From the NCBI GenBank assembly GCA_030146045.1, contig JASLDG010000006.1, positions 1-61,466 of the forward strand: 61,466 bases of DNA, given 5' to 3'. The notes beneath the pieces are model-generated. The model saw only the letters and a list, made by a program, of their open reading frames with translations. It had not been told where the DNA came from and made no database searches. Origin of the DNA: Candidatus Saccharimonadales bacterium (GTDB lineage Bacteria; Patescibacteriota; Saccharimonadia; Saccharimonadales; Saccharimonadaceae). Position numbers and translations under genes: made by a program. Shown here piece after piece: positions 1 through 61,466 of this stretch. Position 1 is the stretch's first letter, and each line of letters begins with the position of its first letter.

Positions 1-1906
1 CGCCCATACACTTCGGAGTACCACCATCGTTCATACAGTATGTACCTCCAAGAATAGAACCGACAAACGGTATTGCCCATGCGCCGTCATCTGTTCCGAT
101 CGGGTCAACATCTTGCACTAAGCGGAATGGCGCATTCATAACATAAGATGAGGCAATCGACAGGAGTCCAGAGTAAGCAGGAGTGAATCCCATACAACCC
201 AAGTTACGCTGTGATGGAGCGCACACAAAGTCACCACCTAAACTAAACCCTTCAGCATCAAGACCATTGTCGAATTTATAGCCAACACCCCCAGGGAATG
301 CCTTACCGAAGAGATCACCAGGCAATATCGACTGCCATGCCGCAACATTTGGCACATACCCTGTGTAATTAAACGGTTGCACCGTCAAGGTCATCACTGG
401 TGTACCCCAATTAAATGGCAGAGCAATCCCCCAACAGTAGAGTTTCCCGTCGGTTATCGCACAGCTGTAGTGCGATCCTGCACCGATACGATCAAGTTTA
501 CGTCCGTACAATTTACCTGTATCGCTATCAGGTGCAACGATTGTTGGCGGAAAAAGTCCGAACCAGCCGCTACTACCTGGTCCCGGTACACCAACCGTAT
601 TGAAGATTGGGTCTACAAATGCACCGACCGCGTTCTTGGCAGTAGATGCCACCATACTGACAACTGGAGCAGCTTTCCAGTTCTCATATCCAAAAGGAGG
701 TGCTGGATTTGGCATGATTGCAGATGTACCAATGGCACCGGTTGAACTACCGAGCGTAAACGGTAGATTGTCGCAAAACCTCTGCTCGCCACCCAAGAAC
801 ATATTAAGAAACTGGAGCCAGTTCAGTGGATTGATAATCGCCTGGAAAATATTTGGCTTTTGCATCGTACAGTTCAGTGACCCTACTTGCTGGTAATCAT
901 TACCGCCCCAGCAATATGGTGCACCATCAGTCACTGCACAACTGTGCTGGAACACCGGTATAAACTGTGGCGCTGGCGTATTAGAAGGAGACGTACCTAT
1001 ATCGGTCACGAGACGGCCCTTCAATGTCAACCCCCAGTTTGCCGATGGGTCAACTTGATTGCCGACCCGTTGCGGCACAGCAACGCCCATCCCGCGCACC
1101 GCCTCATTACCCTGATTCTTAATCTGACCCATCAACGAGTCGGTCGCAAGCATGCTACCATTGCCGACCTGTCCGGCCAAATTATTACCCCAGCAATATG
1201 GCTCACCATCAGCAATCGCACAGGTGGTGGAATCGCTCACGGCGACCTTGGAAATAAATTTATTGCCTAATGCTGTTACCTGCGTCGGTACATTACGTTG
1301 CGTAAAATCACCCGTACCAAGCATACCCCATCCATTTGGACCCCAGCAGTACAGCTTACCGTTGTTAATCGAACATACATGAGCGTCAGCCTTTACATCA
1401 GTTGCAACCGCGCCCTTGGCATTGGCCATCACTTTGACAGTAGGCTGAATAATCACAACACGTGAGACCTGGTATGGATCGCCGACTTTGTTTCCACCCT
1501 GCATTCGCTGTACTGACCCGATTACCGTGGCCTTCATTGTATCTGGCCCATATTCTTCTGCACGAACAGGGGGCTTCACTTCGAAAGTTGACTGCCACGA
1601 GCCGTCGGACGCTTCTGTCACATAGGGCATACCACTTCCTGTTGCCGCAGTACCATCACACCTTTTATCTGGCGTCAGACTCGCAGTCCAGAGGTGACCT
1701 GATTCCATACGCACACACCCAGTCGCAAGCGACACCCCTGCTTGTGCGGCCTCTCGTGCGATCTGATTAAATGAAGTATCATTAAACTGCTGGCTTGAGT
1801 TAGTCACAAGTGAATAAAGCGTCACTGATGCAGTCATGATGCCTACACCTAGCAAAATAATTGCCGGTAAAATAAATCCTGTCTGTTGCGTTCGTCGTAT
1901 TTTCAT
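1..1906 (-). CDS. Giant pilus-associated protein, copy 2: PilX-like N-terminal helix plus RCC1-like propeller repeats (C-terminus lies beyond the window start)
   Basis: Missing from the ORF track because it stays open to nt 1. Manual translation from the ATG at 1906-1904 (1 nt after the stop of 1908..2774) gives MKIRRTQQTGFILPAIILLGVGIMTASVTLYSLV...QIAREAAQAGV. Blades follow: CSINNGKLYCWG, CAIADGEPYCWG, CAVTDGAPYCWG, CAITDGKLYCWG. No stop in 635 codons. Colinear with 3253..6333 (RIGAGSHYSCAITDG vs RIGAGGHFSCAITEG; NLGCMGFTPAYSGL vs NFNCMGYTPAFSGL). Confidence 0.8.
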   Translation of the reverse strand, partial: MKIRRTQQTGFILPAIILLGVGIMTASVTLYSLVTNSSQQFNDTSFNQIAREAAQAGVSLATGCVRMESGHLWTASLTPDKRCDGTAATGSGMPYVTEASDGSWQSTFEVKPPVRAEEYGPDTMKATVIGSVQRMQGGNKVGDPYQVSRVVIIQPTVKVMANAKGAVATDVKADAHVCSINNGKLYCWGPNGWGMLGTGDFTQRNVPTQVTALGNKFISKVAVSDSTTCAIADGEPYCWGNNLAGQVGNGSMLATDSLMGQIKNQGNEAVRGMGVAVPQRVGNQVDPSANWGLTLKGRLVTDIGTSPSNTPAPQFIPVFQHSCAVTDGAPYCWGGNDYQQVGSLNCTMQKPNIFQAIINPLNWLQFLNMFLGGEQRFCDNLPFTLGSSTGAIGTSAIMPNPAPPFGYENWKAAPVVSMVASTAKNAVGAFVDPIFNTVGVPGPGSSGWFGLFPPTIVAPDSDTGKLYGRKLDRIGAGSHYSCAITDGKLYCWGIALPFNWGTPVMTLTVQPFNYTGYVPNVAAWQSILPGDLFGKAFPGGVGYKFDNGLDAEGFSLGGDFVCAPSQRNLGCMGFTPAYSGLLSIASSYVMNAPFRLVQDVDPIGTDDGAWAIPFVGSILGGTYCMNDGGTPKCMG

Positions 1907-1907
1907 T

Positions 1908-2774
1908 TTAGCTCTCCCCATTAGTTCGCGTCACTATCACTGAATCCGTCGCTTCAAGTTTTCCCTTTTTAACCGTAATCTGAACTCTTATATATTTCGC
2001 TTTTGAAATATCGTCCGAACTGTTGATCTCTTGTGGCGTGCCGTCAGCTGCATTATTTTCGCGGTAATAAGACACTTTAAATCCCTGAACGTTCTCGAGC
2101 ACTTTTGCATCACGACCTTCACAAATCTTCGTATTATTATACCCTTGCGGACAGGTTTGTTTTGTACCATTCTCTAGATTACTCGCTCCCACGTACGCAC
2201 AAAGGCTCTTTGGCTTTTCATTTGGTCGCGCCGCATCATAATACGGAATACTTCGCCGCCAAAGTACACTATCTTTCACATAATAAACAAACGTATTACG
2301 CATGAAGCTCGTACAGCTACTGTCCGCCCATAAAACCTTGCGCTGTGGATCGTCGATATTATCCCCTTCGTCCGAAACAGTGGTCGCGTATTTTTGATAC
2401 ATCAAAATATTCTTGTCCATATTGTTCCCAAGGAATGTATATGGTGATGTGTCCCATTTTTTCGTCTCAGGACTTGCGAGAGTCGCGCCAGGATTTGTTG
2501 GATCTGGACCCACTTTATCTGTCGTGTCAATCTTAAGGAAGCTCACCGCTAGTACCACATCTTTAGAGACACGTCCAAGCGCGGCCTTGATATCAGTTTG
2601 CTGAACGACCGTCGCCATTTCAGTCGTTTGCGAACGCCAAATTGCATCCATTGGCCCAAACACGAGCGCCATTAAGATACCGGCTACCGCCATGACAATG
2701 AGAAGCTCTACCAAAGTAAAGCCTTTTTGTACGTTAATTAATGTAGGCCGCACGAACAACCGTCTCCGTTTCAT
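1908..2774 (-). CDS. Type IV minor pilin/pseudopilin, PilW-like (module 2)
   Basis: 288 aa. N-terminus ...INVQKG|FTLVELLIVMAVAGILMALVFGP has the prepilin cleavage/methylation motif plus a hydrophobic helix. Paralogue of 6330..7115 (shared GP.DA....S, V.FYVKD..L.RR blocks). Its start overlaps the upstream gene by 41 nt. Confidence 0.75.
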   Translation of the reverse strand: MKRRRLFVRPTLINVQKGFTLVELLIVMAVAGILMALVFGPMDAIWRSQTTEMATVVQQTDIKAALGRVSKDVVLAVSFLKIDTTDKVGPDPTNPGATLASPETKKWDTSPYTFLGNNMDKNILMYQKYATTVSDEGDNIDDPQRKVLWADSSCTSFMRNTFVYYVKDSVLWRRSIPYYDAARPNEKPKSLCAYVGASNLENGTKQTCPQGYNNTKICEGRDAKVLENVQGFKVSYYRENNAADGTPQEINSSDDISKAKYIRVQITVKKGKLEATDSVIVTRTNGES

Positions 2775-3174
2775 ATCTCACCTCAGCCTTGATTAGTATT
2801 GGCGCATTCGCAAGACACCCCTGAGGATAAAACACCAGGAGTCTTTGACTCGTCGTGGATGGTAAATTGGATTTTTCTGGAAGCGTCTGTGGAATAGTTA
2901 CACTCTTACCTGGTGCGTGACTATTGCGCGTTAAATCAGCAACCGCTTGCCCACCGCTCATCTCTGAGCAATCAATACCCCCAGGCAGCTGAGCCTGCTC
3001 TCGGTAGCGACCTACAATCCCTGCGGCGAGATTATTCGCTTCAGCATAGCGTATCGTCTTTACGCGCTGTGTCTGCACTGCTATAAATCCTTGCATTAAG
3101 AATGTAAAGAAGACAGAAAATACAACAATCGCGACAATCGTCTCAACAATAGTAAACCCCTCTTGTTTTCCCAT
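2734..3174 (-). CDS. Type IV minor pilin/pseudopilin, PilV-like (module 2)
   Basis: 146 aa. MGKQEG|FTIVETIVAIVVFSVFFTFLMQGFIAVQTQRV has the prepilin motif. Clear paralogue of 7096..7551. Confidence 0.75.
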   Translation of the reverse strand: MGKQEGFTIVETIVAIVVFSVFFTFLMQGFIAVQTQRVKTIRYAEANNLAAGIVGRYREQAQLPGGIDCSEMSGGQAVADLTRNSHAPGKSVTIPQTLPEKSNLPSTTSQRLLVFYPQGCLANAPILIKAEVRYETETVVRAAYIN

Positions 3175-3212
3175 GTGTATTTTCCTACCCTTAAATACTG
3201 CTTGTGCCTCTG

Positions 3213-3241
3213 ATTATATCGCTCCCCTTGCCATAAAGCAA
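3213..3241 (-). promoter_or_regulatory. Candidate sigma70-type promoter for pilus-tip module 2
   Basis: Minus-strand reading: TTGCTT (3241-3236), 17-nt spacer, TATAAT (3218-3213). It lies about 40 nt upstream of the ATG at 3174. Sequence pattern only. Confidence 0.3.
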
Positions 3242-3247
3242 GGGGAG
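3222..3247 (-). terminator. GC-rich hairpin just after the stop of the 1026-aa gene (possible attenuator between modules)
   Basis: ctccccttgc (3222-3231) pairs perfectly with gcaaggggag (3238-3247) around a 6-nt loop. There is no clear U-tract on the minus strand, so terminator function is uncertain. It overlaps the putative -35. Confidence 0.3.
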
Positions 3248-3252
3248 ATGTA

Positions 3253-6200
3253 CTAGAAGATTGGGCCGCGCTTGAATGGCGTGTCTGTCACATAGTCGTC
3301 AGTTGCCTGAGGTTGCAAGACGGCTCCAGGGGCACTTGCGATGCCGCTCTGGCCGCTTGTCGCATCACCCCAGCACAGGATACGGCCGTTAGCGACACTA
3401 CAGCTCGATCCAAGCCCGGCACTGATAGAAATTGACGCATTGCCACTTGCCGCACCGGTATTGACGACAACTGGACGTAGGCGATCTGTCGTCGCCTGAC
3501 CGTCACCGACACGACCGCTTGCAGCATTGCCCCAGCAATAGATTATTCCCTGAAGAACTGCACAGGCGTGCGCATCACCCACAGCAAGATCATTCGCCTG
3601 CAAACCACCCGCAACACCTGCAACCTTAGTAGGAATCTTGCCATCGGTTGAGCCCGTACCACCAGCTGCATCGGTACCAATCTGGCCATCTGTATTACGG
3701 CCCCAGCAACTCACAAAACTATTGATAACCGCACAGGTAAAGTTATTACCTGCACTGATTTGCGTAAAGGCCGGTGTCAGTTGATTACTATTCACGCCAC
3801 CAGCAGTACCGAGGATAAGCTGCCCGGCACCACCTGTATTTGTATCTCCAAGATTCGTGTTGCGTCCTGTCGCATAGTTTGCGTTCGTACCCCAGCAATA
3901 CCCATTGCCATTCGCGACCGCGCAGGCATGCTCTTTACCCATACTGATTGAGGTCGTCGCCTTGTCAGTCAACCCAGTGACCGGTACCGGAGAAGGGCGT
4001 GTCGTGGTTGAATTGTCACCTATCTGATGACGATTATTCTTGCCCCAGCAATACGCGCGCCCATCAGCGATCGCACACGTCCCTGTGTCACCAGCGCTGA
4101 CATCAGTCACGCGCTTACCCGCAAAAGCCCCGACAAGTGTTGGTACGTTTTTGGAACTAAGCGTACCATCACCAAGCTGACCATCGGTGTTGCGACCCCA
4201 ACAATAGAGCTGTCCGATAGAGATACCACAGGTATGATTTGTACCAGCACTTACTTTGCGGAAGACGCGATCAGCAACAGAGCTGACGATGCGCGGCTGC
4301 TTGACGTTCGTACCGTTTGGCACTGCAGCACCCATGCCGAGTTGCCCGTCATCATTCTTGCCCCAGCAGAATATCTGGCCGTTCACGATGCCACAGCTAT
4401 GACCGCCACCGGTTGAGGCCGAACCATCGGCGGCATAGGTCCCGGGATCAGCCCCGAGTGATCCAATCGATATCTGCGATGCACGATTGACCGTATCGTT
4501 CATACCGCCACCATTGCCAAGAGCACCAGAACCGCCATCAAGTCCCCAGCTAAATACCTGTCCATTCGCAATCATAGTGCCGTACATGCCGCTTGCTGCG
4601 ATTCGCGTTGGCACTTTGCCAGTGAAATCTGGACTCCCCCCTGTCAAAAGAGGGTTGAACTTCGTATTGCCAAAAATTGAGACGCCCGGGTCGGTACCCG
4701 TCGGTGCGCCTTCAATTGACCCAACACAACCGGCATTTCGATTGCTCGTCGTATCGGTTGGTGCTACCGCGCAAAACGTACCAAAGAACCCATTTACCCA
4801 TGGGATAACCTGCGACCATTGCCCATTATCGTGATCAACAACATCATAATTCGACAGAACAGTTACGGGCGCATTCAAGAAGTATGCTGTCAGGAAACTC
4901 GCAAGACCGCTGAATGCCGGTGTGTATCCCATACAGTTAAAGTTCCAGCTCGACATACCACAAGAAATGTCTCCGCTAAAGTTATATGAGGTGGTATCAA
5001 TCGGTTGCGTGTTTGCTCCAACCATTTCATATGGCGTACTTGTGACAGTAAATGGCTTTGGCATACCCCATACCGCCGGCAACCGCATACCCCAGCAGAT
5101 TTGTCGCCCTTCAGTGATCGCGCAACTGAAATGTCCGCCAGCGCCGATTCGGTCAATCTTGTGCCCAAAAAGTTCAGATTGCGTACTCTGCCTGCCGTAT
5201 GGGCTACACCCAAAAATTGGCACACAAAGCTGATTGTTATTATTGTCGTACCCGTAGACTGGTGTCGGCTCTTTGACAAACAATAGGTCTGAAATCGTAC
5301 CAAATGGATTTGTCTGATCGGTATCGCACGGCAACAGCGGCAAACAGACAATGTTGCCCAGTTGATAGTAATCATTACCACCCCAGCAGTACGCCGCCCC
5401 ATCGGTCACTGCGCAGCCATGCCGCATTACTGGCAATGGCTGAGGGAATGGATAATTTTGCGATGAAATCGACAGGTCGGTCACCTTGCGATTCTGCAAA
5501 TCACCCTTCACCTCCACTGGAACATTACTATCAGCATTGGTACCATTACCAAGCAACCCACTGATACCAGCACCCCAGCAGTACGCCTTGCCATCGGCAA
5601 TCGCACAGGTATTCGCATCACTCACGGTTACTTTTGAGACATACTTTCCTGTCAGCGCGCCGCCAACAAGCTTCGGTGAGGCTTCACCGAGCGATACCGT
5701 CCCAAGACCAAGCTCACCGCTTGTATTCTGGCCCCAACACCACAATTTTCCATTTGCAATCGCACAGGTATGCTGGTCGGCACGCACATCGGTTGCGACT
5801 TGTCCGGTTGCCTTATGTAAATAGCCATTACCCGGCTTAAAAACACTTATTTTTGTCGCTTCAATCGTCTTAACTGGTACGCCGGCCTGTAAGAGCTCGA
5901 CTTTACCCTTTGAAACAATCTGGCTCGTCTCAGCATCGTAGGTGCTGCTCTTTGATACCGGTGATGTCACCTCGAACGTCGAACGCCATACATTATCAGA
6001 TGACTGATAGACATACTGCGATGGAGCAGACGGTGAGCCGCTTGTAATTACCACGCCATTACAATCCGTGTTTGGACGCAAAAGCTTTGCACCTTGTATC
6101 CACTCTTTCGTACCTTCGGTCAAGCATCCTGTTGCGTATGCAATCCCCGAACGCGCCGCTTCCTGGGCCATTGTCTGGAAGGATTGGCCGTTTAGCGCCT

Positions 6201-6333
6201 GGCTCGACGATGCAATGACCTGCAAATACAGAGCAATGACAATCGAGATAGCCACGCAGAGCAGGATAGTCGCCGGTAATACATAGGCACGCTCGCCTTG
6301 CTTGCCTGTCATATTCTTGAAATACTCCATCAC
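3253..6333 (-). CDS. Giant pilus-associated protein, copy 1: PilX-like N-terminal helix fused to about 13 RCC1-type propeller blades
   Basis: 1026 aa. N-terminus ERAYVLPATILLCVAISIVIALYLQVIASSSQ...MAQEAARSGI. CWG/SWG/CMG blade signatures at aa 199, 252, 316, 413, 467, 595, 656, 711, 762, 813, 876, 933 and 987, many followed by G.N..GQLG. 4-nt ATGA overlap with the upstream pseudopilin gene. Confidence 0.85.
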   Translation of the reverse strand: MMEYFKNMTGKQGERAYVLPATILLCVAISIVIALYLQVIASSSQALNGQSFQTMAQEAARSGIAYATGCLTEGTKEWIQGAKLLRPNTDCNGVVITSGSPSAPSQYVYQSSDNVWRSTFEVTSPVSKSSTYDAETSQIVSKGKVELLQAGVPVKTIEATKISVFKPGNGYLHKATGQVATDVRADQHTCAIANGKLWCWGQNTSGELGLGTVSLGEASPKLVGGALTGKYVSKVTVSDANTCAIADGKAYCWGAGISGLLGNGTNADSNVPVEVKGDLQNRKVTDLSISSQNYPFPQPLPVMRHGCAVTDGAAYCWGGNDYYQLGNIVCLPLLPCDTDQTNPFGTISDLLFVKEPTPVYGYDNNNNQLCVPIFGCSPYGRQSTQSELFGHKIDRIGAGGHFSCAITEGRQICWGMRLPAVWGMPKPFTVTSTPYEMVGANTQPIDTTSYNFSGDISCGMSSWNFNCMGYTPAFSGLASFLTAYFLNAPVTVLSNYDVVDHDNGQWSQVIPWVNGFFGTFCAVAPTDTTSNRNAGCVGSIEGAPTGTDPGVSIFGNTKFNPLLTGGSPDFTGKVPTRIAASGMYGTMIANGQVFSWGLDGGSGALGNGGGMNDTVNRASQISIGSLGADPGTYAADGSASTGGGHSCGIVNGQIFCWGKNDDGQLGMGAAVPNGTNVKQPRIVSSVADRVFRKVSAGTNHTCGISIGQLYCWGRNTDGQLGDGTLSSKNVPTLVGAFAGKRVTDVSAGDTGTCAIADGRAYCWGKNNRHQIGDNSTTTRPSPVPVTGLTDKATTSISMGKEHACAVANGNGYCWGTNANYATGRNTNLGDTNTGGAGQLILGTAGGVNSNQLTPAFTQISAGNNFTCAVINSFVSCWGRNTDGQIGTDAAGGTGSTDGKIPTKVAGVAGGLQANDLAVGDAHACAVLQGIIYCWGNAASGRVGDGQATTDRLRPVVVNTGAASGNASISISAGLGSSCSVANGRILCWGDATSGQSGIASAPGAVLQPQATDDYVTDTPFKRGPIF

Positions 6334-7115
6334 ACCCCCGTTCCATTCACTCGTATCATACGCAATTTACTCGATGATGTCATGATATTCGATCCGCTGC
6401 CGTCACTGAGCTGTATCTCAACTTCAACCGATGTTGCCGCACTTGCGTCGCTCGGGTACGGCATTTCATTACCGTCACTTCCGTAGTACGTAACGGCGAA
6501 TTTTTTAACTCCGCGAGCTATCACCGCGTCACTCCCCTGGCATTCGGGCTGGCTAGCCCCTGGTGCGCAAGTCTGATGCATACCATTGGAAAGAGCTGAC
6601 TGACTCGAGCACCGACTACTAGGAGAAGCATCTGGCGACGAACGACGATACAGCGTGCCGTCTTTTACATAGAACACCATCGTATTCTCAATCGGCGTCG
6701 CGCAATCCGCCAGCATCAATATTACACGTGCAGGATTATCAACTGTATCACTGGACTCACCCATATTCGTTGCGTATCGGCCGATAATCAGCACGCGATT
6801 ATCAGCACCGCTCCCTTCGTATGTGTACGGCGCAGTATTCCACTTCGACCCCAACCCCGTCGGACCAACCGGGTCACTTTCGTTCGTTGTGTAAAAACCT
6901 CCAGCAAGTGCAACATCGCGCTCTATCATACGCAGCGATGCTCGCGCATCATACACTTGAGTCATCTTTTTCGTATCAGTCACACTCGAGGTATACAGCG
7001 CATCGAGCGGCCCAAACAAAATCATCATCATAATCGCCGCCACGAACATCACAATCAACAGCTCAACAATCGTGAAGCCATGCATCGCACGCGCTTTAAT
7101 TAACATATTCGACAT
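6330..7115 (-). CDS. Type IV minor pilin/pseudopilin, PilW-like (module 1)
   Basis: 261 aa. ...ARAMHG|FTIVELLIVMFVAAIMMMILFGPLDALYTSS has the prepilin motif. Overlaps neighbours by 20 nt (5') and 4 nt (3'). The start could instead be the internal ATG at 7106 or 7085. Confidence 0.75.
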   Translation of the reverse strand: MSNMLIKARAMHGFTIVELLIVMFVAAIMMMILFGPLDALYTSSVTDTKKMTQVYDARASLRMIERDVALAGGFYTTNESDPVGPTGLGSKWNTAPYTYEGSGADNRVLIIGRYATNMGESSDTVDNPARVILMLADCATPIENTMVFYVKDGTLYRRSSPDASPSSRCSSQSALSNGMHQTCAPGASQPECQGSDAVIARGVKKFAVTYYGSDGNEMPYPSDASAATSVEVEIQLSDGSGSNIMTSSSKLRMIRVNGTGV

Positions 7116-7551
7116 GTGTCACCTTCTCTGCATCATATTTCACAACCGACCGCAGCAACGCCGGCATTTGCGCGCCACATCCTCGCGGATACACAACCTC
7201 TATATAGTAGTCAGTCGACGAAGGAAGCGCCGTCCCCGTCAGTGAGCCGCCAATCTGCGCCTTGCCAATAACCGACCCCGGGGCAGTGGTATTGTAGGTA
7301 TAATTGTTTGGATTAGATGAGTCGGTGACTGCATTGTTACACGCAACAGTACTCGGTAAACTTAATTTTTTGGTATATTTCTTGAGATTAGAAGTAGCGA
7401 GGTCATGCGCGTCTGACAAGCGAACCACCTGGACACGCTGTGATGTCGCCGCAATAAATCCCTGAAAAAGCAGACCTACAAAAATCCCGACCACAACTAT
7501 TGTCACGATCATCTCGACAATGGTAAAACCAGCGCTTGCCCTATACCCCAT
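7096..7551 (-). CDS. Type IV minor pilin/pseudopilin, PilV-like (module 1)
   Basis: 151 aa. MGYRASAG|FTIVEMIVTIVVVGIFVGLLFQGFIAATSQRV has the prepilin motif. Confidence 0.75.
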   Translation of the reverse strand: MGYRASAGFTIVEMIVTIVVVGIFVGLLFQGFIAATSQRVQVVRLSDAHDLATSNLKKYTKKLSLPSTVACNNAVTDSSNPNNYTYNTTAPGSVIGKAQIGGSLTGTALPSSTDYYIEVVYPRGCGAQMPALLRSVVKYDAEKVTHVEYVN

Positions 7552-7595
7552 AACTTATGGGTAAGTATAGCACAAGCATAATGTCTATAAAAAGC

Positions 7596-9149
7596 CTATA
7601 ATTCGTCTTTTTTGTTGCTAATAAATCGTGACCACTGTTGTACTAAACGCAGCACTGTTTTAAGTGGTAGTTCGATCAGCATATCAAGAATAAGCGCGAC
7701 AATATTCACCTTAGAATATTTTTCACTAATCCAGCGTCCTACTACCACAAATGGCAGATACAAGAAATCACGCATAAGGGCGATACCGTTTTGCTCGGCA
7801 TCAATCGTCTCGACTTCGCGGATAAGACGACTCAATCGGAAACCAAGGAAGCTTGCCGTCGAAAGGAACAAGAAAAAGATAATCAAATGCAGCGCTGAGA
7901 AGCCAATTGACCACAAGCCCCATGCAACGCCGCCAAATACCAAGATAAACAAACATGCATACAATATATTAAAGGCAACCGGATAGGCACTCTGTTCTTT
8001 GAGCGATGCCGAAACTGCGATGACTGGCCGCTGCGATGAATACAGGAGCGACTCCATTTGATCCATCAGTGCCGTTGTATTGACTCGCTTTGGCAGCACC
8101 AGTGTCAAGCGTAGCAAGATCATGAAAAGCGGTGGGAACAGCAAGTTGACGACCAGCGGTATCCACAGAATCTCTCCATGCATAATATAGTCGTACGGTA
8201 CTTCGAGCCCAATCCCAATCAAAAACTTGGTGATAATCAAGAAAACAACGCTCTTTACAATACCACGATTGATCTTTTCGTTGAGTTGACGATATTCATC
8301 ATCAATCTGCGTCTCGTATGCAGCCATAAATTTATTATGGTCACTCAAGATCGCCGCTACATCGGGCAGTTCATCAACCATTCGCCACAACACGCGCAGT
8401 GCCGCACCCCGTCGGTTGACGACACGCGCTACCTTGTCCGCTGCCGACGTAAGCAGCAGTTTATCCAGGTGCATATTAAGCTGCGTAAACTGTTCAGTTT
8501 GCTCGGGTGCCACCTGATAACGCTCAAGCAGTGCTGATCGAATCGTGGCATTGTCGGACTTTAAAAGCTGGCGATGCACCGCGATAAATATACAGGTATC
8601 ATGGTTTTCGGCACCTTCTGTCGCTGGAATGATGTCGGTAAAATAGCGATACGCAAACTGTGCAAATGCCGCTCGCTTGCTATGGTCGGCAAACACATTT
8701 TCTACCCGTACAGCCAGTGTATCGATCACCCAGTCGTCAGCATGTGCTACATTGCCGACACGCACAAGCTGCTCGTAGGCCGTAAAATATTGCGCTGCCA
8801 ACGCATTAATTGCCGCGAGCTGAACATGAGTCACCGAATCATTCGCCAAATAGCCGGCAAACGTCAGCTCGACAGCGAGTTCTTCGCCGCTCTCGCCTGC
8901 TCGTTTGGCATCACGCGTCAAAAAAAGCCGTTTATAAAAACGACGAATGGCGCGCTGCAACAGCAAGTGCTCTTCGGTGTATTCTGCGGCATTGCGAAGC
9001 TGCTCGTAGGCCGCCGTCAGTGTTCGCCCAGCACCAACGATATGGATTTTCTCAGCATGTTTGCGCTCTTCGTCGCGCTGAGCCATAGCAGCATCAGCAT
9101 GCCGGAGCATGTCGATGAATTGGCGACCGATAGGAGTAACGTCTTTCAT
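7596..9149 (-). CDS. Multi-pass membrane protein of unknown function with a large helical cytoplasmic N-domain
   Basis: 517 aa. The first ~300 aa are hydrophilic and helical. The C-terminal ~200 aa contain several hydrophobic segments (VVFLIITKFLIGIGL, ILWIPLVVNLLFPPLFMILLRL, AFNILYACLFILVFGGVAWGLWSIGFSALHLIIFFLFL). It ends 44 nt upstream of pilus-tip module 1 on the same strand. Confidence 0.65.
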   Translation of the reverse strand: MKDVTPIGRQFIDMLRHADAAMAQRDEERKHAEKIHIVGAGRTLTAAYEQLRNAAEYTEEHLLLQRAIRRFYKRLFLTRDAKRAGESGEELAVELTFAGYLANDSVTHVQLAAINALAAQYFTAYEQLVRVGNVAHADDWVIDTLAVRVENVFADHSKRAAFAQFAYRYFTDIIPATEGAENHDTCIFIAVHRQLLKSDNATIRSALLERYQVAPEQTEQFTQLNMHLDKLLLTSAADKVARVVNRRGAALRVLWRMVDELPDVAAILSDHNKFMAAYETQIDDEYRQLNEKINRGIVKSVVFLIITKFLIGIGLEVPYDYIMHGEILWIPLVVNLLFPPLFMILLRLTLVLPKRVNTTALMDQMESLLYSSQRPVIAVSASLKEQSAYPVAFNILYACLFILVFGGVAWGLWSIGFSALHLIIFFLFLSTASFLGFRLSRLIREVETIDAEQNGIALMRDFLYLPFVVVGRWISEKYSKVNIVALILDMLIELPLKTVLRLVQQWSRFISNKKDEL

Positions 9150-9242
9150 AGATGGTGGTATTTTGTAAATTATACCATAATGTCACCACAAATCATATAG
9201 CTTGCGCTCAGATTGTTGGTTTTTATCATGCAGAAGATAACC

Positions 9243-9279
9243 AAAGAAAAGAGAGTAGCCTAGCTACTCTCTTTTCTTT
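9243..9279 (-). terminator. Hairpin immediately 3' of tRNA-Arg(TCG)
   Basis: 17-bp perfect stem aaagaaaagagagtagc / gctactctcttttcttt with a 3-nt loop. T-rich 3' arm on the minus strand. Confidence 0.45.
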
Positions 9280-9355
9280 GGTACACCCGGTACGATTCGA
9301 ACGTACGACCCTTTGTTCCGAAGACAAATGCTCTAATCCGCTGAGCTACGGGTGC
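9279..9355 (-). tRNA. tRNA-Arg (anticodon TCG)
   Basis: Minus-strand read: GCACCCG-TA-GCTC-AGCGGATTA-GAGC-A-TTTGT-CTTCGGA-ACAAA-...-GTACG-TTCGAAT-CGTAC-CGGGTGT-A-CCA. Cloverleaf folded by hand, CCA encoded, G1-U72 wobble. Confidence 0.85.
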
Positions 9356-9440
9356 CTAACTTCCGTAAGTATACCACAGATGTAAAAGTTTTTGTAGCAT
9401 CATGCATACCTATTGCAGTTATGCTATACTATCCCTAATT

Positions 9441-10463
9441 ATGGACATCAAAACATCAGTACCTCTTTCAACACTCACCACCATGCGCCTCGGTGGTCCT
9501 GCACGGTTTTTTGCCGAAGCCCATTCGGCCCAGCAAATGATTGCGCTCTGCAAAAATGCTCGCAAACTGAATCAAAAATTCGTGGTCATCGGCGGTGGCA
9601 GCAATCTGATTGTGCACGACGAAGGGTTTGATGGCCTCGTCATTCGCAATGCCATCCCCGGGTTCGAAGTTATCGAAGAGGATGACAACGCTGTTACCCT
9701 GCAAATCGGCGGCGGTGAACTGTGGGACTCAGTTGTCTCGCGCAGTGTCGGCCGCGGCTTGACTGGTATCGAAGCACTGTCTGGCATTCCTGGTACCGCC
9801 GGTGCAGCCCCAGTGCAGAATATCGGCGCCTACGGTCAGGAAATCGCCGATACACTCGTATCGCTCGATGCCTACGACACTATCGATGACCAGCTCGTAC
9901 GCTTGTCATGGGAAGATTGCGGCTTTGCGTACCGCCATAGCATCTTCCGCGATGATGCCTCGCGACGCTATGCTATCGTCAGCATTAGCCTCAAGCTCTA
10001 CAAACGCGCACCGCTACCGCCATTCTATGCAGCGGTACAAAAACACCTCGACGACAACGCCATCACCGAATTTACTCCTGCCATTATCCGCAGTGCCGTT
10101 CTCGAGATCCGCAGCAACAAGCTCCCCGACCCTGCCGTCTTGCCTAATGCGGGGTCGTTCTTCAAAAACGCCATCGTCGAAAAATGGCGCCGCGACGAGC
10201 TGCTTGAGCAATATAACTACATGACTTCGTACGAAATGGACGAAAACCATTACAAAATCCCCACTGGCTGGATGATTCAAGAGTCTGGTCTCAGCGGTGA
10301 AGTACTCCACGGCATTAAGGTACATGAGGGCAATAACCTGGTGCTTATCAACGAATCTGCTACTAGCTATGCTGACCTTGCGGCCGCACGCGAAGAAATC
10401 CAAAATGCCGTCCGTGATAAATTCCGCATCGAAATCGAGCAAGAACCGATAGAGTTGAGCTAG
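9441..10463 (+). CDS. murB: UDP-N-acetylenolpyruvoylglucosamine reductase
   Basis: MDIKTSVPLSTLTTMRLGGPARFF...VIGGGSNLIV matches the MurB FAD-binding N-terminus. The ORF track starts at 9402; I prefer the internal ATG at 9441 by comparison with other MurB N-termini. Confidence 0.9.
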   Translation: MDIKTSVPLSTLTTMRLGGPARFFAEAHSAQQMIALCKNARKLNQKFVVIGGGSNLIVHDEGFDGLVIRNAIPGFEVIEEDDNAVTLQIGGGELWDSVVSRSVGRGLTGIEALSGIPGTAGAAPVQNIGAYGQEIADTLVSLDAYDTIDDQLVRLSWEDCGFAYRHSIFRDDASRRYAIVSISLKLYKRAPLPPFYAAVQKHLDDNAITEFTPAIIRSAVLEIRSNKLPDPAVLPNAGSFFKNAIVEKWRRDELLEQYNYMTSYEMDENHYKIPTGWMIQESGLSGEVLHGIKVHEGNNLVLINESATSYADLAAAREEIQNAVRDKFRIEIEQEPIELS

Positions 10464-10555
10464 TCCACCTCCATTCGGTGCATAAAACCTTGCAATAACC
10501 ATAACCAGTGTAGTATATTCGAAACATAACAATTTAATAGGGGGCATTCATACAC

Positions 10556-11020
10556 ATGAATCTTCAACAAAAAATCAAGAAAGCACAGAGTGAACGCGGT
10601 TTCACCATCGTCGAGCTCTTGATCGTGATCGTCGTCATTGGTATCTTGGCAGCGATTGTGATTGTGGCATTTACCGGCGTGCAAAAACAAGCAAAAATCG
10701 CAGGCTATAAATCTGACGCAAATGGTATCGTAAAGGTTGCAGAAGCCATAAATGCAGACAAGCAGAGTTATCCGGTAGGTGCAGATGCTGCGGCGACAAA
10801 AACACTTTACGAGGCTACGACAAATACAGTTAAGCTTCCGCCAAAGGTTCGTATCACCGCCGTCACTTCAGCACCAACAATCACTGAAGCTAACGGCCCA
10901 ACTGTAGATAGCACCACTGGAGTAAAAACATATACCGTATGGGCATGTACTAACGGTGCAAATGTCTACTTCTGGGATGGATCAGCAGTTGTTATCAATA
11001 AAGCTGGTGACGGCTGCTAA
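10556..11020 (+). CDS. Type IV pilin (candidate major pilin)
   Basis: 154 aa. ...KAQSERG|FTIVELLIVIVVIGILAAIVIVAFTGVQKQAK. Short, monocistronic, followed by a strong terminator. Confidence 0.85.
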   Translation: MNLQQKIKKAQSERGFTIVELLIVIVVIGILAAIVIVAFTGVQKQAKIAGYKSDANGIVKVAEAINADKQSYPVGADAAATKTLYEATTNTVKLPPKVRITAVTSAPTITEANGPTVDSTTGVKTYTVWACTNGANVYFWDGSAVVINKAGDGC

Positions 11021-11036
11021 ACTAGTTACATCTTTC

Positions 11037-11068
11037 AAAAATACACCCATGAAAGTGGGTGTATTTTT
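11037..11068 (+). terminator. Rho-independent terminator after the pilin gene
   Basis: aaaaatacaccc (11037-11048) pairs with gggtgtattttt (11057-11068). 8-nt loop and a T-run. Confidence 0.7.
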
Positions 11069-11157
11069 AAGATAAAGAATAATTTATACAAGTTATTTAC
11101 ATAATTATCTTCAATTAGAAAGTGAGCCAGTTTATAGACATGGCTCAGGTCTTTAGT

Positions 11158-11526
11158 TCAGCCCAACGAGCAGTAGCGCCGACCGATGTCACACGCGTAA
11201 TCGCGGCTTGCCCATGAGTTGTTCACCGTAGGGCCGTAGTTATCGGTCAGCCAGGCGGACGGAGAGCCGCCACAGCCCACGTTGACTCGGTAGTCATTGG
11301 AGTTGAAGTTATAACTCCAGTTAGCCGTGCCGTAGCCGGTCGATGTACGACTAGCCCAACCCGAATTGCCACTCTGCGTGACGTAGATACCAACGACATC
11401 TCCGCCAGAGCAGATGACCGTTCCGTAGTAGACCGTTGCATGAGCCGGAGCGGCCACTGCAACCGTCGCACCTGTTGCCACAACGACCCCGGTAAGGACG
11501 CTGACAACACGCTGCTTGATCTTCAT
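11158..11526 (-). CDS. Small secreted cysteine-containing protein, unknown function
   Basis: Start moved to the ATG at 11526 (AAGGAG 5 nt upstream). MKIKQRVVSVLTGVVVATGATVAVAAPAHA looks like a signal peptide with an AxA site. The mature ~92 aa has 4 Cys and is G/S/N/Y/W-rich. Confidence 0.6.
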   Translation of the reverse strand: MKIKQRVVSVLTGVVVATGATVAVAAPAHATVYYGTVICSGGDVVGIYVTQSGNSGWASRTSTGYGTANWSYNFNSNDYRVNVGCGGSPSAWLTDNYGPTVNNSWASRDYACDIGRRYCSLG

Positions 11527-11624
11527 ACGTCTCCTTGGTAGAACGAGTGTTATTCGAACGAACAACCTTTTGATCGTATCAATTTCCGAAATACAAATCA
11601 AGGATAATAATGAGGTTTCTTATC

Positions 11625-12902
<1,278 letters not shown>

Positions 12903-12945
12903 AGTCCCTGCCTCCTGTTTGTATTTATTGTATCACCAAATGGCG

Positions 12946-13087
12946 CGCAGGGTACAAGCCGGATAAATACCGTTCATCAAAGATAGCGTTACACGCCTGT
13001 TATTTTTGCTTCTGGCGAAAAATAACAGGGTTGCACTTCGCTTGTACTATCTTTTCAGAAGGTATTCTATCCGGCTTGTACCCTGCG
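12946..13087. repeat. 142-nt extended imperfect palindrome (20-bp perfect outer arms) in the divergent glyA / HTH-murA intergenic region
   Basis: cgcagggtacaagccggata (12946-12965) is the exact reverse complement of 13068-13087. Further pairing: aatacc/ggtatt, aaagatag/ctatcttt. Inner stem cctgttattttt (12996-13007) pairs with aaaaataacagg (13018-13029). Confidence 0.85.
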
Positions 13088-13092
13088 TAATC

Positions 13093-13121
13093 TTGACAAT
13101 ATATCATAAATGATATAAAAT
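13093..13121 (+). promoter_or_regulatory. Candidate promoter of the HTH-murA gene
   Basis: TTGACA (13093-13098), 17-nt spacer, TAAAAT (13116-13121). This puts the TSS within a few nt of the ATG at 13128 (leaderless or very short leader), which conflicts with GGAG at 13122-13125. An alternative is the extended -10 TGaTATAAA at 13111-13119. Pattern only. Confidence 0.3.
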
Positions 13122-13127
13122 GGAGAT

Positions 13128-14657
13128 ATGGACTCAGATGACTACAAAGTGAAAATCGGCAACCTTATTCAGGAGAGCCGACTCCATCGTGGCTTTACTC
13201 AGGCACAACTTGCCGAAGCACTCGGCACCAGCCAAAGTGCTATCAACCGTATCGAAAAAGGCGGCCAAAACATTAGCCTCGAAATGATCGCACGCATCAG
13301 TGACGTACTTTCGCACGACATCATGACACTCAATCATAGTGGTAAGATTAACTTCCGCGTCAATGGCGGCAAAAAGCTCTCGGGTAACATTACCGTCAAA
13401 ACCAGCAAAAACGCGGCTGTTGCCCTACTGTGCGCGAGCCTCCTCAACAAAGGCAAAACCACCCTCCGCCGCGTGGCCCGCATCGAAGAAGTTAACCGCA
13501 TCATCGAAGTGCTCACCAGCATCGGCGTCAAAGTGCGCTGGTTGAACGAAAACAACGACCTCGAAATTATCCCGCCAGCACGCTTGCAGCTGGAAAACAT
13601 GGATATCGAAGCCGCTAAGCGAACTCGCACGGTTATTATGTTCCTGGGACCGCTGTTGCATCAGTATGAGGACTTCAAACTGCCTTTTGCCGGTGGCTGC
13701 AACTTGGGCAAGCGTACCGTTGAGCCGCACATGACTGGCCTGCGACCGTTTGGCCTTGATGTTGAGGCAACTACCGAGTACTACCATGCCATGGTACATC
13801 CACGTGCCGTCGAGCAGTCGATTCTACTAACCGAGCGTGGCGATACTGTCACAGAAAATGTCATCATGGCAGCGGCACTGTATAACGGCGTAACCGTTAT
13901 CCGTAACGCCAGCCCGAACTATATGGTACAAGACCTCTGTTTCTTTTTGCAGAAACTGGGCGTCAAAATTGACGGTATTGGTACAACTATTCTTAAAATC
14001 CATGGCGTGCCAGCAATCGACAAAGACGTTGAGTATTACCCAAGTGAAGACCCAATCGAAGCCATGAGCTTCATCGCCGCGGGCGTCGTCACTGATTCGG
14101 AGATCACTATCGAACGTGTCCCTATCGAATTTGTCGAGATTGAACTCGCAACGCTAAAGGAAATGGGGCTCCAGTTCGAACTGAGTGAGGAATACCCCGC
14201 GCGCAATAATCATACGCGCCTGGTTGATATCGCCCTCAAGCATTCCCGCATGACCGCAGCCAAAGACAAGCTCCATGCGTTGCCATTCCCTGGCATTAAC
14301 ATGGATAACCTGCCATTTATGGGCCTGATCGCGACTGCCGCTCGTGGTCGTACGCTCGTACACGACTGGTCATACGAAAACCGTGCGATTTACTTTACCG
14401 AACTCAGTAAATTGAATGCGCAAATCGAACTCCTTGATCCGCACCGTGTCTACATCACCGGTCCAACCAAGTGGAAAGTTGCCGACATTGTTGCACCACC
14501 TGCACTGCGTCCATCCGTAGTCGTACTACTTGCGATGCTGGCTGCGCCCGGTCATTCGATTCTCCGCGATGTTTATTCGATCAACCGTGGCTACGAAGAT
14601 TTTGCCAATCGCCTGAACTCACTCGGTGCCGATATCGAGACAATTCGAGAAATTTAA
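13128..14657 (+). CDS. murA: XRE-family HTH domain fused to UDP-N-acetylglucosamine 1-carboxyvinyltransferase (MurA/EPSP-synthase fold)
   Basis: 509 aa. aa ~8-65 (IGNLIQESRLHRGFTQAQLAEALGTSQSAINRIEKGGQNISLEMIARISDVL) form a Cro/C1-type HTH. From aa ~73, INFRVNGGKKLSGNITVKTSKNAAVALLCASLL... aligns with the MurA N-terminus. FAGGCNLGKRTVEPH matches the catalytic-Cys loop. Confidence 0.88.
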   Translation: MDSDDYKVKIGNLIQESRLHRGFTQAQLAEALGTSQSAINRIEKGGQNISLEMIARISDVLSHDIMTLNHSGKINFRVNGGKKLSGNITVKTSKNAAVALLCASLLNKGKTTLRRVARIEEVNRIIEVLTSIGVKVRWLNENNDLEIIPPARLQLENMDIEAAKRTRTVIMFLGPLLHQYEDFKLPFAGGCNLGKRTVEPHMTGLRPFGLDVEATTEYYHAMVHPRAVEQSILLTERGDTVTENVIMAAALYNGVTVIRNASPNYMVQDLCFFLQKLGVKIDGIGTTILKIHGVPAIDKDVEYYPSEDPIEAMSFIAAGVVTDSEITIERVPIEFVEIELATLKEMGLQFELSEEYPARNNHTRLVDIALKHSRMTAAKDKLHALPFPGINMDNLPFMGLIATAARGRTLVHDWSYENRAIYFTELSKLNAQIELLDPHRVYITGPTKWKVADIVAPPALRPSVVVLLAMLAAPGHSILRDVYSINRGYEDFANRLNSLGADIETIREI

Positions 14658-14749
14658 CCAATTACAGCTTGTTTCAAGCCAGCCTCGCTACAGTAGGATA
14701 CGGTGAGCGCGCCGCCATCCAACACTACTACCTACAAAGGAGGTGCTAT

Positions 14750-15247
14750 TTGAAAAAGCAACTACTCGCTGCAGCCGCAGTGACTACTATTGGTGTGGCT
14801 GGCATTGCAACCGCCGGTGTGTCACACGCAGTGACATCCAGTACAAATACGAACACTAACCCTGTAACAAGTTTGGCCGAAGCGATCGCTAAGAAGTTCA
14901 ATCTCAAAACAGCCGATGTCGAAACAGTTATTAAAGACCAGCACGCTGCCATGGAGCAAGAGCGTGACGCAAAGGTAAAAGCAGAAATCGCACAGTTGGT
15001 GGAAGATGGCAAGCTGACGCAAGCACAAGCTGACGCTATCAATGCCAAGCGTGCCGATCTGCAAAAAGAGCGCGAGGCCACTAAGCCATCAAGCACCGAA
15101 AGCCAGACGGATCGCAAAGCTGCTATGGAGAAACGCAAATCAGACCTTGACGCTTGGGCGAAGCAAAATAACATTCCAAACGAATACATGCACTACGTAA
15201 TGGGTGGACATGGTGGCCACGGCACGCGTGAAGGCGACCGCCAGTAG
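14750..15247 (+). CDS. Secreted helical protein, unknown function
   Basis: Start moved to the TTG at 14750, which has AAGGAGG 6 nt upstream. (M)KKQLLAAAAVTTIGVAGIATAGVSHA is a signal peptide. The rest is charged and helical (AKVKAEIAQLVEDGKLTQAQADAINAKRADLQKERE). Confidence 0.6.
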   Translation: MKKQLLAAAAVTTIGVAGIATAGVSHAVTSSTNTNTNPVTSLAEAIAKKFNLKTADVETVIKDQHAAMEQERDAKVKAEIAQLVEDGKLTQAQADAINAKRADLQKEREATKPSSTESQTDRKAAMEKRKSDLDAWAKQNNIPNEYMHYVMGGHGGHGTREGDRQ

Positions 15248-15265
15248 CAAGTCAGGTTCAACCAA

Positions 15266-15299
15266 GAAAAACAGAGATTCCTAGGAATCTCTGTTTTTC
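15266..15299 (+). terminator. Rho-independent terminator
   Basis: gaaaaacagagattcc / ggaatctctgtttttc, a perfect palindromic hairpin with a T-run, 19 nt after the stop at 15247. Confidence 0.7.
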
Positions 15300-15300
15300 T

Positions 15301-15406
15301 TGGTGCGGGCGGCGAGAATATGATATATATCATCGTCACGCCGAAGAAAGTTAAGAGGTAACTTTCTTCGGCAGCTCCTCGCTATCGAACTCGCATCAAT
15401 TTGCTT
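15301..15406 (-). pseudogene. tRNA-Gly 3'-half remnant interrupted by a 64-nt palindrome-rich insert
   Basis: 15301-15319 (tggtgcgggcggcgagaat) is identical to 15487-15505 of the intact tRNA-Gly. 15384-15397 (atcgaactcgcatc) matches the next 14 nt of that tRNA. No 5' acceptor strand (cgcccgc) is present. Confidence 0.5.
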
Positions 15407-15448
15407 CGCAAATATGCGATGCGAGTTCGACCCAGACAGACCCTTCTA

Positions 15449-15489
15449 CCACAGAAAATACCCTACACGAGGTAGGGTATTTTCTGTGG
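15449..15489 (-). terminator. 18-bp perfect hairpin abutting the 3' end of tRNA-Gly
   Basis: ccacagaaaataccctac (15449-15466) pairs with gtagggtattttctgtgg (15472-15489). The last 3 nt overlap the tRNA CCA complement. Confidence 0.4.
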
Positions 15490-15561
15490 TGCGGGCGGCG
15501 AGAATCGAACTCGCATCGCTTGCTTGGAAGGCAGGCATATTAGCCATTATACGACGCCCGC
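15487..15561 (-). tRNA. tRNA-Gly (anticodon TCC)
   Basis: Minus-strand read: GCGGGCG-...-CCTGC-CTTCCAA-GCAAG-...-GCGAG-TTCGATT-CTCGC-CGCCCGC-A-CCA. One C-A mismatch in the anticodon stem. Confidence 0.85.
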
Positions 15562-15652
15562 GTATTGCGCATATCAGATGGTACGATCTGATACAGCTTT
15601 TCTAGTATAACAAAAAATGTGCTAGAATAAAAAGCATAAGAAGGAATAGACC

Positions 15653-16048
15653 ATGACATCGCTTGATCAGTTTCTCAACTCAGACTTAAATGCCGACGAC
15701 GTCACCCACTCCAGTGGTTACGTCGGTGCGGGCGGTGTTGGCGGTGGAGCCGGCGGATTATCCATGGAGCAACGGCGCAAACTCCTTAACCAACCCCGAG
15801 TCGTTGGCTCGTACACCGAATCGCAACTCGGTCGGCGCTTTCAGGGCGCCAAGGCTCGTACTGCCGACCAAAAGCAAAGTCGCGTCTATGACCCTAACAC
15901 TGATTCGTTTTCTGATAACGCACGCTATGGTAATCGCCAAAAAGGTGGCATCGGCGCCGATAAGGTCGATGCTTCTATCGCCAAGCGTCAACATTTCGTC
16001 GAGCCATCATCTCGTCCAAAGCCACAAGGCTACAACCCCTACGGCTAG
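15653..16048 (+). CDS. Hypothetical low-complexity basic protein
   Basis: 131 aa. Has a Gly-run (GAGGVGGGAGG), is K/R/Q-rich and has no hydrophobic segment. AAGGAA upstream. Coding status moderately supported. Confidence 0.45.
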   Translation: MTSLDQFLNSDLNADDVTHSSGYVGAGGVGGGAGGLSMEQRRKLLNQPRVVGSYTESQLGRRFQGAKARTADQKQSRVYDPNTDSFSDNARYGNRQKGGIGADKVDASIAKRQHFVEPSSRPKPQGYNPYG

Positions 16049-16109
16049 ATTCTCCGCCGCTGATATGCTATACTAATGCAGTATTTGGCGAGAAATTGCC
16101 TGCATACAT

Positions 16110-16187
16110 GGCGAATGTAGCTCACTTGGTTAGAGCGTCGGGTTGTGGTTCCGAAGGTAGAGGGTTCGATCCCCTTCATTCGCCCCA
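16110..16187 (+). tRNA. tRNA-His (anticodon GTG)
   Basis: G(-1)-GCGAATG-...-TCGGG-TTGTGGT-TCCGA-...-AGGGG? T-arm GGTTCGATCC-...-CATTCGC-C-CCA. The extra 5' G pairing with C73 is the His identity feature. Confidence 0.9.
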
Positions 16188-16190
16188 GAG

Positions 16191-16220
16191 AAAAAGACTG
16201 ACCATATGGTCAGTCTTTTT
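16191..16220. terminator. Bidirectional hairpin terminator between tRNA-His and the convergent ATP-grasp gene
   Basis: aaaaagactgacc (16191-16203) pairs with ggtcagtcttttt (16208-16220). A-run and T-run flanks. Overlaps the last codons of 16210..17004. Confidence 0.6.
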
Positions 16221-17004
16221 CTTTATCAAGCATCGCCGTAATCAGTTTTTCGTACACTTCATATGCCTGTTGCTCGTGCTCGGCCGACACGCGCAGGTAA
16301 TTTTCGAGCATACAACCTGCATTCACCTCCATCACCAAAATCGCCCCATCTACTGTCGTGACAATATCAACCGTGCCACTACGAAGATGGAGCGCATCAA
16401 GCGCAGAGCATGCAAGGTCTATTTCTTTTGCATGAGGCTGATATGACACTGGTGTCGCCCCAAGGCCCAGGTTAAACATTTTTAAATTATCGATTGTTAC
16501 CGGTAGCTTTTTATACACCAATAGCAATTCCCCGTCGCATATGCAGTAGCGTACTTCGTGGTCGATATCGAGGAATGGCGACACGGCCCACGCAAGCTCG
16601 TCTGTACTTTTAAGCCACGCTTCGGCAGCCATACTGTCCGCAAATCGGCGCACGCCATACCCACCGCTGGTGCCCTGAGCCGGTTTTACCACTACTGGAC
16701 CCGTAATCGCCTCGCCGTACTGTTGTATCGTGCCGTCACCGCCCTTTCGCAAGAGCGTATGGGGTACATGGGGTATGTTTTTCGCCGCAAGTACCTCGCT
16801 TGTTGCCACTTTATCATGTGCGATAGCTACCGCTCCGGCATTATTCATGCCAAATATATAGCCGCAAATCTCAGCACGCTTCCCCCTGTACTCGAGCAGT
16901 TGTACCCATCCACCCGATAGCGCCCGGTAGGCAATTCCGCGTTGCTCGCAGATCGTCGCGATCATGCGCTCCATCTTGCGATCATAGATATATTGACCTT
17001 TCAT
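16210..17004 (-). CDS. Compact ATP-grasp fold ligase (RimK-like), substrate unknown
   Basis: 264 aa. HDKVATSEVLAAKNIPHVP, PVVVKPAQGTSGGYGV (P-loop-like ATP-grasp motif) and ILVMEVNAG (Mg-binding E-x-N). Confidence 0.65.
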   Translation of the reverse strand: MKGQYIYDRKMERMIATICEQRGIAYRALSGGWVQLLEYRGKRAEICGYIFGMNNAGAVAIAHDKVATSEVLAAKNIPHVPHTLLRKGGDGTIQQYGEAITGPVVVKPAQGTSGGYGVRRFADSMAAEAWLKSTDELAWAVSPFLDIDHEVRYCICDGELLLVYKKLPVTIDNLKMFNLGLGATPVSYQPHAKEIDLACSALDALHLRSGTVDIVTTVDGAILVMEVNAGCMLENYLRVSAEHEQQAYEVYEKLITAMLDKEKD

Positions 17005-17051
17005 CTTTTACAGTATATCGCACCCCTTAAAATTTGGTATACTGGTTGCAT

Positions 17052-17128
17052 GCCCCGATAGCTCAGCTGGATAGAGCAGAGGACTTCTAAGCCTAAGGTC
17101 GCTGGTTCGAACCCAGCTCGGGGTACCA
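17052..17128 (+). tRNA. tRNA-Arg (anticodon TCT)
   Basis: GCCCCGA-TA-GCTC-AGCTGGATA-GAGC-A-GAGGA-CTTCTAA-GCCTA-AGGTC-GCTGG-TTCGAAC-CCAGC-TCGGGGT-A-CCA. The anticodon stem has only 3 Watson-Crick pairs (G27.A43 and A31.G39 mismatches). Confidence 0.8.
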
Positions 17129-17177
17129 TACTGCTTATGTTAATAGTCATCTGGTATTCTGCTAGACTAGTAGTACG

Positions 17178-17657
17178 ATGCTTTACTCTCAAAAATACTG
17201 CCTTGTTCACTTTATTGACCACCAAAAAGATGATAGTGAATTTAATATGAGCCGCTGGCCACTCCACGTTACGCTCGCAGATGTATTTGCAATCGACTTG
17301 AAGCAATCCGCAATTATCGAAAACCTTGAAACGCTATCTAGAAAATTAGCACCCGTGACGTTAAGCGCCGAAAATGAATCGATACTCGGCGAAACGCCCG
17401 TCGTGTTACTATCCAAATCACCCGATTTACTACAGTTACACGAAGATATCGTTTCGTTTATTGAAGCTGATGGTGCCGTATTTAATAACCCTGAATTCAC
17501 CAGAGCTGGCTTTATCGGGCATAGTACAATCCAAAATGAACAACGCCTGGAAATTGATGAGGTTATTACTATCGACTCGCTTTCATTGGTTGATATGTTT
17601 CCCGAAGGAGACTGGCAAAGGAGAAAAGTCCTGGCGACGTTTCCATTGTCAAAGTAG
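17178..17657 (+). CDS. 2H phosphoesterase superfamily protein (LigT/CPDase-like)
   Basis: 159 aa with two H-x-T/S-x motifs about 85 aa apart: WPLHVTLADV and FIGHSTIQNE. Confidence 0.6.
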   Translation: MLYSQKYCLVHFIDHQKDDSEFNMSRWPLHVTLADVFAIDLKQSAIIENLETLSRKLAPVTLSAENESILGETPVVLLSKSPDLLQLHEDIVSFIEADGAVFNNPEFTRAGFIGHSTIQNEQRLEIDEVITIDSLSLVDMFPEGDWQRRKVLATFPLSK

Positions 17658-17756
17658 ACCTATTTATTTCTCGAACCTTAGTAGCAATAAGCAACACGAT
17701 GGGGTACCAAAATGATCATACTTGTTTATGTCATCTTACATGTTTACTATTAACTT

Positions 17757-17978
17757 ATGACTGATAACAATTCTGAATTTCCCAAATACCAGATAAATAT
17801 CGGCGGCCAGGAACACTGGCTACCACGACGAGAAGCAGGAATTGAGCTAAATAGCCATTACCGTCCAGTGTCTCTTGGTAGTAAGGCACTCGAGGAATCT
17901 GGGATTACACGGGATATTACGTGCGAAGAACGAGATCAGATGAATGATATCGCTGATGAGTGGGATGCGGCTAAGTAG
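17757..17978 (+). CDS. Hypothetical small acidic protein
   Basis: 73 aa ORF between the 2H and HAD-like genes. No recognisable motif. Confidence 0.35.
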   Translation: MTDNNSEFPKYQINIGGQEHWLPRREAGIELNSHYRPVSLGSKALEESGITRDITCEERDQMNDIADEWDAAK

Positions 17979-18086
17979 TAATTTGCGCCAATCCAGTTCT
18001 AGCCTCGCACAAAACGCTATACCAGAATTTATAAATATTTTGCCCATGCTTGCACGCTTCATAAAATCAAATCATAATAGCAGTTC

Positions 18087-18455
18087 ATGAGCGACAACGA
18101 AAAGCCACTTTTTGTACTGGACGTAGATTTAACGATATATGATGGTTTTGCGAGACCTCCGCGTTTGATAGATGGGAGTAAGATACTGCTCCAAACTCTT
18201 AGCACGCTTGGCGAGGTACGTCTTTGGTCTGCCGGAGGTGAATCTCATGCCAGAGAGGTGGCGCAAAGATTCGAGCTTGCAGACATGATTAGTGATTATC
18301 ACGATAAGCCTCCTTACCCTCCAACTGAGGAAAGTGCCATTAGAATACTTGGTAGAAAAGCTGCATTGCAGATTGATGATGACGTGAGCGAGCGTGTTGC
18401 TGATTGGCCATTTGTAGAAGCGACAGCTATGCGTGAGCAATACGGACAGTATTAG
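18087..18455 (+). CDS. Small capless HAD-superfamily phosphatase-like protein
   Basis: 122 aa. FVLDVDLTIYDG (DxDxT motif I), LWSAGG (motif II S/T), HDKPP (motif III K), LQIDDD (motif IV). Confidence 0.45.
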   Translation: MSDNEKPLFVLDVDLTIYDGFARPPRLIDGSKILLQTLSTLGEVRLWSAGGESHAREVAQRFELADMISDYHDKPPYPPTEESAIRILGRKAALQIDDDVSERVADWPFVEATAMREQYGQY

Positions 18456-18524
18456 GTTAGATACCAACATCTCGAATTATATAATACAGGTAAAGTCTTG
18501 GTCCGTGGAGTGAATCAATCAATC

Positions 18525-19580
18525 TTAAGCAGCCACATCAATCATCTGCGCGTCATCTTTGATTGCGCCTACTAATTCCTCGAGTACGTCTTCGAGCATA
18601 ACAATGCCAAGGATTTTACCGTTTCGAATGTGCTTGACTTGAGCGATATGCGTACCCGAGTGCTGCATTGTCACCAGTGCATCGCGGAGCGAATCGGTTG
18701 ATTTGAGTGACACAAGCGGCCAAATATAGCGCGTTGGCAGTATTTCGTGATACTGCGCATCATCGATATCAATAATATCCTTGAGGTGTACATAGCCGAT
18801 CAATTTATCGTTCTCACCGCGCATCGGGAAACGCGAGAACCCTGTTTTAACACTCAGCTGCTCGATTTCTGCAGGTGTGGCATTACGGGTCACCTCCACA
18901 ACACCCTCGTACGGCAACAGGACGCCACGAATCGTGCGCTCGTCAAGTCGCAGTGCCCGCGAAATAATATGCTCTTCATCCTGGCTGAGAAGACCTTCGC
19001 GATGCGACTCTTTAACAAAGCCAGCTACTTCGTCACGACTGAAGCTGCTCGCGACTTCTTGACGAGGCTTAACCCCAACCAAACGCAGACAACCATTTGC
19101 CACGATATTGAGTAGCACAACCAGTGGCTTACATACACGTACAATTAACAGAAGAGGTGGCGTGAGCAAAAGGGCGGTTTTTGTTGGCGAAGCGAGCGCA
19201 AGATTTTTTGGAACCATCTCGCCGATAACCACGTGTAAATAGACGGTGATCGCGAGAGCAATTACTAATGAAATAGGATGAATAAACTCATGACCTACCC
19301 CACTCGCTGCGAGAGGCTGTTCGAGCACATGCGCGATGACCGGTTCGGCGACCGCGCCAAGTACAAGTGAACATGCTGTCACGCCAAGCTGCGCACCTGC
19401 AAGCATCAATGAAACGTTTTCCATCGCCACCAGCGTGTACCGCGCCGACCGGGAGCCATTCAGCGCTTCAAGCTCTACCTTACTGCGACGTACCGACACC
19501 AAGCCAAACTCAGCACCCACAAAAAAAGCATTGCCCAGTAACATAAAGATACCGATCGTTATACCAAGTTCAAAACTCAC
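18525..19580 (-). CDS. CNNM/DUF21 transmembrane domain plus CBS-pair protein (HlyC/CorC family, no CorC_HlyC C-domain)
   Basis: 351 aa. N-terminal 4-TM DUF21-like region, GEMVPKNLAL motif and a CBS pair. 4-nt overlap with the upstream paralogue. Confidence 0.8.
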   Translation of the reverse strand: MSFELGITIGIFMLLGNAFFVGAEFGLVSVRRSKVELEALNGSRSARYTLVAMENVSLMLAGAQLGVTACSLVLGAVAEPVIAHVLEQPLAASGVGHEFIHPISLVIALAITVYLHVVIGEMVPKNLALASPTKTALLLTPPLLLIVRVCKPLVVLLNIVANGCLRLVGVKPRQEVASSFSRDEVAGFVKESHREGLLSQDEEHIISRALRLDERTIRGVLLPYEGVVEVTRNATPAEIEQLSVKTGFSRFPMRGENDKLIGYVHLKDIIDIDDAQYHEILPTRYIWPLVSLKSTDSLRDALVTMQHSGTHIAQVKHIRNGKILGIVMLEDVLEELVGAIKDDAQMIDVAA

Positions 19581-20926
19581 GGTGAAGGCTCCTCCTCTGG
19601 CGCTGGCCCCTGAATGGTCAGCTTGATGTAATCAACGCGACGGCCTTCCATGCGCTCAACGGTCAAACAAACAATATACCTCGTGCCATCACGGTGTACG
19701 CCAATAACGGTGACCGACTCGCCAACGTGCGGAATACGACCAAACCGGTCAAGTGCCAAACCAGCAACGGTCTCGAAATCCTCTTCTTCAGGCAAGAATA
19801 TACCAATACTTTTGGCAAGTTCATCGATACGCAGCAAGCCTGATACGGTCCAGGTATTTTCACCGTGCGCGGCAACCGACTTACGCGAAAGATCATGTTC
19901 GTCCTTAACATCACCAACAAGCTCTTCGAGTAAATCCTCAATACTGACAATGCCATCCGTACCGCCAAACTCATCAATGACGATAGCCATCTGCAAACCA
20001 CCCGCTCGCAATGCCCGTAGAAGCGGCTCAGTTTCCATACTCGCAGGCACCGCAATCGGTGGCTGCATCACTTCTCGGACCTGCACCTTGCTGCGACGTG
20101 TTTTTGGTACCGCAAAGGCATGCTTGATATGAACCACACCAATAATATCGTCGAGGCTTTCGCCCGTCACTGGAAAGCGCGACAAACCGGAATCACGTGC
20201 CAGCGTAAGAATGGCCGCCACTGGCGCATCAGCCGCAATCGACTTGACACGAACGCGCGGCGTCATAACATCGGCAGCGGTATGCTCACCGAAACTCAAT
20301 GCACGATCGAGCAGCGCCGCAGTATCTTTGGCAAGGGTGCCTTTTACAGCCGAGCGGCGCACGATAGATAGCAACTCATCAGCCGAACGCGCCGAAGCCA
20401 ATTCTTCTTGTGGTTCAACACCAAACAGACGGAGGATCAAATTTGCGGTTGCATTAAGCACTCGAATAGGCCAGGCCATCATAGCTGTAAAGAACTGCTG
20501 CGGCCCAACGACGAATTTTGCAGTAGCAATCGGATGTGCCAACGCTAAATTCTTCGGAATAAGCTCACCAAAAATCATGGTGACGGTCGTCGCCACAACA
20601 ACACCGATCACGACTGCAAGTGGCCATAGCAATGCATCGTCGATACCGATAGCGAGGAGGGGTCCGCGCACAACGCTGCCAATTGCTGGCTCGGCTAAAA
20701 ATCCGATAGCGAGGTTGGTGATCGTGATACCAATTTGCGCACCCGAAAGCTGCAGCGAAAGTGAGCGTTGACCACTCAGAACACGGGCGGCACGCTTATC
20801 ACCCTGAGCAGCACGACGCTCAACTTTTGAACGGCTCGCCGTAATCAGCGAAAATTCCGCCGCCACAAATATCGCACACAACGCCACAAGTCCTCCAGAG
20901 ATAAGTAGCGGAAGAAAAACTGACAT
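19577..20926 (-). CDS. Hemolysin/CorC family protein (DUF21 + CBS pair + CorC_HlyC domain)
   Basis: 449 aa. GELIPKNLAL, a CBS pair, and a C-terminal transporter-associated domain (WTVSGLLRIDEL...ETVAGLALDRFGRIPHVGESV). Confidence 0.85.
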   Translation of the reverse strand: MSVFLPLLISGGLVALCAIFVAAEFSLITASRSKVERRAAQGDKRAARVLSGQRSLSLQLSGAQIGITITNLAIGFLAEPAIGSVVRGPLLAIGIDDALLWPLAVVIGVVVATTVTMIFGELIPKNLALAHPIATAKFVVGPQQFFTAMMAWPIRVLNATANLILRLFGVEPQEELASARSADELLSIVRRSAVKGTLAKDTAALLDRALSFGEHTAADVMTPRVRVKSIAADAPVAAILTLARDSGLSRFPVTGESLDDIIGVVHIKHAFAVPKTRRSKVQVREVMQPPIAVPASMETEPLLRALRAGGLQMAIVIDEFGGTDGIVSIEDLLEELVGDVKDEHDLSRKSVAAHGENTWTVSGLLRIDELAKSIGIFLPEEEDFETVAGLALDRFGRIPHVGESVTVIGVHRDGTRYIVCLTVERMEGRRVDYIKLTIQGPAPEEEPSP

Positions 20927-20972
20927 CTACGAGGCGTATACCTCAAGAGTTATTATTCGCATATGAATAGAG

Positions 20973-23486
20973 TTATTGTAACACATTACTTGGTGGCTGT
21001 GGAGGCGAAGGTGCTGGCGCCTCAAGCGGTGGCGCGACAGGCTGCATAGGAGGTGCTGCTACTGGCGGCACCGATTGTGGTGCTGGCTCGTCACCGAGTG
21101 CCGCTGCTACTTGCTCATAGGTAATCTCGATCACACTCCCAGGAGCAACACCGCCTGCAAGCATTTGCTTTGCAACGAGATTCTCAACCGCACGCTGCAC
21201 GACTCGACGCATCGGACGTGCACCAAGACGTGGATCATACCCGCGATCAACAAGGAGCTGTTTCGCATCATCCGCAACATGAACAGCGATTTTCTGGAGC
21301 GCAAGCTGTTTATTAATACCAGCCAAGATTAAATCGATCACTTGAATGAGCTCTTCTTTGCCAAGTGGCGTAAAGATTACGACTTCGTCAAAGCGATTCA
21401 AAAACTCCGGCCGGAATTGATTGCTATTAATAAGCTCATCCATGAATTGTTGCTGAAAATCTTGCAGCTTGTAGCCCCGCTCAATATATTCACGAATGCG
21501 GTCAGCACCGGCGTTACTCGTTGCAATCACAATCGCGTCGCGAAAACTCACTTCGCGGTTTTTGATGTCGCGCAAAATACCTTCATCAAGCAGCTGAAGC
21601 AGTGTTGTGAGCACCTGCGGATGTGCTTTTTCTATCTCATCAAGCAGCACCACGCTAAACGGCTGCTTCATCGCCTGCGCCGTAAGGCTACTTGGGTCGT
21701 CGGCACCGTCAGCAATCAAACGCGACACATCTTCGGGTCGCACAAACTCATTCAGGTCAAGCCGAATTAATCGATCTTCACCGCCAAAATAAACATCGCC
21801 AAGCGCCTTAGAAAGTTCCGTCTTACCCACACCGGTTGGCCCCAAGAATAAGAAAGTACCAATGGGACGATTTTCGTTACGCACACCGGCACGAGCTCGA
21901 CGCAACGCGTCACTCACCACTTGTACCGCGCGTGTCTGATTGATCATACGTTTATGAATCAAATCTTCGAGATTCAATAGCTTCTCGCGTTCGTCATCAG
22001 CATTCGCCACCCCAACCTTTATGTTCATCGTCTGCTCAATCGCTGCCTGTACAGAATTAGCCGTAATAAATCCACCCGAACCATACCCAGCAGCACTTTC
22101 TAGGAGCTTCAATGCCCTGCCTGGCATTGCTAAATCATGAATATAGCGCTCGCTCAGGCGATATGCTTCAGCTAGGGACTGATACATGTAGGTAACATTG
22201 CGCTGGTACTCGGCGATGATAAGCTGATTTTGCATCACCATCATCGTCTCCTCGCGCGTTGCTGGTGCTACCGAAATGCGGTTCAGGGCATTGATAAGTG
22301 CTGGGTTGCGCTGACCAATCTGCAAGAACCGCTGCTCGTCCATCGTGAGAATAATACGCAAATTACCCGCTTCAAGGATTGGCAACAGGACATTCGTAAG
22401 GTCAACTGAGCCAATACCTTCTTCAAAAAAGAGCTGCGCGTTATCAAGACAAATAATGATATTTTTGGCACTATATGCCTCGCCGAGCACTTGCATGATC
22501 AGCCCCTCGAGCTCGCCACGACCAGGGGCGGCCGCAATCAAGGCTGCTGAATCAAGAATAAATACTTGACGAAAGCGAAGGCTCTCAGGAATCTTAGCTT
22601 TGGCATCCAGTAACTGATCAGCAAATGCGTGGACAATCGTTGTCTTACCTACACCCGTTTCGCCCACAAGCGCAGCATTTTGGCGTCCACCACCGCCAAA
22701 CGTATCAATTAACTGTGCAACCGCATGGGCGTGTGACGCAAAATCAACCGAAAAATTACCACCTGACTGATCGCTCAGATTTTGCCCAAACCGTTTCAAA
22801 AGAGGAATATAGCCAAACGAAAAATCACGAGCAATACCACCGGTGCGTCGGGGCTGTTTCGTTTGCTGTGCGAGCTCGCGTAAATGGTCATACCAGCGCA
22901 CACCTCCGTACAAATCCTCTAGATCAAGCTGCATATGCGCCAAAAGTGACTCATATTCGGCGAAGCTGCGTAGAATCGCCACGCTCAAAATCGCACCCGT
23001 AATATGCTCACTCCCCGTCTGAGCTCGAATTGCAAGGGCATGCTGCCAAATGACCTCCGTATGAGCCGGGTCATCACTCGTCACATTTTCGAGGAAGTTG
23101 GCGGTCATTCCGAACCGCAGCGCAAAAAAGACACCACCCTTGCTTGACGCCGTCAGGGCGGCCAATTGCTTTGGCGTCACGTTAGCCGGAATTTGGCCCA
23201 AAATATCCGTCGCGACAATAGCATCAATCGTGCCGTTCATGCCTGTTGGAATATGATGAAGCTCTCCGTGCCACCACTTCCACACCATATAGAATGGCGC
23301 GCTCAGCCCGATGACCACCCATCCGATAGCAATATGCACCGCCACAAGCGCTGCACCACCCACGATAAGAGTGATCGTCACCACAAGGAGTAACAATTGA
23401 ATAGGACGCGATAGCATCCGTCCAAGTCGAGCTTTTTGCGCTCGCTCGCTTGCTACATCGCAACGTGGGGCGTACTGCTGATCCAT
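20973..23486 (-). CDS. Membrane-anchored two-ring AAA+ Clp/Hsp100-like ATPase
   Basis: Start moved to the ATG at 23486 (MDQQYAPR...), which forms a TAATG overlap with the upstream gene. Two N-terminal TM helices (IQLLLLVVTITLIVGGAALVAVHIAIGWVVIGLSAPFYMVW). D1 Walker A is GETGVGKTT but its Walker B is IIICLDNAQ (Asn where Glu is expected). D2 has GPTGVGKTE, VVLLDEIEKAH and GARPMRR. Pro-rich C-terminal tail. Confidence 0.85.
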   Translation of the reverse strand: MDQQYAPRCDVASERAQKARLGRMLSRPIQLLLLVVTITLIVGGAALVAVHIAIGWVVIGLSAPFYMVWKWWHGELHHIPTGMNGTIDAIVATDILGQIPANVTPKQLAALTASSKGGVFFALRFGMTANFLENVTSDDPAHTEVIWQHALAIRAQTGSEHITGAILSVAILRSFAEYESLLAHMQLDLEDLYGGVRWYDHLRELAQQTKQPRRTGGIARDFSFGYIPLLKRFGQNLSDQSGGNFSVDFASHAHAVAQLIDTFGGGGRQNAALVGETGVGKTTIVHAFADQLLDAKAKIPESLRFRQVFILDSAALIAAAPGRGELEGLIMQVLGEAYSAKNIIICLDNAQLFFEEGIGSVDLTNVLLPILEAGNLRIILTMDEQRFLQIGQRNPALINALNRISVAPATREETMMVMQNQLIIAEYQRNVTYMYQSLAEAYRLSERYIHDLAMPGRALKLLESAAGYGSGGFITANSVQAAIEQTMNIKVGVANADDEREKLLNLEDLIHKRMINQTRAVQVVSDALRRARAGVRNENRPIGTFLFLGPTGVGKTELSKALGDVYFGGEDRLIRLDLNEFVRPEDVSRLIADGADDPSSLTAQAMKQPFSVVLLDEIEKAHPQVLTTLLQLLDEGILRDIKNREVSFRDAIVIATSNAGADRIREYIERGYKLQDFQQQFMDELINSNQFRPEFLNRFDEVVIFTPLGKEELIQVIDLILAGINKQLALQKIAVHVADDAKQLLVDRGYDPRLGARPMRRVVQRAVENLVAKQMLAGGVAPGSVIEITYEQVAAALGDEPAPQSVPPVAAPPMQPVAPPLEAPAPSPPQPPSNVLQ

Positions 23487-23866
23487 TAGAAATGAACCCC
23501 CATTGCCGCTAGAACAATACCAATGACTGGCGCAACCGGCACAAGAAACCAAACGGCAAGCACCAGAGCACTATACACAACAAAGAGGGCAATAGAGATG
23601 AGCCCGATCAGCAAAATCGCCGTTCGTATAATCGCCCCGAGAATACGAGAAATAAGCTTATCTAAAAACGCGCGAAACTTTACTTCAAGTGGACCATCAA
23701 CTCGGCCAACACCGTCTTGGCGAAACGGAGCGAATAATGTCTTGGCAAGGAGATCAATTGAAAAATAATCAACAAGACCGTCTAATCGTACGCTCAACGC
23801 GCGCGCCTGCAGTACCCACCCAGCACCATACCACCACTTAAAAAGACTGACAAAAAGCATAATCAT
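23486..23866 (-). CDS. Small membrane protein cotranslated with the Clp-like ATPase
   Basis: Start moved to the ATG at 23866 (MIMLFVSLFKWWYGAGW...). The longer track ORF would overlap the divergent murT start. The C-terminal half has two hydrophobic helices. Confidence 0.5.
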   Translation of the reverse strand: MIMLFVSLFKWWYGAGWVLQARALSVRLDGLVDYFSIDLLAKTLFAPFRQDGVGRVDGPLEVKFRAFLDKLISRILGAIIRTAILLIGLISIALFVVYSALVLAVWFLVPVAPVIGIVLAAMGVHF

Positions 23867-23919
23867 ATTGTAGCATTTTGGCCGCCGAGCGAACAGTGCA
23901 ATGATATAATAGGTAACAT

Positions 23920-25206
23920 ATGACCAAACCCTACACGGTTCTTGCCGGCAAAACAGTCCGCTACATTGCACGCCTGCGCGGTGGTGGATCGGCACTGCCC
24001 GGGCTTTTTGTTGAAAAAATTGACCGGTCATTTGTCAGCGATACACTCGCGAACCTTCCTCATGGCGTCGTCCTTGTGAGCGGCACGAATGGAAAAACAA
24101 CAACGACTAAAATGGTTGTCTCGCTGCTTGAAAGCCAAGGACTTCGCGTTTTTACGAATCGTACCGGAAGCAACTTCGTACGTGGTGTTGCGGCTGCGCT
24201 CTTGGCCGAGGTTGATACCCGCGGCGTGCTTGATGCCGATGTTGCCGTGCTTGAGCTTGACGAGGCACATGCGGTCAAATTCGTCGAGCTCGTTAAACCA
24301 CGATACGCGCTTCTTCTTAACGTCATGCGCGACCAGCTTGATCGCTTTGGCGAGATCGACACCACCGCGGCCATGCTCCACGCCATAGCGCGCGCTACAA
24401 CTGAGGCCGTCGTAATTAATCGTGATGATCCTCGCATCGGAAGTCCCCAATTCACTAAAGACATTGGCGTACCGACACGCAGCTTCGGCGTTGATCCAAC
24501 TCTTCGTACTCAGTTTCCATCGGACGATGATTTTCATAGCGACAACAATCCAGCAGCTCCCCCCTCCACGGCTATCCGTCATGATGACACAAGCCTGGTA
24601 TCGTTTACGGGGCAGCGGGCAACCATTGCATTCAACGGAGCTGACCATACAGTCGATTTACAACTTAATGGTATTTATAACGTTCTCAATGCTGTTGGCG
24701 CGGTTGCTTTATGTCGGCTCGTAATGGCCGACAAGCTCGATACCGACGCTATGCTCGACTCGCTTGCTCAGGTTACTCCTGCATTTGGACGCGGTGAAAC
24801 TATTATGGTCGACAACCAACCCGTACAACTCGTACTCGTTAAAAACCCAAGTGGGTTCCGGCTCGGTCTCGAGTCGTTTGATCCAACTGGTACAGCGACA
24901 ATGATTGCCATTAATGATAATTATGCTGATGGGCGCGATATGAGCTGGCTCTGGGACGTGTCTTTTGATCGCCTTCAGGAGCATGGTGTTGCCGAATTAT
25001 CTGGAGTGCGCGCCTACGATATGGCGCTTCGCTTGCAATACGATGACATTACCATTTCGCACATCGACACAAGTTTGTCACGCTCGCTTGAGCACTTCCT
25101 CAAAAACAACGCCAATATGCCAAAACGCATCTATTGCACCTATACTGCTATGCTGGCGCTGCGCCGTGAGCTCGCTAAAAAAACAACCGTGGAGACCGTT
25201 TCGTGA
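23920..25206 (+). CDS. murT: Lipid II isoglutaminyl synthase, Mur-ligase-like subunit
   Basis: 428 aa. VSGTNGKTTTTKMV, MRDQLDRFGEID and INDNYADGRDMSWLWDVSFDRL match conserved MurT blocks (compared from memory with S. aureus MurT). Confidence 0.88.
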   Translation: MTKPYTVLAGKTVRYIARLRGGGSALPGLFVEKIDRSFVSDTLANLPHGVVLVSGTNGKTTTTKMVVSLLESQGLRVFTNRTGSNFVRGVAAALLAEVDTRGVLDADVAVLELDEAHAVKFVELVKPRYALLLNVMRDQLDRFGEIDTTAAMLHAIARATTEAVVINRDDPRIGSPQFTKDIGVPTRSFGVDPTLRTQFPSDDDFHSDNNPAAPPSTAIRHDDTSLVSFTGQRATIAFNGADHTVDLQLNGIYNVLNAVGAVALCRLVMADKLDTDAMLDSLAQVTPAFGRGETIMVDNQPVQLVLVKNPSGFRLGLESFDPTGTATMIAINDNYADGRDMSWLWDVSFDRLQEHGVAELSGVRAYDMALRLQYDDITISHIDTSLSRSLEHFLKNNANMPKRIYCTYTAMLALRRELAKKTTVETVS

Positions 25207-25931
25207 GCACTACGCCAAAATCCCTCACCATCGTCAATCTCTATCCGCGCGATATGAATATCTATGGCGATGACGGCAATGTTTTGGTACTCGAAAAACG
25301 TGCACAGTGGCATGGGTATGAGCCCCGTGTGATCCGCTACAATGTCGGTGATTCGTTCCCAGAAAAAGCCGATATTATCATTGGCGGCGGCGGACAAGAC
25401 AGCGGACAGACAGTGATTCAAGCAGACCTTCTGAAACGCGGCGATCAGCTCAAAACACTTGCCGCAGAAAATACTCCCATGCTCATGATTTGCGGACTCT
25501 ATCAGCTATTTGGCCATTTTTACAAAACTGCAGGGGGCGATAGCATACAGGGAATCAGTCTTCTTGACATCGAAACGCACGCCGGACCTGAACGCCTGAT
25601 CGGTAATATCATCACTCAGTCAACACAGTTCGGTGGGATCATTGGCTACGAAAACCACAGCGGCCAAACGTTTCTTGGCAAAAATGTACAACCACTTGGC
25701 ATCGTGCAAAAAGGCGCGGGCAATAACGGCCAAGATGATACCGAAGGTGCACGCTATAAAAACGTTATCGGTAGCTACCTCCATGGCTCGCTATTACCTA
25801 AAAACCCTGCAATTGCCGACTTCTTGATCGAGCAAGCAGCCATTAATAAGTATGGTGATTTCACTCCAACAGTTATCGATGACCGTTTTGCTAAGCTCGC
25901 GCGTGAACACGCCGTCAAGCGCCCCCGATAA
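25203..25931 (+). CDS. gatD: Lipid II isoglutaminyl synthase, glutaminase subunit
   Basis: 242 aa. 4-nt overlap with murT. LMICGLYQLFG (nucleophile Cys), GYENHSGQT, YLHGSLLPKNP. Confidence 0.88.
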   Translation: MSTTPKSLTIVNLYPRDMNIYGDDGNVLVLEKRAQWHGYEPRVIRYNVGDSFPEKADIIIGGGGQDSGQTVIQADLLKRGDQLKTLAAENTPMLMICGLYQLFGHFYKTAGGDSIQGISLLDIETHAGPERLIGNIITQSTQFGGIIGYENHSGQTFLGKNVQPLGIVQKGAGNNGQDDTEGARYKNVIGSYLHGSLLPKNPAIADFLIEQAAINKYGDFTPTVIDDRFAKLAREHAVKRPR

Positions 25932-25991
25932 ACAATTTCGCTTTCGTCCTTTAGGACTCATCAGCACAAATACACATTTGTGGAGCGAACA

Positions 25992-26006
25992 TGACAAGCA
26001 GACAGA
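25992..26006. repeat. Left 15-bp inverted repeat flanking the GC-rich orphan gene
   Basis: tgacaagcagacaga. Its exact reverse complement occurs at 26587-26601. Confidence 0.9.
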
Positions 26007-26034
26007 GGTTCGCACGTGGTATGGTGAGAAGGAC

Positions 26035-26460
26035 TTACTTCTCCCAAATCACCTTAGAAGGAGAGGAATACCCATGTGCCGCGGTGACTCGATTGGGAGT
26101 CACCTCCATGATGGTTTTCCAAGGCCACGACACCTCGTCGAGACCCGCTCGGTCAGCACACTCACTGAGTATGTCGCTCGGGTGGTAGTCCACGCCGAGC
26201 GTCACACCGCCATGCTGACGGCAGTACATCTCGAGCGTCTCCTGTAGAGCCTCGCGAAAACGATCGAGCATTTCCTGGCTCGGGCGTGGGCGACGGGAAT
26301 GCGTCAGCATCGCCATCATCATCGCGAGCCCGCCCGCTTCAGACTGGTCACCATTATCGAACCTGGGGTGCGCGACCACCTCGCACCACCACAGCGCAGC
26401 AGCCTCTGCTGCCGTACTGGCGGAACAGATGTCCTGCTGAACCTCTTCATACGTTTTCAT
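26035..26460 (-). CDS. Hypothetical protein, compositionally atypical (GC-rich)
   Basis: 141 aa from the ATG at 26460 (the track ORF starts at 26478). Hand counts of 60-nt blocks give 36, 42 and 38 G+C of 60, versus 27/60 in a gatD block and 29/60 in a bcp block. No motif recognised. Confidence 0.55.
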   Translation of the reverse strand: MKTYEEVQQDICSASTAAEAAALWWCEVVAHPRFDNGDQSEAGGLAMMMAMLTHSRRPRPSQEMLDRFREALQETLEMYCRQHGGVTLGVDYHPSDILSECADRAGLDEVSWPWKTIMEVTPNRVTAAHGYSSPSKVIWEK

Positions 26461-26586
26461 TATGCACTTTCTTCTCATCTGGGTAGCTACCCGATATCTC
26501 TATTGGTCAGCGTCCGGATGACGAAGACACAAGATGAGATTTCGCACTATACGTCTGTATAAAGCAAAACCTCATCTTGTGCAGTT

Positions 26587-26601
26587 TCTGTCTGCTTGTC
26601 A
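26587..26601. repeat. Right 15-bp inverted repeat flanking the GC-rich orphan gene
   Basis: tctgtctgcttgtca is the reverse complement of 25992-26006. Confidence 0.9.
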
Positions 26602-26648
26602 AAGTACTCGAAACAAGGCAATACTGCCTCGCTTAACGAGGTGGATCT

Positions 26649-26677
26649 ATATTAGCATAAACTATAACAATTGTCAA
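26649..26677 (-). promoter_or_regulatory. Candidate promoter of the GC-rich orphan gene
   Basis: Minus-strand read: TTGACA (26677-26672), 17-nt spacer, TAATAT (26654-26649). It would give a ~180-nt structured leader containing the right inverted repeat. Confidence 0.35.
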
Positions 26678-26689
26678 TGCAGTAAGTCA

Positions 26690-27160
26690 TCAAGCGGCTG
26701 ATTGGAGCTTCTGCAACTCTTTGACAACTTGGCTCCCGTGCCCAAGCGGTGTGACACGACCATAGACCTTGCGTACCGTCCCTTTTGGATCGATGATAAA
26801 CGTGCGGCGCAGAATACCTTCCATGCCAAACTGTTTTTTACCCCATGCCCCGTAAGCGTTAATTACCTCTGCGTCTGGATCGCTGAGCAGCGTAAAGTTC
26901 AAATTATGCTTTGCTTTGAACTTCTCGTGGCTTGCCGCATCGTCTTTGCTAATCCCAATCACTTCAGCGCCAAGATCGGTCAGTTCGTCACGCGCATCAC
27001 GCATTGCACATGCTTCGATCGTACAGCCCGGTGTGTCATCTTTGGGATAAAAATAGAGTACTACCCACTTACCTGCATATTGCTTGAGCGTATGTGCTTC
27101 ACCTTCCTCATCTTTAAGAGAAAAATCAGGTGCTTTGTAGGGGGCTTGTTTCATTACCAT
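26690..27160 (-). CDS. bcp: Thiol peroxidase / peroxiredoxin, Bcp type
   Basis: YFYPKDDTPGCTIEACAMRD is the peroxiredoxin active site. The track ORF begins at a TTG (27211); I prefer the ATG at 27160 (MVMKQAPYKAPDF). Confidence 0.85.
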   Translation of the reverse strand: MVMKQAPYKAPDFSLKDEEGEAHTLKQYAGKWVVLYFYPKDDTPGCTIEACAMRDARDELTDLGAEVIGISKDDAASHEKFKAKHNLNFTLLSDPDAEVINAYGAWGKKQFGMEGILRRTFIIDPKGTVRKVYGRVTPLGHGSQVVKELQKLQSAA

Positions 27161-27234
27161 ATACCTAGTATATATCAGTTTACTGTGAACATGCTGAAAC
27201 GACGTACCCAATAGGCAAGTGCTATACTAGGTGG

Positions 27235-28299
27235 ATGGTACTACGCCCTTCCAAGCGACTGGTGGCGCTCGATTATCTGCGCGGCTTTTTTATCGTTATT
27301 ATCATTATCGACCACCTATGGCGCTGGCCAAGTATTTACGAGGTCATAACCGGCAAAGCAGCGCTATGGGTCACCGCCGCTGAAGGATTTGTGATTATCT
27401 CGGGGCTGCTCGTTGGATATATTCGAGGCTATAAAAACCGCGACTTGCCGATGAAGGAGGTCTGTATAAAGCTTTGGAAGCGAGCTGCGCTTCTCTACAT
27501 TTGGCTGATTATTATGACCGTTCTTTACACAAGCCTTACGTGGCTCGTAGGAGTTAAAGGGTCCTTGGCGCCGATTGAAGTACCGCAAGGCGATTGGGGG
27601 ACGCTGATCTGGTCAACAGTCACTCTCCACAATGCTCATACGTGGATCCACTTCTTATATATCTATGCTATGCTTCTTGCTGTCACTCCGCTCGTGGTAT
27701 GGCTGCTTCGCGCTCGCAAACTATGGGCAGTCGCCGCATTTACTATTGCCGGATATATCATTGGTCGCCTCGCAAACATCGAATGGATGCAGTGGATGCC
27801 CGTATTCTTTATACCGGCTATCGCTGGCTTTTACCTTCCTACAATCCAACATCGATGGGGCGCGATGTCGCTCAGGCGCCAACACATTATGGCCATCGGT
27901 ATCGTGAGCGTAACCGCTCTGACTATTTTTGCCTCTTACGTCTATACGTTTATCATTCCCGACCATGCGGTCGCCCAAACTCTCAACCAAGCCATGACAA
28001 AAGAAACCGCCTTCAATGCATGGCGCATTCCTATGGCGCTCCTCTGGTTTATCGGGTTCGTCGTACTGTTTGAATATACACAAAAGTTTATCGGACGCTG
28101 GCTGGGATGGCTGCTATTGCCATTTGGCATGTACTCACTTACAGCATACATCATACACGGCAGCGTATTGTTTATCATCGCTCTACTATTCGCTGATAGC
28201 ACCAATATTTGGTACAATAGCCTTGTTGGAACAGGCGCGATACTCGCCACTTGGCTGCTCCTAAAGCTCCCTTATACACACAAAATTATTCCTCGCTAG
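27235..28299 (+). CDS. OpgC-like / acyltransferase-3 superfamily integral membrane protein
   Basis: 354 aa with about 10 TM segments. The N-terminal LDYLRGFFIVIIIIDHL motif is typical of this family. Confidence 0.55.
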   Translation: MVLRPSKRLVALDYLRGFFIVIIIIDHLWRWPSIYEVITGKAALWVTAAEGFVIISGLLVGYIRGYKNRDLPMKEVCIKLWKRAALLYIWLIIMTVLYTSLTWLVGVKGSLAPIEVPQGDWGTLIWSTVTLHNAHTWIHFLYIYAMLLAVTPLVVWLLRARKLWAVAAFTIAGYIIGRLANIEWMQWMPVFFIPAIAGFYLPTIQHRWGAMSLRRQHIMAIGIVSVTALTIFASYVYTFIIPDHAVAQTLNQAMTKETAFNAWRIPMALLWFIGFVVLFEYTQKFIGRWLGWLLLPFGMYSLTAYIIHGSVLFIIALLFADSTNIWYNSLVGTGAILATWLLLKLPYTHKIIPR

Positions 28300-28300
28300 C

Positions 28301-29611
28301 ATGAAAAAAATCATCATTAGCCTCATTATTATTTGTCTCGTTGCGCTGCATGGCCTCTTGCTCATCGTCACGCCGCCCGGCTTTTTTGTAGACGAAGCCG
28401 CTACTGGCGCACATGTTACGAGCATGCTGCAGCACGGTACGAATGCTCATGGTACGGCGTGGCCGCTCTTCTCTGCATCACTTGGCGGTGGTTACACCAC
28501 TCCTGTATATCTCTATCCGCTCGTTGCGTGGTCAGCACTTTTTGGTACCAGCGAACTTGCCCTTCGCGGTTTTTCAATGTTTGTCACCATCGCTGCAATT
28601 TTCCTTCTTGGCCATACAATTCGACTGTGGATGGGTAAAAAAGCCGGACTCGTTGCAACCATAGCTGGGCTTATTCTGCCATGGGCATGGCTTCAAGGAA
28701 GCCTTGCCTGGGATCCAGCGCTCATACCCCTTGTGACTGCGATTGCTCTGTGGGCATTTTCGGTACTTGTCCTACTAAAACAAGGCCGCACTCGTAGCGC
28801 TGGTTTCATACTCCTCCCTCTTGCCCTTGTTGGGCTCGCCTACTTGTACCCACCCATGCGCGTCGGCGCTCCACTGCTCTTTTTGTCCGCCTATGGATAC
28901 CTCCTCTACACTAAGCGTATATCCATTTCCCTTCTTACCCTCACTTGTGTCATCTCGGCCATTATTGCCCTTCCGCTCGCGCAATTTATATTGCAACCGG
29001 ACGCGCTCGAACGCAGTCGTGAACTGAGCGTTTTTCATACTGTTTCACCCATCGAAGGTATTGGACGAGCTATCAGTCATTTTCTCGGTATGATCAATCC
29101 GCTCTTCCTTTTTGCTACCGGTGACCCCAATCTTCGTCATGCGACCGGTATCCAGGGCATGCTTGGTGTTGCAGCGCTTGCCCCTATCGCCGCTGTCCTC
29201 TTTGTCACAGCGCGAACATTCACAAGAAAGCAACGTCATTCTTTGTCCACGCAACAAATGAACCTGCTTTCTATCAGCCTCGTCGGTATAAGTGCAAGTC
29301 TTATCGGATCAGCCCTTACCAACGAAGGGCAGCCTCATTCGCTACGCGCATGTGCCGCATGGGTATTCTTTGTTATCGTGATTACAATCGGATGGCAGCT
29401 ATTGGCAAGACTCAAACGACGGCGATACCTCCTTTATAGCGCAATTCTTATAGCCATCATCGGAACACTTTTTTACATTGGAGATCTAGTAATCGGCTAT
29501 CCACACCGCAGTGAAAACTCATTTGACGTACCGCAGCGCGCCATTATCATTGGCGGCCACAGGATCGAAGAATACCCAGCACTCGCCCAATATTATTACC
29601 GCAATCGTTAG
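28301..29611 (+). CDS. GT-C fold glycosyltransferase (ArnT/PMT-like), polytopic
   Basis: 436 aa, polytopic. First-loop acidic motif GFFVDEAATGAH. Confidence 0.55.
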   Translation: MKKIIISLIIICLVALHGLLLIVTPPGFFVDEAATGAHVTSMLQHGTNAHGTAWPLFSASLGGGYTTPVYLYPLVAWSALFGTSELALRGFSMFVTIAAIFLLGHTIRLWMGKKAGLVATIAGLILPWAWLQGSLAWDPALIPLVTAIALWAFSVLVLLKQGRTRSAGFILLPLALVGLAYLYPPMRVGAPLLFLSAYGYLLYTKRISISLLTLTCVISAIIALPLAQFILQPDALERSRELSVFHTVSPIEGIGRAISHFLGMINPLFLFATGDPNLRHATGIQGMLGVAALAPIAAVLFVTARTFTRKQRHSLSTQQMNLLSISLVGISASLIGSALTNEGQPHSLRACAAWVFFVIVITIGWQLLARLKRRRYLLYSAILIAIIGTLFYIGDLVIGYPHRSENSFDVPQRAIIIGGHRIEEYPALAQYYYRNR

Positions 29612-31098
29612 CGTTCATATATCTTTACATACACCTTGTCAAAATCATACTGCCCTACTAATCGATAGCGAGCATCGGGCACAACTGGTGTTTCATCATC
29701 CTCATAGTGAACCGAAGCAATACGCTTTGTCATAATACCACTAGTATCCTTGATACGATCAGGACTGTTTGTCACTGGTGCATACCCGCCCACGAGCACG
29801 TCGTCCCATGGACGGTACATCTTGAGCGGACACCCCTGTAACTCATACCACATATCAATATATCCAAACGGTCCCGATGTAACATACGTCGTGTCGTCAC
29901 ACCCAATCGTCTGGCGTATACTCACACTGTCCATTCCTTGTGCGCGTTGGAAATTATAATTGCCTACTTGGTGAAGCGTAACTTGGCCGCCTATCATCAA
30001 CGCCATATTCAGGATCAATGCAATTGACGCAAGCCGCGCATGCCGTAAACGATAGCCAAGGACAACGATAACTCCACAAAGCGCATAAAGAAATGGCGAG
30101 ATATGCACCACATACCGCTCCATAAAACGCGGCGGATTTGGCGGCAGTGATATCGCCGCATAGAAAAGCATACCTCCAAAAAAGACTATACTCAGCAATA
30201 TAATACCTTGGCGGTATCGACCCCCACTTGCGCGCCATACGCATCCAGCCAGCATCGCCATTACTACCACCCAAGCTATAATCCCAAGTGCAAGCCAGGG
30301 ATCTACCTGCCACCATGCGTGATACGACAGAAGCATGCTTATGACATTTACCACATCAACAAGACCAAGTGCACTCATATATGGTGGGAGAGCCGAATTT
30401 TGCAACTGCACCATTACGGTTGGTACCCAAGGAAGAAACAGTAGGATGGCACCTAGATAATAAAGCAGCCATGACTGTTTCAGGATGGGGCGTTTACGCC
30501 GCACTTGTTGATACACGAGCCATGCAACATGTGCCACCCAAAATACAATCGACATATAGAGTGTATACATTCCACCCGCAACGAGGAGCATGTATATAAT
30601 CCACAGGTGCTTTGCACCTGTTTTGACAGCCTGCACTAAAAGTAATGTTGCGAGCGCACCAATGAGGGCGACAAGAGCATACATCCGGACCTCATAGTCA
30701 TACCGTGACATAAACGGCGCAAGAACTAAAAATGGCGCCACTAACACCGCTACACGCGGTGAGAATAATCGCCGCAACAGTACAATCACGATGCCAACTG
30801 TTAACGCACCAAGAAGAGCGCTACTGACACGTAGCGAGAGCTCTGTCCAGCCAAATATCGTTCCCCACATCTTTAAGTAGAGATAGTACCCCGGCGGATG
30901 AGCATCAAGTCCTGTTAAGCGAATCAGCTCCGCTATCGGCTGCTGCGCGAGCATAATCGAATACGACTCATCGAACCATACACTTTGCCCGATGCCTTGT
31001 ATAAGCGCTATAGCCAGCGTGAACAACACTGCAAATAGTGCCACCCATGGCCAGCGGCGTGCCATCACTTGGATAACCAAGTCAGCTGTACGTTTCAT
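29608..31098 (-). CDS. GT-C fold glycosyltransferase (family 39 / ArnT-like)
   Basis: 496 aa, polytopic. First-loop motif SVWFDESYSIM and HPPGYYLYLK. Its stop codon overlaps the stop of the convergent 28301..29611 gene (gTTAG). Confidence 0.65.
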   Translation of the reverse strand: MKRTADLVIQVMARRWPWVALFAVLFTLAIALIQGIGQSVWFDESYSIMLAQQPIAELIRLTGLDAHPPGYYLYLKMWGTIFGWTELSLRVSSALLGALTVGIVIVLLRRLFSPRVAVLVAPFLVLAPFMSRYDYEVRMYALVALIGALATLLLVQAVKTGAKHLWIIYMLLVAGGMYTLYMSIVFWVAHVAWLVYQQVRRKRPILKQSWLLYYLGAILLFLPWVPTVMVQLQNSALPPYMSALGLVDVVNVISMLLSYHAWWQVDPWLALGIIAWVVVMAMLAGCVWRASGGRYRQGIILLSIVFFGGMLFYAAISLPPNPPRFMERYVVHISPFLYALCGVIVVLGYRLRHARLASIALILNMALMIGGQVTLHQVGNYNFQRAQGMDSVSIRQTIGCDDTTYVTSGPFGYIDMWYELQGCPLKMYRPWDDVLVGGYAPVTNSPDRIKDTSGIMTKRIASVHYEDDETPVVPDARYRLVGQYDFDKVYVKIYER

Positions 31099-31583
31099 CG
31101 ATATTCCTTCTTAAATACAACTCGGCTGTACCAAACATAGTTCCATACCGAACCAGCCGCAATACCTATGCATTTTGCCACCACGATCAAAACTATGAGC
31201 ATCGCACCACCCTCAACTCCTAACCACACCTTAAAGCCACTTAATAGCTGAGACATGATAACCGTTTGCACAAACCAGATACCCGCTAATGTTACCGCCA
31301 CAAACAGTACCACACTGCGCATAGTCATTGGCTTACTTTCTGGAAATACGGCCTTTTTATTAAGCGTAAAACTGACGATGAGCGCACAGGTCGTCGAAAT
31401 AATATTCGCTGTGGCCGCATGGACACCCCATACTGATATCAACGAAAGGAGCACAATAAAATCTGTTATCGTGTTAGCCACGCCAACCATGATAAAGCGG
31501 ACTTTCTCAAATTGCGCAGCGCGCTTGCCCTTATGGACAATCCCCCGATATGCTCGGTGAATTGTATTCTTTTGCTGATCCAT
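31095..31583 (-). CDS. GtrA-family membrane protein
   Basis: 162 aa with 4 TM segments. FIMVGVANTITDFIVLLSL is a typical GtrA N-terminus. 4-nt overlap with the GT-C gene. Confidence 0.7.
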   Translation of the reverse strand: MDQQKNTIHRAYRGIVHKGKRAAQFEKVRFIMVGVANTITDFIVLLSLISVWGVHAATANIISTTCALIVSFTLNKKAVFPESKPMTMRSVVLFVAVTLAGIWFVQTVIMSQLLSGFKVWLGVEGGAMLIVLIVVAKCIGIAAGSVWNYVWYSRVVFKKEYR

Positions 31584-31663
31584 ACTATTCTATATATAAT
31601 ACTACATTTCCCTCTAGAAATCTTGCCCCAGATGCGCTATAATCACTTAAGATATCACCTTAT

Positions 31664-31739
31664 CGGGGTGTGGCGCAGTTGATAGCGCGCTCGGTTTGGG
31701 ACCGAGAGGTCGAAGGTTTGAGTCCTTTCACCCCGACCA
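31664..31739 (+). tRNA. tRNA-Pro (anticodon TGG)
   Basis: CGGGGTG-...-CTCGG-TTTGGGA-CCGAG-...-GTTTGAGTCC T-arm-...-CACCCCG-A-CCA. Confidence 0.9.
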
Positions 31740-31741
31740 TA

Positions 31742-31773
31742 GAAAAATGACCGTCTTTGGATGGTCATTTTTC
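31742..31773 (+). terminator. Rho-independent terminator after tRNA-Pro
   Basis: gaaaaatgacc (31742-31752) pairs with ggtcatttttc (31763-31773). Confidence 0.65.
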
Positions 31774-31843
31774 TATGGTATTGCACCGCGATATACAACT
31801 TCGACTTTTTTGCAAAGAGTAAAAATTCGCTATACTAATAAGC

Positions 31844-32488
31844 GTGCCTACCCTAACTTTTCGCAAGCTCAAACACCGCACCAGAAAGCTACTTCGTAAT
31901 AAGCCACTTGTCGCCGTAAGCACTATAACTCTTTTCTGTATTGGCATTATCTTCTATGCTTTAGTTATGCAACCTAAACGTTTAACCGTAGATCCCGTTA
32001 CGTATCGACCACTCCTACAGCTCATTGCACAGGCAGAAAGTAAGGACAATTACAATGCATATTTTGGTAATGTCCATAATGCATCGATTGACTTTACTTC
32101 TATGTCGATTGCTGAGGTTCTGCAATGGCAAGCACGCTTCATACAGCAAGGAAACCCAAGCAGTGCAGTGGGGCGCTATCAAATTATTGACACGACACTA
32201 CGCGGACTTGTGCATGAACTCGGTATTGATACGCAGCAAAAATTTGACCAGTCGACTCAAGATCGCCTCGCCATTGCCCTCCTTGAACGGCGCGGCAGCG
32301 AGAAGTATATCAATCATGAACTCACCCGGCACGAGTTTGCGGCTAATCTTGCCAAAGAATGGGCTGCGCTACCTAGAATCATCGGTGATACCCCAGAGGC
32401 AAGTTACTACGCAAATGATGGCCTGAACCAAGCGCTCGTTCCGGTTGATCATGTCCTAGAAGCAATTGCTCCGATAAGCGCCAAGTAA
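31844..32488 (+). CDS. Membrane-anchored lysozyme-like lytic transglycosylase (lambda-R / GH104-like)
   Basis: 214 aa. N-terminal TM helix (LVAVSTITLFCIGIIFYALV), IAQAESKDNYNAYFG (catalytic Glu context) and SAVGRYQIIDTTL. Confidence 0.55.
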   Translation: MPTLTFRKLKHRTRKLLRNKPLVAVSTITLFCIGIIFYALVMQPKRLTVDPVTYRPLLQLIAQAESKDNYNAYFGNVHNASIDFTSMSIAEVLQWQARFIQQGNPSSAVGRYQIIDTTLRGLVHELGIDTQQKFDQSTQDRLAIALLERRGSEKYINHELTRHEFAANLAKEWAALPRIIGDTPEASYYANDGLNQALVPVDHVLEAIAPISAK

Positions 32489-32494
32489 TCTCGC

Positions 32495-33241
32495 TTATTC
32501 AAAGTGCTTGGCTGTATGCAACTCAAACCGACCATCTTTATTTGGCACGAGTTCATACATCATATTTTTACGCTCAAGCACGATTGTCCACTTATTTTCG
32601 ACGGCTTTTTCGTAGAGTTCAGCAGTTGGATTAAAGGCGATAGGACGATCAACTAGCCCAAGCATACCAACATCACCATTACTATCACCGACCGCAACAC
32701 TGCCCTTGAGCGTCAGATTATACTCGTCAATAAGTCGATTAAGAATCAGATCTTTATTGGTGTGTGACTTTGTTCTTTTACCTGTAAAGAACTCCTCTCC
32801 ACGCTCCCACTCTTGCCCAACCCATGTATCAAAGCCATACTTTTTCGCAAACGGCTCAACAAGGTCAACTTGTGAGCCGCTAATTGCGATCAAGAAATAA
32901 CCTTTGTCTTTGAGTTCTTTTACAAGATTACGTGTGTAGACATACACATTCTCAGCCTTTTTTGCCAATACGTGCGCCACGGCTTCATCATAGTCTGCCA
33001 CTCGAATCTGCGTCGAAAGATCATCAAATGCAACTACCATCGTATGCTCAAATTCTTCAAAAGCATTCCCATGAAGGCGATGTCGCCATTGGCGATGCTT
33101 GATAGTAAGCTCGTTGGCAATTTCCTCTGGAACTTTCCCCATTTTAGCAAGCTCATAACTCACCTCGCGATACAGTCCGCTCCGAAAAAGCGTGCCATCA
33201 ATATCAAATGCTGCAAATTTCTTTTTCGCCATAGTGTGCAT
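32495..33241 (-). CDS. HAD-IB family hydrolase (SerB-like)
   Basis: 248 aa. FAAFDIDGTLFRS (motif I), AISGS (motif II), VAVGDSNGDVGML (motif IV). Confidence 0.75.
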   Translation of the reverse strand: MHTMAKKKFAAFDIDGTLFRSGLYREVSYELAKMGKVPEEIANELTIKHRQWRHRLHGNAFEEFEHTMVVAFDDLSTQIRVADYDEAVAHVLAKKAENVYVYTRNLVKELKDKGYFLIAISGSQVDLVEPFAKKYGFDTWVGQEWERGEEFFTGKRTKSHTNKDLILNRLIDEYNLTLKGSVAVGDSNGDVGMLGLVDRPIAFNPTAELYEKAVENKWTIVLERKNMMYELVPNKDGRFELHTAKHFE

Positions 33242-33299
33242 AGCATACGCCTTTTATAATATGCCCGTCAACCATAACAGGTTTCACTCCTAGAGCAAA

Positions 33300-33881
33300 C
33301 TATTTCAATACAAGCTGTGCGACATGTGTAACATCTTCGACAGTATTGGCTTCTGGAGAGACCCCGGCACCATAACTGACAATCAACCAATCACGCCCTT
33401 GCAGGATATTCATCTGGCCATTCACTGGATTAAAGAACGCAGCGTCCCCAACACCTGTAATACTCTGTACACCTGGGTTTGCATTTTTATGAGCAGCGAA
33501 CTCTCGCTTATTCTGTGCGCTACCATCATCGTTTACTCCAGAACGTATTGCTACAGCTGCCACCTTCATACTGTTCTGGTTCGGATTTCGGTCGGTATAA
33601 CTGCATTTGCTGGTCGCAATATTACCAGATACAATTGGCTTTTTTGTATCAACACTTATCACATTATCGCCCAGTAAATCTTGTGCTTCGGCAGGCGTGA
33701 ATCGTTCACACGCCTTGGTCGGTTGATAGACGACAACGTTTGACACATTGACGTTGTAGATAAAAAGTGCGAGCAGCAGGATCGCGAGCGCCACAAGCGG
33801 GGCCGCAATTGCAATATTGCGTTGGTGCGTCATCACATAGGCACGCACACGATTCACGGATTCTTTGAGTGCAGCACTCAC
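33300..33881 (-). CDS. Membrane-anchored extracytoplasmic protein, unknown function
   Basis: 193 aa. Single N-terminal TM helix (IAIAAPLVALAILLLALFIY). 4-nt overlap with the upstream gene. Confidence 0.55.
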   Translation of the reverse strand: MSAALKESVNRVRAYVMTHQRNIAIAAPLVALAILLLALFIYNVNVSNVVVYQPTKACERFTPAEAQDLLGDNVISVDTKKPIVSGNIATSKCSYTDRNPNQNSMKVAAVAIRSGVNDDGSAQNKREFAAHKNANPGVQSITGVGDAAFFNPVNGQMNILQGRDWLIVSYGAGVSPEANTVEDVTHVAQLVLK

Positions 33882-35032
33882 GGTTGAAGCGCCTTGGTCT
33901 TGACCGCAAGATCATCAAACGCAGCTTTAACTTCGCTAAACGGAATCGTATGCTGCGGCGCCTGGACTTTAACGGGCTGGCCAAACGTAAGAGCTGCCGT
34001 CAGTGTCGTGCTCGTTTTGGCGCCGTTCTGATCTTTCTCATCCTTGTAGCTGATAGTCGTTAACTGGTGCGATTGCTTCTGCATACGTAGCTCAATCACA
34101 CCAGAATCAGCGCCAGCCGCATTATTGGATCGTTGAGCTGCAGCTTGTTTCGTGCGCTCGCTTACTTGCTTGCACGATGCAGACTTCGTAAACACCTGCG
34201 TCTGCTCAATCGCCGCGCCGAAGTCCTGTAGCTGTCGGCTCTTCAGTGTCACAGCGTATCCTATCGTATCTTTATCATCGTTCAATCGGTGCTTCACCGC
34301 CAAAAATTGATGCCGTTCATACAATTGACGCACTTCACGAGCAGCCGCATCGTCATCGGAAATACGCTGCGCAATACTCTTCACACAATCGAGTCCTTGC
34401 TTCAGATCACTCGCGCCCCCCGCTATATCCTCGGGCGCCACCGCAATCCATTTGTCAGCCAAGCGGTCAACAATTGGTCGCACTAACGTTTGAAACTGCT
34501 GGCGAATCTCGGCTCGCACCGCGTCAACACTCTTACCCGCCTGCGCAGCGGTAGCCTCGGTGATTGAAAGAAGTGATCGTTCGAGAATCATAGTGTAGAG
34601 CTTTTCTGTATCGTCTATCTTAAAGTAGAGAGTGTCGCCGACATATGCCGCATTTCCCTTTACGACAAAGCTTGCGTTATCTTGCGCCGATGGCACACCC
34701 ATCGTTAGTGCCGCCGAAAGCTGCCCATCGGTCGCAGTACCGAGACTCTTCAGGCTCACTGTTGTCGTACTCGTCGGCGACATCGCCTTAAACGATCCAT
34801 CAATGCCCGTCGATGGTGCCGTCGCGGCCTTAAATAAACTCTCCGCGACAATACGCTCAGCGTTCTGAAGCCAAGACAGATACGCAGCCGTAGCACCTCC
34901 ACCTACAACGACACACACAAGAGCGCCCCCGATAATCAGCTTCTTTTGCCACGACGTGCGTGCCACAAACCACTTAAAACCTGTCGTCGATCGAACTGCC
35001 GTCATGAGACGTTTCTTGGCTTTTTTCACCAT
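33878..35032 (-). CDS. Membrane-anchored extracytoplasmic protein, unknown function
   Basis: Start moved to the ATG at 35032 (AAGGAG upstream; MVKKAKKRL...), because the track ORF would overlap the Nudix gene. TM helix LIIGGALVCVVVGGGATAAYL. Confidence 0.6.
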   Translation of the reverse strand: MVKKAKKRLMTAVRSTTGFKWFVARTSWQKKLIIGGALVCVVVGGGATAAYLSWLQNAERIVAESLFKAATAPSTGIDGSFKAMSPTSTTTVSLKSLGTATDGQLSAALTMGVPSAQDNASFVVKGNAAYVGDTLYFKIDDTEKLYTMILERSLLSITEATAAQAGKSVDAVRAEIRQQFQTLVRPIVDRLADKWIAVAPEDIAGGASDLKQGLDCVKSIAQRISDDDAAAREVRQLYERHQFLAVKHRLNDDKDTIGYAVTLKSRQLQDFGAAIEQTQVFTKSASCKQVSERTKQAAAQRSNNAAGADSGVIELRMQKQSHQLTTISYKDEKDQNGAKTSTTLTAALTFGQPVKVQAPQHTIPFSEVKAAFDDLAVKTKALQP

Positions 35033-35087
35033 ATAAACCCCTTGCTCCTTATTGCTTATACTAAGCGTATCATATTTACCTCGAAAA

Positions 35088-35561
35088 TTAGACCGTGTCA
35101 AAATACGGTTCGACGGTGCCGCTGACGAGCATATGCTGAATAGCTCGATAGCTTGAGCGGTCATCAGCACGACGCGCAATATCATCAAGTGGCACCCATT
35201 CGCACTCAGCAATCTCACTCGCCTGTAATACGATCTCACCTTTGGGGACTGTATCGGTCGTAAAAAAATAATGAAGTCGATCTAGAAAGCCGAACTTCTC
35301 TGGAATATAGCCACAGCTCAAAAAGGAGACGTTTGATGGCTCAAGTACCATGCCGACCTCTTCTTCAGTTTCGCGAATCGCCGCCACAAGTGGAGACTCA
35401 CCTGGATCGACCACGCCACCAGGAAATGTCCAAAAATCCTTATATGTCGCCTTAACCATCAAGACTGTTGCATCTCGACGAAGCACCATGGCAGCGCTTA
35501 CCCGCTTGCCTGGCAATGAATTGTACCATGCACGATTCTCTTCAACCGTATAGGTTGGCAT
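35088..35561 (-). CDS. NUDIX hydrolase
   Basis: 157 aa. Nudix box GGVVDPGESPLVAAIRETEEEVG. TAATG overlap with rny. Confidence 0.8.
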   Translation of the reverse strand: MPTYTVEENRAWYNSLPGKRVSAAMVLRRDATVLMVKATYKDFWTFPGGVVDPGESPLVAAIRETEEEVGMVLEPSNVSFLSCGYIPEKFGFLDRLHYFFTTDTVPKGEIVLQASEIAECEWVPLDDIARRADDRSSYRAIQHMLVSGTVEPYFDTV

Positions 35562-37051
35562 TATTTCGCGAACTCCACGGCGCGTGTCTCACGGATCACG
35601 TTCACTTTGATCGTACCAGGATACTGCATCGTGCTCTCAACTTTATTCGCAATATCACGAGCGAGTTTAATTGCGCTCAAATCGTCGACACGCTTTGGAC
35701 TGACGATGACACGCACTTCACGACCAGCACTTATGGCGTACGCCTTATCGATACCATCAAAACTCGTGGCAATGTTTTCAAGATCACGCATACGCTCGAC
35801 GAAATTCTCGGCACTGATATTGCGCGCACCAGGACGTGCTGCGCTAAGGGCATCACACACACGAACTACTAATGCCTCTGGGGTGGTCGCTTCAATATCA
35901 TCATGATGTGCTTCAATCGCATGAACGATATCTTCTTTCATGCCATATTTGCGGGCAAGCTCGGCTCCGATGTGATGATGCTTACCCTCCATCTTGTGCG
36001 TGACAGCCTTACCGACATCATGAAGCAATGTCGCAATTTTAGCCGTACGGACATCTGCACCAATCTCTTCCGCAATAAGGCCAGCCAGATGCGCCATCTC
36101 GGTGCAATGAAGCAAAACATTCTGACCATAGCTGGTACGGAATTTCAACTCACCAAGGAGATGGAGCATTTCGCGCGGAATACCCGTCACGCCAACCTCA
36201 CGGGCTGCGTCTTCACCCGCACGGATGACTTCTTTCTCGATCTGCTTCTCGGCCTTCGCCACAACTTCTTCGATACGGCCCGGATGGATACGACCGTCTT
36301 TCATCAGAGCTTCGAGGGCGAGACGTGCAACTTGACGACGGACAGGGTCGAAGCTCGATAGCACAATCATACCTGGCGTATCGTCAACCAAAATATCAAC
36401 GCCCGTTGCACGCTGCAATGCCTGGATATTGCGACCTTCCTTACCGATAATTCGGCCCTTCATTTCGTCATCGGTTAATTTGATTGCTGTCACTGTGCGT
36501 TCAGCTGTCACTTCGGAGCTCATGCGCTCCATCGCCGTGAGAATAATCATCTCAGCCTGCTCTTCGGCCGTTTCCATTGCATCTTTTTGCAACTTAGCAA
36601 CAAGCCCTGTCAAATCATCCTTGATATCTCGCTCGGTCATTGTCATCAGCTTCTCGGCCGCATCCTGCTTGCTAAGCTTGGCTATTTTTTCAAGCTTATC
36701 TTGCTGACGCGTTCGAATATCACGAATCTCATCCTTTAGTTTTTCAACCTCATCCTCTTGTGTACGTAGCTTCTCGGCTCGTTTATCAAGCTCATCAAGC
36801 TTGCGATCAAGATTCTGCTCGCGATCAACCAAGCGCGTCTCAGTTTTTTTCCACTCTTTGCGTCGATCATCTTCGAGTTTCAGCACCTCATCCTTGGCCT
36901 TGAGCACAATATCGCTTGCTTTCGTTTGCGCCTTTGCAACGAGTTGATCAGCCTTTTTACGACCAGTCGCAGCACGCTGACGATCATAGACTACCGTTCC
37001 GCCAATACCAAAAACAACTCCTGCAATTGCAGCAATTATTCCTTCTACCAT
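35561..37051 (-). CDS. rny: Ribonuclease Y
   Basis: N-terminal TM helix, coiled coil, KH domain (GRIIGKEGRNIQAL) and HD domain (LLHDVGKA...HHHIG). Start moved to the ATG at 37051 (MVEGIIAAIAG). Confidence 0.92.
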   Translation of the reverse strand: MVEGIIAAIAGVVFGIGGTVVYDRQRAATGRKKADQLVAKAQTKASDIVLKAKDEVLKLEDDRRKEWKKTETRLVDREQNLDRKLDELDKRAEKLRTQEDEVEKLKDEIRDIRTRQQDKLEKIAKLSKQDAAEKLMTMTERDIKDDLTGLVAKLQKDAMETAEEQAEMIILTAMERMSSEVTAERTVTAIKLTDDEMKGRIIGKEGRNIQALQRATGVDILVDDTPGMIVLSSFDPVRRQVARLALEALMKDGRIHPGRIEEVVAKAEKQIEKEVIRAGEDAAREVGVTGIPREMLHLLGELKFRTSYGQNVLLHCTEMAHLAGLIAEEIGADVRTAKIATLLHDVGKAVTHKMEGKHHHIGAELARKYGMKEDIVHAIEAHHDDIEATTPEALVVRVCDALSAARPGARNISAENFVERMRDLENIATSFDGIDKAYAISAGREVRVIVSPKRVDDLSAIKLARDIANKVESTMQYPGTIKVNVIRETRAVEFAK

Positions 37052-37229
37052 ATTTCGTCCTTTCTCTGCCCCTCTCGCCATGTCGGGTAACTGACAGAAA
37101 ACTGTGCAAGAAGGCGCACATAGTCAAGAGATAAACAGAATCGTATCAAAAATTAAAATGAATCAAATGCTTGTATGTATATATAAGCTATCTTTACTAT
37201 AGCGCGCGTACCTTACATGGCGCAAGGCT

Positions 37230-37619
37230 CTATTTGCGCGGTTTTGTAATATGCGCCTCAGCGCCATACTCAGGCATGACAAGCATGTCATTTTCACCGT
37301 TAGTGAGTCGACGTGTGGCGCTCTGGATCCAATCCTCACCCGTTTCACCAATGATCGGCACCGAAAGCGTGTCGCTGAGCGTATTCATAACTGTCAGCCC
37401 AATCCGTAACCCTGTAAAACTCCCGGGGCCACGATAGACACCTATTGCAGTTATATCCTGAAATGATGCACTGTGCTTCGCCAAGCAATCGCGTAAAAAC
37501 GCCAAAAGCCCATGGGCTAATTGACGATCGGCTTGCCACTCATACCATACTGCTACATCATCATTGGTAACAATCCCAACTCGACAAAGTCCACTCCGCG
37601 TATCTAACAACACAATCAT
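37230..37619 (-). CDS. tsaB: tRNA t6A biosynthesis protein TsaB, unusually short
   Basis: 129 aa. GVYRGPGSFTGLRIGLTVMNTL is the YeaZ/TsaB signature. About 100 aa shorter than E. coli YeaZ (231 aa). 4-nt overlap with tsaE. Confidence 0.7.
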   Translation of the reverse strand: MIVLLDTRSGLCRVGIVTNDDVAVWYEWQADRQLAHGLLAFLRDCLAKHSASFQDITAIGVYRGPGSFTGLRIGLTVMNTLSDTLSVPIIGETGEDWIQSATRRLTNGENDMLVMPEYGAEAHITKPRK

Positions 37620-38077
37620 CGAGCAACTCCCTCAGCAATACGCTGCGATCGATCACCGCCACTTTCTATTACTACTGAGCGGCCTTCATCGGCCGTCATC
37701 TGGATGCGCACGATTAAACGATCGGCAGGAAGGACATTATTAACCACGTCCGCCCACTCAATAATAGTAATGACGTTAGGCGCACCCATATTTTCACGCA
37801 CGTCACTCGCCATAATCCCCGCCTCACCAAGCCGGTAAAAATCATAATGTACAAGATGTTGCTTTGAAGATGTTTGGTACTCACGACTAATCGTGAAGCT
37901 CGGACTCTGAACTGTCTCGTCAATCTCCATGCCCCGGGCGATCCCTTTTGTCAGCGTCGTCTTACCCGCACCAACATCGCCAATCAGCTCTATCACATCA
38001 CCACCTGTAAGCAACCTACCGAGCCGTTCGCCAAGATCTTTCATCGCTTGTTCATTTTTTACCTCAATCATCGTCAT
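37616..38077 (-). CDS. tsaE: tRNA t6A biosynthesis ATPase TsaE
   Basis: 153 aa. GDVGAGKTTLTKGIARG P-loop, SPSFTI, HYDFYRL. Confidence 0.85.
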   Translation of the reverse strand: MTMIEVKNEQAMKDLGERLGRLLTGGDVIELIGDVGAGKTTLTKGIARGMEIDETVQSPSFTISREYQTSSKQHLVHYDFYRLGEAGIMASDVRENMGAPNVITIIEWADVVNNVLPADRLIVRIQMTADEGRSVVIESGGDRSQRIAEGVAR

Positions 38078-38173
38078 CTATTTTAACACGCCCCTTAATA
38101 TATCATTACCATGCCGCGCCGGAAAACCACTGGTGTTTTCGGAAGGTGTCGATTATAATTTAGCGTAAGCATC

Positions 38174-39955
38174 ATGCGTATATCAGACGGAACCATCGAG
38201 AAGCTCCTATTACAGGGAGATCACGTCACCGACGAACAACTTTCTCAGCTGAAAGCAGAGGGGGCACGTTCAAGGCGTCCCTTGCAAGATCTTGTTATCC
38301 AAGAAGATATTATGAGCGAGGCTGCCCTTACTCAGCTCTTTGCCGAATATGCCGACCTTCCTTTTATCGTCCTCGATCCTAAGGATATACCACCTGACGT
38401 ACTCATGCACATCCCTGAAAACATCGCTCGGCAGTATAATGCCGTGCTATTTCGGATTGACGAAGATGGTCTCCAGCATCTGGCCATGGATGATCCTGAC
38501 GATGTCCAGGCAGTTGACTTTATCCAAAAGCAAATTGGCGATAACACTAAGATTTACATCGCACCGCATGATAATATTCTCGCTGCTCTCGATAACTATC
38601 GCGGCGATGTCGACAAAGAGTTGAACGATGTTATTGATATCCAGCGTGAAGAAGATACCGCCAATGACAAGGTGAGCGATGAGGATGTTGCCGAGAATTC
38701 ACCAATTGCTCAGACCATCAACCTATTACTTGAGTATGCAATTCGTTCGCATGCCAGTGATATTCATATTGAACCTCGAGAAGATTTTGTCCAGATCCGG
38801 TATCGTATTGATGGTGTTCTGCACGAAGTTAATCGCTTGCCGCGCAATGTTCATGCCGCGTTGATCAGTCGCCTTAAAATTCTGTCCAATCTTAAGATCG
38901 ATGAACGTCGTGTACCACAAGATGGCCGCTTTAAAATTAAAGTCGGCGGCAAACAATACGCGCTGCGCGTCAGCACCTTGCCGATCGCCGATGGCGAAAA
39001 GGTTGTCATGCGTATCCTCGACGAGTCCAACCAAGCTGTTACTCTTGACCAGCTCGGATATTGGGGACATTCATTTGAAGTCATCACCAAGGCTATGCAT
39101 GAACCGCATGGCATGATCCTCGTCACCGGCCCAACCGGCTCCGGTAAATCAACAAGCTTGTTTAGCGTTCTAACGCAGCTTAATCATCCGGACGTCAATA
39201 TCTCCACTATCGAGGACCCAGTTGAGTATAAAATTCCAGGCGTTAACCAAACCCAAACCAACGTTAAGGCTGGTATGACCTTTGCCTCTGGCCTCCGCGC
39301 GTTGCTGCGTCAGGACCCAAACATTATCATGGTCGGTGAGATTCGTGACGGCGAAACAGCCAACTTGGGCGTGCAGGCGGCTTTGACGGGACATTTGGTT
39401 TTCAGCACCCTTCACACCAACAATGCTGCCACCACCTTGCCACGTTTACTTGATATGGAAATTGAGCCATTTTTGATTGCAAGTACCGTACGCGCTGTCG
39501 TCGGACAGCGTCTCGTGCGTCGCATTGACCGCGAAACACGCATCGCCTATGCGCCAACCGAAGAGGAAAAACAGGCATTTATCCAAATGTTCAATCTTCG
39601 TGAAGGTCAAACGTTCAAGCACATCCATGAGCTTGAAAAACAAGCGGCGGCCGCAGGTGTCGGAGGTGACACACCTCTCAGTACGACCGAAACAGATATT
39701 AAAGTGCTCTACAAACCTGCCGAGACTGAAGATGTTAACGGCAAGCATGACGGCTTTAAGGGGCGTGTCGGCATCTACGAAGTACTCGACAATACACTTT
39801 CTATCCAAAAAATGATTACCAGCAATGCAACAGCTAACCAAATCCAGGAACAAGCAATCAAAGAGGGGATGATTACAATGCAGACAGATGGGCTCGTCAA
39901 GGCACTTCGAGGTGAGACAACAATAGAAGAAATACTGAGGGTAACAAGGGAATAA
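38174..39955 (+). CDS. pilB: Type IV pilus assembly ATPase (GspE/PilB family)
   Basis: 593 aa. GspII_E N-domain, Walker A GPTGSGKSTSLF, MVGEIRD, HLVFSTLHTN. Confidence 0.92.
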   Translation: MRISDGTIEKLLLQGDHVTDEQLSQLKAEGARSRRPLQDLVIQEDIMSEAALTQLFAEYADLPFIVLDPKDIPPDVLMHIPENIARQYNAVLFRIDEDGLQHLAMDDPDDVQAVDFIQKQIGDNTKIYIAPHDNILAALDNYRGDVDKELNDVIDIQREEDTANDKVSDEDVAENSPIAQTINLLLEYAIRSHASDIHIEPREDFVQIRYRIDGVLHEVNRLPRNVHAALISRLKILSNLKIDERRVPQDGRFKIKVGGKQYALRVSTLPIADGEKVVMRILDESNQAVTLDQLGYWGHSFEVITKAMHEPHGMILVTGPTGSGKSTSLFSVLTQLNHPDVNISTIEDPVEYKIPGVNQTQTNVKAGMTFASGLRALLRQDPNIIMVGEIRDGETANLGVQAALTGHLVFSTLHTNNAATTLPRLLDMEIEPFLIASTVRAVVGQRLVRRIDRETRIAYAPTEEEKQAFIQMFNLREGQTFKHIHELEKQAAAAGVGGDTPLSTTETDIKVLYKPAETEDVNGKHDGFKGRVGIYEVLDNTLSIQKMITSNATANQIQEQAIKEGMITMQTDGLVKALRGETTIEEILRVTRE

Positions 39956-39959
39956 TATT

Positions 39960-41186
39960 ATGCCACGATACAAATACATAGCAACAACAGAAAATGGCGC
40001 ACCTGCGGACGGTATGCTTGACGCCCCTGATCAGGGAAGCGCCGTTGAACTTCTTAAGAAACAGCATCTTCGACCCTTGAGCGTCACTCTTGACATCGGC
40101 AAAAAAGGCTTTAGTCTTGACAGCCTTCTTGGCGGCAAAAAAGTCAAGTCTGACGACCTTGTTATCTTTACGCGCCAGCTCAGTGCCATGGTCAGCGCCG
40201 GCGTCCCCCTCCTCCGCTCGCTCAGTTCCCTCGAACAGCACTCGGAAAGTCCAGCACTCAAGGCAATTCTTGTCGATATCATCAAAGACGTCGAGGGCGG
40301 TGCACCGCTCGCCGATTCGCTCGGCAAACACCCTGAAACCTTCAGCGACGTCTACGTCAACATGGTGCGTGCCGGTGAAGCTGCCGGTATTCTTGACGAA
40401 ATTCTCAAGCGCCTCGCCCTCCAGCAGGAAAAGAATGCCACTATCCGCAAAAAAGTCAAAGGCGCCATGACCTACCCGATGGTGCTGATCGTCATTACAG
40501 TCATTGCCTTCTTCGGCCTGATGCTTTTCGTCATTCCGCAAATCGGCAACATCCTGACCAGCCTCGGCGGCCCAGACGCAGAACTTCCATTCATTACTAA
40601 GATGATGCTCGGTTTCAGCTCTTTCATGTTAAGCTATTGGTTCATTATCATTCCTGCTTTTATCGGTGGCACCTGGGGACTACTCCGCTATATTAAAACC
40701 CCTGGCGGCAAGCGCCAGTTCCATAAGTTCGTCTTAAAGGTTCCTGCGGTCAACGGCGTCATCCAAAAGGTTATCATCGCGCGATTCGCCCGTACCTTCT
40801 CGTCACTTGCTGGCGCCGGTGTTTCAATCATTGAGACGCTAACCGTGACCGCACATGCACTCGGTAATACCGTCTACGAGCAGGCGCTACTTGACTCAGT
40901 CGAGCAGATCAAGAACGGTAAGCAGCTCTCACGCGTACTCGAAGAAGATAACCTCTTCCCCGCAATCGTGTCACAAATGCTCGCCGTCGGTGAAGAGACC
41001 GGACAAACTGACACCGTTCTGGTAAAGGTGGCTGAATTTTATGAGGAAGAGGTCGATACTGCAATTAACAGCCTCAGCTCCATTATCGAGCCTGTCATGA
41101 TCGTTATTATGGGCTCAGTTGTTGGTCTTGTTGCGGCCAGCGTCATGGGGCCAATTGCAAGTCTTGCTCAAAACATTAAGGGCTAG
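39960..41186 (+). CDS. pilC: Type IV pilus platform protein (GspF/PilC family)
   Basis: 408 aa. Two GspF repeats and three TM segments. Confidence 0.9.
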   Translation: MPRYKYIATTENGAPADGMLDAPDQGSAVELLKKQHLRPLSVTLDIGKKGFSLDSLLGGKKVKSDDLVIFTRQLSAMVSAGVPLLRSLSSLEQHSESPALKAILVDIIKDVEGGAPLADSLGKHPETFSDVYVNMVRAGEAAGILDEILKRLALQQEKNATIRKKVKGAMTYPMVLIVITVIAFFGLMLFVIPQIGNILTSLGGPDAELPFITKMMLGFSSFMLSYWFIIIPAFIGGTWGLLRYIKTPGGKRQFHKFVLKVPAVNGVIQKVIIARFARTFSSLAGAGVSIIETLTVTAHALGNTVYEQALLDSVEQIKNGKQLSRVLEEDNLFPAIVSQMLAVGEETGQTDTVLVKVAEFYEEEVDTAINSLSSIIEPVMIVIMGSVVGLVAASVMGPIASLAQNIKG

Positions 41187-41238
41187 GCGTAAGCAGAATG
41201 ACATGCTATACTAGCATCAATACAACAACGTGGGCATC

Positions 41239-42291
41239 ATGAATAGATTATTTTACCAAGACAAACCAATTATCGGCGTCGATATTAGCAGCACGGACCT
41301 CAAGGTCATGTCGATTGACGCCAAGCATCATATCGTACAAGGTTATGGTAACCTTGACCTCGATCCACTACGTATCAAAAAAGCGTTTGACGAAGAAGAC
41401 ACTTACCTTTCCGATAGCCTCGTTGGACTTCTTGATAAAAAACTTGTAGGATCACTCGCCAGCGACCAGGTCGTGCTTGGTATCCCGACCGTTCGTACAT
41501 TCTCGCGTACCTTTACTGTTCCGCTCTCTGCCGAGAAAACACTTAAGGACGCAGTTGCCATAGAGGTATCGCAATATATCCCAATTCCGCTCCCCCTCCT
41601 ATACGTTGATTACGAAATTATCGAGCGAGACGACCAGAATTTAACCGTCATTATGAGCGCCGTACCTCGCAAGATTGTCGACACTGCTATTGCCGCATGT
41701 GAAACGGCAGGCCTTGCTGTCAACATGATTGAACCTGCTATTAACGCCGTTGCACGTGTTCTTAAGGCGACCGAAGATGGTCATCTTCCGACAGTGATCG
41801 TCGACATTGGCGCTGCCAATACCGATATTGCCGTTCTTGATGGTTCAATCCGTATTACTGGGGGCACCGGTACTGGTGGCAATACATTTACTCTTGATAT
41901 TGCCAAAAAACTGAGCGTCACACTTGAAAACGCACACCAGCTGAAGGTCTTGAACGGCCTTGCGCCGGGCGCACGCCAAGAAAAAATTACCGCAGCTTTG
42001 CGCCCATCACTTCGTAGTATTATTACCGAAACCCGAAAGGTTATCCGCTACTACAATGAACGCCTTAGCAATAACCGTCGACTTGAACAAGTCCTGATCG
42101 TTGGTAGCGGCAGTAACGTACCTGGTATTGGTGAGTACTTTACGAACGAACTCGTGATGCCAGCTCGCACAGCTAATCCTTGGCAGCAACTTGACTTCGG
42201 TAGCCTTCCGCAACCCGCTAAGCAATTTCGCTCACGCTACATTACCGTAGCAGGTCTCGCGAACGTGAACAAAGGGGAGATGTGGCAATGA
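41239..42291 (+). CDS. pilM: Type IV pilus assembly protein PilM (actin-like ATPase fold)
   Basis: IIGVDISSTDLKVM..., IVDIGAANTDIAVL, LIVGSGSNVPGI. The track ORF starts at the GTG at 41230; ATG at 41239. Confidence 0.85.
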   Translation: MNRLFYQDKPIIGVDISSTDLKVMSIDAKHHIVQGYGNLDLDPLRIKKAFDEEDTYLSDSLVGLLDKKLVGSLASDQVVLGIPTVRTFSRTFTVPLSAEKTLKDAVAIEVSQYIPIPLPLLYVDYEIIERDDQNLTVIMSAVPRKIVDTAIAACETAGLAVNMIEPAINAVARVLKATEDGHLPTVIVDIGAANTDIAVLDGSIRITGGTGTGGNTFTLDIAKKLSVTLENAHQLKVLNGLAPGARQEKITAALRPSLRSIITETRKVIRYYNERLSNNRRLEQVLIVGSGSNVPGIGEYFTNELVMPARTANPWQQLDFGSLPQPAKQFRSRYITVAGLANVNKGEMWQ

Positions 42292-42842
42292 TCAATTTAT
42301 TACCAGACGAATATAAAAAAGATCTTCGTTCGGCACGAATGAATGTCGCCCTTCTTCGCTATAATATGTTCGCTATCATTGCGGTCGTTGTCCTTGGGGT
42401 TGCATGGGGCATGTTCTCGGTTTCGCTCAATCTCACCGAAGGTAATGCCAAGGCCGAAAGTAAGAAAAACCAAGATGATGCACGTCAATATGATACCGCA
42501 AAGAAAGAATGGGAAGACTACAATAAAAATCTCGCATTTGCAAAGCAAATCTTAGGAGACCAAGTAAGCTACACCCAAGCAATCGTCCGCGTCACGGAAC
42601 TGATGCCAAAAAACACCGTGCTCGATAATCTTAATTTATCAGCACAAGATTTCGGCAATCAAGTCGTACTCTCTGCGCACGCTAAAACACGTGACGATGC
42701 ACTTAAAATTAAAGAGAGTTTCGAAAAGTCAGACTTCTTCTCTAATGTATTTTTCCAAAGCATCACCGAAACAGATGGGTCGAAGAGTGATTATCCGGTC
42801 GGTGTCAATATCAGTGTCAAAATTAACAAGGTGAAAAACTAA
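42282..42842 (+). CDS. pilN: PilN-like (fimbrial assembly) protein
   Basis: 186 aa. INLLPDEYKK start, single TM helix, 10-nt overlap with pilM. Confidence 0.7.
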   Translation: MAMINLLPDEYKKDLRSARMNVALLRYNMFAIIAVVVLGVAWGMFSVSLNLTEGNAKAESKKNQDDARQYDTAKKEWEDYNKNLAFAKQILGDQVSYTQAIVRVTELMPKNTVLDNLNLSAQDFGNQVVLSAHAKTRDDALKIKESFEKSDFFSNVFFQSITETDGSKSDYPVGVNISVKINKVKN

Positions 42843-43483
42843 TGGTCAACAAAAAGTCAGCCTCAGGAATTACCGCACCAAAGCTTCGACTTATCTTAAT
42901 TGCGACGATTGTTCTCTTGATCATCGCAGGAGGTTTTGGGTTCGCGTTTGCTCGTGAACAGCTTGTAAAGCGTGCAGCCGACGTTGCCATCGCGACTGCC
43001 TCTGAGAAAGAAAGTAAAAAGAATAAAGATGCGCTTCGTAGCATTGAATCAAAACTAAGTGAAAATCGTGACGAAGTAAAACGAACGAGCGAAATTGTTG
43101 CTCCTCTTGATAATTTTGAGTACCAGGTTCGTATTATCAAGGACGTACAAGCATATGCAGCTAAGGCAGGTGTCACCATTCGTGGCTTCTCATTCACAAG
43201 CGATGTTGCCGCAGCAGGCTCGGCGTCAGGAACAACGTCTGGCTCAGCGGCTGCAGCAAGCGGTACTGCGGCTACGTCACCTGCCATCAGCGGTCTTAAG
43301 AAAGTGACGACCACCGTAGAGCTCGAGTCGCCGATTGGCTACAAGAATGTCATGAACTTCCTCTATTATCTTGAAAATAACCTAACAAAGATGCAACTAC
43401 AAGGTGTCTCACTCACGCGTGATCCGGCAAAAAATGAGATTACCGCTGGAGCGCTTAATCTGGAGGTCTACGTAAAGCAATGA
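42842..43483 (+). CDS. pilO: PilO-like protein
   Basis: 213 aa. TM helix, coiled coil and a C-terminal alpha/beta domain. TAATG overlap with pilN. Confidence 0.55.
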   Translation: MVNKKSASGITAPKLRLILIATIVLLIIAGGFGFAFAREQLVKRAADVAIATASEKESKKNKDALRSIESKLSENRDEVKRTSEIVAPLDNFEYQVRIIKDVQAYAAKAGVTIRGFSFTSDVAAAGSASGTTSGSAAAASGTAATSPAISGLKKVTTTVELESPIGYKNVMNFLYYLENNLTKMQLQGVSLTRDPAKNEITAGALNLEVYVKQ

Positions 43484-43767
43484 ACGCATCACTCTCAAGT
43501 ATTACCCAACCTATAGCCCAATTTTTCGAGCGATACCATCCAACTATCTTCTTTTCGCTTATAGGCATCCTGCTATCCGTAGCAATTCTCATGCTTTTTA
43601 TGTCTTCAACCATTAATGATAGTGATCCTTCTCTCGTAAGAGACCAGGCCATTTCGAGCAATTACGATAAAGATACCGCTGAAAAGATCAAGAACCTTCA
43701 TCAGCGAGACGATAGTCTTGATGAGATTAAGCTCCCGACCTCAAGGCAAAGTCCATTTGTTGAGTAG
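43480..43767 (+). CDS. Small single-TM protein in the pilus operon
   Basis: 95 aa. TM helix IFFSLIGILLSVAILMLFM. ATGA overlap with pilO. Confidence 0.45.
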   Translation: MNASLSSITQPIAQFFERYHPTIFFSLIGILLSVAILMLFMSSTINDSDPSLVRDQAISSNYDKDTAEKIKNLHQRDDSLDEIKLPTSRQSPFVE

Positions 43768-43796
43768 AAGTATAATAATGCGTATACTAAGAGTAT

Positions 43797-44396
43797 ATGC
43801 TGCTTAACGGATCAGACATCATCGGGGCTCCTGTCATGAGTCTCCAGACAGGTGGTGAACTCGCTCGGACCTCCGAGGCAATTATTAATCCTCACGATTT
43901 ATCAATCATTGCCTATGCCGTTACCGGACCATTCCTTGATAACGATGATTCACTCTTGCGCATTGAAGATATTCGCGAATTTGGTTCGATCGGTATCATT
44001 GTCGACTCGAGCGATGAATTCATTCAGCCAAGCGATATTATCCGGCAATCAGACATTTATGCGCTAAAGTTCCAACTTATCGATAAACCTGTATACACCA
44101 CCAAACGCGAAAAGGTAGGGAAAGTTATCGAATATACTGTCGATAGTGAAAGTTTTGTTATTCAGCAGCTGACTGTTAAGCGCCCTCTTCTTAAAAGTCT
44201 CAACGATCCCGAACTACTTGTACATCGTTCACAGCTTGTTGAAGTTACCGATGAAGCAATCATCATCAAAGATGCCAAAATTAAAAAAGAGGCTCGTGCA
44301 CCTATAGGCGCAAAAACGTACACCAATCCATTTCGACAATCTGGCGGCACCGCGCCCGTACCCGAAACAAGTAGCTCGCAGTCGTCTACTCGTTAG
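43797..44396 (+). CDS. PRC-barrel-like domain protein (two repeats)
   Basis: 199 aa. Two segments resemble the PRC barrel: GSDIIGAPVMSLQTGGELARTSEAIINPHDLSIIAY and LIDKPVYTTKREKVGKVIEYTVDSESFVIQQL. Recognition by eye only. Confidence 0.4.
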   Translation: MLLNGSDIIGAPVMSLQTGGELARTSEAIINPHDLSIIAYAVTGPFLDNDDSLLRIEDIREFGSIGIIVDSSDEFIQPSDIIRQSDIYALKFQLIDKPVYTTKREKVGKVIEYTVDSESFVIQQLTVKRPLLKSLNDPELLVHRSQLVEVTDEAIIIKDAKIKKEARAPIGAKTYTNPFRQSGGTAPVPETSSSQSSTR

Positions 44397-45033
44397 TTTC
44401 GAGCGCTTGACGAATATCATCATACGAGAATCCCTGTCGAGCCAAATAGTGCATCAGCTTTTGATCATCAGGATAACGCTTGCGCTTTTTGGCAATAATT
44501 TTTTGTATTTCTTCATCATCACTACGAACTGTTTCGTTGAGCGCCGCGCCAATCACCTGTGCTACTACACCCTTGGCGCGTAACTCTGCTTCAAGTTTCC
44601 GACGACTAGTGCCCTTCGTGAGGTTACGATTCTCCACCCAGTAACGCGTAAACTTTTCATCATCGACATAGCCTTTTTCTTGCAGTCGCTCAAACACTCG
44701 ATCGGCAATTGACTGCGACACCCCCTCGCGTGTTTTTATTTCGCCGGTGCGAGACTTATATTTAGTTGCTCGTGTCTTGCGCCAAAGGTAATCCCTCACC
44801 TCCTTGCCACTATGTGGCCGCAGCATACAGTATTCCAGTGCACGAGCATAAAGCTTACCGTATACGCTCTCCTGCTCAAGCTCGACAAGCTGGGATTCGC
44901 TTATATCCACCCCAATCTTAAGCCCCATCTCGGTCAGCTGAAAAATATCCAAGCTCAGCCGATAGGTGCCATCAATCGAAATATTGACTCGATTTGGATT
45001 TTTGAGCTGTGCCGAAATACTAGTGATTTGCAT
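44386..45033 (-). CDS. recX: RecA regulator RecX
   Basis: 215 aa. Three-repeat helical RecX pattern (YALRLL-type repeats; KRYPDDQKLMHYLARQGFSYDDI). Confidence 0.8.
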   Translation of the reverse strand: MQITSISAQLKNPNRVNISIDGTYRLSLDIFQLTEMGLKIGVDISESQLVELEQESVYGKLYARALEYCMLRPHSGKEVRDYLWRKTRATKYKSRTGEIKTREGVSQSIADRVFERLQEKGYVDDEKFTRYWVENRNLTKGTSRRKLEAELRAKGVVAQVIGAALNETVRSDDEEIQKIIAKKRKRYPDDQKLMHYLARQGFSYDDIRQALETNE

Positions 45034-45580
45034 AGCTGGTCAGATACCCCGCCAGTGTATTAAAATATCCTTCACCTTGGTTGACGAGCTTGTGCCTGTC
45101 AGGATTCTTTATCATCTCGAAAAACTGTTCGAATGATACCCATTTGAGCTCGTCAACTTCGCCATCAAACAGGTCCGTTCGTTCATCATGCCAGTCGTAG
45201 AGATATACCCAACGATATTCGTTTTCAACGAATTCTTGAAATGCCATCCAGTCTTTTCGCACAAACAAGAGCGAAAGTTGATCATCATCAAGTACTACAT
45301 TAATCTCTTCTTTAGCTTCACGCTTCACAGCCTGAAGCGGCGTTTCTCCAAAGTCAACATGTCCCGCTGCCGATATATCCCAAAAGCCCGGCCAGGTTGC
45401 CTTGTCATGCGCACGACGCTGCAGCATAATTTCACAGACTTCATCATGCCGTCTCACATTCCATACGTGCGACGAAGCATGAAGCGCACCATCCTTGATC
45501 TCATCCCGTGATAAACCAGGCGCGATAAATTCCCCTTGTTCAGAGCACCCTTGAAATAATTCACTGGTAATCACACTCAT
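45020..45580 (-). CDS. NUDIX hydrolase (IDI-like subgroup)
   Basis: 186 aa. Nudix box GHVDFGETPLQAVKREAKEEINV. Located between recA and recX. Confidence 0.75.
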   Translation of the reverse strand: MSVITSELFQGCSEQGEFIAPGLSRDEIKDGALHASSHVWNVRRHDEVCEIMLQRRAHDKATWPGFWDISAAGHVDFGETPLQAVKREAKEEINVVLDDDQLSLLFVRKDWMAFQEFVENEYRWVYLYDWHDERTDLFDGEVDELKWVSFEQFFEMIKNPDRHKLVNQGEGYFNTLAGYLTSYANH

Positions 45581-45622
45581 TGACGTAATAAACTACCTAT
45601 TCTTTTGCGGCAGCCCCTTTAG

Positions 45623-46660
45623 CTACGCGTCTTCTTCGGCAACCTTAGCGCGAACTTTTTCGTCGATCTCAGCTAGTACCTCTGGGTTTTTCTTCAGATA
45701 GTCCTTAGTTGCTTCGCGACCCTGGCCGATTTTGCCACCATTATAATCAAACCAAGCACCTGCTTTGCCTACAATGCCATGCTGCACCGCAAGGTCGAGT
45801 ACGTCGCCAGTTTTCGAAATACCTTCGTTGTACATGATATCGAATTCGGCCACGCGGAATGGCGGCGCGATTTTATTTTTAACGATCTTTGCTTTAGTAC
45901 GGTTACCAATAATGTTTTCGCCTTCTTTGATCTGGCCGGTACGGCGAATATCAAGACGCACTGAAGCATAGAATTTGAGCGCATTACCACCGGTCGTTGT
46001 TTCTGGGTTACCAAACATCACACCGATCTTCATGCGGATTTGGTTGATGAAAATCACCGTCGTCTTGCTCTTATTGATAATACCCGTAAGCTTACGGAGT
46101 GCCTGGCTCATTAAACGAGCCTGCAGCCCCATGTGACTGTCACCCATATCACCATCAATTTCTGCTTGTGGTACGAGCGCCGCAACTGAGTCAACGACTA
46201 CCAAATCGACGGCGTTTGAGCGAACGAGTGTTTCGGCGATTTCGAGCGCCTGTTCGCCATTATCAGGCTGAGAGACAAGAAGGTTATCAGTGTCAACGCC
46301 AAGCTTCTTAGCATACGCTGGGTCAAGAGCATGTTCGGCATCGATAAATGCCGCCGTGCCGCCTGCCTTTTGGACTTCAGCAATTGCATGGAGTGTCAAT
46401 GTCGTCTTACCACTAGACTCCGGCCCATAAATCTCAATGATACGTCCTTTTGGATAACCGCCGCCAAGTGCCAAATCAAGACTGAGTGCCCCACTTGGAA
46501 TCAGCTCAACATCAACTTTATGCGCTTCGCCAAGCTTCATGATTGAGCCATCGCCAAACTGCTTCGTAATTTGGTCCATCGCAAGACCAAGTGCCTTGAG
46601 CTTACCTTCGGTATCTGGCTTCACGTCTGAAACTGCTGCTTTTTCTGCCTTTTTTGCCAT
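45623..46660 (-). CDS. recA: Recombinase RecA
   Basis: 345 aa. [69 protein letters not shown]. Confidence 0.97.
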
Positions 46661-46730
46661 ACTTCCCCTCTCCGTTTATCTGTTTATAGTATACCACTTA
46701 TTCATCAAGGATATGCTACAATAAAGATAC

Positions 46731-47201
46731 ATGAAGCAACCTTCTCGACAGTCACAAGCAGGCTTTACCGTTATCGAACTCATCGTTGTTATTATTATAG
46801 CCGCAGCTGCCAGCATTCTATTCTTTATCCAGAACAACAATCTACGCGCTGCCAAACTCGACACTCAGCGTAAAACTGCGATTAATGCTATGTACTATGA
46901 CTTAGAGAAAGTCTTTTACCCTAAAAACGGCTACTATCCAGTTGAGCTCAGCAGCGAAACACTCACGGCAGTCGATCCAGACCTTCTCGTTGACACTAAC
47001 GGCAATAAGATTGACGAAAAACTCGATCTTTCGGGTCTGAGCGACGAAGAGAAAAAATCAATGGAATCGGTTGACACACACCTCTCCGAATACACATATG
47101 AGCCGATCAATTGCTCAACCGACGGCAAATGTAAGAGCTACACCCTACGCGTCAGCCTTACTAATGAAGGTGACTACATCAAAAAGAGTCTTCACAACTA
47201 G
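46731..47201 (+). CDS. Pilin-like protein with a prepilin N-terminal motif
   Basis: 156 aa. ...SQAG|FTVIELIVVIIIAAAASILFFIQNNNLRAAK. Confidence 0.75.
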   Translation: MKQPSRQSQAGFTVIELIVVIIIAAAASILFFIQNNNLRAAKLDTQRKTAINAMYYDLEKVFYPKNGYYPVELSSETLTAVDPDLLVDTNGNKIDEKLDLSGLSDEEKKSMESVDTHLSEYTYEPINCSTDGKCKSYTLRVSLTNEGDYIKKSLHN

Positions 47202-47204
47202 CGA

Positions 47205-47954
47205 TTAGTCGCCTGTAACAGGCCGTCCGTTCTTAAACGCTTCAACTGCATTATTCAAAATCGCAATTTGCTCTTTAGGATTTGACACATAGTAAAACCG
47301 ATAGGTTGTTTCGTCACCCTCAGTACTAAGACGAATCGAACCGTAGTTAAACATCATCTGAAAAATACCAGATTGCTGGTAGCTCGCATCTTCAATATTT
47401 GCGAGACTCACCGTTTGTTCGTGATGAGCAAGAAGTGTCGTCTGAATTTCCTGAATCACACTTTCGTTCGTCAAGAAAAACCGATTATTCATATAGACAT
47501 ATACTGCAATATACCCAAAAATACATATCAGGACAATCAAAAGAAGCGCCGGCATAATAATCGAGCTAAACGAAGGAAGTGGTGTAACTGACTGCGCCTG
47601 TATCGACGGATAAAGCATGAGTCCTGCGAGCACTACCGCAGCCAAAAATACCGTTAGACTTATCGGAATCACAAGGCCAATCGGATGCCGCTTGATTTTA
47701 TTAATGATGTACTCGGCCTCACTTAAGTTTAAATTCGGATAGAGCCGCACCGACTCTTCATGGCGAGCCTTTGCTTCTTCACTAACTTGGACCGGAATCG
47801 GATCAGCCGCACGCGACATATGCACCACTTGTGGAGCAACTGGCTGTGCAGGTGCTGTTGGAGGATGTGCATAGAGCGGCCTTCCCTGTGCATCGTAGGC
47901 AACAGGTTGCGTATAGTCTTGTTCTTGTGGCGCTGGAGTCGGTTCGTTATTCAT
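47205..47954 (-). CDS. Bacterial PH-domain (bPH_2/YdbT-like) membrane protein
   Basis: 249 aa. Pro/Gln-rich N-terminus and two TM helices, then NRFFLTNESVIQ...GSIRLSTEGD, typical of the family. Confidence 0.55.
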   Translation of the reverse strand: MNNEPTPAPQEQDYTQPVAYDAQGRPLYAHPPTAPAQPVAPQVVHMSRAADPIPVQVSEEAKARHEESVRLYPNLNLSEAEYIINKIKRHPIGLVIPISLTVFLAAVVLAGLMLYPSIQAQSVTPLPSFSSIIMPALLLIVLICIFGYIAVYVYMNNRFFLTNESVIQEIQTTLLAHHEQTVSLANIEDASYQQSGIFQMMFNYGSIRLSTEGDETTYRFYYVSNPKEQIAILNNAVEAFKNGRPVTGD

Positions 47955-47976
47955 AGCTATTTTTATTGTACCTTAT

Positions 47977-48993
47977 TTATGAGGTTTCACCGATGACAGG
48001 TCGCCCAAGATGGGTAAATGCTCGCGGTGTTACGCGACGCCCACGCGGGGTTCGCTCGATGAAACCAAGCTGAAGAAGGTATGGTTCGTAAAAGTCTTCA
48101 ATCGTCGTTGCCTCATCACCAGTCAGCGCTGCAATCGTCGTCAATCCTACTGGCTGCACGCCATACGTATCAATCATCTTTTCGAGCATATGACGATCCG
48201 CTGCGTCGAGACCGAGCGCATCAACTTCAAGCAGCTCAAGTGCCTTAGTTGTAATAACTGTATCTATAATACCGTCTCCATTCACGTCAGCGTAATCGCG
48301 CACACGCTTCAGGAGCCGGTTTGCGATACGTGGCGTCAACCGTGCTCGCGTCGATAGCATATCAGCCGCTGCCGGTTCGATTTTACTCTCCAAAATCCGA
48401 GCAGCTCGTTCAATGATCTTGCCGATCTCATCAGGTGTGTAGAATTCTAAGCGATGGATATGACCAAATCGATCACGTAGCGGTGCTGCTAGCGCTCCCG
48501 TGCGCGTCGTCGCACCAATTACCGTAAATTTCGGCAAATCCAGTCGTACACTACGCGCCGCCGGCCCCTTACCGATAACGATATCGAGCTGAAAATCCTC
48601 CATTGCACTATAGAGCACCTCTTCGACCGAACGATTGAGACGATGAATCTCATCAATAAACAAAATATCGTTATCTTGAAGGTTAGTCAGAATACTTGCC
48701 AGGTCACCCGCCCGTTCAATTGCCGGCCCCGCTGTTATACGAATATTGGCACCCATTTCATTGGCAATAACACTTGCCATAGTCGTCTTACCAAGTCCAG
48801 GTGGGCCATACAAAAGCACATGTTCAATCGGTTCATCCCGTTTTTTGGCAGCATCAATCGCAAGGCGCAAATTACGCTTTAACCTCTCTTGACCGATGTA
48901 GTCAGCAAACTCTCGAGGACGTAAGCTTACCTCAATCACTTGCTCTTCGTCATCGTCATGCGTACTTGTGTCTACAATGCGTTCAATTGCCAT
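47977..48993 (-). CDS. ruvB: Holliday junction helicase RuvB
   Basis: [30 protein letters not shown]. Start moved to the ATG at 48993 (MAIERIV...). Confidence 0.95.
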
Positions 48994-49051
48994 AAATATC
49001 CTTTTTATTGTATCATATCCTCTCAACCATAAGTGATATACTAGAGGCAGC

Positions 49052-50929
49052 ATGAGCAAACAGTGGCGGAGTGGGCTATTATTCATCGGCGCGATAGGCG
49101 TCGTTTTTGGCGACCTTGGCACAAGCCCGCTTTACGCATTGCAAGCTATTTTTAAACTATCTGGCATTACCCCTACGCCAGCGGCAATCATAGGTGCAAT
49201 TTCGTTGATTATCTGGGCATTAATTATCGTTATTTGCGCGAAATATATCGGGCTGATTATGCGCGCCGACAATAAGGGCGAGGGCGGCGCCATGGCATTG
49301 ATTGCGCTCATCCGCCGATCCAAACTTTCAAAACATCGCACTATGCATTACACCATCCTTGGGCTTATCGGTGTATCGCTCTATTTTGGTGATAGCATTA
49401 TCACACCGGCAATATCCGTTCTATCAGCCATGGAGGGCACGAAACTGATTGCTCCAGCTATCGCACCTCTTGTTGTGCCAATGACGGTCATCGCGTTGAT
49501 CGGCCTATTCTCGCTTCAGTCGCGTGGCACTGGCAAGATCGGCACTCTCTTTGGCCCTATCATGATTACCTGGTTTATCGTATCGGCTCTTGGCGGTCTC
49601 ATGCATATTGTACAAACACCCGCTATTTTGGCTGCATTCAATCCGCTCAGCGCACTTGCTTTCTGTTTCGCCAATCCTTTACCGGCATTTGTCGCTATGG
49701 GTGCCGTCATTCTCGCAATCACTGGTACCGAAGCCCTCTGTGCTGATATGGGTCATTTTGGACGCGCTACCATTGCCAAGGCATGGTTTTTCTTAGTTTT
49801 TCCCGCGTTACTTTGCACCTACCTTGGACAAGGTGCACTCGTGCTCCACTCGCCTGATGCGCTTGCCAGCCCCTACTTCCTCCTCTTCCCGGCAGAACTG
49901 CGCATTCCGATCGTCCTCTTGGCAACCTGCGCTACATTGATCGCTTCACAAGCAGTTATCTCTGGCGCATTTTCACTTACCCGCCAGGCTGTTGCCCTTG
50001 GGTTTCTCCCACGATTTTCCATTATCCACACATCGCGTGAAGAGTTGGGGCAAGTCTACGTGCCACTTCTCAACTGGACCATGGCAAGCCTTGTCACACT
50101 TACGGTCATCGGATTCGGCAGTGCAAGTAATTTAGCATCCGCATTTGGCATGGCAGTGAGTGGCACGCTCATCATCGACTCTATCCTCTTTATGGTCATT
50201 ATTCGCGCCACTTGGCGTAAACCAGTAGTATACGCAATTGTCTTCGGCCTTGCCTTCCTCGGTCTTGATCTCCTTTTCTTCTCATCAAACCTTTCCAAGC
50301 TATTACACGGTGCATGGCTTCCTATCGTCTTAGCAATTATCGCGTTTATCGTACTATCAACATGGTTCAAGGGACACCGTATTATTCTCCGCGAACGACA
50401 AGCGGCCGAAGGCTCTTTGCAATCCTTTGTCGAAAAGCTTCGTCACCGCCACATTCCACGCGTCCCTGGTACTGCTGTGTACCTCGGGCACAATGCCGGT
50501 AACGCACCGCTGGCGCTCCACACGACCCTCGAGCAGCTTCATGAACTACATCAGTATGTCGTGATTGTCAGCGTTAAAACGATGAGTGTGCCGCATGTAC
50601 CCGAAAATCAACGAGTTATCTTTGATGGTCTCGGCCATGCCGATGATAATATAAGCCATGTCACCCTTAAGTTCGGCTACAAAGATATTCAGAATGTTCC
50701 TCGCGCACTTGAATCAGCCCGCCACCAAAGCTCAGAGCTTGATTTTGACCCGCTTCGTGCCACATACTTCATCTCACTGGCACGACCACGTACTGTTCGT
50801 AATAAGCGCCTCGCTCGTTGGCGTAAAACGCTCTATACACTGCTCGCCCGCAACGCGTCAAATCCAACCGATTTCTTCCGCCTACCCACCGAGCGAACGA
50901 TCGAGCTTACCACGTTCGTTGATTTTTAG
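49052..50929 (+). CDS. kup: KUP-family potassium transporter
   Basis: 625 aa. [18 protein letters not shown]. 12-TM core plus a cytoplasmic C-domain. Confidence 0.92.
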
Positions 50930-50965
50930 TTCCACCCCCAGCTCTTCTCTGAGCTGGATATCTCC

Positions 50966-51541
50966 CTAGCCTTTAAGTGCTTCCGTCACTCGATCGGCTG
51001 TTGATAGTTCTGTGGAAATACCTTCGAGTGCCTGTGACGCATCATTCAGACTGTAGCCAAGTGCCATAAGTGCTTCAAGTGCATCATCATGGGGCAACAC
51101 CTGCGTTGTCCCCGTAAGCGTATTATTATCGGCGAGGAGTACCACGCCGACTTTATCGGAGAGATCCACGACAACACGCTCAGCCGTCTTCTTACCAACG
51201 CCGCTGGCTTTGGCTATAAATGTCGTATCGCCACCACCAATCGCTGCACGCACCACATCACTCTCACCCAAACTCAGAATAGCCAAGGCGGCTTTTGGGC
51301 CAACTCCTTGCACGGTAATGAGTAGCTGGAATAGTTTCTTGGCAGATAGTTGCGAAAATCCAAATAATTCCTGGCTTTGTTCGCGAATATGATGATACGT
51401 ATAGAGCATCACTTCGTCATCAACAAAAATACGGTCATAATCGCCCGCCGCTACACTGACTTCGTAGCCGATTCCGTGCACATCAATAATTATTGATGCA
51501 CCACTTTTTTCTTTTACAATTCCCGAAACATGCGCGATCAT
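50966..51541 (-). CDS. ruvA: Holliday junction DNA-binding protein RuvA
   Basis: 191 aa. MIAHVSGIV...GIGYEV, LITVQGVGPKAALAIL (HhH), ASGVGKKTAERV. Confidence 0.9.
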   Translation of the reverse strand: MIAHVSGIVKEKSGASIIIDVHGIGYEVSVAAGDYDRIFVDDEVMLYTYHHIREQSQELFGFSQLSAKKLFQLLITVQGVGPKAALAILSLGESDVVRAAIGGGDTTFIAKASGVGKKTAERVVVDLSDKVGVVLLADNNTLTGTTQVLPHDDALEALMALGYSLNDASQALEGISTELSTADRVTEALKG

Positions 51542-51555
51542 TCAGCCTCTTTCTT

Positions 51556-54003
51556 TTAATTTCCTAGTAGATTACGCAAGCGATTATTACCATTGCCATT
51601 ACCGCTATTACCACCACTAGAACTATTGTTACCTACCTTATACGAAAGAGTACTACTCACTTGGCCGATACTTGTGTCAGCTGGGATAAATGTCGCGGTG
51701 ATCGTATGATTACCTTCACTTAATGCTCCCGTCGTGAGTGATGCTGAACCACCAGATGCTTGAATCGTTCCGAGCAATGTATCACCGTCAGTAAACGCCA
51801 CACGCCCAGCCTCATTACGCGAGAGCGTTGCCGTAAATGTCACTTCCGCACCAAGCTGCGAACCACCTGAAGGCGAAGCCGACAAAGATACCGACAATGG
51901 TTGTGTCGAAGTACTTGCTGATGTCGAGGTGCTTTCTTCTTTTGGCTGTTCGGTGGCATTACAGCGTGCCGTCGGCAAGCTTGTCGACAAGAAGTATTCA
52001 ACATAGGTATTGCTTGCTGCCTTATCTGCAAGACCACCGCCTGAGCGGCAGACATTTTTCTGCACTACACCGGTAGGCACCGTAAAGTCTGTCTGCACTC
52101 CCGCGAGCATCGTACCCATTGCCTTGGTCCATATTGGACCCGCCATAATAGAACCACCATTTGCCATCGGCGTATTGTCATTATTGCCAACCCACACGCC
52201 AACAGCTAATTGCGGTGTATAGCCAATTGTCCAAGCGTCGCGTGCATCATCAGTTGTACCGGTTTTTACTGCCGCTTTCTTGACGGCACGAGTTTGCGCA
52301 TCGGTCACGTTCAACGTACTGCCAAATACTGTCGCACGCGTTGCATTATCAGATAGGATATTCGAGATCAAGAATGAGGCCTCAGGTGTCACGACCTGTT
52401 TACCTGAAGTCTTCGCTGCAAAAATGTCCTCACCGTACTTGCTCTTGATCGATGTAACAATTGTCGGACTATACTGTACACCCTGATTTGCAAACGCGGC
52501 ATACGCGTTGGTCATTTGCATTAACGGTGCTTCGGCCACTCCAAGTGCAAGCGCCAATCCATAGTCCTTGCTTGGATTAATCGACGCAATACCCATACGC
52601 TGCGCCGTTTCAACCGCCTTTGACACACCGACTTTTTGCATCACCTCAATCGCCGGAATATTGAGTGACCAGTCAAGTGCCTGGCGTACCGTTACATTAC
52701 CGCGGAATCGTCGATCAGCATTTTGCGGTGTCCATCCACCAAAGTCAGTCTTTTTATCTTCAAGCACTGTTGCTGGCGTAATCGTACCGTCGCTGAGTGC
52801 TTGCGTGTAATAAATCGGCTTAAAACTACTACCCGGTTGGCGTGGCGTTGTTACCACATTTACTTTGCCAAACTTTTCGTCGTTCCAGTCATAGCTCCCC
52901 ACCAGCGCTCGAACACCGCCATCTTTCGGATCAATCGCGACAGCAGCTGCATTTGAACCGCCATTACGACGAATTGTATTCATATTACTTGCGACTGCTT
53001 GCTCGAGCTGGCCTTGCATACCCATATCGAGCGATGTTGTCACCTGGTAGCCGCTACGAGTCACAGTCTCCTCGCCATACTTCGCATACAACTGGTCAAG
53101 CACCATCTGTGCAAAATGCGGTGCCTTACTATCGGCAAACGGTGATTTTTGCGGTTGGTAGGCAAGCTGCTCGGCTAGTGCCGCCTGTTTTTGCTCTTCG
53201 GTAATAAACCCTTGCTTGACCATGCGGCCGAGGACTGTTGTTTGGCGCTCTTTGGCATATTCGGCATTACCGCTCACCGGAGAATAGGTAGTTGGCGCAG
53301 GCAGCACGCCCACCAGCATGGCACTTTGCGCCAGATTCAGTTTATCTGGTGTAGTACCAAAGTACGTTTTAGCAGCATCACTAATGCCAAACGAGTTCTC
53401 ACCAAAATAGACCGAGTTCAAATACATCGCCAAAATCTCGTCTTTGCTGTATTTATTCTCTATCGCCACCGCGATCGAAAACGCCTGGTACTGCCGGAGG
53501 AAACTGCGGTTGCTCGATAACACCGTAATCTTGGCAAGCTGCTGCGTAATGGTTGACCCACCAAAGCTACCGCCACGGTTCAAAATATAGCCGTACACCG
53601 CGCGCAGCGTACTCAAAATTGAAAATCCGTCGTGCTTATAAAAGTCCTTATCTTCACTGGCAATCACTGCCTGCTGCATTTCTTTCGAAATACCGGTGAG
53701 TGGAATAAGATCTTTATGTGCCGCCTTGCCCGAGCTATAAATGACGTTTTTGCCTGAATTGTCGTACAGCACGATACCGGTGTTATTCCGGTTCATCAGG
53801 CGGTTCATATCCGAAATATCACGTGCAAAATAGAAATACGTCGCCAGTGGAATCAGTACCAGAATCGTCAAGATTGGCAGGCCAATCACAAGCGCCCGCT
53901 TCTTCCAGCTCATACGCCGCCACCACTCAAACCGTCGCTTAGCACCACGTTTTACGCGCTGCCGCGCCGTCACTGGCTTAGTGTATTTTCCTTGACGAAC
54001 CAT
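51556..54003 (-). CDS. Class A penicillin-binding protein (glycosyltransferase 51 + transpeptidase) with a C-terminal Ig-like domain
   Basis: 815 aa. IASEDKDFYKHDG and GGSTITQQLAK (GT51). PGSSFKP (SxxK) and KTGTT (KTG). C-terminal Ser/Thr linker and an Ig-like repeat. Confidence 0.9.
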   Translation of the reverse strand: MVRQGKYTKPVTARQRVKRGAKRRFEWWRRMSWKKRALVIGLPILTILVLIPLATYFYFARDISDMNRLMNRNNTGIVLYDNSGKNVIYSSGKAAHKDLIPLTGISKEMQQAVIASEDKDFYKHDGFSILSTLRAVYGYILNRGGSFGGSTITQQLAKITVLSSNRSFLRQYQAFSIAVAIENKYSKDEILAMYLNSVYFGENSFGISDAAKTYFGTTPDKLNLAQSAMLVGVLPAPTTYSPVSGNAEYAKERQTTVLGRMVKQGFITEEQKQAALAEQLAYQPQKSPFADSKAPHFAQMVLDQLYAKYGEETVTRSGYQVTTSLDMGMQGQLEQAVASNMNTIRRNGGSNAAAVAIDPKDGGVRALVGSYDWNDEKFGKVNVVTTPRQPGSSFKPIYYTQALSDGTITPATVLEDKKTDFGGWTPQNADRRFRGNVTVRQALDWSLNIPAIEVMQKVGVSKAVETAQRMGIASINPSKDYGLALALGVAEAPLMQMTNAYAAFANQGVQYSPTIVTSIKSKYGEDIFAAKTSGKQVVTPEASFLISNILSDNATRATVFGSTLNVTDAQTRAVKKAAVKTGTTDDARDAWTIGYTPQLAVGVWVGNNDNTPMANGGSIMAGPIWTKAMGTMLAGVQTDFTVPTGVVQKNVCRSGGGLADKAASNTYVEYFLSTSLPTARCNATEQPKEESTSTSASTSTQPLSVSLSASPSGGSQLGAEVTFTATLSRNEAGRVAFTDGDTLLGTIQASGGSASLTTGALSEGNHTITATFIPADTSIGQVSSTLSYKVGNNSSSGGNSGNGNGNNRLRNLLGN

Positions 54004-54048
54004 TTACCTTATTATACCAAAGATTGGCGATTTCGGAGTTTTCTCCTT

Positions 54049-54750
54049 TTACCACTGGTATCCAATAAAGGCGATTGCGAGAAGTGTCCATCCCGCAGAC
54101 CAAAGCCACAATACAGTAAGGCCGGCATGAATAACCCTAGAAACCCATCCGTTGATTTTAAAACAAAATACAATGTTAGAAACAACAGCAACCCCCGATA
54201 GTACAAGCACCGACAGTAGTCCAGCAGCATACAGGAAGCTGTCCGTGTCGCTACTCAATACACCGGTAACAATTGCATTATAGGCAAAAATACCCAGGTT
54301 AATGCATAGAGAAAGTTGTACCCTCACCTGAGTGACTGCCTTGCCACGACTCGATTGCGCCCGTGTGTCACCCAGCGCGTCGGCCGAGAAGCTCATTGCC
54401 ACAATATATGCAAGCAGGAGCAGCGCAGGCAGCCAAAGAGACATGAAATTATCAAAAACAACGTGGTCATATGACACATACAGAGAACCAAATAAAAGTA
54501 TTAACGTAGTCAGTGCTATATAAATCAAAGTAGATTTATGCGTCAGATACCACTTCCGTGTATTGCGATACTCATTCGCTCGAATAAGGAAAACGACTGT
54601 CGACACCATAAGTATGTAAATCAAAAATATACCCGTCCTGATAGAGGCAACCGACCCCACACCCATCCAGACAATCATAAGCCCTAGGATTATATGTGCG
54701 CCCGTAATACTCTGCCGTAACCTTTGTCTGCGTGCTTGTTTGTAGTTCAT
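54049..54750 (-). CDS. Polytopic membrane protein, unknown function
   Basis: 233 aa with about 7 hydrophobic segments. No motif recognised. Confidence 0.5.
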   Translation of the reverse strand: MNYKQARRQRLRQSITGAHIILGLMIVWMGVGSVASIRTGIFLIYILMVSTVVFLIRANEYRNTRKWYLTHKSTLIYIALTTLILLFGSLYVSYDHVVFDNFMSLWLPALLLLAYIVAMSFSADALGDTRAQSSRGKAVTQVRVQLSLCINLGIFAYNAIVTGVLSSDTDSFLYAAGLLSVLVLSGVAVVSNIVFCFKINGWVSRVIHAGLTVLWLWSAGWTLLAIAFIGYQW

Positions 54751-54846
54751 TTATATCTTTCTTTCAATACTTTCAGGTTCAAAACCCGAAAGTGGAGATT
54801 ATTTTCTAATATACACCACTTCAGGGTCAAACCCTTAATTTATGAA

Positions 54847-55146
54847 TTATCCCAAGAAGCCCACGCTATTGACCATAGCATTATATACGGCTACCACTCC
54901 ATTCATCAGTAGGTATAAGCAAAAAAGTACAAACAACACTCTGTACCTTCGCCGTATACTCTGTAGAGCACCGATCAGCGAAAGCACAAACCCGATCAGC
55001 GAAAGTGCCAGTATTAATGATAGGACTATCGCGCTATCCCCTCCGCTGTGTGATACGGACGATTGTAACAGCCCCAGTACGATTATGGTTATGATTATAC
55101 TTACAGTTGTATAAAAAATTATCTTTAGTTTTTTGTCTTTACTCAC
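54847..55146 (-). CDS. Small membrane protein, unknown function
   Basis: 99 aa with 3 hydrophobic segments. 8-nt overlap with the upstream SGNH gene. Contains a 21-nt in-frame tandem duplication (54971/54992). Confidence 0.4.
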   Translation of the reverse strand: MSKDKKLKIIFYTTVSIIITIIVLGLLQSSVSHSGGDSAIVLSLILALSLIGFVLSLIGALQSIRRRYRVLFVLFCLYLLMNGVVAVYNAMVNSVGFLG

Positions 55147-58100
55147 AATCTACCCCCTCTGGTACGCTCGTTAATTTCACCAAACTATTCTGTTGGTTAA
55201 ACTTTATTATATCTGTGCTACTTGGCTTGTAGGCTATGCACTGTCCATTCTGTTTCTTAGTCAGGATGATTGGAAATGGCTTACCGTTGCTATCTTCTAT
55301 AATAGCAAGTTTGTTGAATTGGGGGATGTATTCATTGGCCTTAGATATAGAGAGGAGGTTCCATGATTGGATGGGTTCGAAGGCGCGGCCAAAGATTGGG
55401 TGATTGGGGCTATCACCAATAGCCGAAATGAGTGGCAGTGCTGCGATGGTATTAGCCGCAGTACCTGTGGGAGTATAGTCACTAATACCCAGTTGTGATT
55501 CGGCAGCGTAGAAATTGCGATAGAGATAGATACGGCCTGCGTCTTCTCCCTTGTTTGCATCGCCCTGCCGCGCCAAATAGAGAGGCTGTGTATTGTCTGA
55601 CTGGCCGTCACCGTCCACGTCGTCGCCCGATGCCTCTTGGCGACAGGTGTCGGTATTGGTAGCAATTCGTGTAAGCGTACGAGATTGGCTCGCAGTTACT
55701 TTGCTCAAGCTCGTTGGTTTGTACTGTACACACCCCCAACCGCCAGCACGAGTAGACACTATCGGCTGATATGGATGCTGTGACGATCCGTCACCTGTAA
55801 CAGTAAAGTTGGCGATAGGACCAGTATCCGGCACACTACTAGCCGAATACTGCTTGCCCTGGCTTGCACCAACAATCGCCCAGCCATCGCCATCCGGGTC
55901 GTTATCGCCGCTAACACCCGTTACACTGCCCGCACGCGTGTTACGCTCAATATAGATATAATGTTCTTTTTCGGCTTGCCCCGCATAGGTACGGTCTGGA
56001 TCGCCAAGGCGTGTGCGGTAGAGCTGAGGCGTTTCGCTAATTTCTGGGTCGCAGGCATCGTCGATACCGTCCATGTCTGCATCAGTGCTAGAAGCAACGA
56101 TAAATAGGCCGCAGGCTTGCTGGTTGTCTGGCGTACCGTTTTCGTCCAAGTCGTTAGGGTCATTACCCGTTACAACAACACTCTGCACTACGTCGATTGG
56201 CTCGCCCGAATATGTTTTGCCCGATACGATAATCGTATGGTAGCCAGCAGGTACAGTTGATGGAATCGTAATCGAATTATCAAAACTGCCATCACTATTC
56301 GCCGTAAAAGTCCCCAAATCAACAGGGTCAGAGTGTAGCGTCACTGTGAACGGACTATTCGGCTCAAAACTATACTGCCCGGCCTTTAAATCCACGCTTT
56401 GTCCTTTTTTCATCATGCCGCTCGTCACATGTTTGTCTTCTGCTTGTTTAGACGGAGTACCAAATTCAGATGGAATAGCAGGCTTTGCGGCATTTGCACT
56501 CGCATCTGGGCAATTGATGCGTCCATCTTCACACACATCTGCCTCCAAAGGAGTCTTGTTGCCAAGCTCCGACCGAATCTTTTGTGCTATCTTTATGTGG
56601 CCATAGTCATTTGGATGAAAGCTCTCTTGTAGTTCGCTTTTACCATCCTGTGCTATCCCAGTAACATAATTCTGCCCATCATCGCATAATCTGCCGTCTT
56701 GTAGAGCATCCGATATGTCAATATATTTTACACCTGCCGCTACTGCAGCCTGCTGGATGACTGAGTTAAGATAATTTGTTGCCTGTACAATCATCTGACG
56801 CTCGACAAGGTTTAAAGATCCTATATTAGATCCGCAGGGTGCAGGCTCACCGTCACTGATAAGCCTTGGGTAACCTGCTACAAATATTTTTGCTTGTCGT
56901 CCAGATGCAACATACAACTCTCTATAAAGTGATGTGAGGCTGTCGTATTGACCTTGAATGAGACTTCCAATAGTAGATTTTTGCGAAGTAGCCCATCCGC
57001 AAGTCGTCGGGTGCGGAACAATGACCGTCACCCTAATCGTTAGGCAGTCCTGCAACTTCCCACCAAAATCAATATTATTCGCCCCCATAGTCAACGTAAT
57101 AACCTTTGGCTTATACTTCTTTACAAACTCAATTTGCTGCGCACGACCTGGGATAAACTCATTCAGCGCAGTCGCTTGCAGTTGGCTGCGATTAGCATAA
57201 TCTTCCAAGCGGGCTTTTTCTTTATCCGATGCTAGCAATGCGCCGCCTTTTGGCTGTCCCTTATACAGCGAGTTGCTGTCTTTTCCCTTCGTATACACAT
57301 CCGATGATTTCGCCCCGCTACACGCCACGCTCCCCCATTTATCTTTCGTGAGTTTCATCTGATTCGCAAGATAATACGGATACGACCGTGTGCTGACGTG
57401 ACATTTTTCGCGAGGAATACCTTTTGATTTGTCTTCTTCGTTATCGGTATACGGACGGTAGTATTTATCAAGTGTTACAAGTGGTGTTGGTGAATTGCCA
57501 AATGGATTGTTCCACGTTGAGGGCTGCGGCTGTATAATCGTCTTCACTTCTGTGTCGCCCTCGCCACTAGAGATAGAATCACCAAGCGCAAGGTAGTCGA
57601 GTTGAGCAGGCTCGGTATAGCCAGGTAGGCTCAAAGTGACAAATCTTTGCGTCCACGGATAAGCAGGTGTGCGAGCGCGTACGACCAGCTGCCTGTCACC
57701 ACCCCTAAATCGTGGATATTCTATCACGCCTGTTATTCCAGAAACTCTTTCATATATAAGATTTCCTAAATCACGTTCCAAGCAAGGGGACGCCAGCGTT
57801 ACGGGATTAGCTATTGTAATATTTTCAATCATCTCACCACAATCACCCGCTACATACGTGACCGTAAGTCCTACATCAACCCCTGATCGTATGACATATT
57901 TACCGTCATTACTTACGCGAAATTCAATGTTCGGGCTACTTGACACTGAATTGCCCGCGTATGTACTAATTAATTTTGCCGACCCTTGATCGACATTAAC
58001 TAATATAATTCCACGACCAACTACCTGAACAGCCAGCCACTTGCCATTTTCTGAATAGCCCACATGTTTGACCGGAATCCATACACTACTTCCATCCTTT

Positions 58101-58606
58101 AGTTCCATAGAGGGATTGTCATTTTGAAAATTATAGATCGATCCAGCTTTTAGTAGGTGTTTCGAGAAATTTTTATAAACTCTGAGCATATAGCTGCTCT
58201 GAGTCAGGCCTTCACGCCTAAAGCCGGTGTCGGTATTTGGAATAACCATCGGGTTACGAAGATCGGAATAACCGTGAGTATTGTCGACTCTGTAATATTT
58301 TTGATCGCCAGGAAATGAGATATACGCATAACCTGCCGCTTGAGCATAACTGACTATCGAACCTTCTGAAACACAAGCCGAAGACAACACACCATCAATT
58401 GACGTTATTAAATTATTTCTACTTATACAACCGTCTGGCGTCTCAAAACCGGTCACGTTAGTCGTATCGCTCCAAGATATATCTATATTCGGTGCACTTA
58501 CCCATTGGTTATTATCGTTTGCGCTCGCAATGAAAGACGCCGACCAAAACACAGCCAATCCTATAGCTATTGAACTGAATACCTTCGCAGCAATCCAACC
58601 CTTCAT
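55139..58606 (-). CDS. Large secreted multidomain SGNH/GDSL esterase with Ig-like and calcium-binding (TSP3-like) repeats
   Basis: 1155 aa. Signal peptide (AIGLAVFWSASFIASA). aa ~180-250 resemble propeller repeats (ENGKWLAV, SNDGKYVI). SGNH blocks: LALGDSISSGEG (aa 340-351), TLTMGANNIDF, SFHPNDYGH. Ig-like segment. D-rich repeats DADMDGIDDACDP, DNDPDGDGW, GDDVDGDGQSDN. Confidence 0.8.
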   Translation of the reverse strand: MKGWIAAKVFSSIAIGLAVFWSASFIASANDNNQWVSAPNIDISWSDTTNVTGFETPDGCISRNNLITSIDGVLSSACVSEGSIVSYAQAAGYAYISFPGDQKYYRVDNTHGYSDLRNPMVIPNTDTGFRREGLTQSSYMLRVYKNFSKHLLKAGSIYNFQNDNPSMELKDGSSVWIPVKHVGYSENGKWLAVQVVGRGIILVNVDQGSAKLISTYAGNSVSSSPNIEFRVSNDGKYVIRSGVDVGLTVTYVAGDCGEMIENITIANPVTLASPCLERDLGNLIYERVSGITGVIEYPRFRGGDRQLVVRARTPAYPWTQRFVTLSLPGYTEPAQLDYLALGDSISSGEGDTEVKTIIQPQPSTWNNPFGNSPTPLVTLDKYYRPYTDNEEDKSKGIPREKCHVSTRSYPYYLANQMKLTKDKWGSVACSGAKSSDVYTKGKDSNSLYKGQPKGGALLASDKEKARLEDYANRSQLQATALNEFIPGRAQQIEFVKKYKPKVITLTMGANNIDFGGKLQDCLTIRVTVIVPHPTTCGWATSQKSTIGSLIQGQYDSLTSLYRELYVASGRQAKIFVAGYPRLISDGEPAPCGSNIGSLNLVERQMIVQATNYLNSVIQQAAVAAGVKYIDISDALQDGRLCDDGQNYVTGIAQDGKSELQESFHPNDYGHIKIAQKIRSELGNKTPLEADVCEDGRINCPDASANAAKPAIPSEFGTPSKQAEDKHVTSGMMKKGQSVDLKAGQYSFEPNSPFTVTLHSDPVDLGTFTANSDGSFDNSITIPSTVPAGYHTIIVSGKTYSGEPIDVVQSVVVTGNDPNDLDENGTPDNQQACGLFIVASSTDADMDGIDDACDPEISETPQLYRTRLGDPDRTYAGQAEKEHYIYIERNTRAGSVTGVSGDNDPDGDGWAIVGASQGKQYSASSVPDTGPIANFTVTGDGSSQHPYQPIVSTRAGGWGCVQYKPTSLSKVTASQSRTLTRIATNTDTCRQEASGDDVDGDGQSDNTQPLYLARQGDANKGEDAGRIYLYRNFYAAESQLGISDYTPTGTAANTIAALPLISAIGDSPNHPIFGRAFEPIQSWNLLSISKANEYIPQFNKLAIIEDSNGKPFPIILTKKQNGQCIAYKPSSTDIIKFNQQNSLVKLTSVPEGVDCE

Positions 58607-58687
58607 AATCCCATGGTAGTTGACTGAACAACCAAAAGCAAGAGCGCTTTCAGCAAATTATCAACAAAAAGTGGTATAATCAATCTT

Positions 58688-61063
58688 TTACTCTTCGCCC
58701 TCAATCGACAGATGTGGCAAGCGCTTATCAAGCCATTCTGGTAGCCACCAGGCATGTTCACCGAGCAGCGTCATAACCGCCGGTACAATAGTCATACGTA
58801 CAATGAATGCGTCAACAAAGATACCGATTGCCAGACCGAACCCAATCGTTTGCACCGTGGCATCGTGATTACCAATAAACCCAGCAAAGACTGCCACCAT
58901 GATCACACCGGCGGCCGTAACCACTTTGCTACCCATAGCAAATCCATCGGTCACCGCACGGCGGGCATTCTTGGTGTGCGCGTACGATTCGTGCATGCTC
59001 GATACCAAGAAAAATTCGTAGTCCATGGCAAGGCCGAACAAAATCCCAATTGCAATAATCGGCACAAAACTCACAATTGGTCCGGGCGCATCTGCCACAC
59101 CCAACCAACCCCACTGGAAAATTGCGACGACCACGCCGAACATCGCCAATACCGATAGCAAGAATCCAGCCGTCGCCTTGATTGGCACCAAAATCGAGCG
59201 GAATGCGACGATTAGTAATATAAGCGAAAGCCCCACAACGACCGCCAAATATTCCGGCAATGCAGTGGCGAGCTTGGCGTTAATATCGTTTTGCAAGGCT
59301 GTTGACCCAGTCACCGCCACACTAACACCGAGTTGTTTCTGGTAGTCAGGGTCGCGCAACTTCTCGATCAAATCAGTCGTCTTTTTATCGGATGGCGCCG
59401 ATCCTGGAATCAGCTGGATAATTCCCTTAGTACCATCGTTCGTTGCGGCAGCTGGAAGCACCTGGGCGACATCACCAAGTTTAGCGATTTCGTCCGCTTT
59501 CTTTTTGAGCTGAACTAACGTGGCGTTTTGTTCAACCGCTTTTTCAATCTCGGCTAGGGCCGCCTGTTTTTGCTGTTCGCCCTGGATCTGAGCGGCAGTG
59601 ATTTCTTGCTGCAAAGCAATCTGCTGCTCGTACGTGGTTGCCACAGCAGCTTTTTGCTGGAATGTCGCTTGAGCCGCTTGCTCGGCGGCGGCCGATTTGG
59701 CAGTAAATTCTTGCATAGCCATCGCTCGCACCGTCTCTTTGTCGGCTTGACTCACCTGTGGCAATCCCTCGACAACCAGGAGGAGCGGCCCGTTAAATCC
59801 AGCACCAAAACCTTTAGCAAGTAAGTCATAGGCTCTACGTTCGGTCGAATCTTTAGCAGCATATTCATCTGTCGGCAATCCAAGGTTAAGATGCAATACC
59901 GGCCATGCGAGCGCCGCAATAATCAGTGCACTTATGCCAAGCGCTGCCCATGGCCGACGTGTAATCAGCGCACCCCATTTATACCAAATAGTCTTATGAC
60001 TTATCGCCGACACCTTGCTTGCTTTTTTACGCGCTGCCGTCAGTCGTGCTCGCTGCTTTTTCGTGAAGATACGTAGACCAACGACACCAAGTAAGGCAGG
60101 TATCAATGTTAATGCAACGATAGCAGCCACAGCAATAGCCGCTGCCGCCGTCAGTCCCATCGTCGTCATAAACGGAATCTGCACAATTGCCAAACTGGCG
60201 AGAGCGATCACAACCGTCGCTGCCGCAAACACGACAGCATTGCCCGCCGTACCAAGTGCTTTGCCAGCTGCTTCTTTCAAATCAACTCCCTCAATCACCA
60301 GGCTACGGTATCGACTAATGATAAACAGCGAGTAGTCAATTCCGACCGCAAGCCCGAGCATCACTGCCAGTACAGGCGTCGTCGTATTAATCGTCATCAC
60401 CTGACTCAGGCTGAAAAGTCCAGCCATACTGACACCAATACCAGCTACTGCCGTGATAATCGGCATACCGGCCGCCACCAAAGACCCAAGTGTCGCAACC
60501 AATACCAGGAGCGCCAATACAACACCAGCAATTTCGCCAATACCTAAGATTTCGCCAGGTGTTTTACTGATAATGTCGCCACCACGCTCCACCACTAAGC
60601 CACTTTCTTGAGCTTTTTCGGCTGCTTTTTTGGTCGCCGCCAAGGTTTCTTCAGGCACTGAACCCGCCTCGCTCTTAAGCTGAAGCTGTAAAAAACCAAT
60701 GGTCTTATCTTTGGAGAGCGCGGTCGGATTTTCGAATGGGGTAATAGCAGCCGATACACTCGGTGCCGTCTTCAAGCTCGCAGCCGCTTGGTCAATTACC
60801 GGTTTATATTCATCTAATGTCTTGCCGGTGGGCGCTGCAAACACGAGTCGACCCGAGCCAGCACCCGCATCTGGAAACAGCTCGCCCATGCGATCAATTG
60901 CTTTTTGCGCTTCGGTACCAGGAATTGAAATTGCCGACGATGTCGGTTTCATATTCACCGCCTCAGCCCATCCGAGCAGCCCAATTATCACCAACCAGCC
61001 AACAACCACCCACCAGCCATGATCAAAAATAAATTTTCCGAATTTATGTAGTCCCTGTCCCAT
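58688..61063 (-). CDS. MMPL-family (RND superfamily) transporter
   Basis: 791 aa. Two 6-TM bundles, each after an extracytoplasmic domain (typical GIDYSLF and GLAMDYEFFL motifs). Coiled-coil insertion in the second loop. Confidence 0.85.
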   Translation of the reverse strand: MGQGLHKFGKFIFDHGWWVVVGWLVIIGLLGWAEAVNMKPTSSAISIPGTEAQKAIDRMGELFPDAGAGSGRLVFAAPTGKTLDEYKPVIDQAAASLKTAPSVSAAITPFENPTALSKDKTIGFLQLQLKSEAGSVPEETLAATKKAAEKAQESGLVVERGGDIISKTPGEILGIGEIAGVVLALLVLVATLGSLVAAGMPIITAVAGIGVSMAGLFSLSQVMTINTTTPVLAVMLGLAVGIDYSLFIISRYRSLVIEGVDLKEAAGKALGTAGNAVVFAAATVVIALASLAIVQIPFMTTMGLTAAAAIAVAAIVALTLIPALLGVVGLRIFTKKQRARLTAARKKASKVSAISHKTIWYKWGALITRRPWAALGISALIIAALAWPVLHLNLGLPTDEYAAKDSTERRAYDLLAKGFGAGFNGPLLLVVEGLPQVSQADKETVRAMAMQEFTAKSAAAEQAAQATFQQKAAVATTYEQQIALQQEITAAQIQGEQQKQAALAEIEKAVEQNATLVQLKKKADEIAKLGDVAQVLPAAATNDGTKGIIQLIPGSAPSDKKTTDLIEKLRDPDYQKQLGVSVAVTGSTALQNDINAKLATALPEYLAVVVGLSLILLIVAFRSILVPIKATAGFLLSVLAMFGVVVAIFQWGWLGVADAPGPIVSFVPIIAIGILFGLAMDYEFFLVSSMHESYAHTKNARRAVTDGFAMGSKVVTAAGVIMVAVFAGFIGNHDATVQTIGFGLAIGIFVDAFIVRMTIVPAVMTLLGEHAWWLPEWLDKRLPHLSIEGEE

Positions 61064-61068
61064 CTGCT

Positions 61069-61466
61069 CTACCTCCTTACTTCCTGATCTACTCGTGACA
61101 TCATGGCGTGAGTAATCGCTGCCGCAATCGCATCAGCACAGTCATCCGGCTTCGGTACTTCGGTCAGCCCAAGCTGCAAACGCACCATTTCTTGCACCTG
61201 TTTCTTATCCGCCTTACCATATCCCGTCAGCGTTTGTTTAATCTGCATTGGCGTATATTCAGCGATTGGTAGCCTTGCCTTGCGACCCGTGAGCATTGCC
61301 ACGCCACGGGCATGCGATACGCTCATAGCAGTCGTCACATTACGAGCAAAAAAGAGTTTCTCAATCGACATGACTTCAGGGTTTGTTTCGGCAATAATAT
61401 CAGTGAGTCCATCAAAAATTTCTTCAAGCCGTTCATCAAGTGGCGTGTGGGCAGGCGTTCGAATCA
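61069..61466 (-). CDS. ruvC: Crossover junction endodeoxyribonuclease RuvC (N-terminus beyond the window end)
   Basis: The frame stays open upstream of the track ORF to nt 61466 (..IRTPAHTPLDERLEEIFDGLTDIIAETNPEVMSIEKLFFARNVTTA...GYGKADKKQV...DDCADAIAAAITH). 5-nt gap to the MMPL gene. Confidence 0.85.
   Translation of the reverse strand, partial: IRTPAHTPLDERLEEIFDGLTDIIAETNPEVMSIEKLFFARNVTTAMSVSHARGVAMLTGRKARLPIAEYTPMQIKQTLTGYGKADKKQVQEMVRLQLGLTEVPKPDDCADAIAAAITHAMMSRVDQEVRR

Follow-up and report, generated by a model that had tools for sequence, protein, structure and literature searches.

The locus analyzed here raises the question of what two adjacent sets of three genes, each encoding two small prepilins (V and W) and one giant RCC1-type protein (X), do for their host cell, and whether such a module was already known. 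The DNA under study, hereafter the window, is a complete contig of 61,466 bp. ORF translation reproduced the coordinates and strand that the preliminary description had given for six ORFs, all on the minus strand and arranged as two diverged V-W-X modules in tandem (Table 1). All six are intact, with the exception of the second giant, X2, which is cut by the contig end since the window is the whole contig; its full-length orthologue on a related contig (P0012) has 1256 aa. In X1, an ATG one codon past the GTG yields the 1025-aa NCBI protein P0001. We consider it probable, at roughly 60%, that each set encodes a tip (priming) module of minor pilins, the two being paralogous and both serving a second, non-retractile type IV pilus, T4P-2, of a clade-G1-type Saccharibacterium.

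Table 1. Features of the pilus-related loci in the window
Feature	Coordinates	Strand	Remarks
V1, small minor pilin, PilV2-like	7096..7551	-	151 aa, GFTIVE
W1, medium minor pilin, PilW2-like	6330..7115	-	261 aa, GFTIVE
X1, tip-adhesin candidate, PilX2-like	3253..6333	-	1026 aa, GTG start
X1, N-terminal helix and small beta-sheet	5794-6333	-	residues 1-180
X1, RCC1 blade array A	4639-5793	-	residues 181-565
X1, RCC1 blade array B	3256-4638	-	residues 566-1026
V2, small minor pilin, V1 paralogue	2734..3174	-	146 aa, GFTIVE
W2, medium minor pilin, W1 paralogue	1908..2774	-	288 aa, GFTLVE
X2, second PilX2-like RCC1 giant	1..1906	-	N-terminal 635 residues, open at contig end
Inter-module element	3213..3247	-	11-bp GC-rich hairpin 3222-3247, then TATAAT 3213-3218; from sequence
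Promoter-like site	7564..7591	-	TTTATA-16-TG-TATACT, 13 nt upstream of V1 start; consensus match only
Probable major pilin, PilA2-like	10556..11020	+	154 aa, N_methyl; between murB and glyA
pilB2	38174-39955	+	T2SSE match
pilC2	39960-41186	+	T2SSF match
pilM2	41230-42291	+	PilM_2 match
pilN2	42282-42842	+	PilN match
Probable pilO2	42842-43483	+	T4P-2 block 38174..43483
Orphan pilin	46731..47201	+	156 aa, GFTVIE; adjoins recA-NUDIX-recX; PilJ-like position of TM7x locus two

Genes within each module are tightly packed, as previously claimed: read from the sequence, V1/W1 overlap by 20 nt, W1/X1 by 4 nt (1 nt with the ATG start of X1) and V2/W2 by 41 nt, a 1-nt gap separates W2 from X2, and SD-like purine runs lie upstream of the W starts. 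A synteny survey of relatives showed V-W-X order and tight coupling to be strictly conserved in many MAGs, and modules with an RCC1-type X of roughly 950-1250 aa occur in many Saccharibacteria MAGs. The hairpin between the modules directly follows the X1 stop, with the TATAAT upstream of V2; it folds at -23.4 kcal/mol (z -2.6), is kept in the related loci L001/L002 and absent from L003, and is not called as a terminator because it has no T-run. That the modules may be expressed separately is hinted at by the hairpin and -10 box at consensus level only.

Concerning the small proteins, a profile search placed N_methyl above the Pfam gathering score in all four (cutoff 21.2 bits; V1 scored 24.2 and W2 34.4), and the GFT[IL]VE motif reported earlier was found in each. 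Of the PilV-like and PilW-like labels, the prepilin type stands and the specific family assignment does not, since every match of V and W to the PilV, PilW, GspI and GspJ models was below threshold, including the T2SSJ/GspJ matches of W2 (T2SSJ, gspJ E 0.017-0.07); PilV and PilW are labels by position or size. In an alignment of 21 homologues, C138 and C183 of W1 are invariant, and C169 and C192 nearly so. No fourth minor pilin (FimU/PilZ2-like) adjoins either module.

The giants combine an N-terminal domain with RCC1 blades, and the propeller is indeed of the RCC1 family, as had been proposed: both gave RCC1 profile matches, X1 matching Pfam RCC1, RCC1_2 and WD40_RLD with E 3e-66 to 3e-76, and by Foldseek the AF2 model of X1 (pLDDT 83.7, pTM 0.83, with a 55-residue helix at 18-72) matched the 7-bladed propellers of UVR8/RCC1 at E 1e-30 and TM 0.87-0.90 over ~380 columns. 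In the alignment of X1, 13 invariant Cys pairs correspond to 13 blades, a 14th, Cys-less, can be read from the sequence at 589-597, and the two halves are related to each other (E 1e-26). From the ~14 blades and the monomer AF2 model, each giant is predicted to form two propellers, compared with one in TM7x.

At the position where V and W have G-F-T-I-V-E, X shows G/A-[FY]-[IVL]-L-P-A, with no Glu5; a profile-profile alignment sets G-F-I-L-P-A of X in register with the V motif (probability 56%, E 1e-4), and this register places Ala at Glu5. The putative -1 position of X1 is Ala, not Gly. The PilX_N domain earlier attributed to the giants was not found: neither matches this Pfam model at E <= 0.1, and weak matches appear in 1/24 and 1/70 family members, so that "PilX" is a positional label. 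N_methyl gave no match in the X proteins in the profile search, the N-domain profile found no pilin among PDB sequences, and its model, a lollipop of helix and beta-sheet according to AF2, retrieved no pilin and no significant match with Foldseek (best E 0.15). This N-terminal adaptor domain belongs to a family of 854 clusters; RCC1 heads occur in 57 of 70 sampled members, the other heads being ricin lectin, CBM_4_9, PA14 and phage tail-collar, which are receptor- or glycan-binding modules. RCC1 giants are also found outside pilin contexts in Saccharibacteria, e.g. TM7i P0014.

The preliminary description took the module to be undescribed, a view that must be given up, as pilV2-pilW2-pilX2 of the oral episymbiont Nanosynbacter lyticus TM7x was published with knock-outs in 2024-2025 (ISME J 2025, PMC12206443; follow-up Nat Commun 2026, PMC13194787). 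Locus three of TM7x reads pilZ2-pilV2-pilW2-pilX2-pilA2 (TM7x_02975-02995; PMC12206443; PMC13194787). PilX2 there joins a pilin-like helix to an RCC1 propeller of seven blades; without pilX2 or pilA2, host binding drops from 10.6% to ~4.6-4.8% of host cells and the mutants are outcompeted by another Saccharibacterium, and deletion of pilB2 removes the thin pili (PMC12206443); the purified PilX2 head binds TLR2 (PMC12206443; PMC13194787). A TM7x-type contig, retrieved for comparison through the published pilX2 primer, has the order murB-pilZ2-pilV2-pilW2-pilX2(576 aa)-pilA2-glyA, and its proteins are homologous to those of the window at only 26-30% identity (X1 30%, E 2e-35, N-domain included; W1 27%, E 2e-15; V1 26%, E 4e-11).

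Both systems share V-W-X order and coupling, and an X with a hydrophobic N-terminal helix, a small beta domain and RCC1 blades, without Glu5. They also share the murB/glyA neighbourhood, with murB-pilin-glyA synteny and a PilA2-like protein in the window that is 43% identical to TM7x-type PilA2 over the N-terminal half (E 1e-10). The window further contains the T4P-2 machinery in the 'locus two' layout of TM7x (pilB2, C2, M2, N2, O2, recAX and orphan pilin, without pilT); neither pilT nor pilD was found within the 61,466 bp. As for the differences, TM7x has a single module, a pilZ2-like pilin in locus three and a PilX2 with one 7-bladed propeller, whereas the window has a tandem duplicate, no such pilin in its modules, and ~14 blades in the giants; relative to TM7x, its modules are on the opposite side of murB and encoded by the other strand, with pilA2 not adjoining. 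The earlier reading as a pilus-tip module is thus essentially right as regards the prepilins, the RCC1 giants and the homology to a host-binding module.

Proteins at equivalent positions are diverged paralogues, as stated before, and the alignment then quoted was reproduced for V1 and V2. V1 and V2 are 37% identical (E 1e-31), W1 and W2 36% (E 7e-55), and X1 and X2 34% (E 2e-96, over the available 635 residues of X2), with ~270 extra residues in X2, in both blade arrays. At the DNA level, similarity between copies is limited to the blade motif (74-76% over <= ~75 nt), so recent conversion tracts are absent. In the survey of Saccharibacteria MAGs, tandem pairs were found in the window, L001/L002, L003, L005 and L011, and single modules in L004, L006-L010, L014 and L058. 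In the tree, the copies of the window, L001 and L003 group by position, hence the duplication is older than their divergence and both copies have been kept. At least two related metagenomic lineages conserve the pair, and the window, L001/L002 and L003 all keep it by position even though its copies are only 34-46% identical. X2 and its L001 orthologue share 82-96% identity, depending on region. Elsewhere tandem pairs, at least that of L005, appear to have a separate origin.

Concerning the mechanism, the N-terminal helices of V, W and X would pack together at the PilC2/PilM2N2O2 platform, V and W keeping Glu5 and X, without it, probably acting as terminal subunit like GspK or PilX. PilB2 would then polymerise the PilA2-like major pilin below V-W-X, so that the distal head, two stacked RCC1-type 7-bladed propellers, would be pushed out at the filament tip, where it may bind a ligand on the surface of the host bacterium and give long-range tethering. 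The age of the modules, their intact ORFs and their joint conservation make it most likely that the cell builds T4P-2 tips of two kinds, which differ in binding specificity. Counting against this explanation are the sub-threshold family matches of V and W, the absence of a fourth minor pilin next to either module, the searches with the X N-domain that yielded no pilin, the Ala at -1 of X1, and the RCC1 giants outside pilin contexts.

A precedent by analogy for two alternative tips on one machine is offered by Myxococcus xanthus, which has three minor-pilin/PilY1 clusters and one T4aP machine (Treuner-Lange et al. 2020, PMC7541494), that is, several paralogous tip/priming sets per machine, as proposed here. 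Its PilX, which like GspK lacks Glu5 and is tip-capping, touches the distal adhesin, and the complex primes extension and remains at the tip (PMC7541494). The M. xanthus clusters, however, are dispersed and consist of four minor pilins plus a separate PilY1-type propeller with a vWA domain, whereas those of the window are tandem and of three genes, with an RCC1-type propeller covalently fused to the PilX-position subunit; besides, M. xanthus is a diderm with secretin, unlike the window organism. The type II secretion pseudopilus tip GspI-GspJ-GspK is another small-medium-large pilin-like trio and shares the size order of the window (146-151, 261-288, then the large subunit), but not sequence matches above threshold; what is inserted in GspK is an alpha-domain rather than a propeller, and the trio serves secretion, not adhesion. 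Among modular pilins with grafted adhesin domains, Streptococcus sanguinis PilB is described as a pilin module with a fused bulky functional domain and a role in adhesion (PMC8179133); it differs from X in the grafted domain and its canonical prepilin motif, and is not homologous to the X N-domain. Secreted actinobacterial RCC1 proteins (Propionicimonas, Glaciihabitans and others; loci L012, L016-L020, L024, L028) resemble X in the C-x8-C-W-G blade motif, the 14-blade array and the ~1000 aa, and match X1 residues ~176-1010 in tblastn (best E 1e-73; 29-41% identity, for the best segment only), but have neither a pilin-like N-domain nor neighbouring pilin genes, their N-terminus being a signal anchor of another type, with an additional domain behind it.

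The giants might instead be membrane-anchored surface adhesins, with an uncleaved N-terminal signal anchor and a double RCC1 propeller, V and W being merely co-transcribed minor pilins. The Ala at -1, the missing PilX_N, N_methyl and Foldseek pilin matches of X and the stand-alone RCC1 giants agree with this, as does the fact that TM7x PilX2 has no predicted PilD site and that thin filaments persist in the pilX2 deletion mutant (PMC12206443), from which it also follows that PilX2 is not strictly required for priming in TM7x. Such anchoring is nevertheless unlikely, given the strict conservation of V-W-X order and coupling, the register of the X N-domain with the prepilin motif and its lollipop shape, the loss of Glu5 as a hallmark of the tip subunits GspK and PilX (PMC7541494), and the binding and competition phenotypes shared by TM7x pilX2 and pilA2 mutants (PMC12206443).

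Even less likely, the modules may not be alternatives on one pilus: they could belong to different filaments (for example one to T4P-2, the other to T4P-1 or to a pseudopilus of the competence type), or both could join in a single larger tip. TM7x possesses two machines, along with a V1-W1-X1 set whose head differs, recA/recX sit within the T4P-2 locus, and the genome is known here from one contig; yet that TM7x PilX1 head is a jelly-roll, not RCC1 (PMC12206443), the two modules resemble one another and TM7x V2/W2/X2 more than a T4P-1 set would be expected to, both stand together near T4P-2 genes, and the trees point to lineage-specific duplication of one module. The least probable alternative is a functionally redundant duplication, or one copy heading for loss, with no binding specialisation: although many relatives have a single module and deletion of pilV2 or pilW2 in TM7x gave no binding phenotype (PMC12206443), the intact ORFs, the pair kept by position despite low identity, the residues gained by X2 in both arrays, and the tandem pairs of other lineages speak against it.

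The preferred reading, two tip modules of T4P-2, remains the most probable one. With this set already characterised through mutants in TM7x, the window presents a known host-binding system in an enlarged and duplicated form, which adds the ~14-blade giants, the tandem module duplication and an N-domain family with varied heads.

The six minus-strand open reading frames of the preliminary description, two successive sets of a small pilin (V), a medium pilin (W) and a giant protein (X), were recovered at exactly the coordinates it gave, and the G|FT[IL]VE motif is present in all four small proteins. Packing is tight, as had been described, the junctions being overlaps of 20, 4 (1 with the ATG start of X1) and 41 nt plus a 1-nt gap, and the modules are paralogous at each position, with identities of 37% for V (E 1e-31), 36% for W (7e-55) and 34% for X (2e-96). 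X2 is cut by the contig end because the window is the entire 61,466-bp NCBI contig; its orthologue on a related metagenomic contig (P0012) has 1256 aa. The co-oriented, close-packed order of small pilin, medium pilin and large RCC1 protein is found in the window, in a contig of the type of Nanosynbacter lyticus TM7x (L079) and in many MAGs. At the DNA level the sole stretch shared between the two modules is the repeated blade motif, at no more than 74-76% identity; on these grounds a recent exchange between them, by gene conversion or by recombination of cassettes, was rejected.

Coordinates of the features discussed, in the window unless another source is named
Feature	Source	Position	Strand	Description
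V1		7096-7551	minus	small pilin
W1		6330-7115	minus	medium pilin
X1		3253-6333	minus	giant, N-domain plus RCC1 blades
X1 codon 16		6286-6288	minus	Ala at putative -1
Hairpin and -10-like box		3213-3247	minus	11-bp GC-rich hairpin directly 3' of the X1 stop, then perfect TATAAT ~40 nt upstream of V2
V2		2734-3174	minus	small pilin
W2		1908-2774	minus	medium pilin
X2		1-1906	minus	giant, cut by contig end
517-aa protein		7596-9149	minus	no Pfam family; 44 nt upstream of V1
PilA2-like pilin		10556-11020		3 kb from the modules, versus adjacent pilA2 in TM7x
147-aa ORF		11158-11601	minus	between PilA2-like pilin and glyA
HTH-MurA		13128-14657	plus	MurA-like (EPSP_synthase family) with N-terminal HTH_3
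HTH-MurA	L079	6564-8087		same position as in the window
TM7i locus	L081, CP075337.1	469803-493795		contains RCC1 giant UTX51066.1

Tandem modules recur among relatives. In the related locus L003 the pair reads V141-W257-X981-V169-W266-X1152, and in L001 and L002 the end of X1 is followed by V-W-X1256. In rough NJ trees the copies of the window, L001 and L003 cluster by position, and the duplication is therefore older than the split of these three, with both copies kept. Further tandem pairs occur at L005 and L011, the two W copies of L005 being sisters, which suggests a separate duplication, and many MAGs carry a single module. The RCC1 giant P0014 of TM7i, not being beside pilin genes, was rejected as a cultured comparator. 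In the fetched TM7i locus the 1330-aa RCC1 giant has a glutaredoxin gene on one side and the ATP synthase operon on the other. Some saccharibacterial RCC1 giants, as in TM7i, are without pilus linkage.

The hairpin between the modules is kept in L001 and L002 with one compensating G-U change, and is absent from L003. It was rejected as an intrinsic terminator, having no T-run and receiving no call from the terminator scan. At the level of consensus matches, hairpin and TATAAT box hint at partly independent expression of the two modules, and the element might insulate module 2 or promote it separately. On the other flank, the 517-aa protein upstream of V1 has a hydrophobic C-terminal half, as judged from its translation by eye, and homologues (37-79% identity) are found near V-W-X, in varying orientation, at six loci (L003, L011, L051, L058, L030 and L040).

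Concerning family assignment, V1, W1, V2 and W2 score 24.2, 22.8, 24.1 and 34.4 bits, respectively, with N_methyl (PF07963, cutoff 21.2), and all four also exceed the 16.3 cutoff of TIGR02532; X1 and X2 match neither model. Pfam and NCBIfam searches with the six proteins gave no GspI, GspJ, PilV or PilW assignment above threshold for V or W, the sub-threshold matches being T2SSJ (E 0.017), gspJ (0.05-0.07) and type_IV_pilV (0.008), and scores with the HpsB/HpsC, ComGE/F and GspH/I models lay below their cutoffs. Against PDB sequences, the significant matches of the V and W profiles were to generic pilin N-helices alone. The HMM check proposed for the six proteins returned N_methyl in the four small ones and RCC1 in both giants, but neither PilX_N nor PilW above threshold. 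Neither giant matches PilX_N (PF14341), the label first given to them, at E <= 0.1, and among relatives the model is matched by 1 of 24 N-domains (E 0.005) and 1 of 70 family members (E 7e-4). The name PilX, or PilX2, is structural and positional, in TM7x and in the window alike.

The conserved motif of the X N-terminus is G-[YF]-[IL]-L-P-A-T-I-L-L, in which position +5 is not Glu, and a Cys70-Cys91 pair is invariant. With hhalign, G-F-I-L-P-A of X falls in register with G-F-T-I-V-E of V, placing Ala at +5, at a probability of 56%. At codon 16, the putative -1 position, X1 itself has Ala, versus a Gly in register with that of the prepilin cleavage site in >90% of the family; X2 has Gly. AF2 models of the N-domain show helix 18-72 and a three-stranded sheet. 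Foldseek of the isolated domain model gave no significant match (best E 0.15), so that the pilin fold finds no confirmation there, and the N-domain profile matched no PDB sequence.

As to the head, the RCC1-type propeller of the preliminary description is borne out, as both giants are strong for RCC1, RCC1_2 and the RCC1-like domain: X1 scores 220 bits with RCC1 (PF00415), 107 with RCC1_2 (PF13540) and 257 with WD40_RLD (PF25390), and the X2 fragment 54.8 with RCC1. The AF2 model of the 1026-aa X1 (36 homologues, pLDDT 83.7, pTM 0.83) comprises a 55-residue N-terminal helix (18-72), an antiparallel sheet (116-174) and beta-blades up to the C-terminus. Foldseek aligns it over ~380 columns with the 7-bladed propellers of UVR8, RPGR, HERC2 and RCC1 (best E 1e-30), with TM scores of 0.75-0.90 across these and 0.87-0.90 at best. 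In the X alignment 13 Cys pairs are invariant, each within a C-x8-C-W-G hairpin, and a further blade without Cys at X1 residues 589-597 brings the total to 14; since the two halves of the blade array are also mutually related (E 1e-26), the X1 head is read as two 7-bladed RCC1 propellers. Relative to X1, the X2 type has ~270 additional residues, which lie in both arrays. Neither giant matches a PilY1/PilC family in Pfam or NCBIfam, the Pfam model for that propeller being PF05567. The X propeller is RCC1-type and covalently fused to the pilin-like part, not a separate PilY1-style protein.

The nearest relatives of this head outside Patescibacteria, found with scan patterns biased to the C-x8-C-W-G motif, are actinobacterial proteins of ~1010-1230 aa with 12-14 such blades (L012, L016-L020, L022, L024, L028 and L032, Actinomycetota). 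Most of them share the N-terminus RRGLRYLP...LVWQQQATLASYVDVE, which resembles an alternate/SipW-type signal anchor. Saccharibacteria in culture are known to have Actinobacteria as hosts, so that capture of the head by horizontal transfer is conceivable.

The N-domain itself is widespread. A word-indexed profile search found 5 proteins with collar-domain heads, and an exhaustive HMMER search 854 representative clusters (781 at E <= 1e-10), the domain being always N-terminal among the best 150 of the 854 matches. In a census of 70 sampled family members (266-903 aa), RCC1 repeats form the head in 57, the others including ricin-type lectin (8), phage tail collar/Gp10_C (4) and CBM_4_9 (2), as well as PA14 and other propellers. 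Proteins of other Patescibacteria (P0121-P0123, P0140, P0143 and others) join a PilX2-type N-domain to collar/Gp10_C, ricin-type lectin, CBM_4_9, PA14 or non-RCC1 propeller heads. It seems that this domain serves generally to mount heads that bind receptors, and the non-RCC1 fusions point to a modular tip-adhesin family.

A module of this kind is already in the literature, as PilV2-PilW2-PilX2 of TM7x has been published (Grossman et al., bioRxiv 2024, ISME J 2025, PMC12206443). Its T4P 'locus three' comprises pilA2, pilX2, pilW2, pilV2 and pilZ2; PilX2 combines a lollipop-shaped N-terminus with a hepta-bladed RCC1 propeller; when either pilX2 or pilA2 is deleted, host binding drops from 10.6% of host cells to ~4.6-4.8% and competitive fitness disappears, and without pilB2 the thin pili are gone (PMC12206443). 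A 2026 paper gives PilX2 a length of 576 aa, names it a putative tip-associated adhesin and reports that the purified head binds TLR2 (PMC13194787). Neither TXSScan nor BLAST found a match for pilX2 in the published work, and a requirement of the module for efficient host binding is known for TM7x alone (PMC12206443, PMC13194787).

For direct comparison, the stretch of the published downstream PilX2 primer that matches the genome was used as a query on the metagenome collection and recovered TM7x-type contigs. L079 reads murB, pilZ2 (163 aa), pilV2 (154), pilW2 (275), pilX2 (576), pilA2 (142), glyA and HTH-MurA. Its proteins resemble those of the window at 30% identity for X, N-domain included (E 2e-35), 27% for W (2e-15), 26% for V (4e-11) and 43% across the N-terminal half of PilA2. 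The window has the same neighbourhood of murB, pilin, glyA and HTH-MurA, but its V-W-X genes are inverted with respect to murB, lying past its other flank and on the opposite strand, and its giants are larger (1026 aa for X1, 1256 aa for the X2 orthologue, ~14 blades) than the single-propeller PilX2. The HTH_3 and EPSP_synthase domains of HTH-MurA form an unusual fusion, a regulator domain on a cell-wall enzyme. No extra prepilin ORF equivalent to the FimT-like pilZ2 was found beside either window module. The 147-aa ORF next to the PilA2-like pilin appears to encode a small protein that is rich in Cys and begins with a signal peptide, has no Pfam match and, by tblastn, no counterpart in any fetched locus, TM7x-type contigs included. 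About 31 kb off, the window also has the layout of TM7x 'locus two' (pilB2, pilC2, pilM2, pilN2, probable pilO2, recX, NUDIX, recA and an orphan pilin), belonging to the second type IV pilus (T4P-2); pilT and pilD were not found at this set. The window adds to a system of a known kind a form that is duplicated and has a double propeller, and it reveals no new system; the earlier interpretation was biologically sound, its claim of novelty wrong and its PilX_N label unverified.

The mechanism we propose is modelled on the GspI-J-K and PilV-W-X(-Y1) priming complexes, in which a subunit lacking Glu5 caps the fibre (PMC7541494). Assembly would start on the PilC2 platform from a nucleus made of the V, W and X of a single module, X being topmost; PilB2 would add the PilA2-like pilin underneath, and the double propeller would arrive at the tip of a non-retractile T4P-2 filament, tethering the episymbiont to its host. 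It is also possible that X is a membrane-anchored adhesin and not a pilus subunit, since TM7x still makes thin pili when PilX2 is missing and that protein has no predicted PilD site (PMC12206443).

Two intact, anciently diverged cassettes together with a single machinery set suggest that the modules may be two alternative tips of T4P-2, by analogy with Myxococcus xanthus, where three minor-pilin/PilY1 clusters serve one machine (PMC7541494). The modules could also serve different filaments, or be redundant. Taking alternative tips further, host range may be set by a swappable tip cassette: the PilX2-type N-domain would be a universal adaptor onto which heads are grafted, be they RCC1 propellers (one or two), ricin lectins, CBMs or phage tail-collar domains; duplicated and diverging V-W-X would give one T4P-2 machine two tips of different host specificities, and the double propeller may stem, by capture, from the host phylum Actinobacteria, whose secreted proteins include the same 14-blade, Cys-paired array. 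We consider this full scheme rather unlikely, at a probability of roughly one in five.

For ultrasmall Patescibacteria attaching to bacterial hosts, the best candidate recognition adhesin at present is TM7x PilX2. Its family goes well beyond the one published member in size and modularity, with ~850 sequence clusters and several head types; the double-propeller form is common, and some lineages stably maintain a pair of complete, diverged tip cassettes next to one another. The cassettes of the window and their heads are concrete, testable candidates for host-range determinants.

What the first reader, a model, noticed from the sequence alone, without database searches (positions are those of the whole stretch)
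3253..6333. Cysteine-paired double RCC1 propeller as a PilY1 analogue
The N-terminus is a single hydrophobic helix followed by MAQEAARSGI, the A-E/Q-A-A-x-x-G type signature I associate with PilX-like proteins. It has no G|FTxxE cleavage site. I count blade signatures (CWG, SWG or CMG) at aa 199, 252, 316, 413, 467, 595, 656, 711, 762, 813, 876, 933 and 987. From aa ~590 to 1000 there are seven regular blades 51-63 aa apart, with G.N..GQLG after CWG; this is classic RCC1 periodicity and is consistent with one seven-bladed propeller. The first set (aa ~185-590) is irregular, with long insertions at aa 320-400 and 420-590. Most blades carry C-x(8)-C-W-G, that is two conserved cysteines per blade. 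That is unusual for cytoplasmic RCC1 proteins and suggests a disulfide-stapled extracellular fold. The insertions in propeller 1 are the most diverged region between the two paralogues and are candidate ligand-binding loops.
Basis: partly seen in the sequence, partly recalled or inferred. Interest (0 to 1): 0.7.

Follow-up and report, generated by a model that had tools for sequence, protein, structure and literature searches.

The report
Pilus-tip adhesin with two RCC1 propellers
This gene from a Saccharibacteria-like genome encodes a pilus subunit carrying two disulfide-stapled RCC1 propellers, most likely a host-grabbing head at the tip of a type IV pilus; a single-propeller relative (PilX2 of strain TM7x) is already published, so it is a new member of a known kind.

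Summary
ORF 3253-6333(-) has one N-terminal hydrophobic helix, the AQEAAxxG motif, and CWG/SWG/CMG signatures at exactly the listed residues. AlphaFold2 gives a 54-residue helix plus a small beta-sheet, then 14 four-strand repeats, read as two seven-bladed RCC1 propellers (UVR8 TM 0.91). Fifteen cysteine pairs are invariant in 36 homologues, and ectodomain cysteine counts are even in 36 of 36.

The gene is translationally coupled to PilV- and PilW-like prepilin genes. The whole triplet is tandemly duplicated. A pilBCMNO-recX-recA cluster like TM7x "T4P-2" lies 30 kb away.

The N-domain family (about 800 clusters) has a conserved G/A|F/Y-x-L-P-T/A site and never Glu5, the GspK/PilX class. It carries varied binding modules.

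Grossman et al. 2025 already described TM7x PilX2 as an RCC1-propeller minor pilin needed for host binding, and compared it with PilY1. The protein is a pilin fusion and is not PilY1-related.

Possibly new points: the double propeller, the disulfide parity, and sharp strain-level divergence of the cassettes (flank dS 0.17; cassettes dS 1.0 or more).

The parts
3253..6333 (-). RCC1-1: 1026-aa PilX/GspK-class modular minor pilin with two RCC1 propellers (the finding)
6286..6333 (-). Short basic leader (aa 1-16) ending in ERA|YVLPA. This is a degenerate class III (prepilin-like) site with Ala at -1, Tyr at +1, Pro at +4 and Ala at +5 (no Glu5).
   Evidence: family: -1 G67/A8, +1 F52/Y23, +4 P70/75, +5 never E
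6118..6285 (-). Long alpha-1 helix (aa about 17-72). The hydrophobic first half is the membrane or filament-core segment. The second half carries the AQEAAxSGIxYAxxC motif.
   Evidence: hydropathy; AF2 helix 18-71; alignment
5800..6117 (-). Small beta-sheet head of the pilin-like module (aa about 73-178), with the invariant C70-C91 pair
4459..5799 (-). Propeller 1 (repeats 1-7, aa about 179-625). It is irregular, with indel-rich, low-confidence loops at aa about 320-392, 414-449, 470-489 and 538-573. Repeat 6 is degenerate (C521...C536-V-G). Repeat 7 has lost both cysteines.
3298..4458 (-). Propeller 2 (repeats 8-14, aa about 626-1012). These are regular RCC1 blades, each with C-x8-C-W-G.
3253..3297 (-). 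Conserved C-terminal strand and tail ending ...[YF]xxGP[IV][FY]-COOH, plus the stop codon
6330..7115 (-). PilW/GspJ/HpsC-like prepilin of cassette 1 (261 aa, G|FTIVELL). Its stop overlaps the RCC1-1 ATG.
7096..7551 (-). PilV/GspI/HpsB-like prepilin of cassette 1 (151 aa, G|FTIVEMI)
2734..3174 (-). PilV-like prepilin of cassette 2 (146 aa), 37% identical to its cassette-1 counterpart
1908..2774 (-). PilW-like prepilin of cassette 2 (288 aa as ORF), 36% identical to its cassette-1 counterpart
1..1924 (-). RCC1-2: N-terminal about 640 aa of the second paralogue (QTG|FILPA), cut by the window end. Its full-length orthologue P0012 is 1256 aa.
10556..11020 (+). Canonical type IVa pilin (154 aa, ERG|FTIVELL, C-terminal Cys pair). 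Candidate major pilin (PilA2-like) for the same pilus.
   Evidence: synteny
38174..43483 (+). pilB (593 aa), pilC (408), pilM (353), pilN, and a 213-aa pilO-like ORF with no Pil family hit, named by position. recX and recA follow and no pilT is present. This is the layout of TM7x T4P-2 'locus two'.

Best explanation
The gene encodes a tip-class (GspK/PilX/ComGG-like, Glu5-less) minor pilin of a Saccharibacteria type IV pilus, with two seven-bladed RCC1 propellers grafted onto its C-terminus.

Proposed mechanism:
1. The short basic leader and hydrophobic helix insert the protein N-in/C-out.
2. It is probably cleaved after Gly/Ala(-1) by the prepilin peptidase.
3. It assembles with its cognate PilV-like and PilW-like partners into the priming complex that ends up at the pilus tip. 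These partners are encoded immediately upstream and are translationally coupled.
4. It lacks Glu5, so it can only be the top-most subunit.
5. The disulfide-stapled propellers are then displayed at the end of the T4P-2-type filament. The pilB-pilC-pilM-pilN-pilO-like genes are in the same window.
6. The propellers bind a surface ligand, probably a glycan or wall polymer, on the host bacterium and tether the epibiont.

The second, co-duplicated cassette gives an alternative head.

Shown here: the architecture, fold, operon context, cysteine pairing statistics, family-wide signal motif, modularity and strain-level divergence. Inferred: peptidase cleavage, tip location, ligand binding and host specificity. 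The last three lean on published genetics for TM7x PilX2.
For: Fold:
- AF2 pLDDT is 83 and pTM 0.81. The model has a 54-residue helix, a beta-sheet and then 14 four-strand repeats.
- Foldseek gives UVR8 at E 5e-30, TMt 0.91, rmsd 1.7 A.
- Pfam gives RCC1 3e-66 and WD40_RLD 3e-76.

Pilin context:
- Four N_methyl prepilin genes flank the two paralogues.
- A TGATG start/stop overlap couples the gene to the upstream PilW-like gene.
- All three genes of the cassette are duplicated and equally diverged, at 34-37%.
- The neighbours hit HpsB (1e-6) and HpsC (8e-7).
- N-domain members weakly hit PilX_N (5e-3), HpsA (9e-3), GspK (0.045) and a prepilin model (4e-4).
- JGI names relatives PilX or PilV.

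Signal:
- In 75 members, -1 is G (67) or A (8), +1 is F or Y, +4 is P in 70, and +5 is T/A/S in 72 (G, V or P once each), never E.

Extracytoplasmic and disulfide-bonded:
- 15 Cys pairs are invariant.
- The blade-7 pair is CC in 29 homologues, lost together in 6, and split in 1.
- Ectodomain Cys counts are even in 36 of 36.
- Each pair falls on the fourth cross-strand position of its hairpin in the DSSP string.

Adhesin role:
- The same N-domain (875 clusters at E<=1e-3, always N-terminal) carries RCC1, ricin lectin, ConA-like lectin, phage Collar/Gp10_C and fibrinogen-C modules.
- RCC1 propellers also occur in phage tail fibres.

Machinery:
- pilBCMNO plus recX/recA match TM7x locus two in content and gene sizes.

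Literature:
- TM7x PilX2 is an RCC1-propeller minor pilin without a predicted PilD site. Its deletion halves host binding, like deletion of pilA2 or pilB2 (PMC12206443).

Diversification:
- Against the relative L028, the flank is 98.8% identical in protein and has dS 0.17.
- Cassette-1 proteins are 47-62% identical and cassette-2 proteins 80-93%, with dS 1.0 or more.
Against: - There is no canonical prepilin motif and no Pfam N_methyl hit.
- This particular protein has Ala, not Gly, at -1, so cleavage is unproven.
- Foldseek of the N-domain alone finds no significant pilin match. The best hit is E 0.09 and EpsI scores E 0.48. A profile search of PDB sequences finds nothing.
- Sequence hits to PilX_N, GspK and HpsA are all below curated thresholds.
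- Direct orthology to TM7x_02980 could not be tested, because the sequence was not retrievable.
- TM7x PilX2 has one propeller, not two.
Cys-Cys distances and the split into two closed propellers are therefore inferred from the DSSP string and the Foldseek superposition only.
- No ligand is known.
- In TM7x, deletion of pilX2 also altered the other (thick) pilus, so assignment to one filament is not clean.
Confidence: 0.7

Rival explanations
1. It is a membrane-anchored surface adhesin, not a pilus subunit. The N-terminal helix stays as an uncleaved type II anchor, and the propellers sit on the cell surface at the contact zone with the host. The adjacent pilin genes are then only co-regulated neighbours.
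For: There is no G|FTxxE motif and no Glu5. This protein has Ala at -1. There is no significant structural match of the N-domain to solved pilins. PilD cleavage was not predicted for TM7x PilX1 or PilX2. The TM7i homologue P0014 is an orphan with no adjacent pilin genes.
Against: Gly/Ala at -1 and Phe/Tyr at +1 are conserved at a fixed distance before the helix in 75 of 75 members. That is not expected for a plain anchor. The gene is translationally coupled to a PilW-like gene, and the three genes are co-duplicated and co-diverged. The model has a lollipop helix plus sheet. Lack of Glu5 is the rule for tip pseudopilins of the GspK class (established knowledge). In TM7x, the pilX2 deletion phenocopies the pilA2 and pilB2 deletions for binding.
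Confidence: 0.15
2. It is a priming or assembly factor whose propellers are not adhesive. The trimer mainly initiates pilus assembly. The propellers would act as a plug, a sensor or an enzyme/inhibitor module (compare the RCC1-like propeller of BLIP-II), rather than binding the host.
For: Minor-pilin complexes prime assembly in other systems (Treuner-Lange 2020, cited). The TM7x pilX2 deletion changes filament number, length and diameter. RCC1 propellers have many non-adhesive roles (one search hits are GEFs, photoreceptors and E3 ligases).
Against: The same carrier domain is fused to lectins and phage receptor-binding modules, which points to ligand binding. The TM7x pilX2 deletion still makes thin pili but binds hosts half as well. 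Deep allelic divergence of the cassettes fits a recognition surface better than a housekeeping assembly part.
Confidence: 0.1
3. It is the tip of a competence (Com-type) pseudopilus. The cassette would be a ComGE/GF/GG-like set used for DNA uptake, and the propellers would bind DNA or a DNA receptor.
For: The small neighbour hits ComGE and ComGF models weakly. Saccharibacteria are naturally competent (PMC10633639). recA and recX sit next to the pilus machinery. From memory, the G|F-x-x-P-A start resembles B. subtilis ComGG.
Against: [quoted passage not shown] RCC1 propellers and the lectin or Collar cargo of sister proteins are not DNA-binding modules. No ComGG family hit was found.
Confidence: 0.05

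Closest known systems
PilX2 (TM7x_02980) of Nanosynbacter lyticus TM7x, the T4P-2 minor pilin (Grossman et al., ISME J 2025, PMC12206443)
   Same: Both have a PilX-like N-terminal helix with no predicted PilD site and a C-terminal RCC1-repeat beta-propeller. Both are encoded next to pilW2/pilV2-type genes. Both genomes carry a pilB2-C2-M2-N2-O2 + recAX machinery without pilT, with gene sizes 592/408/350 aa in TM7x and 593/408/353 aa here. The authors propose PilX2 as the pilus adhesin and compare it with PilY1.
   Different: TM7x PilX2 is described as one seven-bladed propeller with 32 strands. This protein has 14 repeats, read as two propellers, the first irregular with long variable loops. 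Here the pilV-pilW-pilX triplet is tandemly duplicated. murB lies between the cassette and the PilA-like gene. Direct sequence orthology was not tested. Disulfides, the conserved G|FxLP(T/A) site and cassette divergence are not discussed in the paper.
GspK / PilX / ComGG class of tip (pseudo)pilins with GspI-GspJ or PilV-PilW partners
   Same: It has a hydrophobic N-terminal helix after a Gly(-1) site and lacks Glu5. It is the last gene of an I-like, J-like, K-like triplet. It is the largest subunit and carries an extra domain. Weak profile hits to PilX_N, GspK and HpsA support this.
   Different: The extra module is appended at the C-terminus, whereas GspK has an alpha-domain inserted in the sheet. 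Pro at +4 and Thr/Ala at +5 are family-specific. No hit passes a curated threshold. The host is a monoderm, so there is no secretin.
Modular type IV pilins (S. sanguinis PilB-vWA and PilC-lectin; Raynaud et al., PNAS 2021, PMC8179133)
   Same: A small pilin module carries a bulky, generic binding module that is only compatible with the pilus tip. The organism is a monoderm. The same carrier is reused with many different cargo modules.
   Different: Those pilins have a canonical IPR012902/N_methyl motif with Glu5, so that survey would not have found this family. The cargo here is RCC1 propellers rather than vWA or ConA-like lectin.
PilY1 / PilC tip adhesins of diderm T4aP
   Same: Both are large beta-propeller proteins presented by the PilV-W-X minor-pilin complex at the pilus tip, and both are involved in adhesion. 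The P. aeruginosa minor-pilin/pilY1 operon also exists as divergent alleles (from memory).
   Different: PilY1 is not a pilin and is exported by Sec. Its propeller belongs to a different family (PF05567/IPR008707), often with an N-terminal vWA domain and Ca sites. Here the propeller is RCC1-type and is covalently fused to the PilX-class subunit. No sequence or Foldseek similarity to PilY1 was found.
Eukaryotic RCC1-like domains (RCC1, UVR8, HERC2 RLD, RPGR)
   Same: They share the seven-bladed propeller fold and the repeat signature (TM 0.76-0.91).
   Different: Those are cytoplasmic or nuclear and lack paired cysteines. Here every regular blade has a C-x8-C hairpin pair, the protein is extracellular, there are two propellers in tandem, and the whole is pilin-anchored.

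Membership tests
RCC1-like repeat beta-propeller (Pfam PF00415 / PF13540 / PF25390) | Tandem 50-60-aa RCC1 repeats above the curated thresholds | tested here: met
   RCC1 220 bits (cut-off 21.7), RCC1_2 107 bits, WD40_RLD 257 bits (cut-off 150)
RCC1-like repeat beta-propeller (Pfam PF00415 / PF13540 / PF25390) | Closed seven-bladed propeller fold | tested here: met
   In the AF2 model (pLDDT 83), UVR8 superposes with TMt 0.91, rmsd 1.7 A over 380 columns. Closure of the first, irregular propeller is inferred from 7 + 7 repeats only.
Type IV pilin (class III signal peptide; PF07963 / TIGR02532) | G|F-T-L-x-E cleavage/methylation motif with Glu5 | tested here: not met
   There is no N_methyl hit. 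The sequence is ERA|YVLPA, and +5 is never Glu in 75 relatives.
Type IV pilin (class III signal peptide; PF07963 / TIGR02532) | Long N-terminal alpha-1 helix (hydrophobic first half) packed on an antiparallel beta-sheet | tested here: met
   AF2 gives helix 18-71 and then strands 115-173. The N-domain alone gives pLDDT 83.6 with the same topology.
Type IV pilin (class III signal peptide; PF07963 / TIGR02532) | Structural similarity to solved pilins | tested here: inconclusive
   Foldseek against PDB: best E 0.09, EpsI 2ret_E at E 0.48. The profile against PDB sequences gives 0 hits.
Type IV pilin (class III signal peptide; PF07963 / TIGR02532) | Cleavage and N-methylation by the prepilin peptidase; incorporation into filaments | not testable with these tools
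   This needs N-terminal sequencing or mass spectrometry of pili. No PilD gene was found among the window ORFs scanned.
GspK / PilX / ComGG-class tip minor pilin | Gly at -1, hydrophobic +1, no Glu5 | tested here: met
   The family has G 67 / A 8 at -1 and F/Y at +1, with no Glu5. This protein has Ala at -1, while paralogue 2 has Gly.
GspK / PilX / ComGG-class tip minor pilin | Encoded after GspI-like and GspJ-like (PilV, PilW) genes in one operon | tested here: met
   The 151-aa and 261-aa prepilins lie upstream with overlapping reading frames. The order is conserved in L021, L026, L027 and L028.
GspK / PilX / ComGG-class tip minor pilin | Match to PilX_N (PF14341), GspK (NF037980) or ComGG models at the curated threshold | tested here: not met
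   Only sub-threshold hits in single relatives: PilX_N 5e-3, GspK 0.045, HpsA 9e-3.
GspK / PilX / ComGG-class tip minor pilin | Forms a heterotrimer with the I- and J-like subunits at the filament tip | not testable with these tools
   No multimer prediction was available. Co-duplication and co-divergence of the three genes are only indirect support.
Saccharibacteria PilX2-type RCC1 minor pilin (PMC12206443) | PilX-like N-terminus plus C-terminal RCC1 propeller, next to pilW2/pilV2-type genes | tested here: met
   description of PilX2
Saccharibacteria PilX2-type RCC1 minor pilin (PMC12206443) | Genome carries a T4P-2 machinery (pilB2C2M2N2O2 + recAX, no pilT) | tested here: met
   Window 38174-46660; sizes match TM7x.
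Saccharibacteria PilX2-type RCC1 minor pilin (PMC12206443) | Sequence orthology to TM7x_02980 | not tested
   The TM7x sequence could not be retrieved with the available collections. About 550-570-aa single-propeller relatives with A|FALPA starts exist but carry no names.
PilY1 / PilC adhesin (PF05567, IPR008707) | PilY1-type C-terminal propeller domain | tested here: not met
   No Pfam hit other than RCC1 families at E<=0.01. The top 50 Foldseek PDB hits are RCC1-type or WD40; none is PilY1.
PilY1 / PilC adhesin (PF05567, IPR008707) | Non-pilin protein that docks on the minor-pilin complex | tested here: not met
   The protein carries its own pilin-like N-terminal module.

The most novel reading that the evidence does not exclude
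The pilV-pilW-pilX(RCC1) triplets may be exchangeable host-recognition cassettes, comparable to phage receptor-binding genes. Each cassette would encode a self-contained, co-evolving pilus-tip complex whose disulfide-stapled double propeller sets which host bacterium the epibiont can tether to, mainly through the hypervariable loops of propeller 1. Strains would carry two such heads in tandem and replace them by recombination at conserved pilin-helix sequences. The cassettes would then be old alleles sitting in young flanks. If so, these cassettes are the long-sought host-range determinants of Saccharibacteria.
Probability: 0.3. Interest if true: 0.65.

Novelty: new member of a known kind. Interest (0 to 1): 0.35.

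Why it matters
How ultrasmall epibiotic Saccharibacteria choose and hold their host bacteria is an open question. The only genetic handle so far is the T4P-2 pilus of TM7x and its PilX2 propeller pilin.

This locus adds four things:
- The PilX2 type belongs to a large family (about 800 clusters) of Glu5-less carrier pilins with a conserved G|FxLP(T/A) site. They present many binding modules.
- Double-propeller versions are common, making up about a quarter of the best 150 cluster representatives.
- The propellers are very probably disulfide-stapled.
- The three-gene tip cassettes are duplicated and differ deeply between strains whose flanking gene is nearly identical.

The last point gives a concrete experiment: cassette swaps followed by host-range assays. 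None of this overturns current views. It extends a recently published system.

Tried and rejected
- The search for related loci with the N-domain alignments A1 and A2 failed, because no stretch was conserved enough. The single genome-contig scan with the whole protein returned mostly generic RCC1 proteins from many phyla, and neither the source genome nor TM7x.
- TM7x PilX2 could not be retrieved. The paper's supplements give only locus tags and primers. The third homologue search returned unnamed about 560-aa candidates. Cluster look-up gave no names.
- Look-up of the window's own protein in the assembly index found nothing. The organism is therefore inferred only from homologue names and synteny.
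- Foldseek of the N-domain against PDB gave no significant pilin hit, and the PDB sequence-profile search gave nothing.
- PilY1 homology was rejected.
- Sec-type cleavage at VIA|SSS was considered and rejected. The site is not conserved in relatives and lies inside one continuous predicted helix.
- The promoter and terminator scans were no better than shuffles.
- The strong hairpin at 9240-9282 is most likely just the terminator of tRNA-Arg.
- Model coordinates are not exposed, so Cys-Cys distances and inter-propeller geometry could not be measured.


Full report
**1. What is in the sequence**

Residue numbers are in ORF numbering except where noted.

- ORF 3253-6333 on the minus strand encodes 1026 codons from GTG.
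- The ATG at codon 2 overlaps the stop of the upstream gene as TGATG.
- The only hydrophobic segment is at aa 14-45. It is followed by MAQEAARSGI.
Twelve of them are C-x8-C-[WM]-G.
- The protein has 33 cysteines: one in the helix and 32 outside it.
- Pfam gives RCC1 (3e-66), RCC1_2 and WD40_RLD (3e-76).
- tblastn finds a second paralogue starting at 1924(-) and running off the window, 34% identical over the first 521 aa.

**2. Fold**

An AlphaFold2 model was built on 36 full-length homologues. It has pLDDT 83.1 and pTM 0.81. Residues below follow P0001 numbering, which is ORF numbering minus 1.

- Residues 18-71 form one long helix.
- Residues 115-173 form a small antiparallel sheet.
- Residues 179-1009 form 14 successive four-strand repeats.
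- Residues 1013-1024 form a terminal strand.

Foldseek against the PDB puts UVR8 first (E 5e-30, TM 0.91 on the target, rmsd 1.7 A). RPGR, HERC2 RLDs and RCC1 follow. No PilY1 is in the top 50.

With it there are 14 repeats, which I read as two seven-bladed propellers:

- Propeller 1 (aa about 179-625) is irregular.
- Propeller 2 (aa about 626-1012) is regular.

The stretch called "insertion 420-590" in fact holds two degenerate blades plus loops. The real long insertion is about aa 320-392. The low-confidence loops all lie in propeller 1, except one at 890-893. I could not inspect coordinates, so closure of propeller 1 is an inference.

**3. Cysteines**

- In the 36 homologues, 15 cysteine pairs are invariant.
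- The pair of blade 7 is CC in 29 homologues, lost together in 6 (including this protein) and split in 1.
- The number of ectodomain cysteines is even in 36 of 36 while ranging from 30 to 40.
- In the DSSP string, each pair occupies the fourth cross-strand position from the hairpin turn. The two cysteines are therefore direct partners on neighbouring strands.

This is strong indirect evidence for one disulfide per blade and for an extracytoplasmic location.

The motif is not special to this protein, however. Among 82 non-pilin bacterial RCC1 hits, drawn from a pool that included Actinomycetota, Gemmatimonadota, Chloroflexi and Myxococcota, 87% of blades carry C-x(7-10)-C-W-G. That sample is biased by the search words.

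**4. The N-terminus is a degenerate prepilin signal, not just a helix**

Across 75 relatives the helix is preceded by a fixed site:

| Position | Residues found |
|---|---|
| -1 | G in 67, A in 8 |
| +1 | F in 52, Y in 23 |
| +4 | P in 70 |
| +5 | T, A or S in 72; G, V or P once each; never E |

- The median leader length is 10 residues.
- This protein reads ERA|YVLPA. Paralogue 2 reads QTG|FILPA.
- After the helix come A-x-E-A-A-x-x-G-x-x-Y-A-x-x-C and an invariant second cysteine.
- Single members give sub-threshold hits to PilX_N (5e-3), HpsA (9e-3) and GspK (0.045). Four members hit a prepilin model at 4e-4.
- JGI names several relatives PilX or PilV.
- Foldseek of the N-domain alone is not significant. 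Membership of the pilin fold therefore rests on topology, motif and context.

Lack of Glu5 together with a conserved Gly(-1) is the hallmark of GspK/PilX-type subunits that cap the filament. This is established knowledge of T2SS and T4P minor pilins.

**5. Context**

On the minus strand the gene order is:

- PilV-like (7096-7551, G|FTIVEMI)
- PilW-like (6330-7115, G|FTIVELL)
- RCC1-1
- PilV-like (2734-3174)
- PilW-like (1908-2774)
- RCC1-2

The reading frames overlap. The two triplets are 34-37% identical gene for gene. That indicates an old duplication of the whole cassette.

Elsewhere in the window:

- The small pilins hit HpsB and HpsC, and weakly GspI/J/H and ComGE/GF models.
- A canonical 154-aa pilin lies at 10556-11020.
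- pilB, pilC, pilM and pilN lie at 38174-42842. A 213-aa pilO-like ORF follows at 42842-43483. It has no Pil family hit and is named by position.
- recX and recA follow, and no pilT is present.

Relatives:

- Two related genomes have a single cassette in the same neighbourhood: DUF5684, cassette, murB, pilin, SHMT (L021 and L026). L026 is named Candidatus Saccharibacteria.
- L027 and L028 show the full tandem pair, and L023 is consistent with it.
- The TM7i homologue is an orphan.

**6. Literature**

Grossman et al. (ISME J 2025, PMC12206443) describe two type IV pili in N. lyticus TM7x.

- T4P-2 uses locus two (pilC2, pilB2, pilM2, pilN2, pilO2, recAX, no pilT) and locus three (pilA2, pilX2, pilW2, pilV2, pilZ2).
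- PilX2 has a seven-bladed RCC1 propeller and no predicted PilD site.
- Deleting it halves host binding, as deleting pilA2 or pilB2 does.
- The authors call it a candidate adhesin "similar to PilY1".
- The TM7x gene sizes (592, 408 and 350 aa) match the window's pilB, pilC and pilM (593, 408 and 353 aa).
- The word "disulfide" does not occur in the paper's main text.

Raynaud et al. (PNAS 2021, PMC8179133) define modular pilins, in which a pilin carrier bears a bulky binding module at the tip. They contrast these with PilY1.

The correction is that the protein is a pilin fusion and not a PilY1-like separate protein.

**7. Family view**

A profile of the N-domain finds 875 clusters at 50% identity (806 at E<=1e-10). 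The match is always at the N-terminus, in proteins of 148-1861 aa. The best 150 break down as follows:

| Class | Count |
|---|---|
| 10 or more RCC1 repeats | 37 |
| 5-9 RCC1 repeats | 14 |
| 2-4 RCC1 repeats (possibly partial) | 13 |
| N-domain only | 12 |
| No strict cysteine motif | 74 |

- 134 of the 150 have an even cysteine count.
- I sampled 10 of the 74. Five are still RCC1 propellers, three of them with ricin-type lectin domains. The others carry ConA-like lectin, Gly_rich_2, fibrinogen-C, or phage Collar plus Gp10_C domains.
- Separately, many pilins of about 500 aa with a canonical GFTIVEL start also carry one RCC1 propeller.
- RCC1 propellers also occur in phage tail fibres.

The cargo repertoire points to ligand binding, often to carbohydrate.

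**8. Strain-level divergence**

I compared the window with L028.

| Gene | Protein identity | dS |
|---|---|---|
| Flanking 517-aa gene | 98.8% | 0.17 |
| Cassette 1: PilV | 62% | 1.79 |
| Cassette 1: PilW | 56% | saturated |
| Cassette 1: RCC1-1 | 47% | 3.73 |
| Cassette 2: PilV | 92% | 1.13 |
| Cassette 2: PilW | 80% | 3.42 |
| Cassette 2: RCC1-2 | 93% | 1.00 |

- DNA identity is 95% from 9312 to 7379. It then collapses about 57 codons into pilV-1.
- It returns to 81% at 3267, essentially at the RCC1-1 stop.
- Neighbouring genes thus have very different synonymous divergence. That indicates recombinational exchange of old alleles, and not only relaxed constraint.
- Only 1.9 kb of one flank is available, so this is suggestive and not proven.

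Between the two paralogues, identity is fairly even at 30-60% per 50-aa block. Large indels cluster in propeller-1 loops, but they also occur in propeller 2. Family-wide indel hot spots are at aa 326-450, 251-275, 876-900 and 951-975.

**9. Conclusion**

The most likely reading (0.7) is a tip-class modular minor pilin. It would assemble with its cognate PilV- and PilW-like partners and display two disulfide-stapled RCC1 propellers on a T4P-2-type pilus to tether the epibiont to its host. The second cassette would be an alternative head.

The rivals are less likely:

- an uncleaved surface anchor (0.15)
- a mainly assembly-related role (0.1)
- a competence pseudopilus (0.05)

It is a new member of a recently described kind, not a new kind. 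The extras are the double propeller, the cysteine parity, the conserved degenerate signal and the cassette exchange.

Noticed in passing
window 3267-7379, compared with L028: Cassette 1 (pilV-1, pilW-1, RCC1-1) is unalignable at the DNA level with a relative whose adjacent 517-aa gene is 95% identical in DNA and 98.8% in protein. The breakpoints are sharp: one lies about 57 codons into pilV-1 and the other at the RCC1-1 stop. dS jumps from 0.17 to 1.0 or more (saturated in some genes).
   Followed up: yes
window 7596-9149 (-): A 517-aa protein with a hydrophobic C-terminal half and no Pfam or NCBIfam family lies directly upstream of the pilin cassettes here and in L028. It is absent from that position in the single-cassette genomes L021 and L026.
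   Followed up: partly
window 3253-3297 (-) and homologues: The C-terminal tail is conserved as Y...[YF]xxGP[IV][FY]-COOH, and the last residue is aromatic in 35 of 36 homologues. It forms a confident terminal strand in the model. Its role is unknown; it could be a propeller closure, a docking strand or a sorting signal.
   Followed up: partly
P0404, P0388, P0375, P0360, P0439, P0383 (relatives of the N-domain): The same Glu5-less carrier domain is fused to other modules in other Saccharibacteria-like proteins: RCC1 propellers together with ricin-type lectin domains, ConA-like lectins, phage tail Collar plus Gp10_C, Gly_rich_2, and fibrinogen-C.
   Followed up: partly
window 9240-9355 (-): tRNA-Arg(TCG) is followed by a perfect 20-bp hairpin, probably its terminator. 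It lies about 1.9 kb from the variable cassette boundary, and the hairpin is conserved in L028.
   Followed up: partly
window 38174-46660: A pilB-pilC-pilM-pilN-pilO-like cluster is followed by genes for a PRC-barrel protein, RecX, a NUDIX protein and RecA. This is the same pilus-plus-recAX linkage reported for TM7x locus two. No pilT or pilD was found among the window ORFs scanned.
   Followed up: partly
window 26466-26543 (-): Rfam match to RAGATH-10 RNA (55 bits, gathering score 41.2).
   Followed up: no
window 55139-61063 (-): A 1155-aa protein with a GDSL-lipase domain lies next to a 791-aa MMPL transporter. This may be a lipid-scavenging pair in an organism expected to depend on its host for lipids.
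   Followed up: no
window 51556-54003 (-) and 23920-25931 (+): A class A PBP carries C-terminal bacterial Ig-like domains (Big_3_5, Big_7). A MurT/GatD-like pair for peptidoglycan amidation is also present.
   Followed up: no
(P0197, P0203, P0210, P0224, P0230 and others): A separate class of pilins of about 500 aa has a canonical G|FTIVEL signal plus one RCC1 propeller. It occurs in Saccharibacteria, other CPR and Actinomycetota. RCC1 propellers have therefore been grafted onto both canonical and Glu5-less pilins.
   Followed up: partly

Follow-up and report, generated by a model that had tools for sequence, protein, structure and literature searches.

The open reading frame (ORF) at positions 13128 to 14657 (+ strand) of the window, that is, the 61,466-nucleotide stretch of Saccharibacteria DNA analysed here, encodes an XRE-type helix-turn-helix (HTH) domain fused to the peptidoglycan enzyme MurA. 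With a probability of roughly three in four, its product, here called HTH-MurA, is a bifunctional MurA acting, in dimeric form, as repressor of its own promoter. MurA is the first committed enzyme and the gate of peptidoglycan synthesis, as well as the target of fosfomycin, and Saccharibacteria have few regulators and a single MurA. To our knowledge, the controls described for MurA are proteolysis and feedback inhibition, none of them operating via a DNA-binding domain of its own. No paper describing a self-repressing MurA was found in the searchable literature, nor any description of an HTH-MurA fusion in Saccharibacteria, Patescibacteria or Streptomyces.

The ORF is uninterrupted and encodes 509 amino acids followed by a stop codon. 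The XRE/Cro-C1 HTH domain comprises residues 3-61 (13134 to 13310, + strand), as delimited by the Pfam HTH_3 family, an AlphaFold2 model and near-invariant alignment columns. HTH_3 (PF01381) matched residues 14-61 with an E value of 2e-13 and 50.6 bits (cutoff 23), and PF13560 also matched the domain (38.8 bits, cutoff 27); weak sequence matches in the PDB were to the small XRE-type proteins C.BclI, HipB and DBP48. The AlphaFold2 model of the whole protein (mean pLDDT 91.2) places HTH helices at residues 3-20, 25-32, 36-43 and 51-61, with the recognition helix in TSQSAINRIE (residues 34-43); block-mean pLDDT of the HTH is about 80-90 across residues 11-50 and lower toward both ends. A flexible linker follows at residues 62-73 (13311 to 13346, + strand), with pLDDT below 50 at residues 66-71, and its identity is 30-40% to distant orthologues and 80% to one orthologue from the same family. 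Residues 74-509 (13347 to 14654, + strand) form the MurA (UDP-GlcNAc enolpyruvyl transferase) module. The fusion is real: the N-terminal Cro/C1 HTH of about 65 residues and the full-length MurA reported in a preliminary description of this DNA, including both strings quoted there, lie in one ORF, and Pfam agrees. The same description rightly called the architecture non-canonical, although the family proved to be large and old and to include MurA2 of Streptomyces. It had also called for a survey of MurA architectures and of a second murA in the genome; the fusion was found full-length in thousands of homologues, and no other murA candidate occurs here.

The MurA module is complete. The EPSP_synthase family (PF00275) matched residues 78-496 (E 1e-47) and covered profile positions 1-417 of 417, the NCBIfam MurA subfamily NF006873 scored 340.3 bits against a cutoff of 297, and phmmer matched 32 MurA sequences of the PDB over residues 75-507. 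Solved MurA structures align with the module from end to end (5u4h, E 4e-56; 1uae, E 4e-45). Canonical E. coli MurA (PDB 1UAE; EC 2.5.1.7) shares the two-domain fold along the whole length as well as nine catalytic residues, but it lacks a DNA-binding domain and has 29% identity to the module. In an L-INS-i alignment, K94, N95, R167, C191, R196, D393, R419, R461 and R487 correspond, in this order, to K22, N23, R91, C115, R120, D305, R331, R371 and R397 of E. coli MurA; the catalytic-loop cysteine (codon at 13698 to 13700, + strand) is thus retained, as stated in the preliminary description. Departures from canonical MurA were seen near the sugar-nucleotide site, with G-D-T instead of S162-V163-G164 and P instead of D369. 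Judged from its catalytic residues, HTH-MurA is likely a catalytically competent MurA.

A different reading, that the protein is here chiefly a transcription factor whose MurA-like body serves as sensor and not as enzyme, draws on two observations: the module scored below the cutoff of the TIGR01072 equivalog (320.5 against 392.7 bits), and distant fused relatives have lost C115, R120, R91, R371 and R397 while keeping the HTH. None of the core catalytic residues is, however, missing from any Saccharibacteria or actinomycete member examined. The Saccharibacteria genome (0.92 Mb, 93% complete) gave a single PF00275 match in a Pfam profile search, HTH-MurA itself, which makes this ORF its only gene of the EPSP-synthase family, and MurB, which follows MurA in the pathway, is encoded at 9441-10463 of the window, 2.7 kb upstream. 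The dN/dS ratio of the MurA module, 0.026, also opposes the sensor-only reading. C115, R120 and R91 are absent from pseudoenzyme relatives (P0138, P0139, P0161 and others), which keep the HTH. Two of them, P0138 and P0139, at loci holding a second EPSP-synthase gene, are oriented divergently to an intact murA of 438 aa; ddl and/or Mur ligases occur nearby, and murB at one locus only (L168). HTH-MurA has no such second murA next to it. The sensor-only reading is thus very improbable for the protein in this genome.

Upstream of the ORF, a sigma-70-type promoter was found at 13093 to 13121 (+ strand), consisting of TTGACA, a spacer of 17 nt and TAAAAT (11 of 12 matches), with an alternative extended -10 element, TGATATAAA. 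The spacer between -35 and -10 is filled by a perfect palindrome, TATATCA-TAAA-TGATATA (13100 to 13117, no strand assigned), which overlaps the -10 element and whose 16-nt core stops 11 nt short of the ATG; we regard it as the HTH's candidate operator. Between the -10 element and the ATG lie about 6-8 nt, and the predicted transcript start is at the ATG or at most about 3 nt from it, which would make the mRNA leaderless. Screening of the intergenic region against Rfam gave only a spurious match to a miRNA precursor, far under the gathering score. Seven RNA sequencing runs were screened, and all contained only 5-7% of the sequence words. At 1530 nt, the S. coelicolor orthologue SCO5998 equals the HTH-MurA ORF in length and is listed among leaderless transcripts identified by dRNA-seq (Jeong et al. 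2016, PMC4895711, Supplementary Dataset 2). The leaderless murA2 transcript of S. coelicolor implies that the HTH is translated, and, taken with the gene length, places the palindrome at about positions -12 to -28, counted from the transcript start. The possibility that the true start codon lies 3' of the HTH, considered in the preliminary description, is contradicted by the leaderless SCO5998 transcript, by the position of the -10 element and by the finding that no internal Met is conserved.

The palindrome has the form TATATCA-N4-TGATATA here and ATCTCA-N4-TGAGAT in actinomycetes. A search for the core ATNTCA-N4-TGANAT, with at most one mismatch and within 80 nt upstream, found it at 63 of 77 Saccharibacteria loci and at all 57 actinomycete loci, the median distance from its end to the start codon being 11-12 nt. 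Controls gave 0 of 30 for murB promoters, 0 of 9 for promoters of unfused murA and 0.5% for shuffled sequence. Seven of the 77 Saccharibacteria loci were without a good site inside the 80 nt, one of them having a perfect site about 160 nt upstream. Outside the palindrome the flanking DNA cannot be aligned, the loci span GC contents of 37% to 73%, and half-sites vary symmetrically (for example TCG/CGA and TACCA/TGGTA). The operator accompanies the fusion where the latter is patchy, in sister orders, and is found at relatives with 33-38% identity (L168, L170 and L203); it is missing from L167, the sole unfused close relative examined. At the genome level, the pattern occurs in 98 of 101 genomes of the same family and falls near control level in orders mostly carrying unfused murA. 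Operator and fusion are therefore co-inherited across two phyla and very distant relatives. An apparent covariation of recognition helix and operator (an A/T or a C/G base, with residues 23, 44 and 46 differing) was discarded as evidence, since the two base classes coincide with the two phyla and the covariation is thus confounded with descent.

It might still be argued that the palindrome is read by another protein, or is a mere promoter feature, and that the HTH serves protein contacts or nucleoid localisation or is a relic. Another XRE protein could read the palindrome, and weak HTH hits elsewhere in sister genomes indicate that such proteins are encoded. An extended -10 element (TGnTATAAT) coincides with the right half-site, whose conservation is thus in part that of the promoter. 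The left half-site, though, has no promoter role and is equally conserved in the sequence logo, and the motif tracks the fusion through phyla, GC contents and patchy sister orders while being absent from murB and unfused-murA promoters. In two Streptomyces chromosomes of 8.6-8.9 Mb, the perfect actinomycete palindrome occurs in exactly one copy each, at murA2.

Selection on the HTH also bears on this reading. Among 40 Saccharibacteria pairs, dN/dS was 0.035 for the HTH and 0.026 for MurA, and in Actinomycetota the respective values were 0.11 and 0.22; in Saccharibacteria the HTH codons are thus under purifying selection of a strength matching that on the enzyme. Homologues with as little as about 33% overall identity still have a nearly unchanged recognition helix, TSQSA-x-x-R-x-E-x-G-x-QN. 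This pattern of conservation indicates a functional HTH, and a relic or a contact surface would require neither such selection nor such a helix. The recruitment of the HTH for protein-protein contacts, suggested in the preliminary description, found no support: the recognition helix is near-invariant, and the predicted dimer interface is located in the MurA body, outside the HTH. That the palindrome is read by some other factor, or is a mere promoter feature, is accordingly held improbable.

Under the favoured reading, self-repression, an active MurA, the cell's only one, would make enolpyruvyl-UDP-GlcNAc for peptidoglycan, and its N-terminal XRE HTH would bind the 7-4-7 palindrome between -35 and -10 of its own leaderless promoter. 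A dimer joined through the MurA body would place two HTH heads on the two half-sites and, once bound, would block RNA polymerase, so that the concentration of MurA would limit its own synthesis by negative autoregulation. DNA binding by the HTH, repression instead of activation, and dimerisation are the steps that we infer. A homodimer was predicted with a score of 0.57, a value that may reflect memory of MurA crystal packing, against 0.00 for the best of three controls; this mark was attained by 20 of 30 proteins with structures solved as one-chain pairs and by 1 of 23 whose solved form is a single chain. The prediction runs agree in at least 88% of contacts, partner pLDDT is at least 82, and the symmetric interface is formed by the MurA body. 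Activation from a site within the spacer, as by MerR-type regulators, is conceivable, yet the spacer here already has the optimal length of 17 nt.

The palindrome is not confined to murA in this genome. A second perfect copy occurs at C3:36946, and about five one-mismatch copies lie before unrelated genes. Among 570 TGnTATA sites, mirrored TATAnCA/TGnTATA pairs are enriched at spacing 4, with three perfect and about five one-mismatch palindromes against almost none at other spacings. Genomes of the same family have 1-7 hits each, compared with about 0.25 for the reversed control, and in four genomes from three other families (G038, G227, G131 and G296) 5S rRNA is preceded, at a distance of 65-100 nt, by tandem sites spaced 33 bp apart. 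These additional copies and the 5S rRNA tandem sites indicate that a small regulon may exist, or that the motif serves another factor. HTH-MurA could accordingly regulate more broadly, acting at several promoters (including the 5S rRNA promoter in some lineages) and tying the level or ligand state of the wall-precursor enzyme to growth, with self-repression as one output. The genes following the extra sites here nevertheless share no theme (one encodes an alpha/beta hydrolase, four have no Pfam family, and none has a cell-wall link), this genome's own 5S rRNA has no palindrome site upstream, and Streptomyces has the perfect site only at murA2. murB was considered as a regulon member and rejected; a weak palindrome precedes it here (9411-9428), and none was found in the murB promoters of 29 other genomes of the order. 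The broader role is thus regarded as rather unlikely.

The preliminary description had further proposed that the enzyme also acts in transcription and couples it to wall-precursor flux. The first part is strongly supported, as self-repression, by the conserved palindrome at its own promoter, whereas for coupling to UDP-GlcNAc and PEP flux we can only infer a link. It may be speculated that the open or closed ligand state of MurA (UDP-GlcNAc, PEP, UDP-MurNAc) tunes DNA binding. The operator is kept at those pseudoenzyme loci with DNA to inspect (L168, L203 and L170); dead relatives that keep HTH and operator in cell-wall gene clusters suggest, but do not show, ligand tuning. A more extended proposal, tentative and somewhat doubtful, is that MurA is its own flux sensor: the open-to-closed movement on UDP-GlcNAc and PEP, or the feedback ligand UDP-MurNAc, would alter the fit of the dimer's tethered HTH heads to the palindrome, and wall-precursor demand would thereby set transcription of murA and, in some lineages, of 5S rRNA or other promoters; the gene with its operator would in addition have passed from Saccharibacteria to actinomycete hosts, becoming the sporulation-phase MurA2 of Streptomyces.

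Within the order, almost every genome sampled has the fusion; in sister orders it occurs patchily, and the unfused MurA proteins sampled there have about 30% identity; the catalytic-loop position, scored in three of five of these (L037, L040 and L038), has Asp in place of Cys in all three. In Actinomycetota the fusion has 64-68% identity over residues 3-509. In the gene tree the actinomycete clade groups with the family of this gene (SH-aLRT 99), and HTH-MurA and Streptomyces MurA2 fall into one 50%-identity cluster represented by a Nonomuraea protein. The gene tree suggests that genes have passed, in one direction or the other, between epibiotic Saccharibacteria and the phylum of the actinomycetes, from which their known hosts come.

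MurA2 of Streptomyces (S. coelicolor SCO5998; S. venezuelae sven5810 / vnz_28735) is the closest known counterpart. It has the same full-length architecture of 509 aa, 64-66% identity over residues 3-509, an identical recognition helix and a palindrome of the same 7-4-7 form at an equal distance from the leaderless start, the operator differing at one symmetric position (ATCTCA, against ATATCA here). Its locus adjoins aconitase, and SCO5998 is adjacent to SCO5999 (PMC12161575). MurA2 is a second MurA beside the canonical one, whereas HTH-MurA is the sole MurA here. Streptomyces murA2 was identified as a target of BldM-WhiI, active in sporulation, and of SigB (PMC4125116, PMC8346170); no mention of its HTH or palindrome was found in the searchable literature. 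If the proposal is correct, this named developmental target gene encodes an unrecognised transcription factor, thousands of Saccharibacteria set their MurA level by a one-protein feedback loop, and the family forms a natural gradation, running from enzyme-repressors that are active to sensor-regulators that are catalytically dead. Self-repression can be tested in the genetically tractable Streptomyces.

Other known systems share parts of this design. Phage 434 and P22-type Cro and cI proteins belong to the same HTH family and have, like the candidate operator described here, a two-fold symmetric operator overlapping their own promoter; the lambda cI transcript from PRM is likewise leaderless and self-regulated. 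Cro and cI are, however, small dedicated regulators dimerising by their own C-terminal parts, whereas here, according to the structural prediction, dimerisation would fall to the enzyme body of 436 aa. BzdR of Azoarcus sp. CIB consists of an XRE HTH, a linker and a shikimate-kinase-like effector domain, which is inactive and senses benzoyl-CoA. The NCBIfam model of this regulator class, NF006015, matches the HTH of HTH-MurA (E 2.6e-6), and both proteins combine an XRE HTH, a linker and an enzyme-derived domain. The effector domain of BzdR is of a different fold family and inactive, while the MurA module appears active from its residues; the dead relatives of HTH-MurA fit the BzdR design. The trigger enzymes BirA, PutA and NadR are active metabolic enzymes with an N-terminal DNA-binding domain that represses genes of their own pathway, and the targets of PutA and BirA include their own operons. 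Their DNA-binding folds and enzymes differ from those of HTH-MurA, and the metabolite switch, established for these trigger enzymes (biotinyl-AMP, proline/FAD redox state), is hypothetical for HTH-MurA, which nonetheless carries the mark expected of a trigger enzyme, a candidate operator overlapping its own promoter.

The open reading frame at 13128-14657 on the forward strand is a single open frame of 509 aa and contains both strings quoted in the preliminary description, where an XRE-type helix-turn-helix (HTH) joined to MurA had been proposed. This fusion is real. Pfam places HTH_3 at aa 14-61 (E 2e-13) and EPSP_synthase, with the whole profile covered, at aa 78-496 (E 1e-47). The enzyme body scores 340 bits against a cutoff of 297 in the NCBIfam MurA subfamily model NF006873 and 320, below the cutoff of 392.7, in the strict equivalog TIGR01072; 32 solved MurA sequences align with it end to end, the best being 5u4h (E 4e-56). 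An AlphaFold2 model built on an alignment of 48 sequences (mean pLDDT 91.2, pTM 0.82) has four N-terminal helices within residues 3-61 and a MurA fold starting at residue 74, joined by a linker whose pLDDT drops below 50 at aa 66-71. Values of dN/dS were 0.035 for the HTH codons and 0.026 for the MurA body in Saccharibacteria pairs, and 0.11 and 0.22, respectively, in actinomycete pairs.

E. coli MurA is 29% identical to the fused protein, in which residues K22, N23, R91, C115, R120, D305, R331, R371, and R397 are all kept (as K94, N95, R167, C191, R196, D393, R419, R461, and R487, respectively); the departures are Pro in place of D369 and G-D-T in place of S162-V163-G164. The source genome (925 kb, 53 contigs, 93% complete), whose relatives bear the names Candidatus Saccharibacteria or Saccharimonadales, gave no EPSP-synthase-family match other than the fused gene. 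MurB is encoded at 9441-10463, 2.7 kb upstream. With the catalytic residues kept, no other gene of the family and MurB present, the fusion is read as the cell's working MurA, and it appears to be enzymatically intact and the sole MurA of this genome.

How widespread the fusion is, a point raised in the preliminary description, was surveyed in 301 genomes of the class. One full-length fusion each was found in all 101 genomes of the window's family, and nearly all of about 70 genomes from the order's other families carry it (55-85% identity, from about residue 1 or 8 to 508 of the query). Matches in most other orders are much weaker (E about 1e-30 to 1e-50), and an unfused MurA of 417-437 aa, about 30% identical, occurs in all five weak-match genomes examined from these orders; a few genomes of orders with mostly unfused MurA carry the fusion instead. 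The catalytic loop was scored in three of the five unfused proteins, L037 and L040 from the residue table and L038 from the loop alignment, and in all three Asp, the fosfomycin-insensitive type, replaces the catalytic Cys (E. coli Cys115). The Cys is kept in every Saccharibacteria and actinomycete fused MurA examined. A scan of species-representative genomes gave 597 related loci, the best 80 of which include many Actinomycetota (64-68% identity over residues 3-509), among them Streptomyces, Kitasatospora, Nonomuraea, Actinopolymorpha, Nostocoides, Longispora, and Allokutzneria. A single cluster at 50% identity takes in the entire set; its representative, from Nonomuraea, bears the NCBI name MurA or "helix-turn-helix domain-containing protein".

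The fused murA ATG is preceded by a promoter-like site (TTGACA, 17 nt, TAAAAT; 11 of 12 matches), with a perfect palindrome, TATATCA-TAAA-TGATATA (13100-13117), that fills the -35/-10 spacer and overlaps the -10. This candidate operator is present in 30 loci of the same family, though the upstream DNA is otherwise unalignable, and also in other families and orders, at times with both half-sites changed symmetrically; actinomycete loci, with a GC content of about 70%, have the same 7-4-7 form as ATCTCA-N4-TGAGAT. When the 12 specified positions of ATNTCA-N4-TGANAT were scored in the 80 nt upstream, at most one mismatch was found in 63 of 77 Saccharibacteria fused murA loci (70 with at most two) and in 57 of 57 actinomycete loci, against 0 of 30 murB promoters, 0 of 9 unfused murA promoters and 0.5% of shuffled sequences. 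The median distance from motif end to start codon is 11-12 nt. In a class-wide genome search, 98 of the 101 same-family genomes had at least one match to the 18-nt pattern with no more than one mismatch, and orders with mostly unfused murA were close to what the reversed-pattern control gave. Each of two Streptomyces chromosomes (8.6 and 8.9 Mb) has a single perfect copy of the palindrome, immediately upstream of murA2, the fused orthologue. Covariation of protein residues with operator class was also considered and set aside, since the residue differences coincide with phylum and give no independent covariation. Between glyA and the murA promoter lies a 142-nt imperfect palindrome (12946-13087), unconserved in murA upstream regions of relatives. 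Sequences 83-97% identical to its inner part are present on contigs 18, 44, and 45 of this genome; it resembles a small dispersed palindromic element of MITE/REP type and seems to have no relation to the operator.

In nearly all fused murA loci, about 6-8 nt separate the end of the -10 from the ATG. Because TATAAT also lies 6-8 nt before the murB start in Saccharimonadales (L173-L202, the murB loci of 30 genomes, and L002-L064), this short distance is general in these genomes, and mRNAs without a leader, or nearly so, therefore seem to be the norm. In S. coelicolor, the orthologue SCO5998 is listed among leaderless transcripts (Jeong et al., PMC4895711), so its mRNA starts directly with the opening codon of the HTH. 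The fusion is expressed from the HTH start, rather than from a codon downstream of it, the alternative that the preliminary description had named. Counted from the transcript start of the orthologue, the palindrome covers positions of roughly -12 to -28, and a protein bound there would keep RNA polymerase out.

A palindromic target implies binding as a dimer. A complex prediction with two copies of residues 1-500 and our alignment supported a symmetric homodimer whose interface is in the MurA body (residues 199, 233-237, 259-263, 283-288, 337-345, 379-389, 412-414, and 437-439), with a score of 0.57, the best of three controls being 0.00; runs agreed in at least 88% of contacts, with a partner pLDDT of at least 82. 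The same mark is attained by 20 of 30 proteins whose solved structures are pairs of one chain, and by 1 of 23 whose solved structures are single chains. The predictor may have reproduced MurA crystal contacts already known to it, and the score indicates likeness rather than binding. Negative autoregulation through the conserved operator is the best-supported mechanism, and ligand gating is plausible.

The murA promoter is not the only place where Saccharibacteria carry the palindrome. A second perfect copy in the source genome, TATATCA-TGCA-TGATATA (contig 3:36946-36963; L065 1947-1964), lies between the end of a gene for a 542-aa membrane protein and an opposite-strand tRNA, followed by thrS, with no target gene evident at the locus; about five one-mismatch copies also occur in this genome. 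Four genomes from three other families of the order carry two murA-type palindromes, 33 bp apart, 65-100 nt upstream of 5S rRNA in a long 23S-5S spacer (L069, G038:C1, 511-561; L067, G227:C12, 1987-2037; G131:C6:42281-42330; G296:C39:1517-1567), and none was found upstream of the source genome's own 5S rRNA (contig 46). These extra copies may form a small HTH-MurA regulon or may serve another factor. Also upstream of 5S rRNA in G227 are two LAGLIDADG-type ORFs (GFLDGDGSI; L067 117-1508), presumably within 23S sequence that was left unassembled, or within its introns. Within the window, a weak palindrome, TATTGCA-GTTA-TGCTATA (9411-9428), overlaps an extended -10 that lies 12 nt ahead of the probable start of murB (9441); the murB upstream regions of 29 further genomes from the order do not conserve it. 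The sequence ATGATATATATCAT (15320-15333), within a tRNA-Gly fragment region marked in the preliminary description, holds both operator half-sites in everted and overlapping order.

The MurA module was placed in a maximum-likelihood tree (95 rows, quick search) with canonical MurA as the root. Its deepest branches are unfused near relatives and the fused proteins of other orders, and the order's own families come next. The actinomycete clade is monophyletic (SH-aLRT 99) and nested in a clade with the window's family (99). Holding all Saccharibacteria together cost 83.5 log-likelihood units (p-AU 0.0018), in a test with the long pseudoenzyme rows removed and the constrained group chosen after the tree was seen. 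The most economical reading is a transfer from a Saccharibacteria lineage into Actinomycetota, the phylum of known Saccharibacteria hosts. The last transfer step may have run in the opposite direction, and the placement may be due to differences in rate or in composition (GC 37-52% vs about 70%).

In one complete Streptomyces chromosome the fused gene adjoins a divergent aconitase gene, the arrangement of SCO5998 (MurA2) beside SCO5999 (AcnA) (PMC12161575), which identifies it with MurA2. SCO5998 (6573186-6574715) has 1530 nt, the length of the window's ORF. Three complete or near-complete actinomycete genomes with the fusion have further EPSP-synthase-family genes, both Streptomyces genomes have a canonical MurA alongside the fused one, and a partial 2.9-Mb Nostocoides MAG has only one other match to the family. 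The murA2 gene is a direct BldM-WhiI target in sporulation (PMC4125116) and is SigB-dependent (PMC8346170), and its overexpression gave no exploration phenotype (PMC11005364). The HTH domain of MurA2 is unmentioned in these four papers or in the other literature searched, from which an enzyme-repressor built on MurA, including MurA2 as such a protein, is absent.

An exhaustive representative search found fused proteins of 33-43% identity (P0127, P0138, P0139, P0149, P0155, P0161, P0185, and P0198). The helix TSQSA-x-x-R-x-E-x-G-x-QN is almost unchanged in all except P0127, which keeps the catalytic residues and has a degenerate HTH; in the other seven, C115, R120, R91, and further catalytic residues are gone. 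P0138 and P0139 are each divergent from an intact 438-aa murA, in clusters that also contain murB, ddl, and one Mur ligase (P0138) or two Mur ligases (P0139); P0155 is preceded by what we take, from the look of its C-terminal residues, to be an alanine racemase gene. ATATCA-N4-TGATAT lies by a TTGACA or TATAAT element in all three examined loci whose upstream DNA reaches an operon start (L168, which holds P0138, L170, and L203); none was found upstream of the unfused close relative P0124. MurA-like modules also occur at the C-terminal end of P0179 (1204 aa, residues 754-1198) and at the N-terminal end of P0261 (1155 aa, residues 3-427). The HTH and its operator, retained where catalysis was lost, are thus the pair that is oldest and most constant, and the enzyme body repeatedly became a non-catalytic, presumably ligand-binding, domain. 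This repeated change is the main reason to infer a sensor role for the MurA body in active forms as well. Enzyme-repressors are known as a kind, with BirA, PutA, and NadR as examples, and BzdR is the known counterpart for the catalytically dead forms of HTH-MurA.
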